A stretch of DNA of 64,000 bases. Source: Histomonas meleagridis 2922-C6/04-290x. Taxonomy: Eukaryota; Protista; Parabasalia. Where the stretch lies: positions 1-64,000 of the forward strand of contig JAANOX010000055.1 in assembly GCA_020184695.1 (NCBI GenBank), written 5' to 3'. Of the stretch, positions 1 to 64,000 are shown in pieces. The translations under genes were made by a program, and so were the position numbers. Positions within the stretch are counted from its first letter, which is position 1. Each line of letters starts with the position of its first letter. Below the pieces are notes generated by a model. That model saw only the letters and a list, made by a program, of their open reading frames with translations, made no database searches and had not been told where the DNA came from.

Positions 1-339
1 AACTACAGAACTAAAAATAGCTTATCATGTTCATGTGTTGAAGCGCATTCAATTGTTCATGAAATCAAAATGAAAGGACTAAAACTTGACATTGACGAAA
101 ATGATAGTCAAAAATATAAATTCGCTCCAGAAATGGAATTAACTAAAGGGATGAGAGAATATGCAAAAAGAAATGAGGCCGCAATATTAGCAGCCAAAGA
201 GAAAAAGAAAAAAGAAAAAATAGAAGAAATTATAAGAGAAGAAGATACAGAAATGGAAAAACAAATTCATGCACATAAAGTTCCAGAAAGAACACAGAAA
301 ATCGGTTATTATATGAACCTGTTTAAGGAAGATGATTAA
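1..339 (+). CDS. 5'-truncated ORF, possibly the C-terminus of an Rtf2-like protein
   Basis: Frame 1 is open from base 1 (NYRTKNSLSCSCVEAHSIVHEIK...) to TAA at 339. SCSCV..EIK, a Lys-rich tract and a terminal YYMNLF loosely resemble Rtf2 (CGCVFSERALKEIK ... YKSLF). Confidence 0.35.
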   Translation, partial: NYRTKNSLSCSCVEAHSIVHEIKMKGLKLDIDENDSQKYKFAPEMELTKGMREYAKRNEAAILAAKEKKKKEKIEEIIREEDTEMEKQIHAHKVPERTQKIGYYMNLFKEDD

Positions 340-426
340 TGATTTGTTTTTCTATTAATACAAATAAAATTTGTTCTTTGAGAGAGTTGTCACTTTTTTG
401 TAAGAGTATAAACGGTCGTTATCTGG

Positions 427-2121
427 ATGTTCGAGCTGGATGTATCTCATGTTAAATCCCAGCTTGATAAAACTATTAATAAAATTAAACTTTCTTCACC
501 TGTTTATAGACAAAAAATCGAGGAAATTCAATCAAGAAAAAATAGATTAGATGATCTGATTAATGAAGAAAATCAACTAAAAAAATTGATTCAACAAGAA
601 CTATATTTTTCACAGAACAAGGATTACCTTATTCATTGCAGCGAGGAAGCATGTGAAAAAGCCAAAAATCGAAAGATTGAATTATCAAATCAACTCAGAG
701 AGGAAATAATAAAAAACTCATCTTTCTCAATTTCAAAAGGGGAAATTCCTATAGTAAATTCACCTTTCTCTTTGCAGGGAAATACTCCATTAATAGAACA
801 AATTCGTCTAAAATCCCGTATAATTCAAACGAAAGCTAAACTTTTAAAGCAATCAGACAAGCTTCACTCATTACAAAAAGCTATTTTCTGTCTTGATTCT
901 GATTCTGATAGTAGTCAATATTTCACCACAGAAATTCCAATATTATTTGATTCCGAGTGCCTACCAAATAACACTCCTGATTTTCCTACTTCAAGTGCAA
1001 TGGTGCCATCAGAATTAATAGCTTTAACAGATGTATTCCATTTTATCCATACAATACGACCTATCTCACCCAAGCCGATGAGCTTATCTTTAATTAGCTT
1101 CAAACCACATTCATCTACTAATCTCCCTTTGGATCCCATATATCATCCAGATCCATTTTCATCATTTGATTCATTAAATTCACTTACTAACGAAATTTCC
1201 CATTATCAAAACCCACTTCAAAATACCCTTATCCGTATAAACAAGAAGCCTCAAATCTCTTTCCTCAACATTTCAGACACACTTAGTCAAATAATTTCAC
1301 AGCTTTACACGTCACGATCGACCGTTAATCATCTTCATGATTACATTATTCGTAACACACAAGTACCATCTAACATTTGGTTTACTGAACGTATAATTCA
1401 CACTAAAATGGAGCATCTTATCAATACTATAAATAAGCTTTTAAATCGTGTTTATAATGAACAAAATATTCCCCCATTAACAACATTTGGATATTCTCCA
1501 AATACTTCTGCTATAACTGTTAATGAAACTTCATATGCTCAGTTACAACGTTTTGAAGAACTTTGTACAGAATTACAAAACTCAATTTTGAATTGTAAAT
1601 CAATATTCGAAGAACAACATCAACAATTTGAAGCAATACGGAAACATTCAATAGAACGAAAATATGATATAAAAGAATACGAACAGAAACAAGAAGAAGA
1701 TAATGAAATAAAAATTAATAATTACATAAAAGAAATAAAAATATCGCTTCAAAATCATTTGGAAGATGTTTTGGAGTCTGTTTCAAAACTTGTTGATTCA
1801 CTTCCAAATATTTTATCGGAAATGAAATTATTAGAAATTCCAAAACATGAAAAATTGAAGTTGGAAGTATTAAGACTTCCTAAAAAAATTGAGGTTCCGG
1901 ATATTATTGATGATCCACAACAGAATAATGAAAATGATGATGAAACTAATTTGAAATTGTTGGAAAAAATTTGTGATGAAACTTATTCGGTTGAGCCGTT
2001 AAAAGAAGTCTTCCCAATTACAACAACAGAGTCACAAAAAGAAGTCGATAATCAACGAATTTCTGATATGTTAAATGATTGGAAAGAAAAATTGGAAAAA
2101 TTTTCAAACGATACGAACTGA
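427..2121 (+). CDS. hypothetical protein with coiled-coil segments, 564 aa
   Basis: Long ATG-initiated ORF; no recognised domain. Confidence 0.75.
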   Translation: MFELDVSHVKSQLDKTINKIKLSSPVYRQKIEEIQSRKNRLDDLINEENQLKKLIQQELYFSQNKDYLIHCSEEACEKAKNRKIELSNQLREEIIKNSSFSISKGEIPIVNSPFSLQGNTPLIEQIRLKSRIIQTKAKLLKQSDKLHSLQKAIFCLDSDSDSSQYFTTEIPILFDSECLPNNTPDFPTSSAMVPSELIALTDVFHFIHTIRPISPKPMSLSLISFKPHSSTNLPLDPIYHPDPFSSFDSLNSLTNEISHYQNPLQNTLIRINKKPQISFLNISDTLSQIISQLYTSRSTVNHLHDYIIRNTQVPSNIWFTERIIHTKMEHLINTINKLLNRVYNEQNIPPLTTFGYSPNTSAITVNETSYAQLQRFEELCTELQNSILNCKSIFEEQHQQFEAIRKHSIERKYDIKEYEQKQEEDNEIKINNYIKEIKISLQNHLEDVLESVSKLVDSLPNILSEMKLLEIPKHEKLKLEVLRLPKKIEVPDIIDDPQQNNENDDETNLKLLEKICDETYSVEPLKEVFPITTTESQKEVDNQRISDMLNDWKEKLEKFSNDTN

Positions 2122-2319
2122 ATTCAAAAAGTTTCAATGTTCTCAAAATTGAATATAGATAAAAGTGTGTAAATGTATAAGCTATAATAAATATAAGCTT
2201 ATTTTTAGTTTAAAAGTGTTTTAATGTTTTGTTCTTATAATGTTTGCTCTATTTTCTAACACTTTTTAAGAAAAAAATGGTGAAAAATTTAATCATTTTT
2301 TTTAACAAATTGTAGATAA

Positions 2320-3021
2320 CTAAAATTGAGATACATCTTTTGGCTTCTTTTTCTTGATGGCGCCTCTATAGCCTTTGTTTCGAGAAGCTTCATTTTCAAT
2401 ATCATCAAGATTAAGCATTTTCTTTGTTTTGTCCCCATTGGATCTGTTGTCAACGTGTCTTGTGATGCTACTAAGCGGGGCTTTGTCGGATGTTGGACGA
2501 TTCTCTGGTATGAAAAGCGACCTCCTTTCGGGTTCAATTCGAGTAGTATTTTCAGGCTTCCTTTCTGGAAGCTTAGGAGGAGGTAATGAAGCACTTGGCG
2601 GCTTAATTATCATATTTGACTTAAAATGTTGCACTTGTGGATTAATTTGAATTTGAGCTGATTGTAAAACATCAATTGCTGATAAGTCAAATGTATTTAT
2701 ATCATCACATGGAGTGATTATTGGGTAATCTTTAAATTGGAATGCTGTTCTTTTAACCCATTCATTTTCACTTTGATTTGCTAGTTCTATAAGTTGAGCA
2801 TATGGTTCTGCTATTTTATTAAATTCTTCGATTTTTAGGTTTATAACTGATTGAACTATTATTGCTTGTATGTAAGGATCGAGAAGATGAAAATTATCAA
2901 TCACTCTTTGAATGCTATTTGGACTTAAAGTTTTAGCAGCTTGATCAGAAGCGCCTGGCCTTCTTATTAATTTATTTAATGTATCGGCATAACTTTGATC
3001 TTCTTTAGAGTTTATCATCAT
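2320..3021 (-). CDS. NELF-A-like protein (negative elongation factor A N-terminal domain)
   Basis: AAKTLSPNSIQRVIDNFHLL...LIELANQSENEWVKRTAFQFKDYP aligns by eye to NELF-A IASLLTAAVIDNIRLCFHGL...IIQLASLDSDPWVLMVADILKSFP; KKMLNLDDIE resembles VKLLDISE. ATG at 3021; M3-like AACGGTTT at 3029-3036. Confidence 0.6.
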   Translation of the reverse strand: MMINSKEDQSYADTLNKLIRRPGASDQAAKTLSPNSIQRVIDNFHLLDPYIQAIIVQSVINLKIEEFNKIAEPYAQLIELANQSENEWVKRTAFQFKDYPIITPCDDINTFDLSAIDVLQSAQIQINPQVQHFKSNMIIKPPSASLPPPKLPERKPENTTRIEPERRSLFIPENRPTSDKAPLSSITRHVDNRSNGDKTKKMLNLDDIENEASRNKGYRGAIKKKKPKDVSQF

Positions 3022-3122
3022 GGCTCTTAAACCGTTTTTCAAATAATGATCAAAATCCTTTGAGTTAAAAAAAAAATAGGAAATTTGTATAACTCTAAAA
3101 TGATTACTTTACTTACAAACAT

Positions 3123-3758
3123 TTATTGGCTTTCTTCGTCTTCTTCATCTTCTGTAATATCATGATGTCCATTTGGCAAAATAGCCAAATATGCGAATAT
3201 TAAACCAAAAACAACGAACCCTATAGAAAGGCATTCCAAAGTAAGTGCTACATCAAAAGGTACTCGACATACATCTGATATGTATGAATTGAGAATATCA
3301 ATACACTCATAAAAAACATAGCACTGATTTTCTTCACTCCACTTGTTCATTCCGCTAAGAGTAGTATTCTGTGAGAGTCCTTGTACCATCAGACTTCTTA
3401 TTGAATTACATTGAACTGGATTGGATTTTACCGCAAACACTGTATTAAATCCTAGCTCTACAATACCACAGATGAAAGATATACCTGTCAAATAATATCC
3501 AATTTTATAATCAAAAATTGGATAAATACGTGAAAGTATTAACATAATTGCTAGAACAAGAATGAAAGCATACCCAAATATCAATACGAGAATAATCATT
3601 TGGTAAGGTAATTGACCATTTATAGAAAAATATATTTCTTCCTTAAAATTCTGGTAATTTGCTGTGTGATAAAATGTTAATATTGCTGCTGAAAGGGCCG
3701 AAAGGATGAATGAAGTAATCGAAATAATTACTTGCAACGCAGGACAAAACGTGGTCAT
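3123..3758 (-). CDS. four-TM membrane protein (tetraspanin-like topology) with acidic tail
   Basis: Four hydrophobic segments, a Cys-containing loop between TM3 and TM4, and C-terminal EEDEEESQ. Confidence 0.65.
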   Translation of the reverse strand: MTTFCPALQVIISITSFILSALSAAILTFYHTANYQNFKEEIYFSINGQLPYQMIILVLIFGYAFILVLAIMLILSRIYPIFDYKIGYYLTGISFICGIVELGFNTVFAVKSNPVQCNSIRSLMVQGLSQNTTLSGMNKWSEENQCYVFYECIDILNSYISDVCRVPFDVALTLECLSIGFVVFGLIFAYLAILPNGHHDITEDEEDEESQ

Positions 3759-4092
3759 TGAATTACCGCATCAGCCATTCAAATTTTTCAGGGAAAAACT
3801 GTTTCAGCCAAATTGAGAACAATATTTTTTACATCATTATGGGATTTTCTTGTTTTTCTATCTAATCGAACAACAATACTTTAAGTTTATATGACTTATC
3901 TGTAAACTTATATTTATTAGAGCATTTTTTTTCTATCATAAATTGTTTGAACCTTTAATTTTTTGTAAATTCCGAAATGAATTATCAAATTAATTTTTTT
4001 TTTTCATTTTTTAATCAATCAATGAATCATAAAATGTAATTAATTTAAAAAAGAAAATTTATACATTTCAAATCGAGAAGTTCTTTATTCAT

Positions 4093-6320
4093 TTATGATT
4101 CATTAGGATCTTTTTCTTCAATTATTTTTGCCTTTCTTTGCGAGCGGAAAATAAAGAATCCGGCAACAGCACATGCAACAACAACGACACAAACACCTGC
4201 AGCAACAGATTAATTATTATTTTGATCAAATTGTTCATTCGAACTTTATAATATTCGTCTTAGTATTAGCAGTTATAACTTGCGTAATCGCAGTTATTGG
4301 CGTTCTTGGTGTATGTCTCGTAGTTCTTTGTGTATACCATGAAGTTCTTGTATTTGTGTGTAGCTCATCACCAGGATTTGTAAATGGAAATGATGGCGTG
4401 AACATATTTGATGGCGTATACATATGTATAGAAATTGTATTTGATGGTAAGAATGTATTTGACTGTGAAAAAATATTAGATTGAAAAAATGTATTTGATT
4501 GTGTAAATATTTCTGAAAATGTGTTTAAAAATGTATTTGACGGAGAAAATGTATATGTTGATATTTGCATACATCCATCAGGTGCATAAACTGTAGCTTT
4601 AAAGCCACAGAATGAATAACTTGTATAATCAGGAATAACCAAGTTTGGAATTGTGCTAAACGGTAGGTATTATTTTGGTTGAGATCTTCCATAATAATAA
4701 ATACATTTTATAGAATTACAATAATAAAATGCAAACTTTTCGATATCAGAAACACTTTTTCCAATAGAAATTGATTCTAAGTCAGAGCAAGAATAAAATG
4801 TATATTTTTTAATTTCTTTAACTAAATCTGGAATCACAATGCTTATTATTAATTTTTCGCATTGTTAAAAAGCATAATCAATTGATTCAACTGATTCTCC
4901 AATTGTTACATTCGTTAAATTTGAGTGTTGTTCAAATGCATGAGATTCGATTGATGTAACATCATTATCAATCACTATCGTCAGAGGAAGAGATTTAGAC
5001 AACAAACTTATAAAAGCACTATCAAATGAATTTCCAAATAAAGTAATATTTGTCGCATTTAAAAAATTAATTTTAATTGAATTTACATTATAATTAATCC
5101 TTACTGTTGTTATTTTTGTGCTTTGAGCAAAAGCACCTCTTCCAATTTTGTTTATGCTCCTTCCAAAATCAACATATTTTATTTCATTACAGCTCGTTGC
5201 AATTGCTTTTATAGAGATAGCAAAACAAAATATCCGAAATTGAGAAGTTTACAAACCGTCTGCAAAAACAAATACCCCTAATGCAAAAGTAAATATCCAA
5301 ATTTGAAAAGTTTACAACACATTATAAATTGTTTTTTACTCTTTTGTCTAAAAGTTTGTAGGAATAGGACTCAGTTTAGATTAAGTCTCGTGAAGCAGTT
5401 ATCAAATGAGATATTTCCACTTCTTTATGCTTTATTACATACTGTATAACCAGAATCACGTTGTGACGGGATTTGAATGGTTCAAAAATTTTACGTCACT
5501 TTTTTAATCACTCAAAAATTCATTGCAACTCTGTTGTAAATCAAATGATATATCATAACATATTATACAGTTGCATACAAAGTATTATTTAAGGGTGTGA
5601 AGTATTCTGATTTTGATTTTATATGCAGAGAAATTTTTTCATTATACATGTATATTCGATTGAATATTTTGAGAGTAATTTGAAATTCAGTAATAAAAAT
5701 AAGGAAAAATGATGATAAAACTTCAAAAAGAATTTTTCACCTTAGCGTTTGTTTATTCAATTTTTCATTTATAAAATTTATCTCCCATCAGTATTTATCA
5801 TCTGTTAAAGTTGATTGTGCAGACGAATTCATTTGTGACATAAAAATTTGAGATTAAATAAAAATACATTAATATTTATTCACAAACATTGGATATTTAT
5901 TTTTTTTGCAAGCGACTTTGTTATACACGCGTCACTTTTTTGGATATTTACTTTTTCAATTTAGATATTCAGTTTTGCACGCGTCACTTTTTGAGATATT
6001 GAGTTTTGCACAATGTATAAAAGCAATTGCAACGAGCTGTACAACCAGAAAATGCATTATCACCAATTGTGGTTGAATTTGTAATTGTAACATATTAAAA
6101 TGAAGGACAATTTGAAAATGCATTATTATTAATTGTTGTGACTTTATCTCCGAAATGAATTAATTCCAAATTATTGCATACAAAAAATGCACCACCTCCA
6201 ACAATTGTTGTGGTTGAATCTGGAATTATGACATTTTTTAATGAAATACAATTTGAAAATGTATCAACTCCAAAATGTTCCATACTCTTTCCTAAATGTG
6301 CTAATACATGTATTCAAATT
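4093..6320 (-). pseudogene. BspA-like LRR surface protein pseudogene interrupted by a MITE
   Basis: BspA-type repeats (TTIGDNAFSGC, SIESHAFEQ, DIEKFAFYYC), an S/T stalk, and a TM plus tail (VAAGVCVVVVACAVAGFFIFRSQRK...ES*). Several in-frame TAA stops, a disrupted stalk/TM junction and an 850-bp insertion. 5' boundary approximate. Confidence 0.8.
5190..6039. mobile_element. 850-bp MITE, Tc1/mariner-like (TA target duplication, 24-bp TIR)
   Basis: Perfect TIR CAGCTCGTTGCAATTGCTTTTATA at 5190-5213 and its reverse complement at 6016-6039; TA at 5188-5189 and 6040-6041; no long internal ORF; removal restores the BspA frame. Confidence 0.9.
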
Positions 6321-6356
6321 TTCCTTTAATATTTGAATAAGATACTTGTAAAATTT

Positions 6357-6545
6357 TCATTAATTAATTTGATGTGTTTGTATACTGTCATATTGTTATC
6401 ATAAAATTTATTATGTTATAGAACGATTCTTATATAAAACTTAATATTTATAATAATAATTCTCATTAATTAATTTGATGTGTTTGTATACTGTCATATT
6501 GTTATCATAAAATTTATTATGTTATAGAATGATTCTTATATAAAA
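6357..6545. repeat. direct duplication of ~83 bp at 106-bp spacing
   Basis: TCATTAATTAATTTGATGTG...GATTCTTATATAAAA at 6357-6439 and 6463-6545; one mismatch seen. Confidence 0.85.
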
Positions 6546-6933
6546 AATAACTAACACTGATATGTATTAGGATTTAATATATTAATTCGTTAATTTAATA
6601 ATATAAAAATTTATGAATCGGAAGTATAAAAAAAATAAACAAATAGAAAAATAAACTGACCAATTAATATAATAAAAAATAAAAATACAATTCTAAACAA
6701 AAATGTTATGAAGAAATAGTGAACAAATTCAGATAATACATGATATAGCAAAGAATGTGTGCCTTATGGTTTTTTAATATAGTAACCATTCTGTTGAAAA
6801 CAAAAGTTTTTATAAATAATAAGACATTCGTTTGAAAATTTATTTCAATTTTCATAATAGTTTAGTTTTGTGTCCTGTTTTTTATTTTCAAACTTTAAGT
6901 TCATTATTATTTTTCCTCGTTCAAAAAATAAAC

Positions 6934-8247
6934 ATGATTGCTATCTTGTTTTATCAACTTATGATTCCAGCTTTTGGAAATTTTGATGAAAATACGAAAA
7001 CACTTACAATAGAAACAAATAATGATTATGAATTTTTATCTCGTTATAAATTGGAAACATTAAATTTAGTAATTGCAGATAAAATTGATTCAGTACCATC
7101 TGAGACATTTAAAGGTTGGATTGAACTGTTTTCCGTCAAAATTGGTAATGGGGTCACTATAATTGGAGATTCTGCTTTTGCTCAATGCTGCAATTTAATA
7201 AAAGTCGAATTTGGTGAAAAAGTTCAAACAATTTCTAATGGCTCATTTTATAGCTGTTATAAATTAATAGAACTTAAATTCAGAGAAAATCTCGTTATAA
7301 TTGATCGATATGCGTTCATTGATTGCTTTTCAATTAAAACGATTATGATTCCAAACTCAGTTTCTAGAATTTCATACTATTCATTTTCGTATTGCACTAA
7401 TTTATCTTATATTAGTTTAGGACAAAAACTAAACACAATTGGTTCATATGCATTTCTTAATTGTATTTCTCTTGAAACAATTAAATTACCAAATTCAGTA
7501 ACAACACTTAGAAGTTATGCATTTTGTAAATGCTCTAAATTAGCAGAAATTACTTTAGGAGGAAATCTGAAACAGATCAGTGAATATACATTTTCCGAAT
7601 GTTCATCACTTAAAAGTATCAAACTTCCAAATTCTATTTCCATAATTGAGAATATGGCATTTGGTATTTGCTCTAATTTAACAACAGTTTTTCTCGGAGA
7701 TGACGTTTTATCAATTGGAGATAAAGCATTTTCTGATTGTGTTTCTCTATATTGTATTTTTTATAATGGTACAAAAGAACCTATTGTTGCTGATTCAGCA
7801 TTTAAAGGTTCACCCGCACAATATGTAATGACACCAAGTTCTTATAATTCAACAAAATTTGGTAAACTTAATGTATCAATTGGTCAAGTAATAGATAAAT
7901 GCCAAACAACAATTTCGTACACACCGTCAAATTCATTTACACAATCAATTAATCATTCACATTCAAATACAATTACACTATCAAATTCACAAACATATAC
8001 ACAAACATATACTCAAACAAATACTCAAACAAATACGTTGCCTGAATCATATACGAATTCTGTTATATCTTCAAGTTCATTACCAGATTCAAATGTGTCT
8101 GATTATCACCCAGCAAAATCTGCTTCAAAAACTATACTTGTTGGTGTTGGTGCAGGTGCTTCCGTTTTGGTAATTCTCGTTATTGTTTTGGTGGCCTTTT
8201 TCATTCTTAGATACAGAGGAAGGAATAAAAATACTAGTATTGAATGA
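6934..8247 (+). CDS. BspA-like leucine-rich repeat surface protein
   Basis: About ten TpLRR repeats (IPNSVSRISYYSFSYCTNL, LPNSVTTLRSYAFCKC), S/T stalk, TM and short tail. First ATG at 6934. Confidence 0.9.
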   Translation: MIAILFYQLMIPAFGNFDENTKTLTIETNNDYEFLSRYKLETLNLVIADKIDSVPSETFKGWIELFSVKIGNGVTIIGDSAFAQCCNLIKVEFGEKVQTISNGSFYSCYKLIELKFRENLVIIDRYAFIDCFSIKTIMIPNSVSRISYYSFSYCTNLSYISLGQKLNTIGSYAFLNCISLETIKLPNSVTTLRSYAFCKCSKLAEITLGGNLKQISEYTFSECSSLKSIKLPNSISIIENMAFGICSNLTTVFLGDDVLSIGDKAFSDCVSLYCIFYNGTKEPIVADSAFKGSPAQYVMTPSSYNSTKFGKLNVSIGQVIDKCQTTISYTPSNSFTQSINHSHSNTITLSNSQTYTQTYTQTNTQTNTLPESYTNSVISSSSLPDSNVSDYHPAKSASKTILVGVGAGASVLVILVIVLVAFFILRYRGRNKNTSIE

Positions 8248-8915
8248 TATTAAGGAAATTCAGGAATATGACCTTTAAAAGAAAATCAACAGGTTCTCTA
8301 AAGCGTAAATAAAGGTACGCATTACTTGAATCTTTGTTTTGAAATATAAAAAATCAAATGCGAGTTACGCAAAAAAATGATACCTATCTTAAAGCAATTG
8401 TTATTATATCATTTCTTTACAAATGAGATAAGTTTCGAAACTGAAGCTTTTTGCCACTTTTTGTAAACTGTTGTTTTGTACATTAATGTTATTGAACATA
8501 GAAGAATGAAAAAAAAATTTCATGTACATATCGGCAATTTGTCACTTTTCTCAATTTGTCCGTGGCTGTCGGTTATAATTGAATACGAACGTTAAAGCCA
8601 TATGTTCTGAAAAGTGCGACATTTACCGTATTGATAATAATCCAATTTATAATAATAAACCAAAAGGTGAGAAGTTTGAAGATGATTTTGAAGATCTATA
8701 AAACCAAAATGTGCACAAATATTTCATCTTCATATAATTTGAAATTAAATTCAATGCACGATTTAAGCAAATAAGTGCCAAAAAACGATAAGAATTTCAG
8801 AATTTCTCACTTTTTGTGTTGTTTATGATCGTATAATATATGTAAAGTACACAATATGTTTTTGAATGATATATGCGACATGTGATTTACCGTAGTGTAT
8901 TGATGCCGATCGACT

Positions 8916-8963
8916 GGGGTGCCCCTATTCCCAACCGCTATATTTGCGGTTTGGCCTTCCTTT
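8916..8963 (+). promoter_or_regulatory. ribosomal-protein gene promoter module: GGGTGCCC, M3-like GCGGTTT, M5 CCTTT
   Basis: GGGGTGCCCC 8916-8925, TGCGGTTT, CCTTT 8959-8963, ATG 8970. M3 and M5 are known T. vaginalis core promoter motifs. Confidence 0.6.
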
Positions 8964-8969
8964 TGGAAA

Positions 8970-9725
8970 ATGGGTAAAGCTCAGCAAAAGGGTAAGGCCT
9001 CAAAGAAGATCAAGCAGGATACTTTCCTCAAGAAGGAATGGCGTCACGTATTCGTCCCAGGATTCTTCTCAAAACGCGATATCGGATTCACAGTTTCACA
9101 CAAATGTGCTCGTGGTAAGACACCAGCCGATTATCTCAACAACCGTGTTTTCGAACTCTCCCATGGTGACCTTGTTGATGAACAATCACATGCATACCGT
9201 CTCTTCAGCTGGAAATCAGTTGATGTTCAAAACAACGATGTCTTAACAGTTTTTGCCGGAATGAGACTTACCAACGATAAGCTTTCTTCACTTCTTCGTA
9301 AGTATCGTACACTTATCAACGCACAAGTTGATGTTCGTACAGCTGATGGATACATTCTTCGTGCATTCAGCATTGGCTTCACTAAGAAATTAAATCCAAA
9401 CAAGAAAGCATGCTATGCACAACAATCCAAGAAGCGTGAAATCAGAGATGCTTGCATTGCCATCATGAAGGAAACAATTGAAAAGTCCACAATCCCAGAA
9501 TTGTGTCAAACAATTGTTAACGAAACAATTGAAAAGGCCATCGTTGAAAAATGCAAGACCATCATGCAAGTTGATAATGTTTATGTCACAAAGATCAAAG
9601 TTATTAAGGCACCAACATTCAGCGGCGAAGAACTTAAGAAACTCCACCAAGGACGCGCTGTCACAAAAGCTGCAGAAGTTGCACGCCCGGTTGAAGAAGA
9701 ACCTAAAACCGAAGAAACTAAGTAA
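8970..9725 (+). CDS. RPS3A: 40S ribosomal protein S3a (eS1)
   Basis: DTFLKKEW, VDVRTADGYILRAFSIGFTK, CYAQQS, VYVTKIKVIKAP. ATG at 8970 follows CCTTT. Confidence 0.96.
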   Translation: MGKAQQKGKASKKIKQDTFLKKEWRHVFVPGFFSKRDIGFTVSHKCARGKTPADYLNNRVFELSHGDLVDEQSHAYRLFSWKSVDVQNNDVLTVFAGMRLTNDKLSSLLRKYRTLINAQVDVRTADGYILRAFSIGFTKKLNPNKKACYAQQSKKREIRDACIAIMKETIEKSTIPELCQTIVNETIEKAIVEKCKTIMQVDNVYVTKIKVIKAPTFSGEELKKLHQGRAVTKAAEVARPVEEEPKTEETK

Positions 9726-9792
9726 AATGCACTTTTTGACTTTTCTATAGTTTTATTGGTCAGACAAAGTTAGTCAAAGCGAAAGCACGCAA

Positions 9793-10347
9793 ATGAGCTT
9801 CCAATCTGTTGCTGATGTACCGATGCCAGATGGTTTAGACGAGCTACAGCAAGCCGAATTTGCAGCTTTCCAAGAGGCTTTAGTTCATATGGAACAAGAA
9901 TTAAATCAACTTGAAACTAATGAAAATCCTGACCAATTAGCTTGTCTTCAAGTTTTGAATGAAATAAAGGAAGAAAGAATAAGGCAAGCAGATGAAAGAT
10001 TGAAATTTAAAATAGAGGTAATTGATAGACACGTACAGAATGAAAAAGAAAGAATTGAAAAAGAAAGTGAAGAAGCTGAAAAGCTTTTATTTGACAGATT
10101 AGTGAGGGCATACAAAGTAGCTTACCAGGAGTCGGTTGATAAGTTAAAAGAATTAATGGATCCTGTTTCATTTAATTCATTTATGTCAGAAAACACAATT
10201 GAATTTCCAGAAATACCATCAGATGCTCAAATCAAAACAAGGTTACAACAACCCAACGAGAACAAAATTAAGTTATCTCCTGAAGAAATCGAAAATGATT
10301 TGAAAAAGATTCAATTGAATTTCGAAAAAGCAGCGAGCAGCCAATAA
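9793..10347 (+). CDS. Sds3/BRMS1-like protein (Sin3-HDAC complex)
   Basis: EQELNQLETNENPDQLACLQVLNEIKEERIRQA...VQNEKERIEKE matches the Sds3 coiled-coil pattern. Confidence 0.65.
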   Translation: MSFQSVADVPMPDGLDELQQAEFAAFQEALVHMEQELNQLETNENPDQLACLQVLNEIKEERIRQADERLKFKIEVIDRHVQNEKERIEKESEEAEKLLFDRLVRAYKVAYQESVDKLKELMDPVSFNSFMSENTIEFPEIPSDAQIKTRLQQPNENKIKLSPEEIENDLKKIQLNFEKAASSQ

Positions 10348-10459
10348 TTCAATTAACGTTAAAACTTAAGATGTATATCATATAAACTTAACTGTTTTTC
10401 TAAGTAATTTTTTTTTGAATAATTAAAAAAATTAACGAATAATTTATTATCATTAACAG

Positions 10460-11431
10460 TTAGTTTGGGTTTAGAATTCTTTTGATCATTCTTTTTCTGA
10501 ATTCATCTTCTTGTTGTTTTGCATTAATCTTTGTTTCTTCTTTCAACTCAATTTCCCTATCCAAAAGTAAGTCTGGATTAACTCTTGAAGCAAACACAAG
10601 AGAGCTTTCATTTGTTGAATCCGAATTTTCCCATCTTTGTCTATCAGACATTATTGTTCTTGAAACTTCGGCCACTTTTTTATTTGGTTCTAAGCACAAT
10701 AAAGGATACTGTGCAAGGAGAAAAGATTGCTCACTTTCAAAACCACATTCTGCAATATCTTCTGGAGTTGGACGGAGATTTGTTCGAATCGAATTTGGTA
10801 TTTTTCGACGGTTATCAATCACTTCACATATTAACGAACCATCATACCAAGTAAGATTCAACTCACGTAGGCGCTTCAAAGTGCCAGGAATCAAGAGTCC
10901 GTGTGATATGTAAAATAAAAGCAAAGAACCTTCATCATCATTAATATTCCCAATAATATCAAATCCAGGTTCGGATGATGAAAATGTGAAATGATCTGTG
11001 TATATGGTGAAAAATAGAGATGGTGTAAATGTGGCGTATAGGTTAGATGGAGGATCGTCAAATGTGTTTGAGAATTTCCCAAATGAATTTTGCTGAAATG
11101 CTAATCTTCTTTGAGTCCTTTCACATATTTCGTTCCTCAGTTCAGAAAGTTCAGATGCGTTAGTTTTTTTCACAAAGTTATAAACGAGCTCATGATATTT
11201 ATGAATAAGTTGATTTCCACTAAAATTTTCTAGATTGTCTGTGTCAAGAAATATTGGTTTGTGGTCTGTGCTAAAATTTTGTTGTGTTTGAGTTACCATA
11301 TTTGTAAAATTTACTGATGTTTGATCTTCTGGAAATTCTTCAATTTGATGATCTGAAAGATTAGAATCACCTTGAGTTATTTCTACTATTGGCTGACTGG
11401 TTTGGCTTTTATTTAACTGTTCTTCCTCCAT
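10460..11431 (-). CDS. Spt20-like protein (SAGA complex)
   Basis: WYDGSLICEVIDNR...NLRPTPE...ESEQSFLLAQYPLLCLEPNKKV matches the Spt20 SEP-like domain pattern (GCVIAEIRDYR...LLRPT...ESQLILATAEPLCLDPS). Confidence 0.7.
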   Translation of the reverse strand: MEEEQLNKSQTSQPIVEITQGDSNLSDHQIEEFPEDQTSVNFTNMVTQTQQNFSTDHKPIFLDTDNLENFSGNQLIHKYHELVYNFVKKTNASELSELRNEICERTQRRLAFQQNSFGKFSNTFDDPPSNLYATFTPSLFFTIYTDHFTFSSSEPGFDIIGNINDDEGSLLLFYISHGLLIPGTLKRLRELNLTWYDGSLICEVIDNRRKIPNSIRTNLRPTPEDIAECGFESEQSFLLAQYPLLCLEPNKKVAEVSRTIMSDRQRWENSDSTNESSLVFASRVNPDLLLDREIELKEETKINAKQQEDEFRKRMIKRILNPN

Positions 11432-11489
11432 GATTCTGTGTTCTAATCTTTGGGCGATAATTAAACGTGCGATTGAAATCAGACGTTAA

Positions 11490-12431
11490 ATGAAGACGTT
11501 TATTAAAGCAGAAATGAAAACTCAATCACCAAGAAACAGAAGTAAAACAACATCAGGCAAATATTCTATATACAAGCGTTCACCTAGTACTCATAATTCT
11601 TTTAATAAAATTCAGTCATTTAAAGAAATTCCTATTATAAAAAATGAAACATTAAAAATTTCTTCACCAACAATTAAATCTTTCACTGATGCTGTACTCC
11701 AACCTTTTGTTCATAGCATTGAAATAGATTCACCATTTCTTTCACGAAATCCTTATTTCAAAGAAATGTGTTTAATTGTTTTTGGTGAGCAAATTGAAAA
11801 AATTAATGGAGAAAAAGTTCTTCCTAAAGTCAAAGAATATGCGAGTTTTACATCAAAAGTTATACGTCCTTATCTGGTCAAAGGATACATTTTGACATCA
11901 CTAAATCCCATTCATGTTATCCACCATAAAACTCGCCAACAAGTCAACGTTAAATATCCTACAAAGCAAGTGATGCATAATTCAACTATTCATAAAAAAC
12001 AAAAGGATGAAGAAAAGAGCATATTAGATGAAAAAACTATAGAAAATATTTTCCAACGTATGATAAATTTATCTAAAGAATTAAATCATCCTAAACCAAT
12101 TGACAATGGTGAAAAGAGAGACAGCTATTTCAATGGCTTGGAAATGATTTTTGCAACTAGACAACAGACCCTTGATTACAAATTACGGCAATTTAAACAT
12201 CGAAATTCCCAAAGCCCAACAGTTTCATCAAAGAAGCCAATCAAGCAAAAGGAAAATGAAACAAAAGAAAATAAAGAAGAAGTGTCTAATATTGATGGTA
12301 ATCAGCCAACTGAAACAGTAACACAGAGCAATAATATTGATAAAGAAGAAGAAGTAATTCCAAGTCATAAAACTCTGAACCGTTTTATGATGAGAAAAAA
12401 TCCAAAACATTCACCACAGCAAACAAAATAA
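11490..12431 (+). CDS. hypothetical basic protein, 313 aa
   Basis: ATG ORF, head-to-head with the Spt20-like gene across 58 bp. Confidence 0.6.
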   Translation: MKTFIKAEMKTQSPRNRSKTTSGKYSIYKRSPSTHNSFNKIQSFKEIPIIKNETLKISSPTIKSFTDAVLQPFVHSIEIDSPFLSRNPYFKEMCLIVFGEQIEKINGEKVLPKVKEYASFTSKVIRPYLVKGYILTSLNPIHVIHHKTRQQVNVKYPTKQVMHNSTIHKKQKDEEKSILDEKTIENIFQRMINLSKELNHPKPIDNGEKRDSYFNGLEMIFATRQQTLDYKLRQFKHRNSQSPTVSSKKPIKQKENETKENKEEVSNIDGNQPTETVTQSNNIDKEEEVIPSHKTLNRFMMRKNPKHSPQQTK

Positions 12432-12728
12432 TATATAACAGTGATCTCGCAGAAAAAAGCTTTCTTCATAAGTTTTCGTTCTCTTCTAACATACGAAAAT
12501 GCGCAAATGAATGAAAACACTTTCATTCAAAGAATTATATTTATATTAATTTAATATTTGTGACTCAAAATGAACGTTCATTAAGAAATACGGAAAATTA
12601 TAATAAAAATTTATTTGTTAATTTTGTTTTTTACTAGGTTAATAAAAATATGATCGAGAATCTATGGGCCACTTTTTTCGTACGTTAAATCACCTCACCT
12701 TAGGTGCACTTTTAACGACTGCTTTCAC

Positions 12729-13355
12729 ATGAAGTCATTTAGTTCTTCATCTTCTGATGATGACGATTTTCAAGCCACAGAATCAGATGAGTACAGCGAT
12801 GACTTAATTCCAGAAGATGAAATTGTTAAGGAAGAAATATCATATGCAAAAGATCTTTTGGAAAATAAAGAAAATTTTTCTGATAGCTCAGATAGTGACA
12901 GTGACTTTAATCCAGACGCGGTAGAGAAAAACGAAAAAGCATACAGTGATGAATATTCCGGTGATGACAATATCAAATCTGAAAAAAATATAAAGAAAGA
13001 ATCTTCGAGCGATGATAGTAGTTTTAAAGAAGAGTCAGATGATATGCAATATAGTGAAGATGATTCGGAATTTCTTCACGAAGATCAAAAATTGCTTCAA
13101 AAAGAGGAACAAACTAAAGAACTTCAAATCAAACAGAGAGAAGAAATAGTGTCGTTACTTCGAGAGCTTATATCTATAATTCAACCAATTAATAGTGTTA
13201 ATGAAGCACTTTGTAATACACCTTTAGATGAAGAGACAGCCAAATCAATAACTCATATTTCTACAAAGCTTCTCTTTTATGGGAAGTATGATATTTATTC
13301 TTGCGGAATTGCTGAACTTCAATCTGAGCTTGAGAATCTTGAAAATTCTCCATAG
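12729..13355 (+). CDS. acidic protein, CD2BP2/Lin1 (U5-52K)-like central helical domain
   Basis: D/E/S-rich N-terminus, then LISIIQPINSVNEAL...ITHISTKLLFYGKYDIYS resembling Lin1/CD2BP2 (LQPGETVLEAL...L...G..DIY). Confidence 0.45.
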   Translation: MKSFSSSSSDDDDFQATESDEYSDDLIPEDEIVKEEISYAKDLLENKENFSDSSDSDSDFNPDAVEKNEKAYSDEYSGDDNIKSEKNIKKESSSDDSSFKEESDDMQYSEDDSEFLHEDQKLLQKEEQTKELQIKQREEIVSLLRELISIIQPINSVNEALCNTPLDEETAKSITHISTKLLFYGKYDIYSCGIAELQSELENLENSP

Positions 13356-13677
13356 ATTTTTTATCAATTTTATGAATAAATTTTATTGAATGAAATAATT
13401 TTAATAAACTTTATGTGACTAATTTTACAAAGAGATGGAAATAACATATTAATATTCCCAATATTGGGAATTGCAAAATAAGCAAAATCAGTAAATTAAA
13501 CATAAAGCAATCAAAGTATTATTTCATTTGATAATAGGTCTATTATAAGTTTCATAAATTATATGATACAAATCCAATACAACATAAACAAAATTAATTT
13601 TTTATCTGTATCGACATGACTTTTTGAATATAAATTCTATGTAAAACGATCAATATTATGACGGAATAGAAAAATTT

Positions 13678-14646
13678 TTATTCTGTTTTTTCGTGTTTTT
13701 TCTGTTGTTGTTGCTCAACTTGAGCCTGTGCCATCTCCCTTACTTGATTTAACATTCCTTTTCTCTTTCCTTCTGCTTTGGCCTTTGCAAGTTGTTCGTA
13801 TCTCTTCTGCCTCTCTTTTGCAATTTCTATCAATTTATCACGTCTTTGCTTGTTTTTCTCCACTATCTGTTCAGAGAACTGTTTGTTTATGTACAAATTT
13901 GTGATTTTGAGAGCAAATGTAAGAAGTTCAATTACAAGATTTGGATCAATAATAGAACTTTGAATTTCATACTGAGAATAAGATACAAATCTGATCTTTT
14001 GCTTAGTTTGAAACCTATTCATATCGCTCATCTCGAAGTAATTTAGAACATCTGGTTTTTCATTGACGAATTCTTTGAAAGCAGAATTAATATCTGATAT
14101 TTCTTTGGAAACATCAGAGTAAGAAATATATCCATTAAGGATTTCTTTATCGATGAGGCGAAAATCGTTGAGGAAAAATGGACGTTCTTTGGAAATGTGA
14201 ATCATGGATGAAGATTTGTAACGTGGTAGAACTGCAAATTCAAGTGTAAGTATTGCATTTCGTTTGGAAAATAATAAATGAAATGGATCACAGCGAGGAG
14301 AAAATCTAACACCAATTATAATTTCAAAAATACCATTCTTTCCAACAGGAATTGAGAATTCATATTCATGCATTCCATATTTCCTTGGAGGAGAAAGATC
14401 TTTTTCAAAATTCTTTTGAGCAAATTCTTGAAGAGTCTTTTGCAGTGAAAAAATTTGTTGGTGTATTCCTTGTTCGCCAAACTTTATTGCAAGAATAATT
14501 ATAATAAAAATTGATAAAATAAGGAATAATTGAATTCTAAAAGACCTATTTGAAGAATCTGTATTTTGTTCTGTGGTGTTGTTCACATTTACTTGTTGCG
14601 TTTCATTTTCGTTTGATAACGCAAACGCAAAAAGAATAAATATCAT
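13678..14646 (-). CDS. CCDC47 (DUF1682)-like ER membrane protein
   Basis: Signal peptide, single TM, GKNGIFEIIIGVRFSPRCDPFHLL similar to CCDC47 GR..CEGMLIQLRFLKRQDLL, and a basic coiled-coil C-terminus. First ATG at 14646. Confidence 0.6.
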   Translation of the reverse strand: MIFILFAFALSNENETQQVNVNNTTEQNTDSSNRSFRIQLFLILSIFIIIILAIKFGEQGIHQQIFSLQKTLQEFAQKNFEKDLSPPRKYGMHEYEFSIPVGKNGIFEIIIGVRFSPRCDPFHLLFSKRNAILTLEFAVLPRYKSSSMIHISKERPFFLNDFRLIDKEILNGYISYSDVSKEISDINSAFKEFVNEKPDVLNYFEMSDMNRFQTKQKIRFVSYSQYEIQSSIIDPNLVIELLTFALKITNLYINKQFSEQIVEKNKQRRDKLIEIAKERQKRYEQLAKAKAEGKRKGMLNQVREMAQAQVEQQQQKKHEKTE

Positions 14647-14904
14647 TGGTATAATAAGCGATACACATAAACATATCAAATTTTGGTTAGTTTACAAAAT
14701 CCTACTCCATGGAAATTTGCTCTATGGCATGGAATTGTAATTACATAATATTTCGTCTTTTCTTTATTACATTGTGCTGCAAAGAAGATATGCTTTATTC
14801 TATTCCAATATAAAAATTTCATTTATATAATTATTAATAATTATTTACAAAAAAGTTTTACTGAATAAAAATTATTTACTAACAAAAAATTACATAACTC
14901 ATTT

Positions 14905-15582
14905 TTAAGTGATTTTTTTGTGTGGAAATTTTTCATTTTGTTTATTTTTTGTATCCCATACTTTCTTCGATTTCTTTGGGTTTTCCTTTTCATTACCTTT
15001 TGATTTATTATCTGTAAAACGTTCTTTTTTAGGCATTGGTTTCTGCTCTCTTTTTTCTGGTTCCTTTAAAACATTTTGGAATTGAATATTATAAGGATCA
15101 TCAGGTTCGAAAAAAATATCTACTTTAAATGAAAAGCCTCCAGTACAATTTTGAGGCCTTGATAGTAAAACTTGTCTTTGATACATTTCTCGAAATTGCC
15201 CAAAATTTATTAACTGATCAGAATAATAAAATCCTGTGCAAAAATCAAGTGAAGTTGTGTTTTTGTCAGGGACGTCAAATGTAAACCCATGGAAATTAGT
15301 TAAAATTCTTGTCATTTCGTCAATTTGAATTTCTTCAGAAGATGTTTCTGATTCATCTGACTGAAAAGCCATAATGTGTTGTATGGGCTTTTTAAAAAAA
15401 GACGAATAAATAGGATAACGTAGTGAAAAAGAAGGATCATCTATAGATAGTTTTGGCTTTCTTCTTGCATACCGAATCACACTTTCATTAGTGCGCTTCT
15501 TAGGTTTGTTAGCAGGTTCACTTATATTGCTTTCCTTTTTCCAAAATCGATTTCTTTGGAGAGCTATTGAACTATTTCTCAT
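14905..15582 (-). CDS. hypothetical protein, 225 aa
   Basis: ATG ORF with Lys-rich termini. Confidence 0.6.
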   Translation of the reverse strand: MRNSSIALQRNRFWKKESNISEPANKPKKRTNESVIRYARRKPKLSIDDPSFSLRYPIYSSFFKKPIQHIMAFQSDESETSSEEIQIDEMTRILTNFHGFTFDVPDKNTTSLDFCTGFYYSDQLINFGQFREMYQRQVLLSRPQNCTGGFSFKVDIFFEPDDPYNIQFQNVLKEPEKREQKPMPKKERFTDNKSKGNEKENPKKSKKVWDTKNKQNEKFPHKKIT

Positions 15583-15935
15583 ATTTCCATAATAATGTCA
15601 TAAATAAAGTATTTAATTTTTTTTGACATGATAAAAGTTCACAAATATTTCACATATATTTTTTAACCAAAGCAACACAGGAAAATCTATCATTCGATGA
15701 CTAGGAAAATATTGAACATATGTTAAAAAGAAGCAAAGGCACAATAATTTTACCTTCAACCAAATAAAACATCATTTTTATATTTGAACAAAAAATTATC
15801 AATTTATGTACATTAAAAAATCAAGTAATGTTTTTTATTAGATTTCATTGTACTCCGAAGGCGTAAAGAAGTACGCATTGTGGTTCATTTTAATTACATA
15901 TACAAAGAAGGCAATTATGAAAATTATAGAAAGCA

Positions 15936-15955
15936 CTTAGTCATGCATGACTAAG
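15936..15955. repeat. perfect 20-bp palindrome
   Basis: CTTAGTCATGCATGACTAAG equals its own reverse complement and contains the stop codon of the 15937-16482 ORF. Confidence 0.95.
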
Positions 15956-16482
15956 AAAGCGATATTCATAGAGTATGGCAAAATGTCTTGAACGAAACTT
16001 CGTAATATATCTAAGATAGAAGATGACCCATATTTTTCAATAAAGAACTTGCTTACCTTTTCAGCAAACACTGGATCTTCTGTGAGGTATGCTGACCATT
16101 CTAACATTGCATCTCTTGCGAATAAGCTACCCATAATTTCAATACCAGAATTCCAATGTCTAGTCTGTGCAACGCCTACTATGTTGACGAGCAAGCAAAG
16201 AGCTTCGATGCCTATGAAGATAAAGTTTAGAATCTTAATATTACGAGAAAACCTATAAAGCAAGTAACAAGTAACTCCTAGAATCAAACAACCGGCGGCA
16301 AATATAGCGCAAAAACATGCTGTGGCAGTAAGAAGTGAACATTTTCCTCCTGCTGGTGCAAAGTATTCAACAGTATAATAGCACCACACAATAGAACCAA
16401 TCAAATACCCAACGGTATGGACAATGAAAAGCACAGCAGTGATGATGCACAATATGGTTGATATTTTTTTCTCGTCAGCCAT
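15937..16482 (-). CDS. tetraspanin-like membrane protein, apparently truncated within TM4
   Basis: Three TM helices plus the start of a fourth; ATG 16482 with upstream Inr TCACT. The frame continues past the TAA as a hydrophobic helix ending YNEI* at 15838. Confidence 0.65.
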   Translation of the reverse strand: MADEKKISTILCIITAVLFIVHTVGYLIGSIVWCYYTVEYFAPAGGKCSLLTATACFCAIFAAGCLILGVTCYLLYRFSRNIKILNFIFIGIEALCLLVNIVGVAQTRHWNSGIEIMGSLFARDAMLEWSAYLTEDPVFAEKVSKFFIEKYGSSSILDILRSFVQDILPYSMNIAFLVMHD

Positions 16483-17169
16483 GTGAAAAGTGACCATCAA
16501 TTGAATGGAAATTTTGTTGGTATCGGCATCAATTGAAATTTCTGCTTTACAACATCAGAATTTCAATATGTTTGTGAACCAACATCCAAAGGTTACTTTA
16601 TAGAACGTTTAACCAAGTTATTTAAATTGAATTAGAGCTCTACAAAAAAAAAATGGTTAAAAAGTGCCCAAAGTTAAGTGAAAATCCATTAATTTTTATG
16701 TTTTTCCCACTGAACATTCAATATTTATAAAAAATTTATAATTAAGTCATATCCTCTATTGTTGTTTTTACTATTTTCATCATTTTAATTTCAAAATAGG
16801 GATTAATCCCTATCCACACCTATTTCTTGGTAAAGTTAAACACAAAAAATAAACAAAATTCTCAAAGTTCAATAAAAATATCAACCAAAATTGCATTACT
16901 TGACTCTTTTCCTTCCATCACGATGTTTAGCCTTTGGGAAGCATCCGACAATTTTAAATCACATTTTGGAAATAAAAAATTCATAAGATCTTCTTGAAGA
17001 AGAGTTGGTCGACAATGTCCTAATAAAAATTTTAATATTATGATTTTATTCAAATGAATTAATTATTTTCTTTTTTTTTCAAGATCCTAGACGAATTCTG
17101 TTTTTGAATTTTTATTTGATCTTGAACTTTCTGCTTCAAATATATTGATTAAACTTTAAAAATTATTTT

Positions 17170-17530
17170 AAAACATAAAGCCATATAAATCAATTTAATA
17201 TTTTTCTCATTGACATCAATTCCTTCTTGTTCAAGAAGTAATATTACAATTTGAATATTATTTTTAGCAAATGCAATTCTGAGCGCTGTATTAAAAATTT
17301 TTTTGATACATCAAATTATCAAAATAGATTTTAAAATCAACAACAAAAAAACACTTTGAGCATTAATGTCAATATCTTGATGCTCAAGAAGTAATTTAAC
17401 TATTTCTGTTTAGCCACTTAAAGATGCAAATATAAGTGCTGTTTTAAATAATTTAAAAAATTTCCAAATATTTTTTTTAAATAATAAATTATTAAAATAA
17501 ATAATAAACAAAGGGATAATTTAAAAATGA
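17170..17530 (-). pseudogene. ankyrin-repeat gene remnant with AT-rich spacers between repeats
   Basis: TALIFASLSG*TEIVKLLLEHQDIDINAQS, then a 63-nt spacer, then TALRIAFAKNNIQIVILLLEQEGIDVNEKN; in-frame stops. Boundaries approximate. Confidence 0.7.
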
Positions 17531-18241
17531 TTTGCTGAAGTTTGGTCAATAATTCCATTTCTGTGTGTTTAGAATTGATAATTGATTTGTTGTTTGGGGA
17601 GTTATTTATTGACATTCCTTCGCAAATAGTAAAATAAAAAATTGACAGCTTTTCAACATTCATTAATAATTTGAGCAATTTAATGATATGACATTAAAAA
17701 AAAAGTGGATCTAATTTATCATTCGGTAAGTTTGCAGAATCTGTGTTGAAGAAAATCAAATCATTGAATTTGTAAGAAGAGAAGCTTTATAAATATAATA
17801 AAAAACATAACATATACCCCAATATAATTATATATGTGAATTAAATGTAATTAGATGCTCGGTCGGGTTTTTTTTATTTCCAATTATTTTGAGATATTAC
17901 AATATATATAAATATTTATATTGTAAATGCTTATTTTAGTATATAAATTAATTTTTGAAAAAGGTATTCCTGCTCTATTTTTGTAGAAAAATCACTTTCT
18001 TTAAATCGATTTTACATAAAGTATTGAAACAAAAACACTTTTTCAATATAATTTTTAACGGTTCACTCATTTGTGAACCTATTTCCTTGGGCGCAAAACA
18101 GAAGAACAAAAGTTTTATACAATTTAGTTTCATTATGCATTTATACTAATTATCGAAATCTTTTTTATGGCGAACAACTTCAAAAATAAAATTTCATAGA
18201 AATATTTTTTATTTAATCTTATCAACATGTTGAGTTCCAGT

Positions 18242-21200
18242 TCATTCACGAATTGATACATTCAAGCGCAATGTGAAAATTCTTAGTGTTGTCAAATAGG
18301 ACATAAAATCCGAATCTGTACACGCCAACAAATTCTCGTTCATGAATGGCTGTATATAAGCGTCGAATTGGTTATGCAAAGTTTGAGGTATTCGTAATAT
18401 CATTTGTTCTCTAATTGACAACATAATTTGGGGGTTAAATTGTATGAACACTCTAAATGTCATACTTGTCTTATATATATCGAAATCTTTTGTGCTATTA
18501 TTCATCAATTGATCCCATAACTCTACGATTATCATATTAATAATGTTTTGATTTCGATTTATTGTTTCCATTACTTGTTCATTATCTTTTGCCTTAATCA
18601 AAGCCATTCCAATGAAGTTTGAAGTTTCGATTGCGTTTTTAGATAATTCGCTATTGATATTACTAATGTTTTTATATATGATAGAGAACAAAAAATCGAA
18701 AAATGGTGCAGAAATAGTAATGCATGTTAACAAATGATATTTTGTTATCGCATTTAATGATTGTAACATTGCTTTAGTCAGTTTTGATAATGTAAATAGA
18801 TAATCCATATCAATAGTTTTGATTAAATTAATAAATGATCCTAATAAGTTATTAAGTGATGGATCATTATATAATTGAAATGCTCCAAACATTATTTGAT
18901 CATTGGACATAATTTGAGCAAACATTAACATCCCATATTTAATTGGTTTCATTTTGATTTGATATATTTGTTCTTGCGTTAAGTTATCGTTTGGGATTTG
19001 TGTTATATGATTAAATAATGGTTCTAATATAGATGCAACAAGTTTAAATAAGATAATTCCATTCGGTGAATGCGGTGGAATTTTAATTTTCCGTTGTTGA
19101 TTATTATTATCTTGATAAATTAATAAATACCAAAACTTTAAATATATATTTAATGTGATTGGGAAATTAAACAAATTGTTTATAAGTGGTACAAACGCTG
19201 GAAGTTTTGCTGGGAATAACCAATTAAAGATAAATTCACAATTACTTTCATTACTTAATAATGCTCCAATTAATTCATATAAAAATATAGTTAACGTTTC
19301 AATGTTAATCTCATTACTTAATGTTGATAGACGTAATTCTAATCCTTCAATATACTTCGGTAAAAGTTCTTTACGTGCTGTAACGATATTAGTGATAATA
19401 CTCATGAATTGTATAGTCTCATGTTTATTAGAATTTGAATAAATAAATGGTAATTTCTCTTGCATTGATAATATGACAATTGTTTCGGCCGATTTCGAGA
19501 TTTGTATGGGTGGAATGCCGCCAAGTGATTTGATATTGGATTCAATTAATAATGTAATAATTGAATTTAAACATTTAACTGCAATACGAATATTATGTGA
19601 ATCGATTTTTAATGATAAATAAATTCGTTCTAAGATTTTATCATATAGTTGAATGGATGTCGTGAAATCTAAATCATAATTTTCATATTGTATATCAAAA
19701 TTACGAAATATCGAATACTTAAAATGTTGAATAAAGATTAATATGGCAGTCTCAGTACAATAGATTTCATTTTGTACGATAAGTGGTAATTGTTTCCCTG
19801 TTTGATCCATTATCATTAAAAGTAATTTCAAAAAATTAATTTCAAATTCTTGTGGAATCTCATAATTTGATTTGGTTAATATCCATGACTTTAAGCTTGA
19901 GGTCATTAATATGATTAATAATGCTAATTTAATATCTGAGGTTTGAATGTTTGGGTTTTGTGGATTAAGAAATTCTTGAAATGTTTGATACGTAGCATCT
20001 AATAATGGTTGAGCTAAGGATTGGAAATCAGTTTTAAGTAAATGTGGAACTATAGACGCTGAATCACAAATATAATTATCATCAAGATGTAATATTTCAT
20101 ATATTTCATTCGGATTCGTATCGGCGGCGGTTATAAGTGATGTGATGTAAAGTTGATAAAGTGGCGAAACCGATGGCAAAAGTTGAATCTTATTTAATCG
20201 TGCTATACAATTGATCCAAAACTTCATTATATAAACAATTGATTGATTCTCAGTAATTACTGCACCTGACTTAAGTTTATACTCGGTAAGGTTAGAACAA
20301 CTTGCAAGAAAAATTTGGAAGTTTTGAATGTTCATATAAATTTCACCATCCATCCAAAGTATCATCTTATATAACACAAGAGAAAACTTTAAAAATATGT
20401 CTTTGTTCTTAACAATATCAAGTTGTGACGCTTGAGTTAGAAGATACACAAGTGACGAAACAACATTGATCCTATCGTCCTTTGATGCAAAAAAGGAGCT
20501 CTTGACTGAACAAATATGATAAACAATATCAAGAGCTAAGGTGATACTGGGTGGCTGGACTCCAGGTGTTAATATGAACCGGAAGAAAAGTGGAAATAGT
20601 TCTTGATTGGAAATGATATTTCGAAAACATATGGCCAATTTACATTCTTCTTGATAAACACCATCATGCTCACCTTTAGGAGTGGTAGCTTCTTTCATGT
20701 CAAAATGAAGACAACTTAATGCTAATTTTAATGCATTATCCATATATGCTTGTGTGATATTCTCTGATGTTCGAATGATTTCAACAGCATGTGTAAAACA
20801 AATTAAAAGTGGTTCGGCTTGAATTTGACTTTTAATTTTGGATTTTGGATCTGGAAATTCTTGAAAAGCAATAATAGTTTCATTTAAAAAACAAATTCCA
20901 AAAATGGCGTTGATAGTATTGTTAGGAGGTATTGCTTCAAGGACTTGTTGTGGAAAGTTTTGAATAATTGGACAAGTATTCCATCCATGGAAAACAATTG
21001 TTGCATATGATGTTCCAAGTGCCTTAATGAAAAGTGATTGAAAATTTGATGGGAGTGAAGCAAACTGTTCTACATGATTTTGACAATAATTTAATATCCA
21101 TTTTGCAAAGTCGAGCATTTGATTCATTTCCATATTTGGAACGCATCTCTTCATGAACCCAGAAAATTTTGTAGATGCAAAATATAGCATATATGGATTA

Positions 21201-21352
21201 TTTGACATTTCAAGAATGGTTTGGCAATGAATTAAATACGATGGATCGTTATCAAAAGGAATAAGTACTTCGTCCATTGTGTTCGTGGGTTGGGTAATGT
21301 TTCTAACAACAATTTCTTCGAGTTGTGCTATTTGTTCAACGCTTAAGGACAT
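18242..21352 (-). CDS. XPO7: exportin-7 / RanBP16-like karyopherin
   Basis: Long HEAT-like helical protein; MFGAFQLYNDPSLNNLLGSFINLIKTI resembles XPO7 [27 protein letters not shown]; N-terminal NPYMLYFAS. First ATG at 21352. Confidence 0.7.
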   Translation of the reverse strand: MSLSVEQIAQLEEIVVRNITQPTNTMDEVLIPFDNDPSYLIHCQTILEMSNNPYMLYFASTKFSGFMKRCVPNMEMNQMLDFAKWILNYCQNHVEQFASLPSNFQSLFIKALGTSYATIVFHGWNTCPIIQNFPQQVLEAIPPNNTINAIFGICFLNETIIAFQEFPDPKSKIKSQIQAEPLLICFTHAVEIIRTSENITQAYMDNALKLALSCLHFDMKEATTPKGEHDGVYQEECKLAICFRNIISNQELFPLFFRFILTPGVQPPSITLALDIVYHICSVKSSFFASKDDRINVVSSLVYLLTQASQLDIVKNKDIFLKFSLVLYKMILWMDGEIYMNIQNFQIFLASCSNLTEYKLKSGAVITENQSIVYIMKFWINCIARLNKIQLLPSVSPLYQLYITSLITAADTNPNEIYEILHLDDNYICDSASIVPHLLKTDFQSLAQPLLDATYQTFQEFLNPQNPNIQTSDIKLALLIILMTSSLKSWILTKSNYEIPQEFEINFLKLLLMIMDQTGKQLPLIVQNEIYCTETAILIFIQHFKYSIFRNFDIQYENYDLDFTTSIQLYDKILERIYLSLKIDSHNIRIAVKCLNSIITLLIESNIKSLGGIPPIQISKSAETIVILSMQEKLPFIYSNSNKHETIQFMSIITNIVTARKELLPKYIEGLELRLSTLSNEINIETLTIFLYELIGALLSNESNCEFIFNWLFPAKLPAFVPLINNLFNFPITLNIYLKFWYLLIYQDNNNQQRKIKIPPHSPNGIILFKLVASILEPLFNHITQIPNDNLTQEQIYQIKMKPIKYGMLMFAQIMSNDQIMFGAFQLYNDPSLNNLLGSFINLIKTIDMDYLFTLSKLTKAMLQSLNAITKYHLLTCITISAPFFDFLFSIIYKNISNINSELSKNAIETSNFIGMALIKAKDNEQVMETINRNQNIINMIIVELWDQLMNNSTKDFDIYKTSMTFRVFIQFNPQIMLSIREQMILRIPQTLHNQFDAYIQPFMNENLLACTDSDFMSYLTTLRIFTLRLNVSIRE

Positions 21353-22207
21353 TTCTGATTTAAACGGTTTATTCAATGATTATAAATTATTGAAAAGTTC
21401 TTGTAATTAAATGGTTTACATTTTTATTTAACTTAATTGCCATTTTCACTTCATTGATAGGAAAATCAGAAATGCTTTCATCATTGTGTTTAAGGGTTCG
21501 ACTTTGATGTTAGATATGGAACCATTCTTTCGTATGGATCATTTATGATTCCGCTGATATTCGATACCTTTTTGAATTTTTTAATTTCACAAACACATGA
21601 TAAATAAAAATAATTAAATAATTTATCTAATCGAATTTTACAAGTCAATTTGCCTACAACGCATTATAAAAGAAAATATCGGATTCAGTATTGTATACAA
21701 TAAACGTTTTATGCTAAATATAATGAAGAAATCGCACTGAATGTTTTGGTGGTTTTAGGATTCAGATATATTAATAATTTGGTTATTCTGCAACATTATG
21801 ATAATACTAGAATAGTATTAGTATTATTTAAGAAAAATTATAATTTTAAAATATCATCAAACTATATGATGTTATTGTTGCTTCTGCTCGATGTTATTAT
21901 AAAATTAACTCAAATTTGGAATCATGATGAAATCCTTGAAGTAAATCTTGAGCATAAATTTGAAAATGTCTTTTCTGGATATTTTGAATGTTTGATAGCT
22001 ATTTATGAACTTAACATATGTAATCTCATTAAATTACACTTTTTGAATTGATTATGACGTGAATTTAATTTAACCAAAAAGTTCGTATTTTACAACACAC
22101 TTTGCAACCGAAAAAAACGAATTGAAAAAGTCATATATTGACTATAAAAAAATTCAATGCGCAGCATTGAAATATTTGTATGATTAATCGGTTCGTGGGC
22201 CCTATTA

Positions 22208-22215
22208 AAAGTGAC
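22208..22215 (+). promoter_or_regulatory. M2-type promoter motif AAAGTGAC
   Basis: Exact AAAGTGAC ending 10 nt before the XDH ATG; the same motif precedes the chromodomain gene (~30195) and derlin (~62210). Confidence 0.55.
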
Positions 22216-22224
22216 ACAAAATAA

Positions 22225-25200
22225 ATGGTCCGCATTCTTGCTCATCGCAATGGAGAAGAGGCCGCAGTTGTCCTTACATTCGAAGGCAACATGGACGCAC
22301 TCTTAGCAGCTGCCAAAGAAAAACTCGGAGCAACATTTACTCGTGCATTTCTTAATAAAGGAGCTGAAATCACTGATACCTCAGCTATAGAAAAAGATGA
22401 TGATGTCTACTTCTCGACTGGAGCTGATTTCATCGAGCCAGCTAAGCTTACAGAACGTGAAAGAAAAATTGTTCAATCTATTCAAACACGAGTAAGACAT
22501 AATATGATTTTTTACGTCAATGGAAAGAGATATGAAATCGAAAACCCAGATCCAGAAATGACACTTCTTGAATGGCTCAGATTCCAAGGGTATACTTCTG
22601 TTAAAAAGCCATGTGGCGAAGGTGGTTGTGGTGGCTGTGCTGTTGCAGTAGCTGAATACGACACAAAGAGACAACGCGCTCATCATTTTGCCGTTAATTC
22701 TTGCTTAGTTCCACTTCCATTTGTTGATGGCTGTGCAATCACAACAGCTGAAGGCGTTGGCCAAAGTGAGCATCTTCATCGTATCCAAAAAGATCTTGCC
22801 GAAATGCATGGTACCCAATGTGGATTTTGCACGCCAGGTATTGTTACCACATTATACGCATTATTTGCAGAGAATCCCGAAAGAACAATTGAAGAAATTA
22901 ACGAAGCGTTATCAACAAACCTTTGTCGTTGCACAGGATATCGTCCCATTTTCGATGCAGCACGTCGTTATGCAATTGACTTCGACAAATCAGCATTAGG
23001 CGAACTTACAACAACAGGCAGAGACATTGAAGAAATCGAAAATGTTATTTCAACACGTGAACGTCCACTTGTCACAGCTGATTTCCCAGAAGAACTTATC
23101 AATTTCCATACATTAGATCCACTTCTTGTCTCTGGTCCAGAGTCAACATGGTTTGCACCATCCAACTTCGAGCAAGTTAAGAAAGTTCGTGCTTCAGAAG
23201 GTGCACAATGCAGTTTCGTTAACGGTGCTACTGATCTCAACTTTAAGAAATGTTATCACCCAGATATGGTATGGAGATTCATGTGCGGAACACGTCGTGT
23301 TGATGAACTCAAACAAATCACACCAGAGAAAGATGGCGTTTACTTTGGTTCTTCAGTATCTATTAATGAATTCGGTCAATATTGGGAAACATTAAAAGAT
23401 GGCGAACAAGCATTACTTTCTAAGGCTATCACAACAATTACAAAACAATTCGCTAACTATAACATTAGAAACATTGGTACAATCGGTGGTTCCCTTTGCG
23501 CTGGTGATGCACTTTCTGATCTTTGCCCAATCCTTATGGGTCTTAATGCACAATGTAACATTGTTTCACTTGAAGGTGAATCCCGTACTGTATCAGCACA
23601 AGACTTCGTACTCAAACGTGACTTGAAGCCATCCGAAATCCTTTACACAGTATTCGTTCCATTCGCTAAGCCAAACGCATTCATCAAGTCATATAAGATA
23701 TGTCGTCGTCGTGAAGATTCACAAGCACTTTGTAATTGCTGCTTCAACATAATCATTGAAAACAAGAAAGTTACATCTGCACATTTAGCAATTGGTGCCG
23801 TTGCTGCTAAGCAATATATTCCACAAGATGCATTAGATGCACTCGTAGGTAAAGAATGGAACTTCGCTACATATGAACAATTCCGTGATGATGTTCTTAA
23901 GAACCTTCAAGTATCAAATCGTGTCGGTCAAGCACAACTTCGTCTTGATCTTGTTCGTGCATGCATCTACAAGTACTTCCTTTGGGTTCTTGATCGTATC
24001 CAAGGTAATGTTCCAGCAAACATAATGAGCGCTTCTATTCCAACAGAACGTAAGCCACGTACATCTCATCAAGATTGGGAACAAAGAACAGATAAAGTTC
24101 TTGGTCAACAACCACATCATATCTCTGCTTATGGACATACAACAGGTGAAGCCAAATTTGTTGCTGATATTGATCCACCAGAGAAATGTGCATATGCATA
24201 TCCAGTTTTATCCACTAATGCACGTGCAGAAATAGAATCAATTGATGCTTCACAAGCACTTGCACTTGAAGGCGTTATTGCATTTGTTTCCGAAAAGGAT
24301 ATTCCAGGAGCAAAGAAGATATGTTCTATTCCACCAGCAGATGAAGATGTCTTTGCTATTGGTAGAGTCAACTTCTATGGACAAGTCATTGGTGTTGTAG
24401 TTGCAGAAACAGAAAAACTTGCCATCAAAGGTGCACGTCTTGTTAAAGTCACATATAAGAATGCTGAGACACCAATTGTTACAATTTATGATGCACTTGA
24501 TTATTACGAAAAACATAAAGAAACAGATAACATCCTTATGGTAGATCATCTTGGTCTTCATAAAGGTAATGTTAAAGAAGCTAAATGCAAATACGAAGTT
24601 ACTGGTCAATCACATTTCAATAACCAAGAACACTTCTATCTCGAACCAAACTCAATGCTTGTTGTTCCACAAGGTACTGAAGGATGGAAGATATATGCAG
24701 CATGTCAAAACCCAGGAAAGATTCAAGACTCAGTTGCTGCAGTACTTAATGTTCCACGTAATATGATTCGCTGTGAAGTAATGCGTCTTGGCGGTGGCTT
24801 CGGTGGTAAACAAGATCGTCCACAATTCTATGCTGCACAAGCTGCAATGGCAAGTTATGTTACAAAGAGACCAATCAGACTCGTTATGCAAAGACAAGAT
24901 GATATTGCTACAGCAGGTATGCGTCATGAATATGTAACTGATTATGATATTGGCTGTGATGAAAATGGAATGCTCACTAAGATGGACTTCCTTTATCATT
25001 CTAACGCTGGTTGGACAATGGATCTTTCACGTCTTGTTATGGACCGTACGCTTTACTCTGCAACTGGTGGTTACTCATGTCCAAACGTTAACTCATATGG
25101 TAACATATACCGCACAAACAAACTTTCATGCACTGCTTTCCGTGGCTTCGGTGTTCCACAATCTTTAATTGCAGTAGAAACTGCTATGGCCAAACTTGCA

Positions 25201-26358
25201 CATACATTAGGCGTTAGACCAGAAGAACTTAAAGAAAAGAACCTTTATCACAAAGGCGATAAGACACTCACTGGTTATGAACTTCCAGATGAAACAATCC
25301 GTCGTTGTTGGGAAGTCTGTAAGAAGTCATGTGACTGGGATGCACGCGTTAAAGAAGTAGAAGAATTCAACAAGACACACGTCTACAAGAAGCGTGGCAT
25401 TGCAATGACACCAGTTGTATCTACAATGGGCTTCGAATCAGAGTTCATGATGAAGGGACAAGCACTTGTCCAAATATACGGAGATGGTTCTGTCACTGTA
25501 TCACACGGCGGTATCGAAATGGGCCAAGGCATCCACACGAAGATGGCAATGATTGCTGCCGAAACACTCGGAATCGACTACATCTTCGTCAAAGTACTTC
25601 CAACAGCTACTGACAAGACAGCGAACATGCCTCCAACAGCAGGTTCAACAGGCACAGACCTCCACGGCCGCGCTGTAGAGAATGCATGCAAAGAACTCAG
25701 AGAGCGCCTCCAGCCAATCAGAGACGAGCATCCAGATTGGACGTGGCCGCAAGTCTGTGGTTACGCATACTTCAACAAGTTCGACATGCAGTCATCAGCA
25801 TTCAACAAGATGCCGAACTCAGTCTACAACCACGAGACGCATGAAGGGCGCGAGTCATTCTATCTCATATGGTCAGTCGCATTCAGCATGGTCGAAATTG
25901 ACGTTCTCACAGGCGAACACGTACTCCTTAGGGCTGATCTTGTGCATGACTGCGGGTCATCAATCAATCCGGGCATTGATATTGGACAACTCGAAGGCGG
26001 CTTCGTGCAAGGCCAAGGCTTGTACACACTCGAAGAAATGATATGGGCGAAGGACGGACACATTCGAACAAGAAACGTCACCACTTATAAGATACCAACA
26101 CTCGACGATATCCCAGACGACTTCAGAGTGACATTGCTTCATGATGACTATAACAATATGGGCGTCGTCGGATCTAAGGCCTCTGGCGAAGCAGGTCTTC
26201 GTATGGGATGCTCAGTGCTTATGGCACTTCGTGACGCTGTTACAGCAGCACGCGCACAATTCGGAGTCACTGAGTGGTTCGACTTCCATTCGCCAGCAAC
26301 AATCGAAGTCATTCGTGAAAAGATACCAGTGAAGTACCTCGACCCAGAGCAGCAATAA
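22225..26358 (+). CDS. XDH: xanthine dehydrogenase/oxidase family molybdo-flavoenzyme, single chain, with extra N-terminal KHA/DCX-like domain
   Basis: 2Fe-2S motifs KKPCGEGGCGGC, NSCL, QCGFCTPG, NLCRCTGYRPI; FAD domain NIRNIGTIGG; Moco domain QEHFYLE, GGGFGGK, AFRGFG, GGIEMGQG, GQLEGGFVQGQGLYTLEE, KASGE. Confidence 0.95.
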   Translation: MVRILAHRNGEEAAVVLTFEGNMDALLAAAKEKLGATFTRAFLNKGAEITDTSAIEKDDDVYFSTGADFIEPAKLTERERKIVQSIQTRVRHNMIFYVNGKRYEIENPDPEMTLLEWLRFQGYTSVKKPCGEGGCGGCAVAVAEYDTKRQRAHHFAVNSCLVPLPFVDGCAITTAEGVGQSEHLHRIQKDLAEMHGTQCGFCTPGIVTTLYALFAENPERTIEEINEALSTNLCRCTGYRPIFDAARRYAIDFDKSALGELTTTGRDIEEIENVISTRERPLVTADFPEELINFHTLDPLLVSGPESTWFAPSNFEQVKKVRASEGAQCSFVNGATDLNFKKCYHPDMVWRFMCGTRRVDELKQITPEKDGVYFGSSVSINEFGQYWETLKDGEQALLSKAITTITKQFANYNIRNIGTIGGSLCAGDALSDLCPILMGLNAQCNIVSLEGESRTVSAQDFVLKRDLKPSEILYTVFVPFAKPNAFIKSYKICRRREDSQALCNCCFNIIIENKKVTSAHLAIGAVAAKQYIPQDALDALVGKEWNFATYEQFRDDVLKNLQVSNRVGQAQLRLDLVRACIYKYFLWVLDRIQGNVPANIMSASIPTERKPRTSHQDWEQRTDKVLGQQPHHISAYGHTTGEAKFVADIDPPEKCAYAYPVLSTNARAEIESIDASQALALEGVIAFVSEKDIPGAKKICSIPPADEDVFAIGRVNFYGQVIGVVVAETEKLAIKGARLVKVTYKNAETPIVTIYDALDYYEKHKETDNILMVDHLGLHKGNVKEAKCKYEVTGQSHFNNQEHFYLEPNSMLVVPQGTEGWKIYAACQNPGKIQDSVAAVLNVPRNMIRCEVMRLGGGFGGKQDRPQFYAAQAAMASYVTKRPIRLVMQRQDDIATAGMRHEYVTDYDIGCDENGMLTKMDFLYHSNAGWTMDLSRLVMDRTLYSATGGYSCPNVNSYGNIYRTNKLSCTAFRGFGVPQSLIAVETAMAKLAHTLGVRPEELKEKNLYHKGDKTLTGYELPDETIRRCWEVCKKSCDWDARVKEVEEFNKTHVYKKRGIAMTPVVSTMGFESEFMMKGQALVQIYGDGSVTVSHGGIEMGQGIHTKMAMIAAETLGIDYIFVKVLPTATDKTANMPPTAGSTGTDLHGRAVENACKELRERLQPIRDEHPDWTWPQVCGYAYFNKFDMQSSAFNKMPNSVYNHETHEGRESFYLIWSVAFSMVEIDVLTGEHVLLRADLVHDCGSSINPGIDIGQLEGGFVQGQGLYTLEEMIWAKDGHIRTRNVTTYKIPTLDDIPDDFRVTLLHDDYNNMGVVGSKASGEAGLRMGCSVLMALRDAVTAARAQFGVTEWFDFHSPATIEVIREKIPVKYLDPEQQ

Positions 26359-26467
26359 GTTAATGGTCTTATATTCTTTTAGAATAAACAAACAATAGCA
26401 ATGCATTTATGTGTTTATAATTCGCAATAAAATATATTTTTAGGAAAGCTGAAACATTTGACGTGTA

Positions 26468-27298
26468 TCAGATTTCGATTGTTACAATTGACTCTTCGAT
26501 TTGCTTTCTGACCCGTTCGAAAGGGGTTTCTGGCGTGTCAACATTCTGCCATTGATTTGCATAGTTCAAGCAAGGGCAAATATATGTAATATCATCCTTC
26601 TTCACGACTTTTCGGTAGTGCACATGACCGCACACCGCATATTTCACAGGGTATTTTTTGTAGAGTTCCCCAAATTGCTCACTCCCTAAGAAGGCATTAA
26701 AGTAGCGCCAGCTTTCGCGTATTTCTGGAACACAAAATTCTCGAATAGGAAGCATGTGTGTAACAACAATTTGAGGATAAGATGCGTATTTTTGAAGAAA
26801 ACTTTCAATACGTGTTAACATTTCTGAACATTTTCCTGGATTGTCCTTTGTCCATTGGTTTAATATAGAATCCTGCCATCGTCGTTTTTGATAAGTCATT
26901 GCATCAAAGTCTGTTTTTGTAAATTCTGGATTTCCAAAAGAATAATCAAACCACCCAACATCCCCTATTAAAGCATATGTTGACGTTTTCCCCTGAAGAA
27001 GAATTGGATTTCCACATAAGCAACGTTGATCGGTAACAAATTTTTGGTAAATATCATCTGTAGAAGTATGCTCTTTTTCGAAATTCCTGCACCATAAGTC
27101 GTGATTTCCAGGAACATAATAAACAGGAACATTCATCATCTCTTCTAAACGTTTTGCAGTTTCCATCGATTTAATAACACCTTCGCATAAATCACCAGCT
27201 AACACAAGTACATCACAAGGGAAAGAAGCAATTGCCTCTAGTACAGGATACTTTTTATTAACATCTATATGAATGTCAGATAAAAAGGATATTTTCAT
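26468..27298 (-). CDS. calcineurin-like metallophosphoesterase, bacterial type
   Basis: SDIHID, AGDL, PGNHD, GWFDYSF, VTHM, FNAFLGS, CGHVH. Likely ATG at 27298 (MKISFLSD). Confidence 0.88.
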   Translation of the reverse strand: MKISFLSDIHIDVNKKYPVLEAIASFPCDVLVLAGDLCEGVIKSMETAKRLEEMMNVPVYYVPGNHDLWCRNFEKEHTSTDDIYQKFVTDQRCLCGNPILLQGKTSTYALIGDVGWFDYSFGNPEFTKTDFDAMTYQKRRWQDSILNQWTKDNPGKCSEMLTRIESFLQKYASYPQIVVTHMLPIREFCVPEIRESWRYFNAFLGSEQFGELYKKYPVKYAVCGHVHYRKVVKKDDITYICPCLNYANQWQNVDTPETPFERVRKQIEESIVTIEI

Positions 27299-27739
27299 CA
27301 AAAGAAAATTATGACTTAGAAAAATACCAAATCTTTTTGCCAAATGTGCATACACACCTAACAGAGACACTAAAATATGAAGTTTTGACTGCAATCAAAG
27401 CAAAATAAAAACTTTTCATATTTTTGTAAAAATGAAATCAGAAACAAGTTTTTTTTAGATAAAGCAAAGGTTTATGAAAATGCCTTTATGGATGTTATGT
27501 CAATAATTAGCTTATATAGCCCCCGATTAAAACATTTATAATATTTACGTAATTTAATGTTTTTTGAAATTTCGTTTTTCTTCCACTGTGTTTTTGTTGT
27601 CCAAATAGAGTCTAACATGTTGATCATATGATGGACATCCATACTTAGATTACTTCAAAAAAAATTAAATTTCTTTATAAAAACTCACACTCGTGATTTT
27701 TTATACCAAGTCAAACCTGAAAAATGACTAGTACTTAAA

Positions 27740-28104
27740 ATATTTTAACCCAATTTTTCCAACAGAGATTATTTACAATCAATAAAATATTTTATAATTT
27801 TTATTCCAATTTCTATACAATTTTACAACAACAAAATGAACAAACAAATTCAGATAACACTTATATTTATATCATAATTGGTGTTGTAATTGCAATAATT
27901 ATCGTTATTGTTTTGGTTATTGTTTTGTTAATACATTTCAGGAAGAAGAACAATTTAGCAAGCGAAGAAGCAATTTCGGAAGATTTCTATCAAATTGTCA
28001 CAACTAACAATGGCAATTTCTCTGTCGGAGTAACAAATACGAATGTTGATGAAGATCTATTTGCGGAAGACTTTAAAGAAAATAATTTGATTAATAAGAT
28101 ATAA
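27740..28104 (+). pseudogene. orphan TM plus cytoplasmic tail of a surface-protein gene
   Basis: Open frame ...NSDNTYIYIIIGVVIAIIIVIVLVIVLLIHFRKKN...DEDLFAEDFKE; no ATG-led ectodomain; upstream stop near 27736. Confidence 0.5.
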
Positions 28105-28206
28105 ATATTCAATGAATAAATTTAACGTGTTTTTGTTTTGTATTTTTCCATAAAATCAATTTTTAAAAAGAAGATGCAATTGACGGTTTTGAATTTATTT
28201 ACGTTT

Positions 28207-29421
28207 TCAAGCTATTTGGTGTGGTTCATTACGGGCAACTATTGCTTTAAGTGCTGCAGCAACTGATTTGCACTTACAGTGCATTATCATTGAAGCGATG
28301 ATGAATGGTTTATGTGAAGCCTCATTGTATGTATCCAAACGGTGCTTCTGGAAGCATTCGTTTGTGATTTCTCCTCTTTCACATGAAAGTCCAGAGATAT
28401 CTGCTGGGAGGCAGTGCATGTAAAGAGCGTTTTTGGTCGTTGCCATCATTTCATCATCAGTTTGCCAATCAATGAACTTCTTATTAAGCTCAAGGCATTC
28501 TTTCTCAGTGACCTTAAGACCATCATAGTCCTTAGCTTTGAGTTGTTCTGTACGACGAGCAGATATGAACATTGGAGCCCAACTCTTTGGATATACAACA
28601 TCAGCACCAACGAAAGCTGCCTTCATGTCATGCGTAATTTCGAATGTACCGCCTGATTTCTCAGCATTCTTACGTGCAATTTCAACAATCTCTGGAATAA
28701 GGTCATAGCCTTCTGGATGAGCAAGAACAAGATTCGTGCCGAAGCGAGAAAGAAGAGCAATGATGGATTGTGGAACTGAAAGTGGTTTTCCATATGATGG
28801 GGAATATGCCCATGACATAACAATCTTCTTACCTTTGAGAGCTTCGATGGAGCCGAAGTGTTTGACAAGGTGAGAAAGATCGGCCATGGCTTGTGTTGGA
28901 TGATCTTCATCACATTGAAGATTGACAATGCATGGACGTTTCATTAAAACATTACGTTCGTGAGATTCTGTGATGGATGAGGCAACTTCTAACATGTATG
29001 TGTGGCCAGCACCAAGATAAAGATCATCACGAATACCAATGCATTCAGTAAAGAATGAAATCATAGTGGCCGTTTCACGAACTGTTTCGCCGTGTGAGAT
29101 TTGGGACTTACCTTCATCAAGATCGGATGGAGTTAAACCGAGTAAGGAAGCAGCACTCATGAAAGAGAAACGTGTGCGTGTAGAATTGTCACGGAATATG
29201 GAGGCTGCAAGACCACCATTGAAAATCTTGCATGATACATTCTTGCGGATAAGTTCTTCAAGTGCCCAACTGCAGTTAAGGGTTGAACGGATAACTTCAT
29301 CATTCATGTCCCAGGTGCGGAGCCAATCGCCACCATATGTGTTAACCTTTGGCTCAAGTTTTTCGCACTCAGCGATGTATTGTTCCACGCTCATAAAAAG
29401 TGAAATGTTTGGTTCGTTCAT
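28207..29421 (-). CDS. ygeW: YgeW-type (knotted) carbamoyltransferase
   Basis: FRDNSTRTRFSF, QISHGETVRETATMISF, GIRDDLYLGAGH, NLQCDEDHPTQAMAD, WAYSPSYGKPLSVPQ, VYPKSWAP, YMHCLPADI: YgeW signatures, distinct from OTC and ATC. Confidence 0.93.
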   Translation of the reverse strand: MNEPNISLFMSVEQYIAECEKLEPKVNTYGGDWLRTWDMNDEVIRSTLNCSWALEELIRKNVSCKIFNGGLAASIFRDNSTRTRFSFMSAASLLGLTPSDLDEGKSQISHGETVRETATMISFFTECIGIRDDLYLGAGHTYMLEVASSITESHERNVLMKRPCIVNLQCDEDHPTQAMADLSHLVKHFGSIEALKGKKIVMSWAYSPSYGKPLSVPQSIIALLSRFGTNLVLAHPEGYDLIPEIVEIARKNAEKSGGTFEITHDMKAAFVGADVVYPKSWAPMFISARRTEQLKAKDYDGLKVTEKECLELNKKFIDWQTDDEMMATTKNALYMHCLPADISGLSCERGEITNECFQKHRLDTYNEASHKPFIIASMIMHCKCKSVAAALKAIVARNEPHQIA

Positions 29422-29732
29422 CGTTTTGATAATTGAATGCTGAAAATTTCAGAAATTCAGATAATTGTTTGCAGTTTTTTAACGATGCAAAAATTGGAAC
29501 ACAAAATAACCGCTTATTCACAAAAATTGAATTTTCAAATTGGTAAATTTTTACTTCAGATGTTTTGGGGTCAGTAAACATGAAGAACACAAGCAACCAT
29601 TAAAAACCAACTCCCGTACTGACATTTGTGGTACTTGTAGAAAAAAATATGATTGTTTCTTAAAATTAATGCAAAAAATGGAAAATATCCGTAAAAAGTA
29701 GAAACCATTATCGATTTTTGTTTTTCAGTAGG

Positions 29733-30185
29733 TTATGTTGGATTTTGTTTGATGAAAGTTTTTCCTTTTGGGAAAAGTTTTGAAGGTAAATCACTTATTT
29801 TAACAACACGTAATTCATTTGAACATTTCCAAGTATTGATAGTGATGGCGTTCTCGTCTTTTTCAGAAGCATCATTAAAAATTAACGCCTTTTTACATTC
29901 AAAATCTGTGTATAACCCTCCAATAGCCATTTGCATCTTACTTAGTGAATTAATCATTTCTTCACTTGACTGTACGCTAACATGATTAATTGTGATGAAT
30001 TCGTTGTTGTTAACAACATTTAAAAATTTAATAGAAAAACCAAAATCATCAAACTTAACTTCAACGTCAAAAAGTAGGTGACCTTCCTTGCACCAGTTCA
30101 GCATCTGGAAGAGACAACTTGGGTCAAACATTTGCCAATAGCGGGAAAAATGTTTAAAGACGTTATTTTCATTTGACTTTTTCAT
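29733..30185 (-). CDS. hypothetical protein, 150 aa
   Basis: ATG ORF, head-to-head with the chromodomain gene. Confidence 0.55.
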   Translation of the reverse strand: MKKSNENNVFKHFSRYWQMFDPSCLFQMLNWCKEGHLLFDVEVKFDDFGFSIKFLNVVNNNEFITINHVSVQSSEEMINSLSKMQMAIGGLYTDFECKKALIFNDASEKDENAITINTWKCSNELRVVKISDLPSKLFPKGKTFIKQNPT

Positions 30186-30239
30186 AATAATACAAAAAGT
30201 GACTTGTGCTTTTGTAGAAGTGTAAACATTTCAAATTTC

Positions 30240-30713
30240 ATGTCTAGTGAAGAAGGGATTTATGAAATTAAAGAAATTACTGATGCCAGATGGATTGGAA
30301 ATGGATGGGAGTATTTTGTAAGGTGGAAAGAATATGATGATTCAGAAAATTCATGGGTTCCTGAAAAAGATTTTGATTCAAGTGAATTAATTAATAAATT
30401 TTGGAAAGAACATGACCAATCAAAATATTTAATCAAAACGGTAGAAAGGCCTCGAAGTACTACACACCAAGAAGTCAAAAGCGGTAATGCATATTTTTAC
30501 TATTATGACCAATTTCCATATTCAATCGAAAGCGAAAAAGAAATCAAAGGGTTTATCAAAATTTACAAAAACAAGTATGGTAAAATATTTTATTTGGTAA
30601 AAACCACTCTTCATCCATCTCCAGTTTACATCCCATCAAAAAAAATTCTAAAAATTGCTCCAAACAAGACTCTTGACTATCTTGAATCACTTATTAAAAT
30701 CGGGAGCCATTAA
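30240..30713 (+). CDS. chromodomain protein
   Basis: YEIKEITDARW...EYFVRWKEYDDSENSWVPEKDF; possible chromo-shadow-like C-terminus. ATG at 30240. Confidence 0.85.
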   Translation: MSSEEGIYEIKEITDARWIGNGWEYFVRWKEYDDSENSWVPEKDFDSSELINKFWKEHDQSKYLIKTVERPRSTTHQEVKSGNAYFYYYDQFPYSIESEKEIKGFIKIYKNKYGKIFYLVKTTLHPSPVYIPSKKILKIAPNKTLDYLESLIKIGSH

Positions 30714-31037
30714 AAATCCCAACACAATGCTATTTCGTGCATGAGATGATTTGATCAAATCATATTTATTGTTACACCATAACAAAAAACATTTTTGCAA
30801 TGCCTTTTGTTGAGTGAACATTTTGGGTATTGGAAAAATTTTTTTTTGAAAATACATAGATCTAGATACACAAAAATTCTTGGATCCAAATCAATAAATG
30901 CTGTTAACCATCTACGTAAAATAAGCGAATATGGAAAGGTCTTTCAGAAGTTGCAATGGTTAACTTTCGTTTGAAAAATAATTGAGAAATTTTATGTAAA
31001 ATATTCAATTTCATATCGTTATTTATATAACTTTTAT

Positions 31038-32018
31038 TTAAAAACTATCATCAGTGTCATCACCACCATTTGCGATACCGAAATCATTCCCATCCATTTG
31101 TGGGACATTACCAATTTTAATAGACTGTTCGATGCTAGATGCTAAACTTTGTCTAATTTTCTTCTTAATTTTCCCGATTTCTTTTTCGCTCTTCTTTCGT
31201 TTTTCTTTTTGTTTTTCAGCCGCTTTTTGTAGTTCGTGTTCGAAATAATCGACGTTTCTGTAATGTTGAAAATGTAACTTGAATAATTCTTGTAATTCTT
31301 GTTCAAGAGCTTCATACTCATCCATATAAGCCGGACGAATTGTAGTAACTGATACAAGTCGCTTGGATTGTCGATCAAGTTCATATTTACGTTTTTTGAT
31401 TTTGGATCGAAGCGAATCTTCATCACTATTAAGGCGTTCAAGTTCCTTTGTAAGTGTTTCTAGACGATTTGAAGCTGCTTCAACCGAAGAAATAACACTT
31501 TTCTCGACTTCTTCTAATGGTGGCATAGTGGAAAGAATTTTGGTTCTGTTATCACGTATCATTAGCTCCTTTTCTAATTGGTCATATAGTTCTACTGAAT
31601 GCTTTGGAATAGTGGATGAAAGTTGGGATATCTTTTGAACTGATGGCGTTTGCATTTGCTTAGTTTGTTGTTGGGAAGGATCTCGCTTGGAAGTAATTCC
31701 AGAATAGATAGGTGCTGATATTTTAAGAAGTTCACGCACGGCAAATCGATCAGATGAATATAACTTTTTAGGATTTAACCGGATACCCGAACGAACTGCC
31801 ATTTGTTGAACAATACTTTTAACAAATTCCACACGTCCATTTTCATTTGAAAGATCAGAAATTACAACAAGATCAGGATCATATAGGGAAGCAAGCCATT
31901 GAAGAAGATTAGCCATCAAAGAAAAATTAGGTGTATCAAAAGAGTCAATGCCAATTGGGTTTGGATATCCTAAAACACGCATAATTTGCACGAACTGTTG
32001 AACTTCATGGTAGCTCAT
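31038..32018 (-). CDS. CLUAP1: clusterin-associated protein 1 / IFT38
   Basis: MSYHEVQQFVQIMRVLGYPNPIGIDSFDTPNFSLMANLLQWL; GIRLNPKKLYSSDRFAVRELLKI; IRPAYMDEYEALEQELQELF. Confidence 0.93.
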   Translation of the reverse strand: MSYHEVQQFVQIMRVLGYPNPIGIDSFDTPNFSLMANLLQWLASLYDPDLVVISDLSNENGRVEFVKSIVQQMAVRSGIRLNPKKLYSSDRFAVRELLKISAPIYSGITSKRDPSQQQTKQMQTPSVQKISQLSSTIPKHSVELYDQLEKELMIRDNRTKILSTMPPLEEVEKSVISSVEAASNRLETLTKELERLNSDEDSLRSKIKKRKYELDRQSKRLVSVTTIRPAYMDEYEALEQELQELFKLHFQHYRNVDYFEHELQKAAEKQKEKRKKSEKEIGKIKKKIRQSLASSIEQSIKIGNVPQMDGNDFGIANGGDDTDDSF

Positions 32019-33636
32019 TAGAGAATCAATTAACGTATATTACAAATTACCATCAAAAGGGTAAATATGATTTGAATAATTTACACAAATTCAGTACCAT
32101 TGAAAAGCTAGCTTTTCATGAAAGGTTTAACGGTCTAACAGAAAAAAATATAGCAAAAAGTGCCAAACATGTATACACGAATAGCACAAAAGAAGATAAA
32201 AAAATGAATTTTAAACTTACCAGAAAGTTAGTAAAAAAATTTTTAACCAATAAAAAAAAAATTTATGAAAAATCACCAAAAAATTATTTCTTTTCATGTT
32301 ACTTTTAGATAAATACCAGGTCTTTTTATTAATTTAACATAACAATCAATTAGTAAATTATTGTATTTTTTGTCAATAAGGTTACTATGTTTCCAATAAG
32401 GTAATACTTTTAATGAAAATATTTGTTTTATTTAAAATTCTAGTAACTCCTTTCCTAAAGTTTTATGATTGTAGTAATATCATTATGTATTCCTTTAAAC
32501 TCAACATGGCTATGTGTCTGTGTTTTTGAATGAAAGTGGCGATAATTTTACATCAGAAATAAGTATAGTTATGCTGTACCACCTGCTAAATTTATAAAAT
32601 AATATTTAGAAATATGTTGATATATGAATTAATTCATTATTTCAAAATACAAAACATTAAACATAAATTAGAGAGAATCATTAAGAACTTTGTTCAACAC
32701 AGGTTGATCTAACAAAAGAATTCACGATAAAACTAAAACCACAGAAAACGAAAAACAAATGCGAAGATTGATTGCAAGTTTCTATGAACATATTATATCA
32801 CTTGAGCAAATGTTTATCACATCTGCTCTTTCAGGGAACTTATTGAAAATGATTATAATCAGTCTATGATAAAAATCAATGAAATAATAGCAATACATGC
32901 TTTCAACAAGTCATTAGCCGAAACAGATCTTATAAAGAAATCAAAAAATGTTATATTCGATAATTTAAAAAACAGAAGACTTATCAAAACAAAGAAGTCG
33001 ATTGCATAGGAAAAGCATAAGGAAAACGCATAATGGAACACAGAAAATTCCGACTGTACTTCTCTCAGTGTGACATATATTCTGTCCAGGCAATCACCAT
33101 CATACATAAGAGTATAAGCTTAACAAAATGCTAATGTAATATATATTTTATGTTACTGTAATAACCTAAAGAAAAATGATTCATCAAATATATAAAACAA
33201 AAGCAAATATATGATATCATGCATAATAAAGTTTATATGTATTTAAATTTGTGATTAAACTTTAATTATTATTAGGGAAAAAAGGAATTCACCAGAAATA
33301 GTATGATGAAAATGTAGAATTCATTTGATTATTTAAAAGAGAAAACAAATCGCAATTTGACCCTAATTAAATAATATAAAAATAATATGAAGTTAGTATA
33401 TAATAATTAAAAAAGAAGTCAGTGTAAAACCAAAAATTTTGTGGAGTTTCGCTTGTGCTCTCGGAAATTTAATAGAACATGATCATAATAAGTCATTTCT
33501 CACTATTGTTATTATATTTTTTCATATCAAACATTACCGTTCAAATATATTTTTCGATTTGATCGAAGAAATGGCATTTTTTTTAATAACTGTTTCTTCG
33601 TAACCACAATTCGAAAGGATCATATCACTTATCAAT

Positions 33637-33981
33637 ATGTCGATGAACATATCTCTCAATATCAATGTTGATGCTAATAAACTAATTGATCAAGTAGCAT
33701 GTGCAACAAATCGTTCATCCATTAATGACCGCTATTTCGACAATGATAATGGAAGGTTTATATCATGCCAATCTGATGGAAAACTCATTGCTGCATGTTT
33801 CCATAAAACGAAAAGTCACTCTGCAACATGTGAAGTTCATAACAACTTCACCAAAAACTTTGGAGTTCCAGATCATATTGTAAGGAGTGCAAAGTCATCT
33901 GCACCAGCAGGTGTTTGGGCTGTTGCTTATTGTGACTCCGGAAAACTCGGAGGAGATAAGACATTCTATAATGTCGACTAA
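33637..33981 (+). CDS. small protein with lactococcin 972-like motif pattern
   Basis: FHKTKSHSATC...SAPAGVWAVA...GGDKTFYN resembles the Lcn972 family pattern (H.T..H.AT...AG.WA.A...N..YWN). Inr TCATATCACT just upstream. The ORF is solid; the family call is tentative. Confidence 0.6.
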   Translation: MSMNISLNINVDANKLIDQVACATNRSSINDRYFDNDNGRFISCQSDGKLIAACFHKTKSHSATCEVHNNFTKNFGVPDHIVRSAKSSAPAGVWAVAYCDSGKLGGDKTFYNVD

Positions 33982-34138
33982 ACAAGCACTTTAACATATT
34001 ATTTTATCTAATATTAATATTCAAAATATACAAAGTTTGATTAATTGTGACAAATCATCGTCTTGAGCGAAGTTGGATGTTTGAGTCAATATTGTATTAA
34101 AAAAAAATGCCGTCGCATTATTATAGAAAAGTAATAAC

Positions 34139-35230
34139 ATGTTCTTCTTTTGCATTACTTTGTTTGTAGCTAATATTCGAACATTTGATGAACAAACATC
34201 TTCAAAAGATATATATAATGATGTAATTCAACAAAATGAAAACTTGGATGATATTATACCAAATACTAAAATACAAGTTAAATGTGGTGATGAATTAACA
34301 GGAGAATATGATCAAAACACTGGTATACTCGTTATAACAGGAAATGGCGAAATGTATGACTTCGAGAATCAAATTCCTGATTGGAGATATTTTACGGGAT
34401 TAGGATTTGTTGTCATAAGAGATGGGCCTACTTCTATAGGTAGTTTTGCATTCAATGGAACAAATTTAGCTTCAATAAGTATTTCTTCAACTGTTACAAC
34501 TATTGGTGATTCTGCATTCCAAAACTGCAAAAGTTTAACTTCTATTAACATATTAGAAGACTCGAAATTAGTTACAATCGGTTCAGGCTCATTTCGCGTT
34601 AGTGGTTTAAAAGATGTTACAATACCAGATAGTGTTACAACTATCGAATCTGGCGCTTTTATGTCTTGCACAAGTTTAACATGCGTAATATTAGGAAAAA
34701 GTGTTGTAACTATTGGTGATTACGCTTTTGCATCTTGCACTGAGTTATATTCGATTAGTTTTAAGGGAAATAAGGATTTGACTGACTTATCCATTTTCCC
34801 ATTTTATGGAATTGATGAAGATTTTGGATATGTTTATGTGCCTGATACTTATGAAAGTGAAAGTTTTTGCTCACTTAGAATTAGCAAAAGAAATGATGAT
34901 GGAGATATTGCTAAATGTAGAACAAAACCTTTTTACTATGGCTTTACATTTAGTTACGTAGTACAAAAAATAGTGGCAGTGGTGGGAATTATTGGAGTTG
35001 TACTTAACATAATTTCGGCTTTTCTAATGTGCTGCAACTATTGGCAAGAATATAAAGTAAGAAAGTTATTGACAAGTGATGCTGGGAAAGTTAGAAATAT
35101 GAGGATTGAAACTATAAGAGGTATTGCAGCAGAAATTAATACTGTTTCTAACAAGTTGGGTGAATGTAAAGCTTTAATGGATACCTTAATTAGGAATGAT
35201 GAAAATAACAATCATGAAGCATCACCATAG
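34139..35230 (+). CDS. BspA-like LRR membrane protein
   Basis: Hydrophobic N-terminus, CGDELTGEY..TGILVITGNGEMYDF cap, TpLRR repeats (ISSTVTTIGDSAFQNCKSL, IPDSVTTIESGAFMSCTSL), TM near the C-terminus. Confidence 0.88.
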   Translation: MFFFCITLFVANIRTFDEQTSSKDIYNDVIQQNENLDDIIPNTKIQVKCGDELTGEYDQNTGILVITGNGEMYDFENQIPDWRYFTGLGFVVIRDGPTSIGSFAFNGTNLASISISSTVTTIGDSAFQNCKSLTSINILEDSKLVTIGSGSFRVSGLKDVTIPDSVTTIESGAFMSCTSLTCVILGKSVVTIGDYAFASCTELYSISFKGNKDLTDLSIFPFYGIDEDFGYVYVPDTYESESFCSLRISKRNDDGDIAKCRTKPFYYGFTFSYVVQKIVAVVGIIGVVLNIISAFLMCCNYWQEYKVRKLLTSDAGKVRNMRIETIRGIAAEINTVSNKLGECKALMDTLIRNDENNNHEASP

Positions 35231-35500
35231 CCACAATTTTGATGGTTAATAAACCATAATGCAAAAATTTTGTTTTTTGAGAAAATGCCAATTCAACGAT
35301 CAAAATCCACTTTTTGAATCAAATTCAGACATTTTCGAAAATGAGTCTTCTCATTCAAAAAGCAATAAATACTTATGCATTTCATGTAATACATGAATTT
35401 ATATAACTTAAAGGACAACAAAAGAAATCAAGAAATTATATTTCACTAAATTCCCAAATTCTTTAACATAAACACTAAATAAATTTAATTTCCACAAATA

Positions 35501-36050
35501 AGTTATTATGTTTCACTTCTCGTTAGACACATACAATTAGTTATTATGTTTCACTTCTACCTAAACACATACAATTAGTTATTATGTTTCACTTCTACCT
35601 AAACACATACAATTAGTTATTATGTTTCACTTCTACCTAAACACATACATTTAGTTATTATGTTTCACTTCTACCTAAACACATACAATTAGTTATTATG
35701 TTTCACTTCTACCTAAACACATACAATTAGTTATTATGTTTCACTTCTACCTAAACACATACAATTAGTTATTATGTTTCACTTCTACCTAAACACATAC
35801 ATTTAGTTATTATGTTTCACTTCTACCTAAACACATACAATTAGTTATTATGTTTCACTTCTACCTAAACACATACAATTAGTTATTATGTTTCACTTCT
35901 ACCTAAACACATACATTTAGTTATTATGTTTCACTTCTACCTAAACACATACATTTAGTTATTATGTTTCACTTCTACCTAAACACATACAATTAGTTAT
36001 TATGTTTCACTTCTCATTAGACTCATACATTTAGTTACTATGTTTCACTT
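35501..36050. repeat. 38-bp minisatellite, about 14 copies
   Basis: Unit A(A/T)TTAGTTATTATGTTTCACTTCTACCTAAACACATAC repeated head-to-tail with no spacers. Confidence 0.95.
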
Positions 36051-36102
36051 ACAGCTGTAAGACGAGTAACAATTTTCATTTTATTAAAAATTTCAATTGT
36101 AT

Positions 36103-39100
36103 TTACAGTGCGACAATAATTATTGAATGCATATCTTCAGGCTCAGAGTTCATCAGTATACTTCTGTGTGCCTCTTCGAGACTCTTTTGCGACAATTCTT
36201 TTCTTTTTGTTTGCCCCGTGTTCAAGTACAGCACAGCGTCTCTTTGTATTTCGTCCAAAACTATTTTTCTAATTTCGTCCACGTTATTATCTGACGTAAT
36301 AAATTTGATTTTTGTCGACTGATTTACGTCGTCGAATATTTTCAGTATCAAATTTGTACCTTTCGGAAGTTTCCCTTTCTTCGTTAATATCATATTATAC
36401 CATTCGATCTCTCGCTCGAGTTCTTCGTTTTCGATGTACATTGCCCATAATCGCCTTAACTTCCTTCTTGCCGCGACTTCTTCGAATGGAATCATTTTAC
36501 TCGCGTCGATGTTCAGTAGCGAATACATTTGCTTAGCATTAAATTCATTACTATTTGTAATCGCTTTAATTTCTTTATCAACTTTCGGTACATTAACATT
36601 GGTATCAGTTTTAGGCGTTGTTCGAATGTTACTTTCAGCTTTAGATGTAACTTTGGGTTTAACATTCGAAGTTTCAACTTTAGATGTAACTTTTGGTTTA
36701 ACATTAGATGTATCAGTTTTGGTTGTCTTGACTTCGTTCGTTGGTTTAACATTATTGAAGTTTTGGGTTTGAGTGTTACGCTTTGGTAAGTTCCAAACTT
36801 GTTTAACTTGCTGCTGTTGTTGCGACGAACTTTGCACAGGTAATTGCGGCGATGATTTTTGTCGCGGAGGTATTTGCGCTGCTTGTTGCTGACTCATTGG
36901 CGGCGGCGAATGTGCAGTTGTTTTAACTTTCCGCGCGAACACTTTCTCAAGTAAAGCTATTGTTTGATCATGTGTCTCATTGTTATTGTTACTAACTTCG
37001 ACTTGTTCATTATCGTTATTATTAGTAATTTCATTTTGTTTAATTTCTTGTGCATTATTATTAGTGCTTTTGGTATTCTTAAATGTGATTTTTTGCGATG
37101 AGTTATGTTCAAATGGAATATGAGTTAAGTCGATCATATAAGTGGACGCGATTGGATTACGTGTCGCTGAGTCAGTTCCGCCGAATATCATTGTATGTTT
37201 GGAGTCAATATCGACGCAAGCGAAACGTGATACGCCATAAGGTATATTACCGAATTGTTTAACCTTAATACATTTCCAATTAATAGTATCGATTACTTCT
37301 AATTCTTCGTCATCTTTATTACTCATTCCGCCAATAATTAAAAGGAATTTTCCATGTGTAATTGTTCGATGATACATTCTTTCACCTACTTCCAAAGGAA
37401 TTTTAATCCAAATCATTTTGTTTAAGTCTAAAGAATATATATCATTACATAAAGACTTTTCAGATCTACCACCGATTATTATCATTTTATCATCGATTAT
37501 AGAAGCAGAATGATATGCACGAGGTAATGGTAAATCACCATTACATTTAATTTGTTTATATTCTAATGTATTTATATCTAATGTCGATACATCATTTAAG
37601 AATTCTTCATTTTTGTTCTTACCACCGAAGAATATTAACTTGTTCTTAAATGTTACACATGAATGTCCCATTCGACCTATAGGTGTTTGACCATTAACTT
37701 TTAATTGTTCCCATCCGCCTTGTAATTCATCGAATACATAACAATCATTAAAGTATTCTTTTTTAGACTTACCGAAGCAGATATAAGCCTTACCATTTAA
37801 TGATGTTATTGTATGTGAATCACGTGGTTGAATTGTAGTAGTAGTAACAGACCATGTATTAGCATTAATGTTATATCGAATTAATGTATTAATTCGTAAC
37901 ATTGATATGTTAACACCACCAAAGAAAAACGCAGACCCATTCATACTACATCCGTCATGATTCATTAGCGCTGGTATCGAATCACCAACTTCAATATCGC
38001 GCCATAATACATATGGATGATTAGTTTTAATGTTAGAAAAGATGTTGTTTTGTACTTTCTGATATTCTTCCATCCATTGTAACTTCTCTTCATAATCTTC
38101 AAACTGTATAACATATTCTTTATCATCATGAATAACCATAAATGATTCTGGAGTTGGCCGACAATTAGAAAAGCGAAATTCATTGTTCTTAAATGTCATT
38201 AATAATTGATATTGTTTTCGTGAAGTTATCGACGCAATAATTATTATATCATTAAATAATATGATTTGCCCAGATGATGACTTAGGTTTCATAATTCGAA
38301 TCTTTTCCATTGATAATACTTCTCTCCCAGGTAAATTAATAGTAACACTACCACCAAATGAACTTTGTAATGAGTCCATAAGTTCAAGTTGCTTCATTCG
38401 TTTAGCACTAAAGTTAATTTCATTGTTGACTTTCTCAACAGCTGCCATAGCGGCGGCTAAATATGGTTTATCAGGATGAAATAATGGAGTGGCCTTATCT
38501 ACTTCACGCATTAATATCATATATCGCGGATATCGTTGAACAGGTGTAACATAGTAATTCAAAAAGTCGCGACCGTTACCGGCGGGGAGGTTTGCCTCAA
38601 TTTCTTTGAATTTGCTGTCAAAGCTACGGTTTTTCGACTTTTCATGTATCATTTCATCAACAGATTTAAACTGAGATACAAATGTTGATGACAACTTGAA
38701 GAATTGGACAAAATTAAGGAACTTCCACCCAAATTCAGTGGCAAATGTGACTTCGGTTTTAAGACTTTTAAGAAATACCATATGTGTATTACGAATGGTT
38801 GGTATGTCACGAAATAACGTCTTGAGTTGTTGCTCATCAAAGAGTTTGGAGTCACGAATAGCTGGTGACCAATAATCTATAAGTTCACCAAGATCATTAA
38901 TATAGGCTTCTTCTGAGGTGATTACTTCATTGCTGGCATAATTCCGATGGTTGATCTTTTTGATGGCAGAGTCTGCAACTGTGCAATTAAATGTAACATC
39001 TGATGTCATGGCAGTTTGTATAAGATTTTTGCCAAGAGATTTGGTATCTACTTTTTCGCCAGAAATAGAAATGTATTGATCTGAACATTCATAACCAAAT

Positions 39101-39486
39101 GTGGATATACAACGAGATAAAATGTCTGAAACATGAATTGTGTCAATTTCCTTTTGCCCAAAAGAAACTCCCATCTTGGGAAATGTGGTTTTTACTTGAG
39201 TTTCTATGGAAAAATAGATTGTAATATCTGGAATATCATCTTCTGAAACATAAAGATGCCAAGGAGGTGGTGGATATTTTCCTGATTTTTGTACAATAAG
39301 TTGAGGGTATTCTTTTAATGGAATTGATTTGTTAGTGAGTAATATACGAAAATGTGGAGAATTAACAGCAACTTTTTCGTCTTTTAGCTTGATAATAGAG
39401 CATATATCCTCAAGCGTTTTGCCCTCCATAGTTTTTGCATCAAAAAATTGGTTTGCATCTGTATTCTTGATAACGCAAACAGTCAT
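36103..39486 (-). CDS. RhoGEF (DH-PH) protein with Kelch beta-propeller
   Basis: DH: EVITSEEAYINDL...VTPVQRYPRY...HPDKPYL; PH-like segment; Kelch repeats (GRMGHSC..FFGG, PRAYHSA..IIGG); low-complexity Q/T/K region. Confidence 0.88.
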   Translation of the reverse strand: MTVCVIKNTDANQFFDAKTMEGKTLEDICSIIKLKDEKVAVNSPHFRILLTNKSIPLKEYPQLIVQKSGKYPPPPWHLYVSEDDIPDITIYFSIETQVKTTFPKMGVSFGQKEIDTIHVSDILSRCISTFGYECSDQYISISGEKVDTKSLGKNLIQTAMTSDVTFNCTVADSAIKKINHRNYASNEVITSEEAYINDLGELIDYWSPAIRDSKLFDEQQLKTLFRDIPTIRNTHMVFLKSLKTEVTFATEFGWKFLNFVQFFKLSSTFVSQFKSVDEMIHEKSKNRSFDSKFKEIEANLPAGNGRDFLNYYVTPVQRYPRYMILMREVDKATPLFHPDKPYLAAAMAAVEKVNNEINFSAKRMKQLELMDSLQSSFGGSVTINLPGREVLSMEKIRIMKPKSSSGQIILFNDIIIIASITSRKQYQLLMTFKNNEFRFSNCRPTPESFMVIHDDKEYVIQFEDYEEKLQWMEEYQKVQNNIFSNIKTNHPYVLWRDIEVGDSIPALMNHDGCSMNGSAFFFGGVNISMLRINTLIRYNINANTWSVTTTTIQPRDSHTITSLNGKAYICFGKSKKEYFNDCYVFDELQGGWEQLKVNGQTPIGRMGHSCVTFKNKLIFFGGKNKNEEFLNDVSTLDINTLEYKQIKCNGDLPLPRAYHSASIIDDKMIIIGGRSEKSLCNDIYSLDLNKMIWIKIPLEVGERMYHRTITHGKFLLIIGGMSNKDDEELEVIDTINWKCIKVKQFGNIPYGVSRFACVDIDSKHTMIFGGTDSATRNPIASTYMIDLTHIPFEHNSSQKITFKNTKSTNNNAQEIKQNEITNNNDNEQVEVSNNNNETHDQTIALLEKVFARKVKTTAHSPPPMSQQQAAQIPPRQKSSPQLPVQSSSQQQQQVKQVWNLPKRNTQTQNFNNVKPTNEVKTTKTDTSNVKPKVTSKVETSNVKPKVTSKAESNIRTTPKTDTNVNVPKVDKEIKAITNSNEFNAKQMYSLLNIDASKMIPFEEVAARRKLRRLWAMYIENEELEREIEWYNMILTKKGKLPKGTNLILKIFDDVNQSTKIKFITSDNNVDEIRKIVLDEIQRDAVLYLNTGQTKRKELSQKSLEEAHRSILMNSEPEDMHSIIIVAL

Positions 39487-39919
39487 TTTCTTGTATAATT
39501 AATTGAAAAAGTGGATCCTCATTGTTTCCGTTTTGTTTTCGCAGAATTTTAACGTTTCACAGACTATGAAAAAGTGGAAGTTACGCAATATAAACTAATC
39601 AAAAATGTCAAAAAAAAAAACGAAGAACAAGAAAAAACGATTTGATGTATTTTGATTGGTTAAAATAGTTTTTATTATGTAGTTTCAAATTTAAAGAATA
39701 TTACAAATTAGTTATGTAATAGCGATTACAAATTTTATAAAACCATAAATTTTCAAATTCTTATTTTTAAAAGATGCAAAGATTAACAACTATCTTACTT
39801 AGCTAACAAAAGGCCAACTTAATCTAATATATGATATTAAAAAAAAAAAAAAATTCGAGATTTTTTTAAACAGATATATTAATAAGTTATTTTAGAAAAT
39901 ATTGTTATTAAAATTGTCT

Positions 39920-40228
39920 TTATTTATTTTTCTTATTACGAAGAACAAATGATGCAATAGACCAAGTCAATGATAAAATTAATAAAACAACAACATTAAT
40001 CTTCATAAGGTTTTCTTGTTTTTCTGATACTTTAATCTGAGATGGTTCCTGAGGTACATAAAATGATAAAACAACTAAAAGCATTAAAATTGCAATAACT
40101 GAAGAGATTTTGAAATAATGTTCATTCTTAAGATAGTCAATAAGCTTATTGGATTTGGAATGTCTGGTATGGGTTGGGGTAGAACGAGACGAAGAAACTG
40201 AGCTAGCAGTCGCAGAAGAAGAGCTCAT
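39920..40228 (-). CDS. small two-TM membrane protein
   Basis: ATG ORF, Ser-rich N-terminus, two hydrophobic helices. Confidence 0.6.
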   Translation of the reverse strand: MSSSSATASSVSSSRSTPTHTRHSKSNKLIDYLKNEHYFKISSVIAILMLLVVLSFYVPQEPSQIKVSEKQENLMKINVVVLLILSLTWSIASFVLRNKKNK

Positions 40229-40822
40229 TTATGTTGTGGCGGTTTTATTCGAAATCGTTGGTGCAAAAGTAAACGGCCTATGGTACAGCAACATTTTTAT
40301 TACTAATAACTCCCTATTCCATTCAACAGAACTGAACTAGAAGCAAATTGAAAAACTCATTAAATTTTGTTAGTGATGATATTTACAAATAGTCTTTTTG
40401 GTGTTCAACCAATTTGGATTTAAATTGGAAATATATATTTTTAATGATATATTAAAATCACATTAAACGTCAAATAAAATTATATTACTTTTCCAAATGA
40501 TCTCACACTTCTTTTCCAAAATATATACTTTACTACATCTTATGATTTTTTTTTCATAATATTTTTTAGCATCTAAAACAATTTCTCCTTAAATTTACTA
40601 TTAAACTCAATTTTTCTAATTCTAATTCTATTTTTTTGATATATTTTAAGGTAGTTCATATTACATAATTAACTGTAAATTCTTCTTTTTTCTCTTTTTA
40701 ACCGAATTCGGAGATGTATCGGAATATTTGGTGGATTGGTAATCGTAAAAATATCATATTTTAAAAAGAGAAAAAAAATTTTATCACATAAAAAGTGAGA
40801 ACCAGGAAAACATTTTCCGCAA

Positions 40823-43162
40823 ATGCTCGAATTTTCCATTGAGTTCAAGGATTCAAATCCTGTTTCTCTAATGTGTTCAGGATATGAATACAGAGTTCCA
40901 TTTGAAACATTAAGGGCCTGTTGCAAAAAACAAATTTTTCCAGATAAGATCCGATTAAAATTAGAAGACAAAAATGGTGATCTAGAAAAAATAATGACTT
41001 TATTTACAACAGGAAGTGTTACTTTGACACCAGAATTACTCGGATTATTTCGTCAATTAATTGATGAATTAAATATTGACTCACTCAAGGAAAAACTAAA
41101 AAGAGCGGAAACATATTTTTCAAAAATGCCAAGTGAAGGTTCTGATATATATAAGGCTGTATGTGATATGTGTCAACAAGAAGAATCGATTTTCGAATTT
41201 TCATCTTTTTTGGAGGTTATTGCTGAAATTAAATGTAAGACAAAGTCTCAGGCCCATATGCTTGCCCAACATATTTCATCTGCTATTTTTTCGCGACCAA
41301 AAAATTTTAATATTTATATTGAATTAATTTCAAGAATTAATAATCTTAAAAATAATACCAACGAATTTGAGTATTTTATGGAATGGCTACCAGGCGTTCT
41401 GTATAGATGTTTATGCGGTCGAATCAGAAAAAGTGATTCAATTCCAGAAAATGTCCTTTATGGAGTTTTACTATCATGCACTCAAAGTTATTGGGATCCA
41501 CTTCCAAAAGACGAAGATACAATTTCATACAGTCCATGTACCAAAGTATCATTGTCTGATATATTATTTGCAATTTCTGCCATTTTTTACTATGGCTCAT
41601 TTGTCAATTTGAAATTGCTACAAGATGCACTTGAAATCTTTCCCAGATATCCTGATTTCATTCCAGATTTTTTTTGCAGATTATCAGAATTTGTCAAAGA
41701 TCCATCACAATATTTTGTTTCTCATAGTATGGATGATTCACCAGAACTAAGCGAACCGTTTTATGTTGATGAATTCATACAAATTATTCTTGATGACGAT
41801 GTCATTAAATTACAAGAAAAATCTTCAGAAGTTGGTTTTGATCCTAATGGTGTCATTAGCCTTCCCTTTTGGCAAATCGACATTCCCGAGTGTGAATTTA
41901 AACAGCGGGTTACATATCTTGAATGTTGTGCATTATTTGGATCAGAAAAATGTTTTCGATTTCTAATACTAAATGGCTCCAAAATGACCAAATTCATGGA
42001 TATCTTTTCGATTGCCGGTGGGAGTGATTTTATTGTTCATCATTGTGAAATTGAAAAATATACTTTTTCAAAATCCATTGAAACCGCGATTAAATATCAT
42101 CGAAATTATTATGTTCAATGGCTTCTTCAAAATCATCCACAATATTTTGATGACAAAAGAGAAATTTCTTTAATTTTTGACAGTAGCGATTTTTCATTAA
42201 TTGCAAACATCATTGAAGATGGATTAGCGCATAACATTGATTATATCTTTATGAATTCTGTGGTTTTTGATATTGATCCATTAATAAATTATCTTTATGA
42301 ATTTAATCCATCATTGCCAACAAAAGAAGATTGTAATCAAACAATGTATGCCTCGATTTTTAATGGAAACATTAATTCTGTTAAACTTATTTCGAAAATA
42401 GCCACAAAAAACAAATTTGACTTTTTTTTAGTTTGGTCATGTTTATATACAATTCCAAGTTTTTTTGAGTCACCAATCCCTAATTTAAATGGGAATTCGC
42501 ATACATTTGGCGGACAATTCATCCAAATAAATGGTTATGATCCATTAGGAATTGCAGCATTCACTGGACAATTTGAAATATTTAAATTGATTGTGGAATC
42601 AAATATACAAAGTATTGATATGTCAACAAGATATTTCGAAGGATCTATGGGAGTTTATACGAATATTGTTGGCGTAGCTATTCAAGGTGGCTCAATGGAA
42701 ATATTGGATTACATAATAGAAAATACTGATTTCGATTATAACTATGTCGGTAAGGAAATAGAAATCGACTTCGAACCTTATTTAAATGTTGCTGTCCGTT
42801 ATGATAACATTAAAGTTATTCAAAAAATTTTAAATAACGGAGGAAATGTCGAAATACAAAATACAGCTACAAAAGAATTCCCATTGATAATAGCTGCACA
42901 ATATGGGAAAATAAACGCATTAAAAGAGTTGCTTAAATGTCCGAATATAAACGTAAATAAAGAAATTGATAATGAAAATGTGACTGCACTCTATAAAGCA
43001 GTTTGTTTTAATCAAGAAGAAGTGGTTAAACTTTTGTTGATGAAAAATGATATAAGAATTAATGGATTTCTTATTGATAAAACAAGAGTTTCAGAAAATA
43101 TTGTAAAAATATTTAGAGATTATTTAGCAAATAACCCAAATAAAAGTTGTTCATTTATTTAA
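40823..43162 (+). CDS. DUF3447-like ankyrin repeat protein
   Basis: IILDDDVIKLQE, YLECCALFGSEKCFRFLILNG, SIAGGS..IVH, AIKYHRN, then ankyrin repeats (DPLGIAAFTGQFEIFKLIV, PLIIAAQYGKINALKELL). Confidence 0.88.
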   Translation: MLEFSIEFKDSNPVSLMCSGYEYRVPFETLRACCKKQIFPDKIRLKLEDKNGDLEKIMTLFTTGSVTLTPELLGLFRQLIDELNIDSLKEKLKRAETYFSKMPSEGSDIYKAVCDMCQQEESIFEFSSFLEVIAEIKCKTKSQAHMLAQHISSAIFSRPKNFNIYIELISRINNLKNNTNEFEYFMEWLPGVLYRCLCGRIRKSDSIPENVLYGVLLSCTQSYWDPLPKDEDTISYSPCTKVSLSDILFAISAIFYYGSFVNLKLLQDALEIFPRYPDFIPDFFCRLSEFVKDPSQYFVSHSMDDSPELSEPFYVDEFIQIILDDDVIKLQEKSSEVGFDPNGVISLPFWQIDIPECEFKQRVTYLECCALFGSEKCFRFLILNGSKMTKFMDIFSIAGGSDFIVHHCEIEKYTFSKSIETAIKYHRNYYVQWLLQNHPQYFDDKREISLIFDSSDFSLIANIIEDGLAHNIDYIFMNSVVFDIDPLINYLYEFNPSLPTKEDCNQTMYASIFNGNINSVKLISKIATKNKFDFFLVWSCLYTIPSFFESPIPNLNGNSHTFGGQFIQINGYDPLGIAAFTGQFEIFKLIVESNIQSIDMSTRYFEGSMGVYTNIVGVAIQGGSMEILDYIIENTDFDYNYVGKEIEIDFEPYLNVAVRYDNIKVIQKILNNGGNVEIQNTATKEFPLIIAAQYGKINALKELLKCPNINVNKEIDNENVTALYKAVCFNQEEVVKLLLMKNDIRINGFLIDKTRVSENIVKIFRDYLANNPNKSCSFI

Positions 43163-43451
43163 TATAAGTAAAAAAAAAAAAACTATCTTGCAAAATATGA
43201 AAAAATTATTATAATGGTTATGATTTTTGGTTAAAGTTAAAGGCTAAAAATCAAAAGAAATTAAATTAATCAAACAAAGCCCTTCACCTCACATTGTGAA
43301 TTTTTTTCATTCACTATTAAAGTGCTGTGCATTTTCATATCAGATTTATCTGATTTTGTATAAATTTTATAACTAAAAACGTGATGTTGATACAACGACA
43401 CTTTTTAATAAGTTTGTAAATTTTGTTCGAACAAAGCTTTTCAATCCAAAA

Positions 43452-43769
43452 ATGAACCTTGCAACAGAGAAATTGACAAATGTGGAACAAATAAGACGTT
43501 TGCTAGCAGACTTGGAAAGGATTGGGCTTTGGAAACCTTCTAGTATCACAGATCAAACAACAATTGAAGATACAAAAGATGAAATGCTTAGAATCTTAAA
43601 CTTGATAGAAACAGAACTCGAAAGAGCAGGTCTCTGGGATAGAAGCATTGACGATGATGATAAAGTTGGTGGTCCCGAAGCTGGTCGTTCACTTGTTCAT
43701 AATGTAACAATAGAACAAATTTCATCACGAGCCAAAGAAGCCATTCGCTGTATTGATGTACATAAGTAA
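43452..43769 (+). CDS. hypothetical 105-aa protein with internal repeat
   Basis: ATG ORF with coding-like composition; LERIGLW..S..D and LERAGLW..SIDD duplicated. Confidence 0.65.
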   Translation: MNLATEKLTNVEQIRRLLADLERIGLWKPSSITDQTTIEDTKDEMLRILNLIETELERAGLWDRSIDDDDKVGGPEAGRSLVHNVTIEQISSRAKEAIRCIDVHK

Positions 43770-43939
43770 AATAATCATATGTGTTAAAATTAAATGGAAA
43801 TTCAACACAATTTCAAAATGAAATATGTAAATGTTGCTTTATTGTGATAAATCAGCTCACGAAATCATAGTTTACTTTGCGTGAACGTAGCTAAATAAAT
43901 TACACCTTTTCGGTCTTGTAGAAAATATTTTCAATCAAT

Positions 43940-45927
43940 AGGGAAATGTCTACATCTTTTTCTATTGAAGCATTTTAACTATTTCGGTATGACCTTCTGA
44001 AGCTGCATACACAAGTGCTGTCATAAATATTTTAAATAATTTCCAAATTTTATTTTGAAATTTCAAATTATTGCAATAAATATTAAATAAAACAATCTAA
44101 TATTTTTAGCATTAATATCAATTCCTTCTTGTTCAAGAAGTAATTTAACTACTTCGGTTTTACCATTATAAGATGCGAACATAAGTGCTGTTTGAAATAT
44201 TTTTATTTGTTAAAACATGAAAATAAATTCCAAATAAAACACCTTGATACCAAAACCTTTATAATTTACATCAATTCCTTCTTGTTCAAGAAGTAATTTA
44301 ACGATTTCTATATGACCATTTTCAGATGCATCCATAAGTGCTGTATAAAATAATTTAAATAATTTCCAAATATTATTTTGAAATATAAAATTTTTAATAT
44401 AAATTTTATTTTCAATAAATAAATTTTATTAGCATTAATATTAATTCCTTTCTGTTCAAGAAGTAATTTAACTATTTCTATATTATTGTTATAAGATGCT
44501 AAATTAAGAGCTGTCCAAAATATTTTATATAATTTCCAAATATTATTTTGAAATTTCAAAATTTTTAGAAAAATTTTGAATAAAACGAATATATATCTTC
44601 AGCATTAATGTCAATATCTTCTTGTTTCAAAATATATTTTACAATTTCTATATGATCATATTTAGATGCCTTCATGAGTGATGTTTGAAATCATTTGGAT
44701 AATATTTAAGTATTATTTTGAAACAGCAAATTATTCAGATAAATATCGAATATAGTTATTAAATATCTTTAGCATTAATATCGTTTCCTTTCTCATGAAT
44801 GTATTTAAATAGTTCAATATTTCCTGATTCTGCAGATTTCAACAAAATATCATTTGTAATTTGATTGTTTAGGAGAAACTTCTTCACAAGAAATATGTTT
44901 CCAATTTTTGCTGATTCGTTTAATTGAGTCTTTGATTATATTATAACCTTTCTCTTTGAAATACGAAAGAATTTGATAATTTCCATACCTAACACATAAA
45001 CACTCCAATTTCTCAATCTTTTCTTCAGATAAATCTTCTAATTTATTTTCATAAATATATTTAAAGATATCATTTCGATGATATTTAATTGCTGCTTCAT
45101 ATGATTCTTCAAATGATGAATTATTTTGTTCACTTAAATGAATGATTTCGTCATTTCCACCTGCAACTGCATAATTACCAGTGTTATTTACATTTGCACC
45201 ATTTAACAACATTTGTTTAAAACATTTAGCTGATCCAAAAAATGCTGCATAATCAATTAATTTAACATAATAGCTAATAAAAGAACATTTTTCATAAAGT
45301 GATGGAGGAATTCTTTGATTAAAATCAAAATTTGTTTGTGATGTTATTTCTTGAAGTTTTTCGATATCATCATTTCGAATTATTTTAGCAAATTCGTTTG
45401 GATTTACTCCTCCTTTAACTAATTGTTTATGAAGTTCCCAATTATTCTTTGAAAGTTCATTATGTTTTTCAAAGAAAGTTTTTTCTGATGGATCAATACG
45501 AAATTTACCTTTGTTACAGACGTTTTCCCAATGATCAAAATAATGTGTTGGAATATGATTTATAACATTTTTATCAATTTGATATCTTTCACTTAATTTC
45601 TGTATAAGATAAAATGCTTCATGATTTAGGATTTGTGATATATAGTGTGTAAAAATTTTAATGATATCATTAACACACATGTGTTTATTTGTGTTTATTT
45701 GCGTTTATTTCTTCTTCCTCAATTCGAATTAATTCCAAATAGCTTAAATACATATCGCTTGCATTCGTTTGTACGAAAAAGGCAGCATAAAGAAAATTGC
45801 ATATTAAAAGATTAAATGAATATGGAAAATTTGAATCAAATAATTTCATTGTTTGTTTGACTGACGACTTGAGATTTTCTTCAGTTAAATTAAATATAAT
45901 TTGATTAAGATCATTTATTGATTCCAT
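43940..45927 (-). pseudogene. DUF3447-like ankyrin gene disrupted by frameshifts, with spacer-interrupted ankyrin repeats
   Basis: N-terminal part 45685-45927 and DUF3447 part 44850-45680 (IRNDDIEKLQEI, LIDYAAFFGSAKCFKQMLLNGA, AVAGGN.EIIH, AIKYHRNDI). 10-bp duplication at 45681-45710, frameshift near 44920, then ankyrin units separated by 80/63-nt spacers. Confidence 0.8.
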
Positions 45928-46085
45928 ATGGTATTTGGCAAAAGCTGTTTAAATCTCAAAATATATGTTTGTATAGTTTACATTTAAAAAATAAATCCAG
46001 TCAAAATTTATATTCTTTACAGAGGAAGTACACAAAAGCAAAAATCAATTCCTACAAATGTTTCAAATCACTTTGGTATCAAAAT

Positions 46086-47800
46086 TCACTCATTCTTGTT
46101 ACAACTTTTTTGATTCTTAAATAAAATTAAAAAAAATATATTTTGTTTACAATTTTTATATAATCCATCTTTGTCAGTATTATTGTCAGTATCTATTTCT
46201 TCAGCATAATTTCCTTCACTGCTGCTTTGTATAATGTTTCTCTTGCGAATTACAAAGAAAACTATTAAAACTGCAATTAATATCACTGCAACAGGGACAC
46301 ATATTCCTACAGCTATCACAACTGTGTTATCATCATCGTCATTTTGTTGATTTTACTTATTTCGAAGTCATTATAAGAAAAAGTGAAATTAGAATAATAC
46401 TCAGTGATTACTGAATCATAATACGAAATTTGTGTTTCCACTTGTGTATATTCTTCATTAAACATAGAAAGTGTTTTCGTATTTGTAATAATAAATGTTT
46501 TAGTTATTATATTTGTAATTGAAAAAGAATTAATAAATACAATGGTATGTATCAATGTTAAATCAAATTGTAGTGAAGGATAAAATGTATTTGACTTAGT
46601 AAATGTGTTTGATTGACTATATGTATTCAACTGGCTATATGTGTTTGATTGTGAATATGTATTCGATTGAGTATATGTATTCGATTGAGTATATGTATTC
46701 GATTGAGAATAAGTATTTGATTGAGAATATGTATTCGACTGTGAAAATGTATTTGACTGTGTAAAAGTGTTGGTTGGCCATGGAGAGCATAAATCAAGTG
46801 TTGTTCTTTTGTATGAAATAAATGTACCAAATGTTTCTTTCTCATATGAATTTGATGTCATAACATAATCTGCACTCACTCCAGCAAAATCTTTAGGTCC
46901 AAAAGATGGTTCTTTCTCACCATAATAATAAATACATTGAAGTTTGGAACAATCACAAAATGCATAATCTCCAATTGTTGTGACAGAAGATGGAATTATA
47001 ACATTTGTTAATGAAAGGCAATAATGAAATGTATAGTTACTGATTGTTGTAATAGATGAAAAAATTGTAATGTTTTTTAATGCAGTACAAGAAGCAAATG
47101 CAAAAATTCCTATTGTTGTGATAGAATATGGAATTATAATATTCGTTAATGAATTACATCATCGAAATGCATAATTTCCAATTGTTGCAACAAAAGGTGG
47201 AATTGTAATATTTGTTATTGCATAACAATAACAAAATGCATAATCTTCAATTGTTGTAACAGAAGATGGAATTGTAATATTCACCAATGAAGTACAAAAA
47301 TAAAATACATTTTGTCTAATTATTGTGAGAGAAGATAAAATCATAACATTTGATAATTCTTTACAATCACTAAATGCATAATTTCCAATTGTTGTAACAG
47401 AAGATGGAATTTTAACATTTGTTAATGAAAGACAATATTGAAACGTATAATCTCCAATTGTTGTAGCAGAAGATGGAATTGTAATATTTGCTAATAAAGA
47501 ACAATAACAAAATGCAAAATCTTCAATTGTTGTAACAGAAGATGGAATTGTAATATTCACCAATGAAGTACAAGAAGAAAATGCAGATCTGCCTAAAGTT
47601 TCCATATTATCACCTTTTATTATTCACGTAGACAATGATTCACATCTACTAAAAGCATTTTGACCAATCGTTTTTACATTATTCCAAATCTCAACATATA
47701 CCAGCGAATGCCAGTCAATGCATGTTAACGAAGGAATATCAATAACATCTCCATTAATTATTACACTTGTTATATCATCTTTAATTTTGGCTCCTTTTGC
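46086..47800 (-). pseudogene. BspA-like LRR surface protein pseudogene
   Basis: TpLRR repeats (IPSSVTTIEDFAFCYC), in-frame TGA stops near 47630 and at 47159, SQSNTY stalk, frameshift before the TM (46316/46319). Boundaries approximate. Confidence 0.8.
46613..46760. repeat. 18-bp coding tandem repeat (S/T-Q-S-N-T-Y/F stalk)
   Basis: GTATTCGATTGAGTATAT-like units encoding the (S/T)QSNT(Y/F) hexapeptide on the minus strand. Confidence 0.8.
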
Positions 47801-48872
47801 GAACCTATAAATATTTGATATTATGAATGTATCCTCGATACTTAATATATGGAATATTTATGTAAAGAATAATGTAAAAACAAAAATGATTTTGATTTTA
47901 TTTCTTTCTAAAATTGAATTTTAGATTCATGCTTTGTATACGTTAGTTTGATAAATTTAATGATGGCATCAAAAACACAAATGAAATAAAGAACAAAATG
48001 ATAATTATTTAAAATCCTTTTGAAATAATATATAAATTCAACTATAAAAACATTATGTTCTGAACATTGAGGTGACCTAAATATAGGAATTGAATGAAAA
48101 TAAGTCAAAACATTAAAAATTTCATTTTTCATAATAAATTTATTTTGAATTTTTGAAATTCGAGAATAATCATATAAATTGAACGAGAATTTATTAGGCG
48201 ATAATTGATCCCATTGGCAATTAGAAGATGGGTAAATAGGATAATAGATTAATCCAAAATGACAAAGCAAACCTCATATTGGTTAAATGATCGATTTAAT
48301 TTGTGAACGTCTTTATGATGAAATCGGAATAGATTTGAATACATCGTTTTCGACTTTTTGTGTAAGAACTTTCTTGATGCCCAATTTTCGGGGTCACCCC
48401 AGGTTGACGATAGATATACTATAGTAGTCTAGTCATATGACTTTTTGAGTCATGGCTCAATAACTGTTCGAAAAGATATTCAGCTGAATATCTGAAAACA
48501 TTTAGATGCTAACATAAAACCTGTCCAAATATTTCAACAAGCTTTAGAAAACACTTTTGTCAGACCACCAAAAATAAAATTAAAGTTTATCATAGATGTT
48601 AATTTCCAGTAAACATTGAAATGTTTTGTTTAAACAAAACATTTTTATATATTTAAATTCGAAATGATCGTTTATTCTATACAAAAACGCAAAATTATTT
48701 TTTCTCGCAAAAGAACAAAAATTTTTATATTTAACTTTACAATATAATTAATATCCTGTTTTGACTTTACAAAATTACCATTAAAATAAATTTATTAACA
48801 ATAATAAAGAAGTTGTCTCCTCATTAAATTGGGACAAGATTAAATGGCTACTGACTTAAACTAGTCAATTCC

Positions 48873-48896
48873 GACGGTTACCACTTTCACCTCACT
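48873..48896 (+). promoter_or_regulatory. M3 element plus initiator (Inr)
   Basis: GACGGTTA 48873-48880 and TCACT 48892-48896, ATG at 48907: typical trichomonad core promoter spacing. Confidence 0.6.
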
Positions 48897-48906
48897 CTTT
48901 AGACAA

Positions 48907-50676
48907 ATGTCTGTTACCTTAGAGAAAATTATCCCACCGCATCCTGTTCCACGTCGTGCACTTGGTTATTTCATTGGTTTTAATGAACGATTAAATCGCA
49001 TTACTTATGGACTTGATACAATCGTATATCAGCGTGGACTTACAAACATTTTCGATTGCGATGTTTATAATCAACACCAAGCAAAGATTACAATTTCTTC
49101 ATATTCACCAACAGGTCGTTATATTGCATCAGCGGATGAAGAAGGACATCTTCGCGTATGGGCGCCAACCAAACAACAAACATTAACAATAGAAACACGC
49201 CCAATTGCAGGTGCAATCAATGACCTTTCATGGACAGAAGACAATGAGCGTCTTGCAGTTGTTGGTAAAGGAGCAAAAAGTTATGGATGTGTAATCAATG
49301 CAACAAATGGTTCTTCTTTAGGTGAAGTTATGGGTCACACGCAACCAGTAAACACGTGTGCAATTCGTGCGCAAAGACCATTCTTCCTTGTCACGGCAGG
49401 AGATGATTCGCAACATGTATTTTACAAAGGTCCACCATTTAAATTCGATCACACAGGTCGTGACCATGAGAAGTTCATTCTTTGCGTTCGATATGCTCCA
49501 GATGGCTCAATATATGCAACAGCCGGATTAGATGGAAGAGTTGTAATCTATGAAGGCCGTACAGGAAATCTCATTAAGGTCCATCAACTTAACTCAGGAA
49601 TTTGTTGTATTTCATTTTCGCCAGACTCGAAGAATATCTTATGTGCAATGATGGATGGAGCAGCTAGAGTAATTACTGTTGAAGGTGGCAATGTTACAAA
49701 GGAATACAAGATCGGTGATGAAGTTTATCAGCAACAACAAGGCTGTTTATGGACCAAGACCACAATGTTATCAATATCATTAAATGGAGATTTCAATTTC
49801 CTTAACGAAGATGGTACAATTCGTACAGAAATAGGCCATACAGCACCAATATCAGCAGTAGCGCCAATCAAAGGCGGATATGTCACCGGTGATAATAATG
49901 GCAGAGTTTTGTTCTGGAAACATGGCGAACTTCCATACGCTTGTTTCTGTCAAGAAGCTGATGGCGTACCAGTAAATGGTATTGCTGCTCTTCAAGGTGA
50001 TGAGAAAGTTGCAATCACAAGAGCAGATGGATTATTAACTGTTCTTAAGATTTCAGATGGAAGTGTTATTAAAACTGTTCCTGTATCTAAGAAGAGCACA
50101 GGTAATCTTGTAGCACGTGACCGGCTTATTGCTACATTTTCAGAAAAGAATTTGATTATTATTAACGGATCTGATGTTAAAACGATTCAACTTCCTTACG
50201 TGCCTACATATGTTACAATTGATAACGATGGTAAAGAAATTGCTGTTGGTGGTGAAGATAAATTAATACACTTATTAAATCCAGATGGTTCTGAAAAAGG
50301 TAAAATCGCTGGATTGTTTAAGGCTTGCGCTGCTATTGCATATTCTCCAGATAATACCATGATTGCTGCTACTAGTGAAAATAGAGAAATTATGATCTGG
50401 AAGAGAGGTGATTATGCTAACCCATTAATTGACGGTTGGAGATTCCATTCTTTGGCTATTAATAAGATAATTTGGATAGATAATGGTAATTTAATTACAT
50501 TATCAAAAGACCGCTCAATTAGAATGTGGTCTATGGCTAAAAGAAGGAAGTATGTTGAGGTTGCTCGTGCTCATGAACAATCAATTACAGATGGATTTTT
50601 AGTTGATGATTCAACTCTTTTCACAGTCGGCCTTGATGGATGCATACGTACATGGAAGTATCAAAAAATCGAATAA
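48907..50676 (+). CDS. WDR1: actin-interacting protein 1 (WD40 repeat)
   Basis: GHTQPVNTCAIRAQRPFFLVTAGDD...FYKGPPFKF and VRYAPDGS are AIP1 hallmarks; double-propeller length. Confidence 0.9.
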   Translation: MSVTLEKIIPPHPVPRRALGYFIGFNERLNRITYGLDTIVYQRGLTNIFDCDVYNQHQAKITISSYSPTGRYIASADEEGHLRVWAPTKQQTLTIETRPIAGAINDLSWTEDNERLAVVGKGAKSYGCVINATNGSSLGEVMGHTQPVNTCAIRAQRPFFLVTAGDDSQHVFYKGPPFKFDHTGRDHEKFILCVRYAPDGSIYATAGLDGRVVIYEGRTGNLIKVHQLNSGICCISFSPDSKNILCAMMDGAARVITVEGGNVTKEYKIGDEVYQQQQGCLWTKTTMLSISLNGDFNFLNEDGTIRTEIGHTAPISAVAPIKGGYVTGDNNGRVLFWKHGELPYACFCQEADGVPVNGIAALQGDEKVAITRADGLLTVLKISDGSVIKTVPVSKKSTGNLVARDRLIATFSEKNLIIINGSDVKTIQLPYVPTYVTIDNDGKEIAVGGEDKLIHLLNPDGSEKGKIAGLFKACAAIAYSPDNTMIAATSENREIMIWKRGDYANPLIDGWRFHSLAINKIIWIDNGNLITLSKDRSIRMWSMAKRRKYVEVARAHEQSITDGFLVDDSTLFTVGLDGCIRTWKYQKIE

Positions 50677-51180
50677 AACCATTTGATTTCATTCAACGAT
50701 TTTTGTTGCAGTAACTGCTACTTCAGCGGCCACACATCGTTTTAAGTGAGAACGTTTACTGATCGTTTGCCTCATTTTACAGCGGTTATTGACAAACATT
50801 TTAGCAAAAAATCTCAGCGGCTGTTGTGCATAAACTGTTTTCGGATATGTTACTATGATTAATGATAAGTTTTTTATTTATTTTTTCGGCATTTTTGATT
50901 ATTTTTGCAAAAAAATTAAAAAATGTATTTCAGAATTTTTAGTTCATTCGATAAAATTCTAATAAAATAAATTTTATTTGATATTTATTAAAATGAGCAA
51001 AGAGTTAATGAATTTAAAATATGGGAAATGACAGTAATTTGTCATTTTGATTTTTCCTGCCCTTTTCCCTATCGTCGTATCGGCATCATTTTATTAAAAA
51101 AGTGGAATTTTCAGATAAAGTTAACAGTTAATTTTTATTGACTCCCCACTTTTTGATATAAGTTATTTTCACTTTCCAAT

Positions 51181-51792
51181 ATGACGGCCAACGATTATGA
51201 TTACCTTTTTAAGGTCTTGATCATCGGAAATTCAGGTGTTGGTAAGAGTTGCTTACTTCTCCGTTTCGCTGAGGACATGTTTAGCGATAACTATATTTCA
51301 ACAATCGGTGTCGATTTCAAAATTAAAAAGATTGAACTTGATGGTAAATCAATTAAGCTTCAGATATGGGATACTGCAGGTCAAGAAAGATTCAGAACCA
51401 TTACAAAAAGCTATTATCGTGGAAGCAATGGTATCGTTGTTGTTTATGATATTACTGATCGTGAATCATTCGAACAAGTTTCTCATTGGATGACTGAAAT
51501 TGATTCACACGCTTCACCAGATGTATGCCGTCTCCTCGTTGGTAACAAATGCGATTTGAATGATAAACGCGCTGTAAAGACAGAAGAAGGCGAAGCACTC
51601 GCTCGTCAATTTGGAATCCCATTCCTTGAAACATCCGCTAAGGACTCCATGAACGTAGATGAAATGTTCACAACAATGGCTGGCGCAATGAAGAAGAAGG
51701 CTGGTGGCTTAGCATCAAGCGCTTCTCCATCTGGTGGAAGTGTAAACGTCCAAAAGGGACAATCGGTTGGTGGAAAATCTTGCAACTGCTAA
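51181..51792 (+). CDS. RAB1: Rab1 small GTPase
   Basis: [60 protein letters not shown]-terminal CNC. Confidence 0.96.
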
Positions 51793-53043
51793 AATAAAGG
51801 CAACTTTTAACATTAATGTCGTTTTAATCCCGCAAAAATCTAATGAATATTTTATCTGCTGTTTATACTATTTGAAGTAAAAAAAAGGTACTTCAACTCT
51901 AAATTCCTCAATAGTTTTTTATTGAATATCAAAATGTATGGGCAACTTCGGGTATTGAGTTTAAATATAAATTTTTAGGCAATTTCGACTGATGTATTCT
52001 TCTCAATCTGATCAATTTTTCTCTTTTTTCTAAAATTTTCAAAAATCCTTTCGAACAATAAAACCCTTCAAGGTCTCCAAAGTAAGCACCAAAAAATTTG
52101 TTTGCTTGTTATTCAATATTTGGAAAAAAAGTGAAAATATGTGAAAAAATCAAACATTTCAATGTTAATTCAAATGAATCTTTATATATCGAGTGGCGAC
52201 GTGATTTTATTTTTAATGTATTAATATAAGTGATATTTTTTTCATAAATACATATATATTAGCATTATTTAAATTGTTAAGAATAAAAAATTTTTGTTTC
52301 AAAATAAGGTGAAGTGACAAATTAAGGTGTGATTTTTCTGGTTTTTTGGTTTTTTTATGCAATTTTCAAATTATTATGAATTACATTGCATGATTATAAT
52401 CTACTTTGCTATTACTTTTAAATGCCTAGTTGTTTTTGTTAAAAATTAAATGAGAAGATGAAAACAAACTCTTTCTTCGATTTTTCATTATTTCGGATAA
52501 ATTCTTCGATAAATACTTTTTAAATCTGATTATATTAAAATATTCGAGTAGGTAATATTAAATTTTATGTAAAATTAAAATATATTGGCATAATCCATAG
52601 ATATTATCATTTTTAATTTTGTTATTACAATAAGCGGTTATATAACCCACCCCTGTTTATTCTTGTTTGGTGGTACCAATTGATGATAGAAATTAACGGG
52701 AAAAAATTAGACTGAATATATCTCTATTCTCTGTATATAAAATTGAGTACATTCCTCGAAACAATATATTTTAGCTAATGTATGTAATATATATTCAATA
52801 TATATCAAATTATATAAATAACTTTATCAATAGCATCTTCTAGAAAATTTAAATACAATACAAAAATATATCGTCTTTATCAAAAAGTCATCATTTTCTG
52901 AGAATTTATCGTTTTATCTATAGAGCACAAATTATTATAGGACGTTTAAAAATGAAAATTTTTTTGCTAGGCACCGTTTTGTGGAGGACGTTAGTGGTAC
53001 CTCTGAGCGAGATTATATTACCCTAGCGAAAAATTTCGTATTT

Positions 53044-53140
53044 TGGTACATAACGGTCTCCAGAATTGAATACTTTATTTCTGAATTCAATTCATTTTAA
53101 TCGTAATAACCGTAATTTCGAAAATGGTACATAACGGTCT
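53044..53140. repeat. 16-bp direct repeat inside the element
   Basis: TGGTACATAACGGTCT at 53044-53059 and 53125-53140. Confidence 0.85.
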
Positions 53141-53394
53141 TCATACAAAAAGTCACAAATTTTTAGGTACTATAAAAATAATCGGGAAATCGCGAATTAA
53201 TTCAAATTCGCGACACTCTACTTTATAAAAAGTGACATTTTATCAAAAAGTCGAATAACTAAATGTTATAATACACCTATTATATTTGAATCAATATTTT
53301 ATGATTATCGACTGAATCTTTGTTTTGAAACAATTATTAGACCGCCAAAATTTATTATCATTTTGCAACCTGAAACTCATTACATCGCACACTT

Positions 53395-53540
53395 GATTTG
53401 GTCTTTTATACCTGATTTAAATTTGATCTTTCACATGATTTGATCTGTCACACATTATCTGATCTTTCACACATTATTCGATCTTTAACATTTGATTTTA
53501 TCTTTCACACATTATTTGATCTTTCACATTTGATTCAATA
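53395..53540. repeat. degenerate tandem repeat TTTGATCTTTCACA(CATTA)
   Basis: About 7-8 imperfect 14-20-bp units. Confidence 0.75.
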
Positions 53541-53664
53541 TCTCAAATATATATTTCGATGAATGAAAAATTATTTTTTATTTTTTTATTTTTTATTATA
53601 TTTTTTAATTTATTTTTATTTATTATTAATTTATTATTAATTAATTTTTATTAAATTGTAATCA

Positions 53665-55020
53665 TTATACAAATTCTATACCAGCGTATATATAACTTTT
53701 GATTCTCCATAAAGCTAACTGCTGGACATTACCAATATCTACATTTGTACCATTTTCAATAACAAAACTTATTATGGAATGCTTTTTTTTATTCCATATA
53801 CTTTTTTTAATATTATTTTTGATGGAATAAATAATATCCCATGCAAATTGTGAACTTGGAGAATTTCGTACCACTGGAGCTTTTTTTTTACGTATTACTT
53901 CAGTATTACCATTATTATTTTTGTTTTTGTCACTCCAATTTTCAGGGAGTGGTTCATTAATAATCTGAGTTTCTACAATATTTGAAATTAGCACATTATC
54001 AACAATTTCCAAAGAATCTAATTTTGAATTTTCAAATTTATTGCAGAAATCTACAATTGTATGTTTACATGGAATATGCTTATTTTGATATAATTTGGAG
54101 TAAAATTCATACCCTCCACAAGTACAATTCCTCGATAATTTTTGTTCATTACTAGCATTCTTTTATAATTTATTTATATATTTAATAAAGTTTTTGCCGT
54201 GCCATTCATTTTTTGAATTAAATCTATTCCACAATACATTTTCAACATTCTTTAATTTATCTATAAATAACCTTTAAATAAAATTGTCGAATTAATATGA
54301 CTATGGATCGATTCTAAAGAATTAGTTATGGTAGGACATCCAGGTCTTAACCATTTTGCCCACCTATCAATATTATGTATAAAATCTGGTTCTTTCACAC
54401 CCAAAACCATTAAAAAATTTTGAAATCTATCTTTATTGAAATTTTTTTGAATTTCCGAATTCATAATTATTTGTAATTCATTTTTAATAATATCAGTAAT
54501 CATTTGAAATTCATGTGGATTGAAAGTATTAATAATTCTTGAGATCCAATTTCCAATCATACTTGCAGAACCGAAATTTTCTATAAAATGACGATGGCAA
54601 TATTTAATATTTAAATTATTATTCTCAATAAATTTTTTAATAGCAGCACCAATATCTGCTAAAAAAATTTTGTACTTGATAAAACAATTTAAATTGATAT
54701 TAAAATTTCTACAGCAATTTATCAAATGATTCCGTAATCTCCCATAAGAATTTGATGTTTCTGTAGGAGAAATAGACACCCCTATAGGAAGTGATTCATT
54801 ATTTATAATAATGATTAATTTTGACAATGTATAAGGCTTTATAGCCTTAAATGTGACATCTATCATAAAACAACTGTAATTAAGGCTATATAATGTAGAA
54901 GCTGCCCAAGGAAAAATCCAAGATAATCCAAAAACGTTGTCAGTCTCATTAATTTATAGCAATTTTCTTGATGGTATTTTTGTTAAATATATAATAATTG
55001 AATCTTCAAAATTATTTATA
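53665..55020 (-). pseudogene. MULE transposase pseudogene with SWIM finger
   Basis: MIDVTFK, LADIGAAI, YCHRHFIEN, TITNSLESIHSHIN (MULE DDE pattern) and, after a frameshift, CTCGG...IPCKH (SWIM) near 54061-54130; multiple stops. Confidence 0.8.
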
Positions 55021-55500
55021 ATATAATCAATAAAATTTTTTTGAAGATATTTATCATGTTTTCTAATTGATTGTAAAATATTTTGATCCACAAATAAAGA
55101 TAAAAATTGACTATTAATGTATTGATTAATTTTATGTAATTTTTTACCAATAACAACATAAGGATGTGTTTGAGATAATTTTTTATTTCCAAAAATTTCA
55201 TTTTCTGGGAAGTTTAATATAACAAAGTTGTTTTCTTGTGTCCAATCAAGTTCATAACCTTTCTAATTCAAAAACATAATGTGTGAAGAAAAATCATCAT
55301 TAACAAATAAATGGAATACTAAAGTATTGTGATAATAAAGATTAATTCGATATGAAAAATTACTTTTCTGTGATATTTTGATTCCACAAAAAAAATCATT
55401 TGGAAGATAATAGGAAAAAGATGCATAATCAACTGACTACTGAATTGTTAAGAAATACTATAATTTCTTGTAATATGATTTAGATCGTGCATATGAAGTA

Positions 55501-55893
55501 TTGAGGAATAATGGAAGAATTCCTGATTATATTGTTTCTTCATTTAATGTTAATTTTCCAAAACAGACACTTACTTCCCGTTTAGCATTAGAACCTGGTT
55601 CAGTTATTGGTGTTAATATCCCAGTATCTTCTATTGCAATTGGTTCTGATAATATTATTCCTTTATCACAATTTACTTTAAATACTGATTTTGCATTGAA
55701 TATTTCATTAGATGGTACTCATTATTATTCTTTTATTCAAATAGTATTCGATTCTCCTACTTCAGATTATATAGAGATATATGTTAATTTTTTACATCAA
55801 AGTGAAATCTCCACAGGAGGTACTTTTTATTATTATTTATATGATTTTGGTACAACTCAACCAGCCAATAATGATTGTATGATCCTTTTTTAA
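55501..55893 (+). CDS. unknown ORF inside the transposon boundaries (possible cargo, start disrupted)
   Basis: 130-codon open frame starting at TTG; the upstream in-frame sequence contains a TAA. Confidence 0.35.
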   Translation: MRNNGRIPDYIVSSFNVNFPKQTLTSRLALEPGSVIGVNIPVSSIAIGSDNIIPLSQFTLNTDFALNISLDGTHYYSFIQIVFDSPTSDYIEIYVNFLHQSEISTGGTFYYYLYDFGTTQPANNDCMILF

Positions 55894-56303
55894 CACCAGA
55901 TTCCAAAGTTATAGAATAAATATTTATTATTCTTAAATGAAATTTATTTATATAATATATAGAACAACGATTCTAAGTTGTGCCAAAAATAAATATCTAA
56001 AATAAACCAGGTCGCCACTATATATAATTTTTTACATCAATATTAAAAAATTTGAATGAATTTTTGTTTCCTGATGCATTCCAGTTTATCAAATCAATAC
56101 AATATATAATCCATCATTAATCAATCATGAATGACTGGAAAAAATATATGTTAAAAAAAATAGATTAAAAATTATATTTCATGAGTTTATAAAATTTTTT
56201 GATTTAAAATATCGATTATTGTATGGAATGCTACATATGGAATGAAAAAAGAAGAAAAAAAATGTGTTATTTGAAGTATTTTTAAAAAAAAAATAACAAA
56301 AAA

Positions 56304-56375
56304 TGCGTTGCCCGGGAATCGAACCCGGATCACAAGCTTGGAAGGCTAGCATGATAACCACTACACTAGCAACGC
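56304..56375 (-). tRNA. tRNA-Gly (anticodon TCC)
   Basis: GCGTTGCTAGTGTAGTGGTTATCATGCTAGCCTTCCAAGCTTGTGATCCGGGTTCGATTCCCGGGCAACGCA: acceptor stem, GGTTCGATTCC T-loop, followed by oligo-T. Confidence 0.96.
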
Positions 56376-56504
56376 TTTCGTTACATGATATCAGAGAATT
56401 GTTATAATATCTTTTATAAATGAAAAAATGTAAATTTACTTTTAGATTCTAATTTAAGTTTGAAACATAAATATATTATAAATTAATTTTGTTTACACAT
56501 AATT

Positions 56505-57770
56505 TCAGCCGCATAAACAACCGATGTGAACTTTTTTCACATTTCCTTTGATATCTTCACACAAGACATAATCCGAATTTTCATATTTCTCTTTCACGAA
56601 CAACAGTTCTCCTGCACGTACTGTCATTTCATCTTCGTTCTTTGCAATTTGTGGCAACACTGTGAACATTAATGGTGTTTCTGGGATTTCAATTGCTTTT
56701 AATGGAACGTATTTAAATTCATTTGAATCAATTTTCGATGCCAAAATCCATAAATCGATTGGTCTTTCATACAAATAAATTCTTTCTCCTTTCTTAACAC
56801 TTAATTCATTTTTCTTCTTTGCTTCGAAATCATGTTTAACGATTCCTATATATAGTGGAACGTTAACTTCGTTGATTCTTGTAGTAAACGGCGGCGGCTT
56901 CAGTAACGGGTCCTGAAATGTGAATTGAAATGGAACGAATTGAATTTTATGTAACGAAGTCCTTGAAATTTTGTGAATGCGAGCGAAAAGAAGAAATTCA
57001 CTTTCCCAATTTGAATTGGTTTCGCCGGATTTTTTGGTGATGTTTTCCAATGGATGGATGAGCTTGGAAACAAATGGGTGAATTATAAAAATCATTGACT
57101 TTAAGCAAGTTTCTTTGTGCATTAAAAATACTTTGATTTTGGTAATGGCAGATTTGATGGTTTCGATATACTCTGAATTGATGGTGTTTATCTCAATATT
57201 AGCTTTCTTGTGGTTCATTACCATCATGAAATATTTGGAAAGAGAAGACTTTAATGTTAAACGGGAATCTGCATTTAACTGTGGTGAAAGTTGTTGCTTG
57301 GATATTGAAGCATAAAGGTTTTCGATTTCTTGCTGATTTATAAGGTATTGATGAAAAAATTCTTTTCTTTTGAGTTTAGATGAGCGAACCAAAGATAGAT
57401 TTTCTTTGATTAAATTATTTTGGGTTTCATTTAGATCTTCTATTGTAGAAATAATTTCACTGCCAATGATTCTTGAGTATTTTTTAAGTGAAAAAATTAA
57501 AAGATCAGCAAAACCAAAAATAGCGATAAAACGTTCTGATTGAGAACCTAAAATTCCTGGAGCGATTGGACCCTTAACATGTTCGGGAACAAAGTCGCTT
57601 TCGTTTGTACAATGTACATGTTTTAAAGTGGAATCCAATGTTTGCTTTACTTCTTTAAAAATAGAATTAATTTTTAAATGTATTTGAGCTTGGGCGTTAG
57701 CATATTCGATTACTTGCTGTAATTTTTGCTTTAGTATTTTTTTCTCTTCTTTAAAACCGATTTTGTCCAT
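56505..57770 (-). CDS. BAR/F-BAR-like helical protein with two C-terminal SH3 domains
   Basis: Coiled N-terminus; VKHDFEAKKKNELSVKKGERIYL..W and PQIAKNEDEMTVRAGELL SH3 motifs. ATG at 57770. Confidence 0.75.
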   Translation of the reverse strand: MDKIGFKEEKKILKQKLQQVIEYANAQAQIHLKINSIFKEVKQTLDSTLKHVHCTNESDFVPEHVKGPIAPGILGSQSERFIAIFGFADLLIFSLKKYSRIIGSEIISTIEDLNETQNNLIKENLSLVRSSKLKRKEFFHQYLINQQEIENLYASISKQQLSPQLNADSRLTLKSSLSKYFMMVMNHKKANIEINTINSEYIETIKSAITKIKVFLMHKETCLKSMIFIIHPFVSKLIHPLENITKKSGETNSNWESEFLLFARIHKISRTSLHKIQFVPFQFTFQDPLLKPPPFTTRINEVNVPLYIGIVKHDFEAKKKNELSVKKGERIYLYERPIDLWILASKIDSNEFKYVPLKAIEIPETPLMFTVLPQIAKNEDEMTVRAGELLFVKEKYENSDYVLCEDIKGNVKKVHIGCLCG

Positions 57771-58204
57771 TTGTGAGCTGATGAATTGTTTGACCACTTT
57801 TGTTTACAAAATAACGAAGGAACTGTTAGCAGGAAGACGTTAAATAGTAAGAGAGTCAAAGGGGATTATTATGAGCATATATTAGAAATCCACTCATAAA
57901 TTCAAATTTCTTATATGGAACTTTTACTTATTTACTGATTATATGTGAACTCCTCCCCATTTTTCATACTCAAATGACATGCAAAAGGAATCAATGTTTA
58001 GGTAATTTCCTTTTTATTGATTAATTGCTTTAGAATTTTATGTGATCTTTTTGTTAATGGTTTCCAAATTACAAAACAAATGCGTTACTAAAATGGAATA
58101 ATCAAAAAAATGAGTTTGAAAACTAACGAATTTTCTTTGAAATCATTCGCTTTTCTATACTTTACATGTAAGCCAATTATAAACGTACTTTTTCCTTATT
58201 CAAG

Positions 58205-60646
58205 ATGAGTCAAGAAAAGCAATTATCTCTCGATGATTTTATAGAAAAAAAAGTAGTAGGTGAGGGGGCATATGGAAAGGCTGTACTTTGCCAACAAAAA
58301 TCAACAAACCAACTTGTCATCGTCAAAGAAATTGCATTATCTAGCTTATCTCCACAAGAACAAAAAGAAGCATGGAAGGAAACAAAAGTACTTTCTCTTC
58401 TTCATCATCCTAATATAGTTGCTTATCGAGGCTCTTTTATGTACAAAAATGTTTTACACATAGTAATGGATTATGCTGATGGTGGCGATTTATTTGAACA
58501 AATACAAAAAGCAGGAACCAAACACTTTGATGAAAATCAAATTCTTGATTGGTTTGTTCAAATTTGTCTTGCCATGAAACACATTCATGATCGCAAAATT
58601 CTTCATCGTGACATTAAATGCCAAAATATTTTTCTTACCAAAGCAGGCATAATTAAGATTGGAGATTTTGGTATTGCTAAAGTATTAGATCACACATCAC
58701 AATTTTCAAAAACCGCCATTGGGACACCCTATTATCTATCGCCCGAAATCTGCCAAGGTAAAGCATACAATCAAAAAAGTGACATCTGGAGTATGGGGTG
58801 TGTTTTATATGAATTATGCACACTTCAACATGCTTTTGATTCGAATTGTATGAATGGTCTTATTATGAAAATTCTTAGATCAAAACATCCACCAATTCCT
58901 TATTATTATAGTCAAAATCTTCGAGCCCTTGTTGATAATCTTTTACAAAAAGCACCAAATAAAAGGCCTTCAGTTAATCAAATATTAAAACTTGATTTCA
59001 TTCGATCGAGAATTGATAATTTTTTAAGCAAGACAATGCAACAAATCGAATTTTCACACACAATATTTCATGGATATAAAGGCGGAGTGACTCCAAAAGA
59101 TCAGGCCATAAAGGAAGAAAAGCCAAAAGAGATGCCGGCAATCATGGAAAATGCAGCTGTTGCTGTTCCTTCAAAGCCAGCACCAAAACCAAAGCCTAAA
59201 CCATCAGTGGTACAGCAATCAAAGCCTTCTGCTGCGCAGCAACCAAAACCTTCAGCCGCAGCACAACAAAAGCATATAGCTAACGGTCACTGTAAACCAT
59301 TCAAACCGAAGGCGTTTAGGGAGCCCGAAAAACCGTTATCAAAGGAAGAAATTCTTGCAAGGAAAAATGCAGCAGTTCTTGCTGAAAGAGCTGCTAACAA
59401 AGAAATGAGGGCGAAAAAAGAAGAGCAAGAAAGAGCCGCTGCTGCTAAATCAGAAGCAAAAAGACAACAACTTTTGGAAGCACAAAAAAAGAGAGAACAA
59501 GAAAGAAAAGAAAAAATGAAACAACTAGAAAGAGAGGCACGTGAACGTAAAAAGAAATATGATAACCTTGAAGCGCCTTTCAAAAAGGCAATGGGTGGAA
59601 TGGTTAAGAAATCAAAAGTACAACCATCAGAACCACCAAAGAAAAGAACACCATCACAAAATCCGCCATCTGAACCTGTTCAGGCTCCACAAGAAACAGA
59701 AGAGCCTAAACAACCAAAGAAACTCGAAGTGAAGAATGTTGCAAAAAGACCAGGAAAAGTTCGAGAGCGAGATGAAGAAGTTCGGTCTCTCCGAGAGATG
59801 ATAGCACGTAAACGCGCAGAGCTAAGAGCTCAGAAAGCAACTGAGCAGAAAGGATTCATTCAGATCGGATCTACTCTTGTCGATGTTTCTGACGAAGACA
59901 AATCACCAACGCCACCAGAGAAAAAACAAAATTCCTCTTCTAGCGAAAAGAAACAGAGCAAAGACTCAACAGAAGAAAAGAAACAAAACGCATCAGAAAA
60001 AGTGAAGAACGGTTCGAATGAAAAAGTGGATCAGAAACAACAAACAGGAAAAGTGAAACCAATTGAAAAAATGAAACCGATAGAAAAAGTGACCCAGAAT
60101 TCTGATGTTACCAAACAAAACAAAGAAGAAGACAGATGTCCACCTAAGACATTAGATGAGCTTATTCATTTATCAGATGACGATGATTCTGATGATGATA
60201 ATGACATTTTATCACTTGCAGCAATTGCAAAAAGCATACTTGATCATCCACCTGATGATGATGAAGGAGAATGTGAGCCTTCACTTGCAGAAATGGCGCA
60301 TGGCCTTCTCAGTAGTAACTCTTCTGATAGTGAAGATGAAAAACAAACGCCAAGCATGCCGAAGTTCATTTTCAATGGCGAAGAGCTGAAGCTTCCTACA
60401 GTAACTGATAGGGATTCCATGGCTTACAGAGTTGAGGCAATCCGTGAGTTCATCGAGCGTGGGCTCGGTTTGGACGTTTTCATCGAAGTGTACAACGTAT
60501 TAACCGCCGATGCCGATAACCTTCCAGAAGAAGAAGTCGATGCAAGGCTACATGAGCTTCTAAACTCACCAGAGCAACTTAAGTTTTACCCACTCATCCA
60601 ACAATTAATTGTATGCGAAGAAACTTTGATGACATCTGGTGAATGA
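58205..60646 (+). CDS. NIMA-related (NEK1-like) protein kinase
   Basis: VVGEGAYGKA, VIVKEI, HRDIKCQNIFL, GDFGIAKVL, GTPYYLSPE, KAYNQKSDIWSMGC; coiled tail and NEK1-like C-terminal VEAIREFIERGLG. Confidence 0.95.
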   Translation: MSQEKQLSLDDFIEKKVVGEGAYGKAVLCQQKSTNQLVIVKEIALSSLSPQEQKEAWKETKVLSLLHHPNIVAYRGSFMYKNVLHIVMDYADGGDLFEQIQKAGTKHFDENQILDWFVQICLAMKHIHDRKILHRDIKCQNIFLTKAGIIKIGDFGIAKVLDHTSQFSKTAIGTPYYLSPEICQGKAYNQKSDIWSMGCVLYELCTLQHAFDSNCMNGLIMKILRSKHPPIPYYYSQNLRALVDNLLQKAPNKRPSVNQILKLDFIRSRIDNFLSKTMQQIEFSHTIFHGYKGGVTPKDQAIKEEKPKEMPAIMENAAVAVPSKPAPKPKPKPSVVQQSKPSAAQQPKPSAAAQQKHIANGHCKPFKPKAFREPEKPLSKEEILARKNAAVLAERAANKEMRAKKEEQERAAAAKSEAKRQQLLEAQKKREQERKEKMKQLEREARERKKKYDNLEAPFKKAMGGMVKKSKVQPSEPPKKRTPSQNPPSEPVQAPQETEEPKQPKKLEVKNVAKRPGKVRERDEEVRSLREMIARKRAELRAQKATEQKGFIQIGSTLVDVSDEDKSPTPPEKKQNSSSSEKKQSKDSTEEKKQNASEKVKNGSNEKVDQKQQTGKVKPIEKMKPIEKVTQNSDVTKQNKEEDRCPPKTLDELIHLSDDDDSDDDNDILSLAAIAKSILDHPPDDDEGECEPSLAEMAHGLLSSNSSDSEDEKQTPSMPKFIFNGEELKLPTVTDRDSMAYRVEAIREFIERGLGLDVFIEVYNVLTADADNLPEEEVDARLHELLNSPEQLKFYPLIQQLIVCEETLMTSGE

Positions 60647-60680
60647 TTGCGCTTCTCAAGAAATTAATAATAATATTTGT

Positions 60681-61112
60681 TTATTCAAGTTTCTTGTTCA
60701 TGAGGATCTTGTCTATGTCAACTTCATAGGCTGATTCTTCCTCTTCTTCTTCGGCATCATCTTCAACGTCATCATAATACCCTGAAATATAAACTGTATT
60801 TGGCCCATCTGCTTCAATGTATACTTTGTTGAGAGGTGAGTATATTTGATTGGTTGAGAATTGCTCAAATTTATTTGGAATTAAAATTGTTAGAACTGTT
60901 TCATGTTTTTCTGTCGGGGCTTCACTCTTGACTTCATCAAGTTTATCAATCAAAATTGTTTCTACGTAAAGTTTTACATTTGTTGGTTCTGATTTTGTGA
61001 TTTCACCTAAGCATACATTTGTTACAATTGTATATAGATTATCAGGGATTTCTAGTTCGACCTTTTTACCTGCAGGAATGGAAATACCCCAAAAAGTCTG
61101 GATTTCACACAT
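60681..61112 (-). CDS. nucleoplasmin-like (NPL) domain histone chaperone
   Basis: FWGISI...VTNVCLGE...GPNTVYISGYY followed by an acidic tract. Confidence 0.8.
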   Translation of the reverse strand: MCEIQTFWGISIPAGKKVELEIPDNLYTIVTNVCLGEITKSEPTNVKLYVETILIDKLDEVKSEAPTEKHETVLTILIPNKFEQFSTNQIYSPLNKVYIEADGPNTVYISGYYDDVEDDAEEEEEESAYEVDIDKILMNKKLE

Positions 61113-61198
61113 TTTTATTAATTATTTGCTTTAAACAAACCAAGTGAAATAATTTGACTATGTTTGTTTGGATTAATTTAAAGAAAAAATTTGTTTAT

Positions 61199-61849
61199 TT
61201 AATGCTTCAATCCTCTTTGTTCGAGTAAAGCCTTGTAAGCTTCAGCCTTCTTTTGAGCTGCCTCCCTGCGTGCTTTCTTTTCCTTTAAGAACTTAGCTTT
61301 ACGTGCAAGACGACGTGGTGTAATTAAACGTTGGATCTTTGGTTGTGTAAATTTGCCAGGCTTAACTTCACGACGAAGAACAAGCTTAGTGACATCAGCC
61401 TTCTTGTCAGCACCAAAGATTGCCCTGATTCTTGTTGCACGTTTTGGACCATAACGACGTGGAACTACTTTATCAGTAAGTCCTTCAATTTCTGCATCAC
61501 CTTTCTTAAGAACAATGAGATGAAGAGCGGAGATTTCTGAAGAAATAACGCAGCCACGAACTGTCTTCCTTTTACGTTCACCATCTTTGCGTGGGCGATA
61601 GCATGATGTACCAGCACGGAGAAGGAGACGGACACGACGTGGTGTAAGAACCCCTTGCTTCATTGGAAAACCTTGTTTATCGAATCCACCACCAAGGCGG
61701 AAAAGATATCCAGCAAATTGTTGGCCAAGAATTGAACCATCAATGTCCTGACCGAGACGATGATCATAAAGGCTGTTAAGAGCAACTGGATCTTCTACAT
61801 CAATGCAAATTTGTGTACCATGATCTGGATAAGCAAGTGTAAGCCTCAT
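61199..61849 (-). CDS. RPS6: 40S ribosomal protein S6 (eS6)
   Basis: GGFDKQGFPMKQGVLT, CYRPRKDGERKRKTVRGC, VPRRYGPKRATRIR, PKIQRLITP. Confidence 0.97.
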   Translation of the reverse strand: MRLTLAYPDHGTQICIDVEDPVALNSLYDHRLGQDIDGSILGQQFAGYLFRLGGGFDKQGFPMKQGVLTPRRVRLLLRAGTSCYRPRKDGERKRKTVRGCVISSEISALHLIVLKKGDAEIEGLTDKVVPRRYGPKRATRIRAIFGADKKADVTKLVLRREVKPGKFTQPKIQRLITPRRLARKAKFLKEKKARREAAQKKAEAYKALLEQRGLKH

Positions 61850-61852
61850 CCC

Positions 61853-61900
61853 AAAGGATCGACCAAAACCGCCAGCAAAAAAACGTGCTCTCGGGTACCC
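61853..61900 (-). promoter_or_regulatory. ribosomal-protein gene promoter module: GGGTACCC, M3-like GCGGTTT, M5 CCTTT
   Basis: Minus strand GGGTACCC...GGCGGTTTTGGTCGATCCTTTGGGATG; same order and spacing as upstream of RPS3A. Confidence 0.6.
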
Positions 61901-62232
61901 TTCTAAGTAAACTAAAGAATCTATGGCTTTTTGATTAGTTTAAAATAGAATTTCTTTTATCAAACATTTCCTTAAAGAACAAATAAATATTTTCTTTCAT
62001 TCGATATATAAATTTTTTTAAGATTATTCCTGTATCATAAAAAGAAAATTTACCAAGAATTCAAATTAATTTCAAATTAATAAATAATGTTTTATTGATG
62101 TAATCTTTTAAAGTATGATAAAATATATGTGTATGCATATTGGTATTACCAATTGGTTTAATTAATAATCCTTCTACAAAAGATTTACATGCAACCAAAT
62201 AATATTAAAAAGTGACAATACATAAAAACAAA

Positions 62233-62883
62233 ATGTTAAATTTTTCCAGATCATGTCCATTATCATGTACAATTGGTATAGCATCTATTATAATTGCTGT
62301 TCTACTTTATCTTAAAGTTGTAGATATTTATCAATTTTATTTCAACAGATATCTCATTTTCCAAAAATTCCAATTTTGGAGACTATTTACGTCATCATTT
62401 TGCTTTGGGTCAATGGGTTTAAATACACTTTTACAACTTTCAGGGTTTATGCAATACATTGGAACTGATGAAAGTTCTTTCTTTTCAGGTCGACCTGTAG
62501 ATTTTATGATATTTTGCCTTTTTGGCATGGCAGGTCTTTGGATATGTGCTTGTTTCTATCCTATACTTTTCTTTGGACCGGGTCTAACTTCATATTTCAT
62601 GTATTATTTTTCTAAAAGGTCTCCAGATACTCGATTAATTCTGTTTACTTTTCCTGTTCTAATTAAAGCAGCTTACGTTGCTCTTATTTTATTAGCCATT
62701 AATATTTTTTCACACAATACTCATAATATATTATCATCAGTTGTTGGATATTTCATGGCTCATATGTACTTCTTCATACAAGATATAGTTTCTCTCAAGT
62801 GTAATGTAAGTCTTCTCACTGCGCCAAGCTGGGCAAATAATTTTTTGAATCGAATTTTTTCATTTATTTTCAATTCGAATTGA
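62233..62883 (+). CDS. derlin (Der1-like) ERAD protein
   Basis: IFQKFQFWRLFTSSFCFG, ESSFFSGRPVDFMIFCLFG, GYFMAHMYFFIQD. ATG at 62233. Confidence 0.88.
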   Translation: MLNFSRSCPLSCTIGIASIIIAVLLYLKVVDIYQFYFNRYLIFQKFQFWRLFTSSFCFGSMGLNTLLQLSGFMQYIGTDESSFFSGRPVDFMIFCLFGMAGLWICACFYPILFFGPGLTSYFMYYFSKRSPDTRLILFTFPVLIKAAYVALILLAINIFSHNTHNILSSVVGYFMAHMYFFIQDIVSLKCNVSLLTAPSWANNFLNRIFSFIFNSN

Positions 62884-63163
62884 ACTTTAAAATTCTTTTT
62901 TTAATATTGTTTAGTATCATATCTAAAAATATCAAAGTTAATAAAAATAATTTAATATCGAAATTACAAAATTTGTGATTTCTTTGATAAAATTTACATT
63001 TTTCACAAAGGTTTTTGTGATGTTTAAATAGGTATCTGAATAAAAATTAGGGATTTATAAAAATGTGATTTTGATTATTTATTAAGTTTAAATGAAACAT
63101 AACAATTTGTTGGTTCCTTCAGTGTGACATGAATGAAAAGTATTTGTTGACTGATGTTGACTT

Positions 63164-63442
63164 TTAAAACATTGAATCATGGAAGAATGAAAAGTAAAAA
63201 TATAATAGAACAAGCAATAAAATCAAAAAACAAAGAGATGCTTTTTGGATATTCTTGGACTTTCTGATTGATTCCTTTTTTTCTTGAATTTTTTTTTCTA
63301 ATTCTTCAAGATTTGTTTGAACTTGAGCAAGCCATAACTTAACCAGCTCATCTTCCTGTTCTGTGAGATTGATTTCTGCATCAGAAATATATTTTTCAAG
63401 TTCTTCAAGTTTGTTTTGGGATCCTGGAACGCGCGTTTCCAT
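63164..63442 (-). CDS. small tail-anchored coiled-coil (SNARE-like) protein
   Basis: Heptad coiled coil followed by a C-terminal TM. ATG at 63442. Confidence 0.55.
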   Translation of the reverse strand: METRVPGSQNKLEELEKYISDAEINLTEQEDELVKLWLAQVQTNLEELEKKIQEKKESIRKSKNIQKASLCFLILLLVLLYFYFSFFHDSMF

Positions 63443-63494
63443 TTTCAAAAAGTGCGCATGACATTTGATATGAAATACAGAGGCCTCAACAGAA

Positions 63495-63980
63495 ATGAGT
63501 TCTCCAACCCCTAAGGAAGAAGAGGAAGATAATATATTTAAAGTTGAAGAAATTAAAAGTCATAAAAAGAAGAGAGGGAAAGTTTATTATTTAATTAAAT
63601 GGGAGGGATATCCAGAAACTGAAAATACATGGGAACCAGAAGAAAATCTTTCATGCCCAGAAATCCTTGAGAAATATCAGGAATCTATAATACAGAATGG
63701 AGCAAAAAGTAATTTAAAAAATTCTAATTCAAAAAATAAACAGAAAACACCACAAAATCAATCTAACAATGAGACTAAGAGCAAGGCAGAGGGTACAGAA
63801 AAAACAAAGAAAGTTTCAAAAATATATGGATGTACTTCCGATTCTAAACCAAACTTTATGTTTTATGTAGTGAAACTCGTCGGCAAGAAAACACCAATTG
63901 TAGTGTCGTCCACAGAACTACAGGAGTTGGCTCCTGACAAACTTACAGCGTTTTTGGAAAAGAATGTAAGATATTTTTAG
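63495..63980 (+). CDS. HP1-like chromodomain protein
   Basis: FKVEEIKSHKKKRGKVYYLIKWEGYPETENTWEPEENLSCPEILEKY, hinge, chromo-shadow-like C-terminus. Confidence 0.9.
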   Translation: MSSPTPKEEEEDNIFKVEEIKSHKKKRGKVYYLIKWEGYPETENTWEPEENLSCPEILEKYQESIIQNGAKSNLKNSNSKNKQKTPQNQSNNETKSKAEGTEKTKKVSKIYGCTSDSKPNFMFYVVKLVGKKTPIVVSSTELQELAPDKLTAFLEKNVRYF

Positions 63981-64000
63981 ATTTTTTGCTACGTGAAATT

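Follow-up and report, generated by a model that had tools for sequence, protein, structure and literature searches.

Does the colocalization of an XDH-like gene, a metallophosphoesterase gene and a ygeW carbamoyltransferase gene in Histomonas meleagridis reflect a metabolic cluster for purine catabolism? The window, that is, the whole 64,000-nucleotide stretch of DNA analyzed here, carries the three genes as intact ORFs within ~7.2 kb, and the first-pass annotation had proposed that a gut-type protist assembled them into a chimeric metabolic cluster. The organism is indeed a gut parabasalid, and the named H. meleagridis proteins include a second YgeW and a second XDH that are, respectively, 99% and 97% identical in amino acid sequence to those of the window. 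The chimeric gene cluster as proposed does not stand. The reading that we favor, with a probability of roughly 0.55, is that the locus holds three expressed genes of three origins, whose adjacency would be accidental and lineage-specific, or else recently arranged, rather than a conserved metabolic cluster, and in which YgeW and the XDH-like enzyme would take the roles proposed below. The features of the locus are as follows:

22225..26358, plus strand: XDH-family molybdo-flavoenzyme, 1377 aa (Pfam, residue mapping, MAFFT tables, tree, RNA contig depth)
26468..27298, minus strand: metallophosphoesterase of Firmicute type (TIGR03729), about 276 aa from Met33 (Pfam, NCBIfam, RNA contig)
27739..28104, plus strand: surface-protein gene remnant with a hydrophobic helix and a short tail (translation, ORF list)
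28207..29421, minus strand: YgeW knotted carbamoyltransferase, 404 aa (NCBIfam, 3Q98 match, invariant columns, RNA depth)

YgeW and the XDH-like enzyme

The comparison of the YgeW protein with family profiles and structures revealed that it passes both NCBIfam equivalog cut-offs (NF005538 and TIGR03316, with 562.8 bits against 453 and 535.5 against 500, respectively) and matches over its full length the YgeW structures of E. coli (PDB 3Q98, E 2.5e-144, residues 28-395) and Enterococcus faecalis (2YFK, E 9.7e-137). The STRTR (S80-R84), HPTQ (H174-Q177) and HCLP (H336-P339) motifs, which form invariant columns, are intact and shared with both bacterial proteins; unlike these, the Histomonas gene is eukaryotic, polyadenylated and present as two dispersed copies. 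Together with two 2025 papers, these matches identify a true family member and uphold the tie to the bacterial gene set for anaerobic urate degradation that had been drawn for this gene. In the reductive urate pathway of bacteria, the E. coli enzyme cleaves 2,3-diureidopropionate and ATP is gained via the YqeA carbamate kinase, and urate degradation comprises the only reaction demonstrated for the YgeW family (10.1101/2025.05.19.654654; 10.1101/2025.04.24.650524). From this likeness, Histomonas YgeW most likely phosphorolyses a ureido group of 2,3-diureidopropionate, as its bacterial counterparts do.

The ygeW transcript exhibited an RNA depth of about 1,000-18,000, by far the highest contig depth among the three genes, and is polyadenylated, ending near 28180, where a poly-T loose end was found in RNA run X3. 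The second Histomonas copy lies at an unrelated locus and its DNA homology is limited to the coding sequence, within which the codon differences are 89 synonymous and 3 non-synonymous; the gene is under strong purifying selection. An alternative start at Met10 corresponds to the start annotated in the paralogue.

Regarding the origin of the gene, eukaryotic YgeWs clustered in the tree as a weakly supported group composed almost entirely of eukaryote sequences, and the parabasalid clade reached 100% support. YgeW is common to many anaerobic protists, including parabasalids, oxymonads, skoliomonads and Mastigamoeba, and YgeW-type genes in T. vaginalis had been noted, with no function given, by a 2015 review (PMC4581275). 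The proposed lateral acquisition stands as far as descent from the bacterial family is concerned, and this distribution, along with the tree, speaks against a recent acquisition from gut bacteria; the gene would have been acquired ahead of parabasalid diversification.

The XDH-like protein contains the seven Pfam domains of single-chain xanthine oxidoreductases (XOR; E 4e-9 to 8e-80), in the order Fer2, Fer2_2, FAD_binding_5, CO_deh_flav_C, Ald_Xan_dh_C, MoCoBD_1 and MoCoBD_2, which corresponds to the canonical architecture of two 2Fe-2S domains, FAD, a/b hammerhead and two Mo-cofactor domains. Bovine and human XOR (PDB 1FO4, 3UNC, 2CKJ) share this domain order with it at about 35-40% identity, as well as the 2Fe-2S cysteine motifs and, as mapped on bovine XOR and in bovine numbering, Q767, R880, R912, F914, F1009 and E1261. 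The Histomonas protein differs from them in the substitutions E802Q, T1010E, S876L and V1011S, and in an additional KHA/DCX-like domain (Pfam KHA, residues 4-63) located ahead of the 2Fe-2S domains. Glu802, Arg880 and Thr1010, which we take to be the residues of xanthine oxidase touching substrate and inhibitor, correspond to Q863, R941 and E1071, respectively, in the protein's own numbering, so that Arg880 alone of the canonical pocket trio is kept. A published account names these three as xanthine oxidase residues (PMC8154014). The vertebrate aldehyde-oxidase signature (Glu802 to Val/Ala/Leu plus Arg880 to Met/Lys) was not found either, R880 being kept and position 802 being Gln, and the aldehyde-oxidase rows of the same alignment read V/K, V/T and L/K at positions 802/880. 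The protein also fell below all NCBIfam XDH and aldehyde-oxidase equivalog cut-offs (763 against 1912 for TIGR02969 and 633 against 849.5 for TIGR02965), which carries limited weight because these models target mammals and bacteria.

In the tree, the Histomonas protein grouped with Anaeramoeba and Archamoebae proteins in a clade set apart with a support of 100 and bearing the Q802/E1010 signature throughout; among the sequences compared, this clade is seen only in anaerobic protists. The annotation of a eukaryote-style XDH thus holds for the single-chain eukaryote type, and judged by its pocket and its separate clade the protein is not a canonical xanthine dehydrogenase. We propose that it represents a eukaryote-type molybdo-flavoenzyme from a clade restricted to anaerobic protists, in which the catalytic machinery would be retained and the pocket glutamate relocated from position 802 to position 1010. 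Such an enzyme probably binds a purine-like substrate in an orientation unlike that of xanthine, and may act upstream of YgeW; the protist-specific clade, with its relocated glutamate, offers a test case for substrate orientation in molybdenum hydroxylases. Glu606 of E. coli XdhD was considered as a counterpart of the new pocket glutamate and discarded, the alignment being gapped there and the positions failing to correspond.

The RNA contig depth of this gene was roughly 240-760 (X2, X3). Its second Histomonas copy is likewise found at an unrelated locus with DNA homology limited to the coding sequence, the codon differences comprise 131 synonymous and 37 non-synonymous changes, and the gene is under purifying selection. 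The genome-paper supplements contain at least three "Xanthine dehydrogenase" lines, two at 1377 aa and one at 1296 aa.

A possible urate route in anaerobic protists

In the roles proposed for the two enzymes, 2,3-diureidopropionate, a product of urate ring opening, would be converted by YgeW to carbamoyl phosphate, from which carbamate kinase would generate ATP. Such a yield of ATP from urate would be of use to a bacteria-eating anaerobe in the urate-rich bird caecum. In birds, urine is refluxed into the caeca. Uricolytic anaerobes from chicken caecum and faeces have been listed (10.1101/2025.05.19.654654). A similar logic of ureido phosphorolysis to carbamoyl phosphate and then to ATP is found in the arginine dihydrolase pathway (catabolic ornithine carbamoyltransferase plus carbamate kinase), which is established in trichomonads (PMC4581275) and differs in employing another carbamoyltransferase subfamily on another substrate.

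The reductive urate pathway was elucidated only in 2025 and in bacteria only, with no mention of eukaryotes in either paper (10.1101/2025.05.19.654654; 10.1101/2025.04.24.650524), and our full-text searches found no link in the literature between Trichomonas and ygeW or other pathway genes. An XDH-like gene located two genes from a heavily transcribed ygeW hints at an undescribed eukaryotic uric acid fermentation. Fermentation of urate or other purines to ATP via YgeW, should it occur in Histomonas and also in Trichomonas, would open to these parasites a new source of energy and nitrogen, one suited to the urate-rich bird caecum, and would expose enzymes presumably missing from the host in a disease for which the genome paper reports neither treatment nor prophylaxis (PMC8529796).

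Candidates for further pathway enzymes in Histomonas come from published proteomics. An attenuated strain showed up-regulation of two other XDHs along with an amidohydrolase, an M20 peptidase, a PLP enzyme and a DHOD-family protein (PMC6250841). These XDHs were considered as the window protein and rejected: none of their peptides match it, and they come from two further paralogues of more canonical type. Against the E. coli pathway proteins, the peptide matches were too weak for family assignment; against the proteins of 80 bacterial ygeW loci they were somewhat better, though only suggestive. Here, the M20 peptides had their best match in an M20 gene located within ygeW clusters of Acidobacteria (E 8e-6 and 1e-4, suggestive only), and two of the three amidohydrolase peptides matched best, weakly, an SsnA homologue. 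A second proteomics paper yielded no matches for the rest of the pathway, and the genome-paper supplements also include lines reading 'molybdenum cofactor sulfurase', 'MoeB' and 'Peptidase T'.

It is possible, if rather unlikely, that YgeW and the XDH-like protein serve unrelated processes, YgeW acting on another ureido or amino compound or in an anabolic role, the XDH-like protein being a general aldehyde/N-heterocycle oxidoreductase, and Histomonas having no reductive urate pathway. T. vaginalis has YgeW, yet none of its proteins appeared among the 120 listed relatives of the window XDH in either search, and YgeW is therefore independent of this XDH clade. The loss of the E802 of canonical xanthine dehydrogenases points in the same direction, as does the observation that the other pathway genes adjoin no eukaryotic YgeW or XDH locus examined. 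Against this stand the equivalog-level scores of YgeW with all its invariant columns, the urate degradation to which the sole demonstrated reaction of the family belongs, and the retention of the purine-holding XOR residues R880, F914 and F1009, the first of which the vertebrate aldehyde oxidases in the alignment lack. The joint up-regulation of XDHs and of amidohydrolase, M20 and DHOD-family proteins (PMC6250841) also speaks against unrelated processes.

A more far-reaching reading, which we consider doubtful, is that anaerobic protists (parabasalids, Archamoebae and perhaps others) possess a dispersed eukaryotic reductive uric acid pathway. The Q802/E1010 XDH would then act on flipped urate or 2,8-dioxopurine as an analogue of XdhD/XdhAC, YgeW and carbamate kinase would provide ATP, and the Histomonas adjacency would be a first step of clustering.

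Gene neighborhood and synteny

[quoted passage not shown] The Histomonas locus resembles it in the presence of an equivalog-level YgeW near an XDH-family gene and in the anaerobic, urate-rich gut setting. Across the 80 bacterial ygeW loci, the neighbors included YgeY (60), XDH genes (33), YgfK (32), HyuA (30) and SsnA (28). In contrast, only two of roughly eight functions are present in the Histomonas locus, where the XDH is of the eukaryote-type single chain instead of XdhD or XdhAC, and the genes are monocistronic, convergent, split by a decayed gene and non-syntenic in relatives. Using tblastn with the E. coli proteins, none of the other pathway members (SsnA, HyuA, YgeY, YgeX, YgfK and carbamate kinase included) was detected in the 64-kb window or at eight other eukaryotic loci. 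Nor did any of the examined eukaryotic YgeW and XDH loci have another pathway gene closer than 10 kb, and none neighbored YgeW in oxymonad and skoliomonad genomes. The marker gene of uricolytic clusters, ssnA, which there adjoins genes for the reductase, the hydantoinase, the M20 hydrolase and diaminopropionate lyase, was likewise absent from the window and the eight loci.

The synteny check in other parabasalids gave the same picture: the XDH-YgeW linkage was absent in Tritrichomonas foetus, Trichomonas vaginalis and three metagenomic parabasalids, all with readable loci, in the closest relative too (a metagenomic parabasalid whose XDH is 87% identical), in M. exilis and Skoliomonas, and at Histomonas' own second XDH and second YgeW loci. 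A 724-aa gene beside YgeW in the closest relative was tried as an XDH fragment and is taken as non-XDH because no such fragment was among the top matches of a search with the C-terminal half.

The metallophosphoesterase ORF (26468-27394, minus strand) extends without a stop to a TTG at 27394, and its true start is probably the ATG at 27298, because homologues begin at ORF residue 33. Its translation exhibits the Metallophos domain (Pfam, E 2e-16), the metal motifs DxH (DIH), GD, GNHD and GHxH (GHVH), and a score above the cut-off of the Firmicute TIGR03729 'acc_ester' family (164.9 bits against 148.25). The nearest relatives, proteins of the gut Firmicutes Negativibacillus, Solobacterium and Lachnospiraceae, are 46-50% identical; there the gene is the last of an operon with a HAD hydrolase, a peptide-type ABC transporter and a second small Metallophos gene, whereas the Histomonas copy stands alone between XDH and YgeW. 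The suggestion that the enzyme might supply bases by nucleotide dephosphorylation found no backing in this operon context, in the 80 bacterial ygeW loci, none of which contained a homologue, or in the low depth of its RNA contig (26448-27332; about 11 in X2 and about 8 in X3), some 20-50 times below that of XDH. It would thus be a gene of independent Firmicute descent, for which no link to purine breakdown could be detected. The following interval fits the surface-protein remnant suspected there, with one hydrophobic helix, a short tail, an upstream frame broken by many stops and an RNA depth of 0-4 (X2, X3).

A true eukaryotic gene cluster, in which XDH, phosphoesterase and YgeW were selected together and co-regulated for the conversion of nucleotides to bases, urate and finally carbamoyl phosphate plus ATP, appears quite improbable. 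The adjacency itself is real, and by our own rough estimate the chance that one of ~4 XDH-family genes falls no more than two genes away from either of 2 YgeW genes, among ~11,100 genes, is 0.003; the XDH-YgeW adjacency may therefore not be pure chance. Bacterial ygeW also frequently adjoins XDH genes, the phosphoesterase follows YgeW downstream on the minus strand, with one RNA contig of run X1 covering 26426-28371, and some phosphohydrolase is found directly downstream of this XDH type at three loci (the window, locus L171 and the close relative). However, the linkage is missing in all relatives examined and at the paralogous loci, RNA depths of the three genes lie one to three orders of magnitude apart (X2, X3), the phosphoesterase is foreign to the bacterial ygeW loci and its relatives belong to an unrelated operon, and a decayed gene separates it from YgeW.

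Integrity of the locus

Bacterial contamination or misassembly at the locus, which the first-pass annotation had named as grounds for refutation, is very unlikely because ordinary eukaryotic genes flank the locus to either side (IFT38/Cluap1, chromo domain, ribosomal S3Ae and S6e, Rab, RhoGEF-kelch, kinase and BspA-LRR), the GC3 of the three genes (0.30-0.36) lies inside the range of neighboring host genes, and independent RNA-run contigs cover all three. Although the cultures were xenic with E. coli DH5alpha, which itself bears a ygeW cluster, and two bacterial-type genes sit near each other, an origin of these genes in contaminating DNA or a chimeric assembly is effectively refuted: E. coli YgeW is clearly another sequence, placed far off in the tree of the family, the window protein shares only about 55-60% identity with its nearest bacterial counterparts, and orthologues are known from other parabasalid genomes. 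The RNA-run contigs bridge the junctions of gene and spacer, the YgeW transcript carries a poly(A) tail, and the records place the identical XDH product on two contigs, and likewise the public phosphoesterase product and the paralogous YgeW.

Three genes and their setting in the Histomonas genome

ORF analysis recovered three long open reading frames at precisely the coordinates proposed by the first-pass annotation, and the three-gene observation is confirmed. The genes and the intervening frame were as follows:

22225-26358, + strand: XDH, 1377 aa, with the complete single-chain xanthine oxidoreductase domain series and an N-terminal KHA domain
26468-27394, - strand: calcineurin-like metallophosphoesterase, passing the NCBIfam TIGR03729 cut-off
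27739-28104, + strand: short open frame between the phosphoesterase and YgeW, with a hydrophobic helix and tail, and stops upstream
28207-29421, - strand: YgeW, passing both NCBIfam knotted carbamoyltransferase equivalog models

The YgeW product additionally matched the E. coli YgeW crystal structure (E 2.5e-144). The short frame, with its helix, tail and upstream stops, looks like a decayed surface-protein gene, in agreement with the surface-protein remnant suggested earlier as the spacer. The window is AT-rich (GC ~25-43% in 2-kb bins) and densely filled with apparently intron-free ORFs, the remaining ones being ordinary eukaryotic genes, such as IFT38/Cluap1, chromo-domain proteins, ribosomal S3Ae and S6e, a Rab, a RhoGEF-kelch protein, kinases and BspA-like LRR proteins; no additional purine-pathway genes were found in it. 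A 1044-aa ORF lacking a Pfam match (18242-21376, - strand) lies directly upstream of XDH. Two BspA-type leucine-rich-repeat surface-protein genes were located at 6832-8247 and 34139-35230, the former also producing weak Rifin/Stevor-like matches in its C-terminal part (residues 339-467).

Bacterial contamination or misassembly was considered as a possible source of the arrangement, and E. coli DH5alpha, which has a urate cluster of its own, was reported in Histomonas cultures (PMC8529796). Against this, the GC3 of XDH, the phosphoesterase and YgeW (0.30-0.36) is in line with that of the neighboring host genes, and the three-gene stretch is present in five public runs marked as probably RNA, with contigs bridging genes and spacer. 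The YgeW transcript ends ~27 nt past the stop codon in a poly(A) tail (poly-T loose end at 28180). The E. coli YgeW is clearly distinct and lies far apart in the tree, and even the nearest bacterial YgeWs share only ~55-60% identity with the window protein. Contamination or misassembly is excluded for practical purposes.

Linkage, transcription and the phosphoesterase

The first-pass annotation had read the three genes as a chimeric metabolic cluster for anaerobic purine catabolism, which we examined by comparing linkage in Tritrichomonas foetus, Trichomonas vaginalis, metagenomic parabasalid loci and the second H. meleagridis copies. Neither YgeW nor a Metallophos gene lies within 10 kb of the orthologous XDH of T. 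foetus (64% identity), and no XDH was present near the YgeW of T. vaginalis or that of another metagenomic locus. In one metagenomic parabasalid, XDH (71%) and YgeW (83%) were found on separate long contigs within a single sample. In the nearest relative to hand (one ENA sample; XDH 87%, YgeW 85% identity), the gene after XDH is a HAD hydrolase and that after YgeW is a 724-aa gene, which a targeted search did not pick up as an XDH fragment. Within H. meleagridis itself, a second XDH, named xanthine dehydrogenase (97% aa, 95.5% nt identity), and a second YgeW, likewise recorded under that name (99% aa, 91.7% nt identity), occupy unrelated loci (L171 10001-14134 and L007 10001-11188, respectively, both in GCA_020184695.1). 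In both pairs, the DNA similarity between copies ends within ~40 nt of the coding sequence, and the two YgeW copies differ by 89 synonymous versus only 3 non-synonymous codons; each second copy is thus a duplication of single-gene size, and purifying selection on it is strong. The linkage is therefore kept neither in the relatives examined nor at the second-copy loci, leaving just one of the possible pairs adjacent. Our post hoc estimate of the chance of one XDH-YgeW pair falling within two genes of each other is roughly 0.003, given ~11,100 genes of which two encode YgeW and about four belong to the XDH family, a figure that is suggestive but has no conservation behind it. The adjacency is real and unconserved.

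A phosphohydrolase was observed directly downstream of this XDH type in three loci, each time from a different family (Metallophos in the window, 26468-27298; an NTPase_1-like gene with a weak Pfam match at L171 14225-14809; HAD on the ERZ17292902 contig), a recurrence that may be due to chance.

Contig depths gave no sign of balanced co-expression of the three genes; contig depth is a poor measure of expression, yet the differences here are large.

Contig depth in the public RNA runs X2 and X3
YgeW: about 1,000 to 18,000
XDH: about 240 to 760
Phosphoesterase: about 8 to 11
Spacer: 0 to 4

Part of the YgeW depth may be contributed by its 92%-identical paralog. In a further public run, X1, a single contig (26426-28371) reaches from the 3' end of YgeW across the spacer and the phosphoesterase and equals XDH in depth; it could represent read-through from YgeW into the same-strand downstream phosphoesterase, or library DNA.

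The phosphoesterase had been thought to supply purine bases through nucleotide dephosphorylation. Its nearest relatives among 1.8 billion library representatives belong to the gut Firmicutes Negativibacillus, Solobacterium and Lachnospiraceae (46-50% identity). In contigs from two of these bacteria (Solobacterium L172 and Negativibacillus L174), the homolog ends a conserved operon comprising a HAD hydrolase, an SBP_bac_5 binding protein, two permeases, two ATPases, the TIGR03729-like Metallophos and a small second Metallophos. The ABC transporter is of the peptide type, and this composition suggests uptake and dephosphorylation of a phosphorylated compound. None of 80 bacterial ygeW loci harbored a homolog of the phosphoesterase, whereas YgeY was found in 60 of them, carbamate kinase in 35, XDH genes in 33, YgfK in 32, HyuA in 30, SsnA in 28 and YgeX in 23. 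A base-supplying role has no support, and the phosphoesterase looks unrelated to the XDH/YgeW pair. As for its gene model, the public version (232 aa) begins too late, at ORF residue 77, and misses two metal motifs, DxH and GD; both the homologs and an RNA contig fit Met33 (27298) as the start.

The chimeric-cluster reading is thus only partly supported: the adjacency stands, conservation and the involvement of the phosphoesterase do not, and, as detailed below, the XDH is atypical and the YgeW is old.

An XDH clade of anaerobic protists

The predicted single-chain, eukaryote-style XDH is borne out by its domain series, and its substrate pocket is atypical. Mapped onto bovine XOR, Q767, R880, R912, F914, F1009 and E1261 are kept, whereas E802 is replaced by Gln, T1010 by Glu, S876 by Leu and V1011 by Ser. 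The glutamate that orients xanthine is thereby placed on the opposite pocket wall, beside the kept arginine, from which we infer that the enzyme would bind a purine-like substrate in a changed orientation.

The Q802/E1010 pair is carried by all parabasalid relatives, Anaeramoeba, Mastigamoeba, Pelomyxa and three further sequences, and by none of the other listed eukaryotic XDH/aldehyde-oxidase sequences (~100). Its carriers (including the compared proteins P0131, P0132, P0134, P0139, P0151 and P0207) are set apart by a branch with support 100 in a rapid tree built with a simple model and, among the listed sequences, come from anaerobic protists only, spanning two supergroups (Metamonada and Amoebozoa). 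The clade represents either an old paralog or a gene moved between anaerobic eukaryotes. Mastigamoeba and Pelomyxa proteins have lost R880 as well. Parabasalid and Anaeramoeba members have in common an N-terminal KHA/DCX-like ubiquitin-fold domain (window 22234-22413, XDH residues 4-63), the Anaeramoeba protein having ~70 extra N-terminal residues. Published proteomics peptides point to at least two other, more canonical Histomonas XDHs, and none of these peptides fits the window XDH; the Skoliomonas XDH is also of the canonical type. In neither search did the 120 relatives listed for the window XDH include a T. vaginalis protein, although this species does have an XDH-family protein (PMC10090643). 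This anaerobic-protist-specific clade with a rearranged substrate pocket is a lead worth keeping.

YgeW and a possible reductive purine pathway

In bacteria, urate is reduced to 2,8-dioxopurine, which YgfK, SsnA and HyuA dearomatize and ring-open to 2,3-diureidopropionate; YgeW then phosphorolyzes one ureido group, yielding ATP together with the carbamate kinase YqeA (10.1101/2025.05.19.654654; 10.1101/2025.04.24.650524). Neither of these studies mentions eukaryotes, and full-text searches on ygeW or other pathway genes together with Trichomonas turned up no paper tying the pathway to protists; T. vaginalis YgeW-type genes were noted, without function, in a 2015 review (PMC4581275).

Parabasalid YgeWs formed one fully supported clade, and all eukaryotic YgeWs in the tree (parabasalids, oxymonads, skoliomonads, Mastigamoeba and metagenomic relatives) grouped together with one long-branch bacterium (support 85). 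This shared grouping indicates that YgeW is a long-time resident of anaerobic protists and not a recent acquisition in the gut. Oxymonad and skoliomonad YgeW genes have no straight translation from genomic DNA, consistent with introns.

Indirect evidence bears on the remaining steps. In the proteome of an attenuated Histomonas strain, two XDHs are up-regulated along with an amidohydrolase, an M20 'peptidase T-like' protein, a PLP enzyme and a DHOD-family protein (PMC6250841). The closest match of the M20 peptides was an M20 gene within complete Acidobacterial ygeW clusters (E 8e-6 and 1e-4). An SsnA homolog was the best match, a weak one, for two of the three amidohydrolase peptides, and all three combined had a slight edge in mean summed score on SsnA homologs (78, against 68 for HyuA and 59 for GuaD homologs). 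By our reading, the PLP peptides resemble a threonine or serine dehydratase more than they do YgeX. Moco sulfurase and MoeB appear among lines of the genome paper's tables (PMC8529796). It is plausible that Histomonas has a eukaryotic pathway, encoded by dispersed genes, for fermenting urate or purines, and such a possible reductive pathway around a heavily transcribed YgeW is likewise worth following.

One bacterial ygeW locus, from an Opitutaceae MAG (L018 12605-16336), exhibited a 3.7-kb continuous match to the single-chain Histomonas XDH (32% identity), which suggests a verrucomicrobial urate cluster with a fused XDH gene.

What the first reader, a model, noticed from the sequence alone, without database searches (positions are those of the whole stretch)
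33637..33981. Bacteriocin-like (lactococcin 972 family-like) gene in a protist
The C-terminal ~65 aa show the Lcn972 pattern: aromatic-H-x-T-K-x-H-S-A-T, then R-S..A-P-A-G-V-W-A-x-A, then GG..TFYN. Lcn972 binds lipid II and blocks septum synthesis. The gene has its own Inr (TCATATCACT) and lies between eukaryotic genes. There is no classical signal peptide, but a ~30-aa N-terminal extension could be a pro-region. Inference: a co-opted antibacterial effector for shaping or digesting gut bacteria, analogous to the bacterial-derived NlpC/P60 peptidoglycan hydrolases of Trichomonas.
Basis: inference. Interest (0 to 1): 0.75.

Follow-up and report, generated by a model that had tools for sequence, protein, structure and literature searches.

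The report
Divergent lactococcin-972-like gene in Histomonas
The poultry gut parasite Histomonas meleagridis carries an intact, conserved gene of the bacterial lactococcin 972 (cell-wall-blocking bacteriocin) family, but the family was already published for trichomonads and this species in 2025, so this is a further, more divergent paralogue and not a new kind of thing.

Summary
It belongs to the Lactococcin_972 family (PF09683):
- PF09683 is its top Pfam hit but scores below threshold (16.9 vs 22 bits).
- 23 of 24 members of its orthologue alignment (the window protein plus 23 relatives) hit PF09683 at E <= 0.01.
- A profile-profile comparison with a paralogue clade that passes the cut-off gives 97.5% probability (E 7.7e-12).
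- The AlphaFold2 model (pLDDT 85.5) matches Lcn972 (2LGN) over all 66 residues at 1.8 A, Z 8.2, and 'Formosin D' (9HKJ) at Z 10.6. The next hit scores 5.8.

The genome is Histomonas meleagridis. The gene lies between clearly eukaryotic genes, has host-like GC, and is under purifying selection.

It is one of three deep paralogue types in this genome: 5 intact and 2 degenerate loci. A 2025 MBE paper (PMC12612818) already describes laterally acquired 'AMP-Lcn972' genes in Trichomonas and names H. meleagridis homologues, but in the text held it lists only another paralogue type. This scan also reported the other paralogues on other DNA.

The protein has no signal peptide, and the 'Inr' match is no better than chance. 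Antibacterial, lipid II-directed action is inferred and untested.

Verdict: new member of a known kind, modest interest.

The parts
33637..33981 (+). Complete CDS (114 aa plus TAA) of a type A Lactococcin_972-family protein of Histomonas meleagridis
   Evidence: ORF. It is single-copy in the genome. The exact protein is seen on 2 contigs in the public collection.
33637..33747 (+). N-terminal extension (aa 1-37). It is acidic and not hydrophobic. It carries the conserved motif N-x-N-V-D-x-N-x-L-I-D-Q and is predicted as strand 2-5, helix 13-21, strand 26-34.
   Evidence: Conservation in A1 and A2 and in paralogue types C and P0040/44/49/58. AlphaFold2 secondary structure with block pLDDT 89/84/72. 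pI 4.4 and maximum KD 0.74.
33748..33978 (+). Lcn972 beta-sandwich domain (aa 38-114). It carries H56, H61-S-A-T, R83-S, G92-x-W94-A and G105-G-x-K-x-(F/Y)-Y-N.
   Evidence: 2LGN aligns to model residues 38-114 over 66/66 residues at 1.8 A, 27% identity, Z 8.2. Foldseek gives TM 0.82 normalised to the target. Pfam PF09683 covers aa 55-111. hhalign covers aa 47-113.
33835..33876 (+). Type A-specific insertion of about 13 aa (roughly aa 67-80, V-H-N-N-F...D-H-I) between two strands. It is absent from type B and from Lcn972.
   Evidence: Gaps in BLASTP, hhalign and HMMER alignments. Lowest-confidence block of the model, pLDDT 63. H68-N-N-F is nearly invariant among orthologues.
33620..33629 (+). 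TCATATCACT, an Inr-like TCAYW match 15 nt upstream of the ATG. It is not distinguishable from chance.
   Evidence: Sequence. Frequency test: 23% of long ORFs against 18% of random positions.

Best explanation
The ORF is a functional, host-integrated gene of Histomonas meleagridis. It encodes a divergent member ('type A') of the Lactococcin_972 family, which is part of the bacterium-derived AMP-Lcn972 gene family already described in trichomonads and other metamonads.

Shown: the protein consists of a basic C-terminal Lcn972 beta-sandwich (aa 38-114) and a conserved, acidic, structured N-terminal strand-helix-strand extension (aa 1-37).

Inferred, by homology with Lcn972 (which binds lipid II and blocks septum synthesis; Martinez et al. 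2008, cited in PMC12612818): it most likely binds a bacterial cell-wall precursor and inhibits or kills the bacteria that this bacterivorous caecal parasite lives among and feeds on. Eukaryotes lack lipid II, so no immunity gene is needed.

Also inferred: because it has no signal peptide, it must reach bacteria either by non-classical release or inside phagosomes.

My confidence by step: family membership about 0.93; an antibacterial role about 0.5; lipid II as the target about 0.35.
For: Sequence homology:
- PF09683 is the top Pfam hit (E 0.0097).
- 23 of 24 alignment members hit PF09683, best E 5.2e-6. The 74%-identical orthologue P0008 passes the gathering cut-off (22.9 bits).
- BLASTP to same-genome paralogues P0025 (37.5 bits to PF09683) and P0026 gives 2e-8 and 5e-9 over nearly the full length.
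- hhalign of type A against type B gives 97.5% probability, E 7.7e-12.

Structure:
- AlphaFold2 model with pLDDT 85.5 and pTM 0.78.
- The top two matches in the structure searches of the PDB are 9HKJ (Z 10.6) and 2LGN Lcn972 (Z 8.2; 66/66 residues; 1.8 A; 27% identity). The next hit scores Z 5.8.

A real gene under selection:
- pN 0.19 against a saturated pS of 0.755 versus an orthologue.
- 18 invariant columns across 24 sequences.

A host gene:
- The paralogues are annotated as Histomonas meleagridis.
- Neighbours are Cluap1, a BspA LRR protein and a RhoGEF-Kelch protein.
- Coding GC is 0.367, like the neighbouring genes.

Functional support for the family, from the literature:
- A T. gallinae AMP-Lcn972 is upregulated (log2FC 2.6) in E. 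coli co-culture.
- Expression of the recombinant domains impairs E. coli growth (PMC12612818).
Against: - The single-sequence Pfam score (16.9 bits) is below the gathering cut-off of 22.
- Sequence profiles A1 and A2 do not reach significance against the 2LGN sequence (no hit, and E 0.19).
- There is no signal peptide and no room for one upstream, so export is unexplained.
- Type A has a 13-aa insertion and four conserved cysteines (C44, C54, C65, C99). Neither the insertion nor C65 has a counterpart in the printed alignment to Lcn972, so target specificity may differ.
- There are no expression, localisation or activity data for this gene or this paralogue type.
- The published expression evidence concerns another species and, judging by the paper's BLAST table, the type C lineage.
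- Lcn972 itself has a very narrow spectrum, restricted to Lactococcus (abstract of PMC9964109).
Confidence: 0.6

Rival explanations
1. The Lcn972 fold has been retained but repurposed. In this reading, type A is an intracellular protein with a non-antibacterial role, for example binding another polyprenyl-pyrophosphate-linked or host/parasite ligand, and it is never delivered to bacteria.
For: - No signal peptide or hydrophobic N-terminus.
- A structured N-terminal extension, a type-specific insertion and conserved cysteines, none of which were seen in the 2LGN alignments.
- Only 27% identity to Lcn972.
- The whole length of the protein, extension included, is conserved among orthologues.
Against: - The core family motifs (H..HSAT, AGxWA, GxK.YYN) are kept nearly invariant.
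- The domain stays basic, like a cationic antimicrobial peptide.
- Relatives in Trichomonas respond to bacteria (PMC12612818), and four of the six Trichomonas AMP-Lcn972s also lack a predicted signal peptide there.
- Conserved cysteines fit an oxidising, extracytosolic destination better than the cytosol (my inference).
Confidence: 0.25
2. The ORF is a chance open frame or a decaying pseudogene remnant of an old transfer, with no function.
For: The ORF is small (114 aa), the single-sequence Pfam score is below threshold, and two other Lcn972-like loci in the genome are degenerate (C187 and C273).
Against: - There are 23 relatives at 44-78% identity, 17 of them exactly 114 aa long.
- pN 0.19 against a saturated pS of 0.755.
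- The model is confident.
- The identical protein is seen on two contigs of the collection.
Confidence: 0.02
3. The gene is bacterial contamination or a misassembled bacterial fragment, not a protist gene.
For: The family is typically bacterial.
Against: - It is embedded in a contig of hundreds of kb between Cluap1/IFT38, BspA-LRR and RhoGEF-Kelch genes.
- Its GC matches the neighbouring coding DNA.
- Orthologues on metagenome contigs are flanked by protein-kinase and arrestin genes.
- tblastn against 72,556 plasmids finds nothing.
Confidence: 0.01

Closest known systems
AMP-Lcn972 proteins of Trichomonas and other metamonads (Mol Biol Evol 2025, msaf276; PMC12612818)
   Same: - A eukaryotic nuclear gene of bacterial ancestry.
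- A short protein with a C-terminal Lac972 domain preceded by an N-terminal extension.
- The motif around two conserved histidines.
- Often no predicted signal peptide.
- H. meleagridis is explicitly named there as having homologues.
   Different: - In the text and supplements held, the paper lists only KAH0788655.1 and XP_067770210.1 for H. meleagridis. These are the multi-copy type C paralogue.
- The window gene is a separate deep clade, type A (100/97 support), only 24-28% identical to types C and B.
- Type A has a 13-aa insertion and four conserved cysteines.
- I could not check whether it appears in the paper's Fig. 13, because figures are not held and the window protein's accession is masked.
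Lactococcin 972 of Lactococcus (PDB 2LGN; Pfam PF09683)
   Same: - The beta-sandwich fold superposes over all 66 mature residues (1.8 A, 27% identity, Z 8.2).
- Shared motifs include an identical A-G-V-W-A and H-S-A-T.
- The domain is basic.
   Different: - Lcn972 is a plasmid-encoded, Sec-exported 66-aa bacteriocin with linked ABC-type immunity genes (my own knowledge).
- The window protein has no signal peptide and no such neighbours.
- It has a 37-aa structured N-terminal extension, a 13-aa insertion and conserved cysteines.
- Lipid II binding is untested.
Formosin D (PDB 9HKJ, released 2025-12-17)
   Same: It is the best structural match: Z 10.6, 80 residues at 2.2 A, covering model residues 26-114; Foldseek E 4e-4. 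It therefore shares one more N-terminal strand with the window protein than Lcn972 does.
   Different: Identity is only 15-18%, and no sequence-level hit was found. No paper on the protein was found in the library, so its origin and function are unknown to me.

Membership tests
Lactococcin_972 family (Pfam PF09683 / InterPro IPR006540) | Statistically supported sequence homology to the Lcn972 domain | tested here: met
   The window protein alone scores below the operational gathering cut-off (16.9 vs 22 bits, E 0.0097, top hit). Homology is nevertheless established. 23 of 24 alignment members match, best E 5.2e-6. Orthologue P0008 scores 22.9 bits. hhalign to the cut-off-passing type B clade gives 97.5% probability, E 7.7e-12. 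BLASTP to P0025 and P0026 gives 2e-8 and 5e-9.
Lactococcin_972 family (Pfam PF09683 / InterPro IPR006540) | Lcn972 beta-sandwich fold (2LGN) | tested here: met
   AlphaFold2 model with pLDDT 85.5. 2LGN: Z 8.2, 66/66 residues, 1.8 A. Foldseek TM (target) 0.82, probability 1.00. This is a predicted model, not an experimental structure.
Lactococcin_972 family (Pfam PF09683 / InterPro IPR006540) | Conserved core motifs (H-x4-H-S/T-A-T; A-G-x-W-A; G-x-K-x-Y-Y-N) | tested here: met
   All are present, and invariant or nearly invariant among orthologues. They align with 2LGN.
Bacterial Lcn972-type bacteriocin system | Sec signal peptide giving a secreted mature peptide of about 66 aa | tested here: not met
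   No hydrophobic N-terminus (maximum KD 0.74). An in-frame stop lies 12 codons upstream. All orthologues start at the same methionine.
Bacterial Lcn972-type bacteriocin system | Linked immunity / ABC-transporter genes | tested here: not met
   The neighbours are Cluap1, a BspA LRR protein and a RhoGEF-Kelch protein. This is expected for a eukaryote without lipid II.
Bacterial Lcn972-type bacteriocin system | Lipid II binding and inhibition of septum synthesis | not testable with these tools
   Needs purified protein and binding and killing assays.
Metamonad AMP-Lcn972 (PMC12612818) | Nuclear gene of a metamonad with a C-terminal Lac972 domain, an N-terminal extension and a two-histidine motif | tested here: met
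   Organism identified through the paralogues' annotations. Context. H56 and H61 are invariant. Domain layout.
Metamonad AMP-Lcn972 (PMC12612818) | Induction by bacteria / toxicity to bacteria | not testable with these tools
   Reported only for T. gallinae gAMP1 and for recombinant Trichomonas domains.

The most novel reading that the evidence does not exclude
Type A defines a eukaryote-only, leaderless Lcn972 subfamily. Its features are a structured acidic N-terminal strand-helix module, a 13-aa insertion bearing a nearly invariant H-N-N-F, and four conserved cysteines. On this reading it is delivered by a non-classical route (vesicles or phagosomes) and has a target range different from the narrow Lactococcus-specific Lcn972, for example Gram-negative caecal bacteria. 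Together with the Paramecium homologue, this would make Lcn972-like proteins a general tool of bacterivorous protists and not a metamonad peculiarity.
Probability: 0.2. Interest if true: 0.55.

Novelty: new member of a known kind. Interest (0 to 1): 0.3.

Why it matters
H. meleagridis causes blackhead disease of turkeys and depends on caecal bacteria for growth, so proteins that act on bacteria matter for its biology and for culturing it. This gene adds a third, divergent paralogue lineage to the already published metamonad AMP-Lcn972 toolkit. It is a natural variant (insertion, cysteines, leaderless) for asking how Lcn972-type proteins recognise their target and how protists export them. It does not open a new question by itself.

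Tried and rejected
- Sequence profiles of the type A clade (A1) and of all three types (A2) against PDB sequences: no hit for A1, and 2LGN only at E 0.19 for A2. The link to 2LGN therefore rests on Pfam, the paralogues and the fold.
- NCBIfam scan: nothing.
- Bacterial outgroup for a rooted tree: not obtained. A scan of 185,579 bacterial and archaeal genomes with type B patterns gave 23 pattern matches, none confirmed. An earlier attempt failed because no stretch was conserved enough. tblastn of P0025 and P0001 against plasmids was blank. The question of one transfer or several therefore remains untested here.
- Identifying the source organisms of the metagenome orthologues through flanking genes: the kinase gives only paralogue-level matches (41%), and two other flanking proteins find nothing in the genome. 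They are eukaryotic, but how closely they are related to Histomonas is unresolved.
- The Inr as evidence of a promoter: rejected as non-discriminating.
- Literature on 'Formosin D': none found.
- The large representative-protein search was deliberately not used, since the family was not left open.

Full report
**Observation.** Window 33637-33981 (+) is an intact ORF, ATG to TAA, of 114 aa.
- The open frame extends only 11 codons upstream of the ATG before a stop. There is therefore no hidden N-terminal exon in frame.
- The sequence TCATATCACT is at 33620-33629. However, TCAYW occurs within 30 nt upstream of 6 of 26 long ORFs in this window and at 18% of random positions. It says nothing either way about a promoter.

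**Organism and context.**
- The genome (43.1 Mb, 281 contigs) is Histomonas meleagridis. Paralogues elsewhere in the same assembly are deposited as H. meleagridis hypothetical proteins, for example KAH0787819.1/XP_067769820.1 and KAH0793220.1/XP_067770210.1.
- The flanking genes are eukaryotic: Cluap1/IFT38 (276.8 bits) upstream, a BspA-type LRR protein, and a RhoGEF plus Kelch protein downstream.
- GC of the ORF region (0.367) equals that of neighbouring coding DNA.
- The exact protein is recorded on two contigs, the longer 536,654 bp.
- Contamination is excluded.

**Family membership.**
- hmmscan puts PF09683 (Lactococcin_972) first, but below the gathering score: 16.9 vs 22 bits, E 0.0097.
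- A word-based search found 23 relatives at 44-78% identity, 17 of them exactly 114 aa, all from metagenome assemblies.
- In the resulting alignment A1, 23 of 24 members hit PF09683 at E <= 0.01, best 5.2e-6. The 74%-identical orthologue P0008 passes the cut-off (22.9 bits).
- Within the genome, a six-frame PF09683 scan finds further loci:
  - C231, 38.2 bits, a 114-aa ORF, here called 'type B'.
  - Three near-identical copies on C69, C205 and C227, 24.5 bits, 'type C'.
  - A broken copy on C187 and a truncated one on C273.
- The window protein ('type A') aligns to types B and C over nearly its whole length, at E 2e-8 and 5e-9.
- The profile of type A against a profile of type B gives 97.5% probability, E 7.7e-12.

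**Structure.**
- AlphaFold2 on A1 gives a confident model: pLDDT 85.5, pTM 0.78.
- Foldseek against the PDB ranks 9HKJ 'Formosin D' (E 4e-4, TM 0.78 normalised to the target) and 2LGN lactococcin 972 (E 6e-3, TM 0.82, 26% identity) first.
- An exhaustive structural alignment against 48,161 representative chains gives the same two hits:
  - 9HKJ: Z 10.6, 80 residues at 2.2 A, covering model residues 26-114.
  - 2LGN: Z 8.2, all 66 residues at 1.8 A, 27% identity, covering model residues 38-114.
  - The next hit is at Z 5.8.
- Purely sequence-based profiles did not reach significance against the 2LGN sequence. The weak A2 alignment was nevertheless co-linear and shows the identical A-G-V-W-A and H-S-A-T.
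- I conclude that the protein is a genuine, divergent member of the family.

**Is it a working gene?** Against the orthologue on L012, pN is 0.19 while pS is 0.755, which is saturated. Eighteen columns are invariant over 24 sequences. Chance ORF and pseudogene are rejected.

**Anatomy.**
- Residues 1-37 are acidic (pI 4.4) and residues 38-114 are basic (pI 8.8, about +3).
- The N-terminal part is not hydrophobic (maximum 10-aa Kyte-Doolittle mean 0.74) and is therefore not a signal peptide.
- It is predicted as strand 2-5, helix 13-21 and strand 26-34, with block pLDDT of 89, 84 and 72.
- Its motif N-x-N-V-D-x-N-x-L-I-D-Q recurs in type C and in the related proteins P0040, P0044, P0049 and P0058.
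- Type A has a roughly 13-aa insertion (about aa 67-80) with a nearly invariant H-N-N-F. This is the least confident part of the model.
- Four cysteines (44, 54, 65, 99) are conserved in 21-24 of 24 sequences.

**Relationships.** A maximum-likelihood tree of 53 relatives was built. I left out P0017, P0023, P0027-29, P0041, P0055, P0059 and P0062 as fragments or redundant isoforms. The root is at the midpoint only.
- Type A forms a clade with 100/97 support.
- It is sister (98/84) to P0044/P0049/P0058.
- Type C plus P0045 joins next.
- Type B forms a separate clade (99/98) that includes a Paramecium tetraurelia protein.
- I could not obtain bacterial sequences by reference. One transfer or several therefore remains open.

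**What is already known.**
- PMC12612818 (Mol Biol Evol 2025) describes AMP-Lcn972 as the first laterally acquired antimicrobial-peptide gene conserved in Trichomonas, with two paralogues per species.
- It reports predicted structures matching 2LGN, induction of one T. gallinae gene in E. coli co-culture, and growth defects of E. coli expressing the domains.
- In the text and supplements held, only the type C accessions are listed for H. meleagridis.
- Two earlier notes of this scan treat other Lcn972 paralogues of the same genome and reached the same literature.
What is added here is a third, more divergent paralogue lineage and its features.

**Mechanism.**
- Shown: family, fold, conservation and eukaryotic integration.
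[quoted passage not shown] The parasite needs no immunity gene, because eukaryotes lack lipid II.
- Unexplained: export without a signal peptide. Non-classical release or action in phagosomes are the options. The conserved cysteines argue mildly for a non-cytosolic destination (my inference).
- The main rival is a repurposed intracellular protein.

**Verdict.** This is a real feature, correctly recognised. It is a new member of a known kind, of modest interest.

Noticed in passing
G000 C69:325695-325976, C205:402660-402941, C227:102634-102915 (L008-L010); C187:1027-1302 (L007); C273:68990-69073 (L011): The type C Lcn972-like gene occurs in three near-identical intact copies, plus one copy with a stop or frameshift and one truncated fragment. 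Each copy lies next to BspA-like LRR ORFs. Some annotated isoforms (P0027, P0029) begin with a hydrophobic M-F-F-L-I-P-I-I-I-V-A that could be a signal peptide, unlike the window gene.
   Followed up: partly
P0053: A Paramecium tetraurelia macronuclear protein (111 aa, PF09683 precomputed) falls inside the type B clade. The 2025 paper mentions neither Paramecium nor ciliates, so the family may extend beyond metamonads to other bacterivorous protists.
   Followed up: partly
L015:1284-1583 (GCA_024409135.1, JAKSUJ010002281.1): P0049 is named 'MAG: lactococcin 972 family bacteriocin [archaeon]' and is 40% identical to the window protein over its full length. It sits on a 1.7-kb AT-rich contig beside a Myb DNA-binding gene. 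This is probably a protist contig mis-binned into an archaeal MAG.
   Followed up: partly
Genome-contig scan: The type B signature peptides (H-[TS]-A-T-T-x-G-K-L and the G-N-K-x-Y-Y block) gave no confirmed relative in one genome each of 185,579 bacterial and archaeal species. This version of the domain may be confined to eukaryotes.
   Followed up: no
window:34139-35230 (+): The gene immediately downstream encodes a BspA-type LRR protein (PF13306, 98.4 bits) with a hydrophobic C-terminal segment, as is typical of trichomonad surface BspA proteins. BspA-like ORFs also flank the type C Lcn972 copies.
   Followed up: no
L012-L014 (ENA ERZ27291652, ERZ920287, ERZ27291650): Type A orthologues (74% identity) lie on very AT-rich metagenome contigs beside protein-kinase and arrestin-domain genes. 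The other flanking proteins have no match in the H. meleagridis genome. The source organism is eukaryotic but unidentified.
   Followed up: partly
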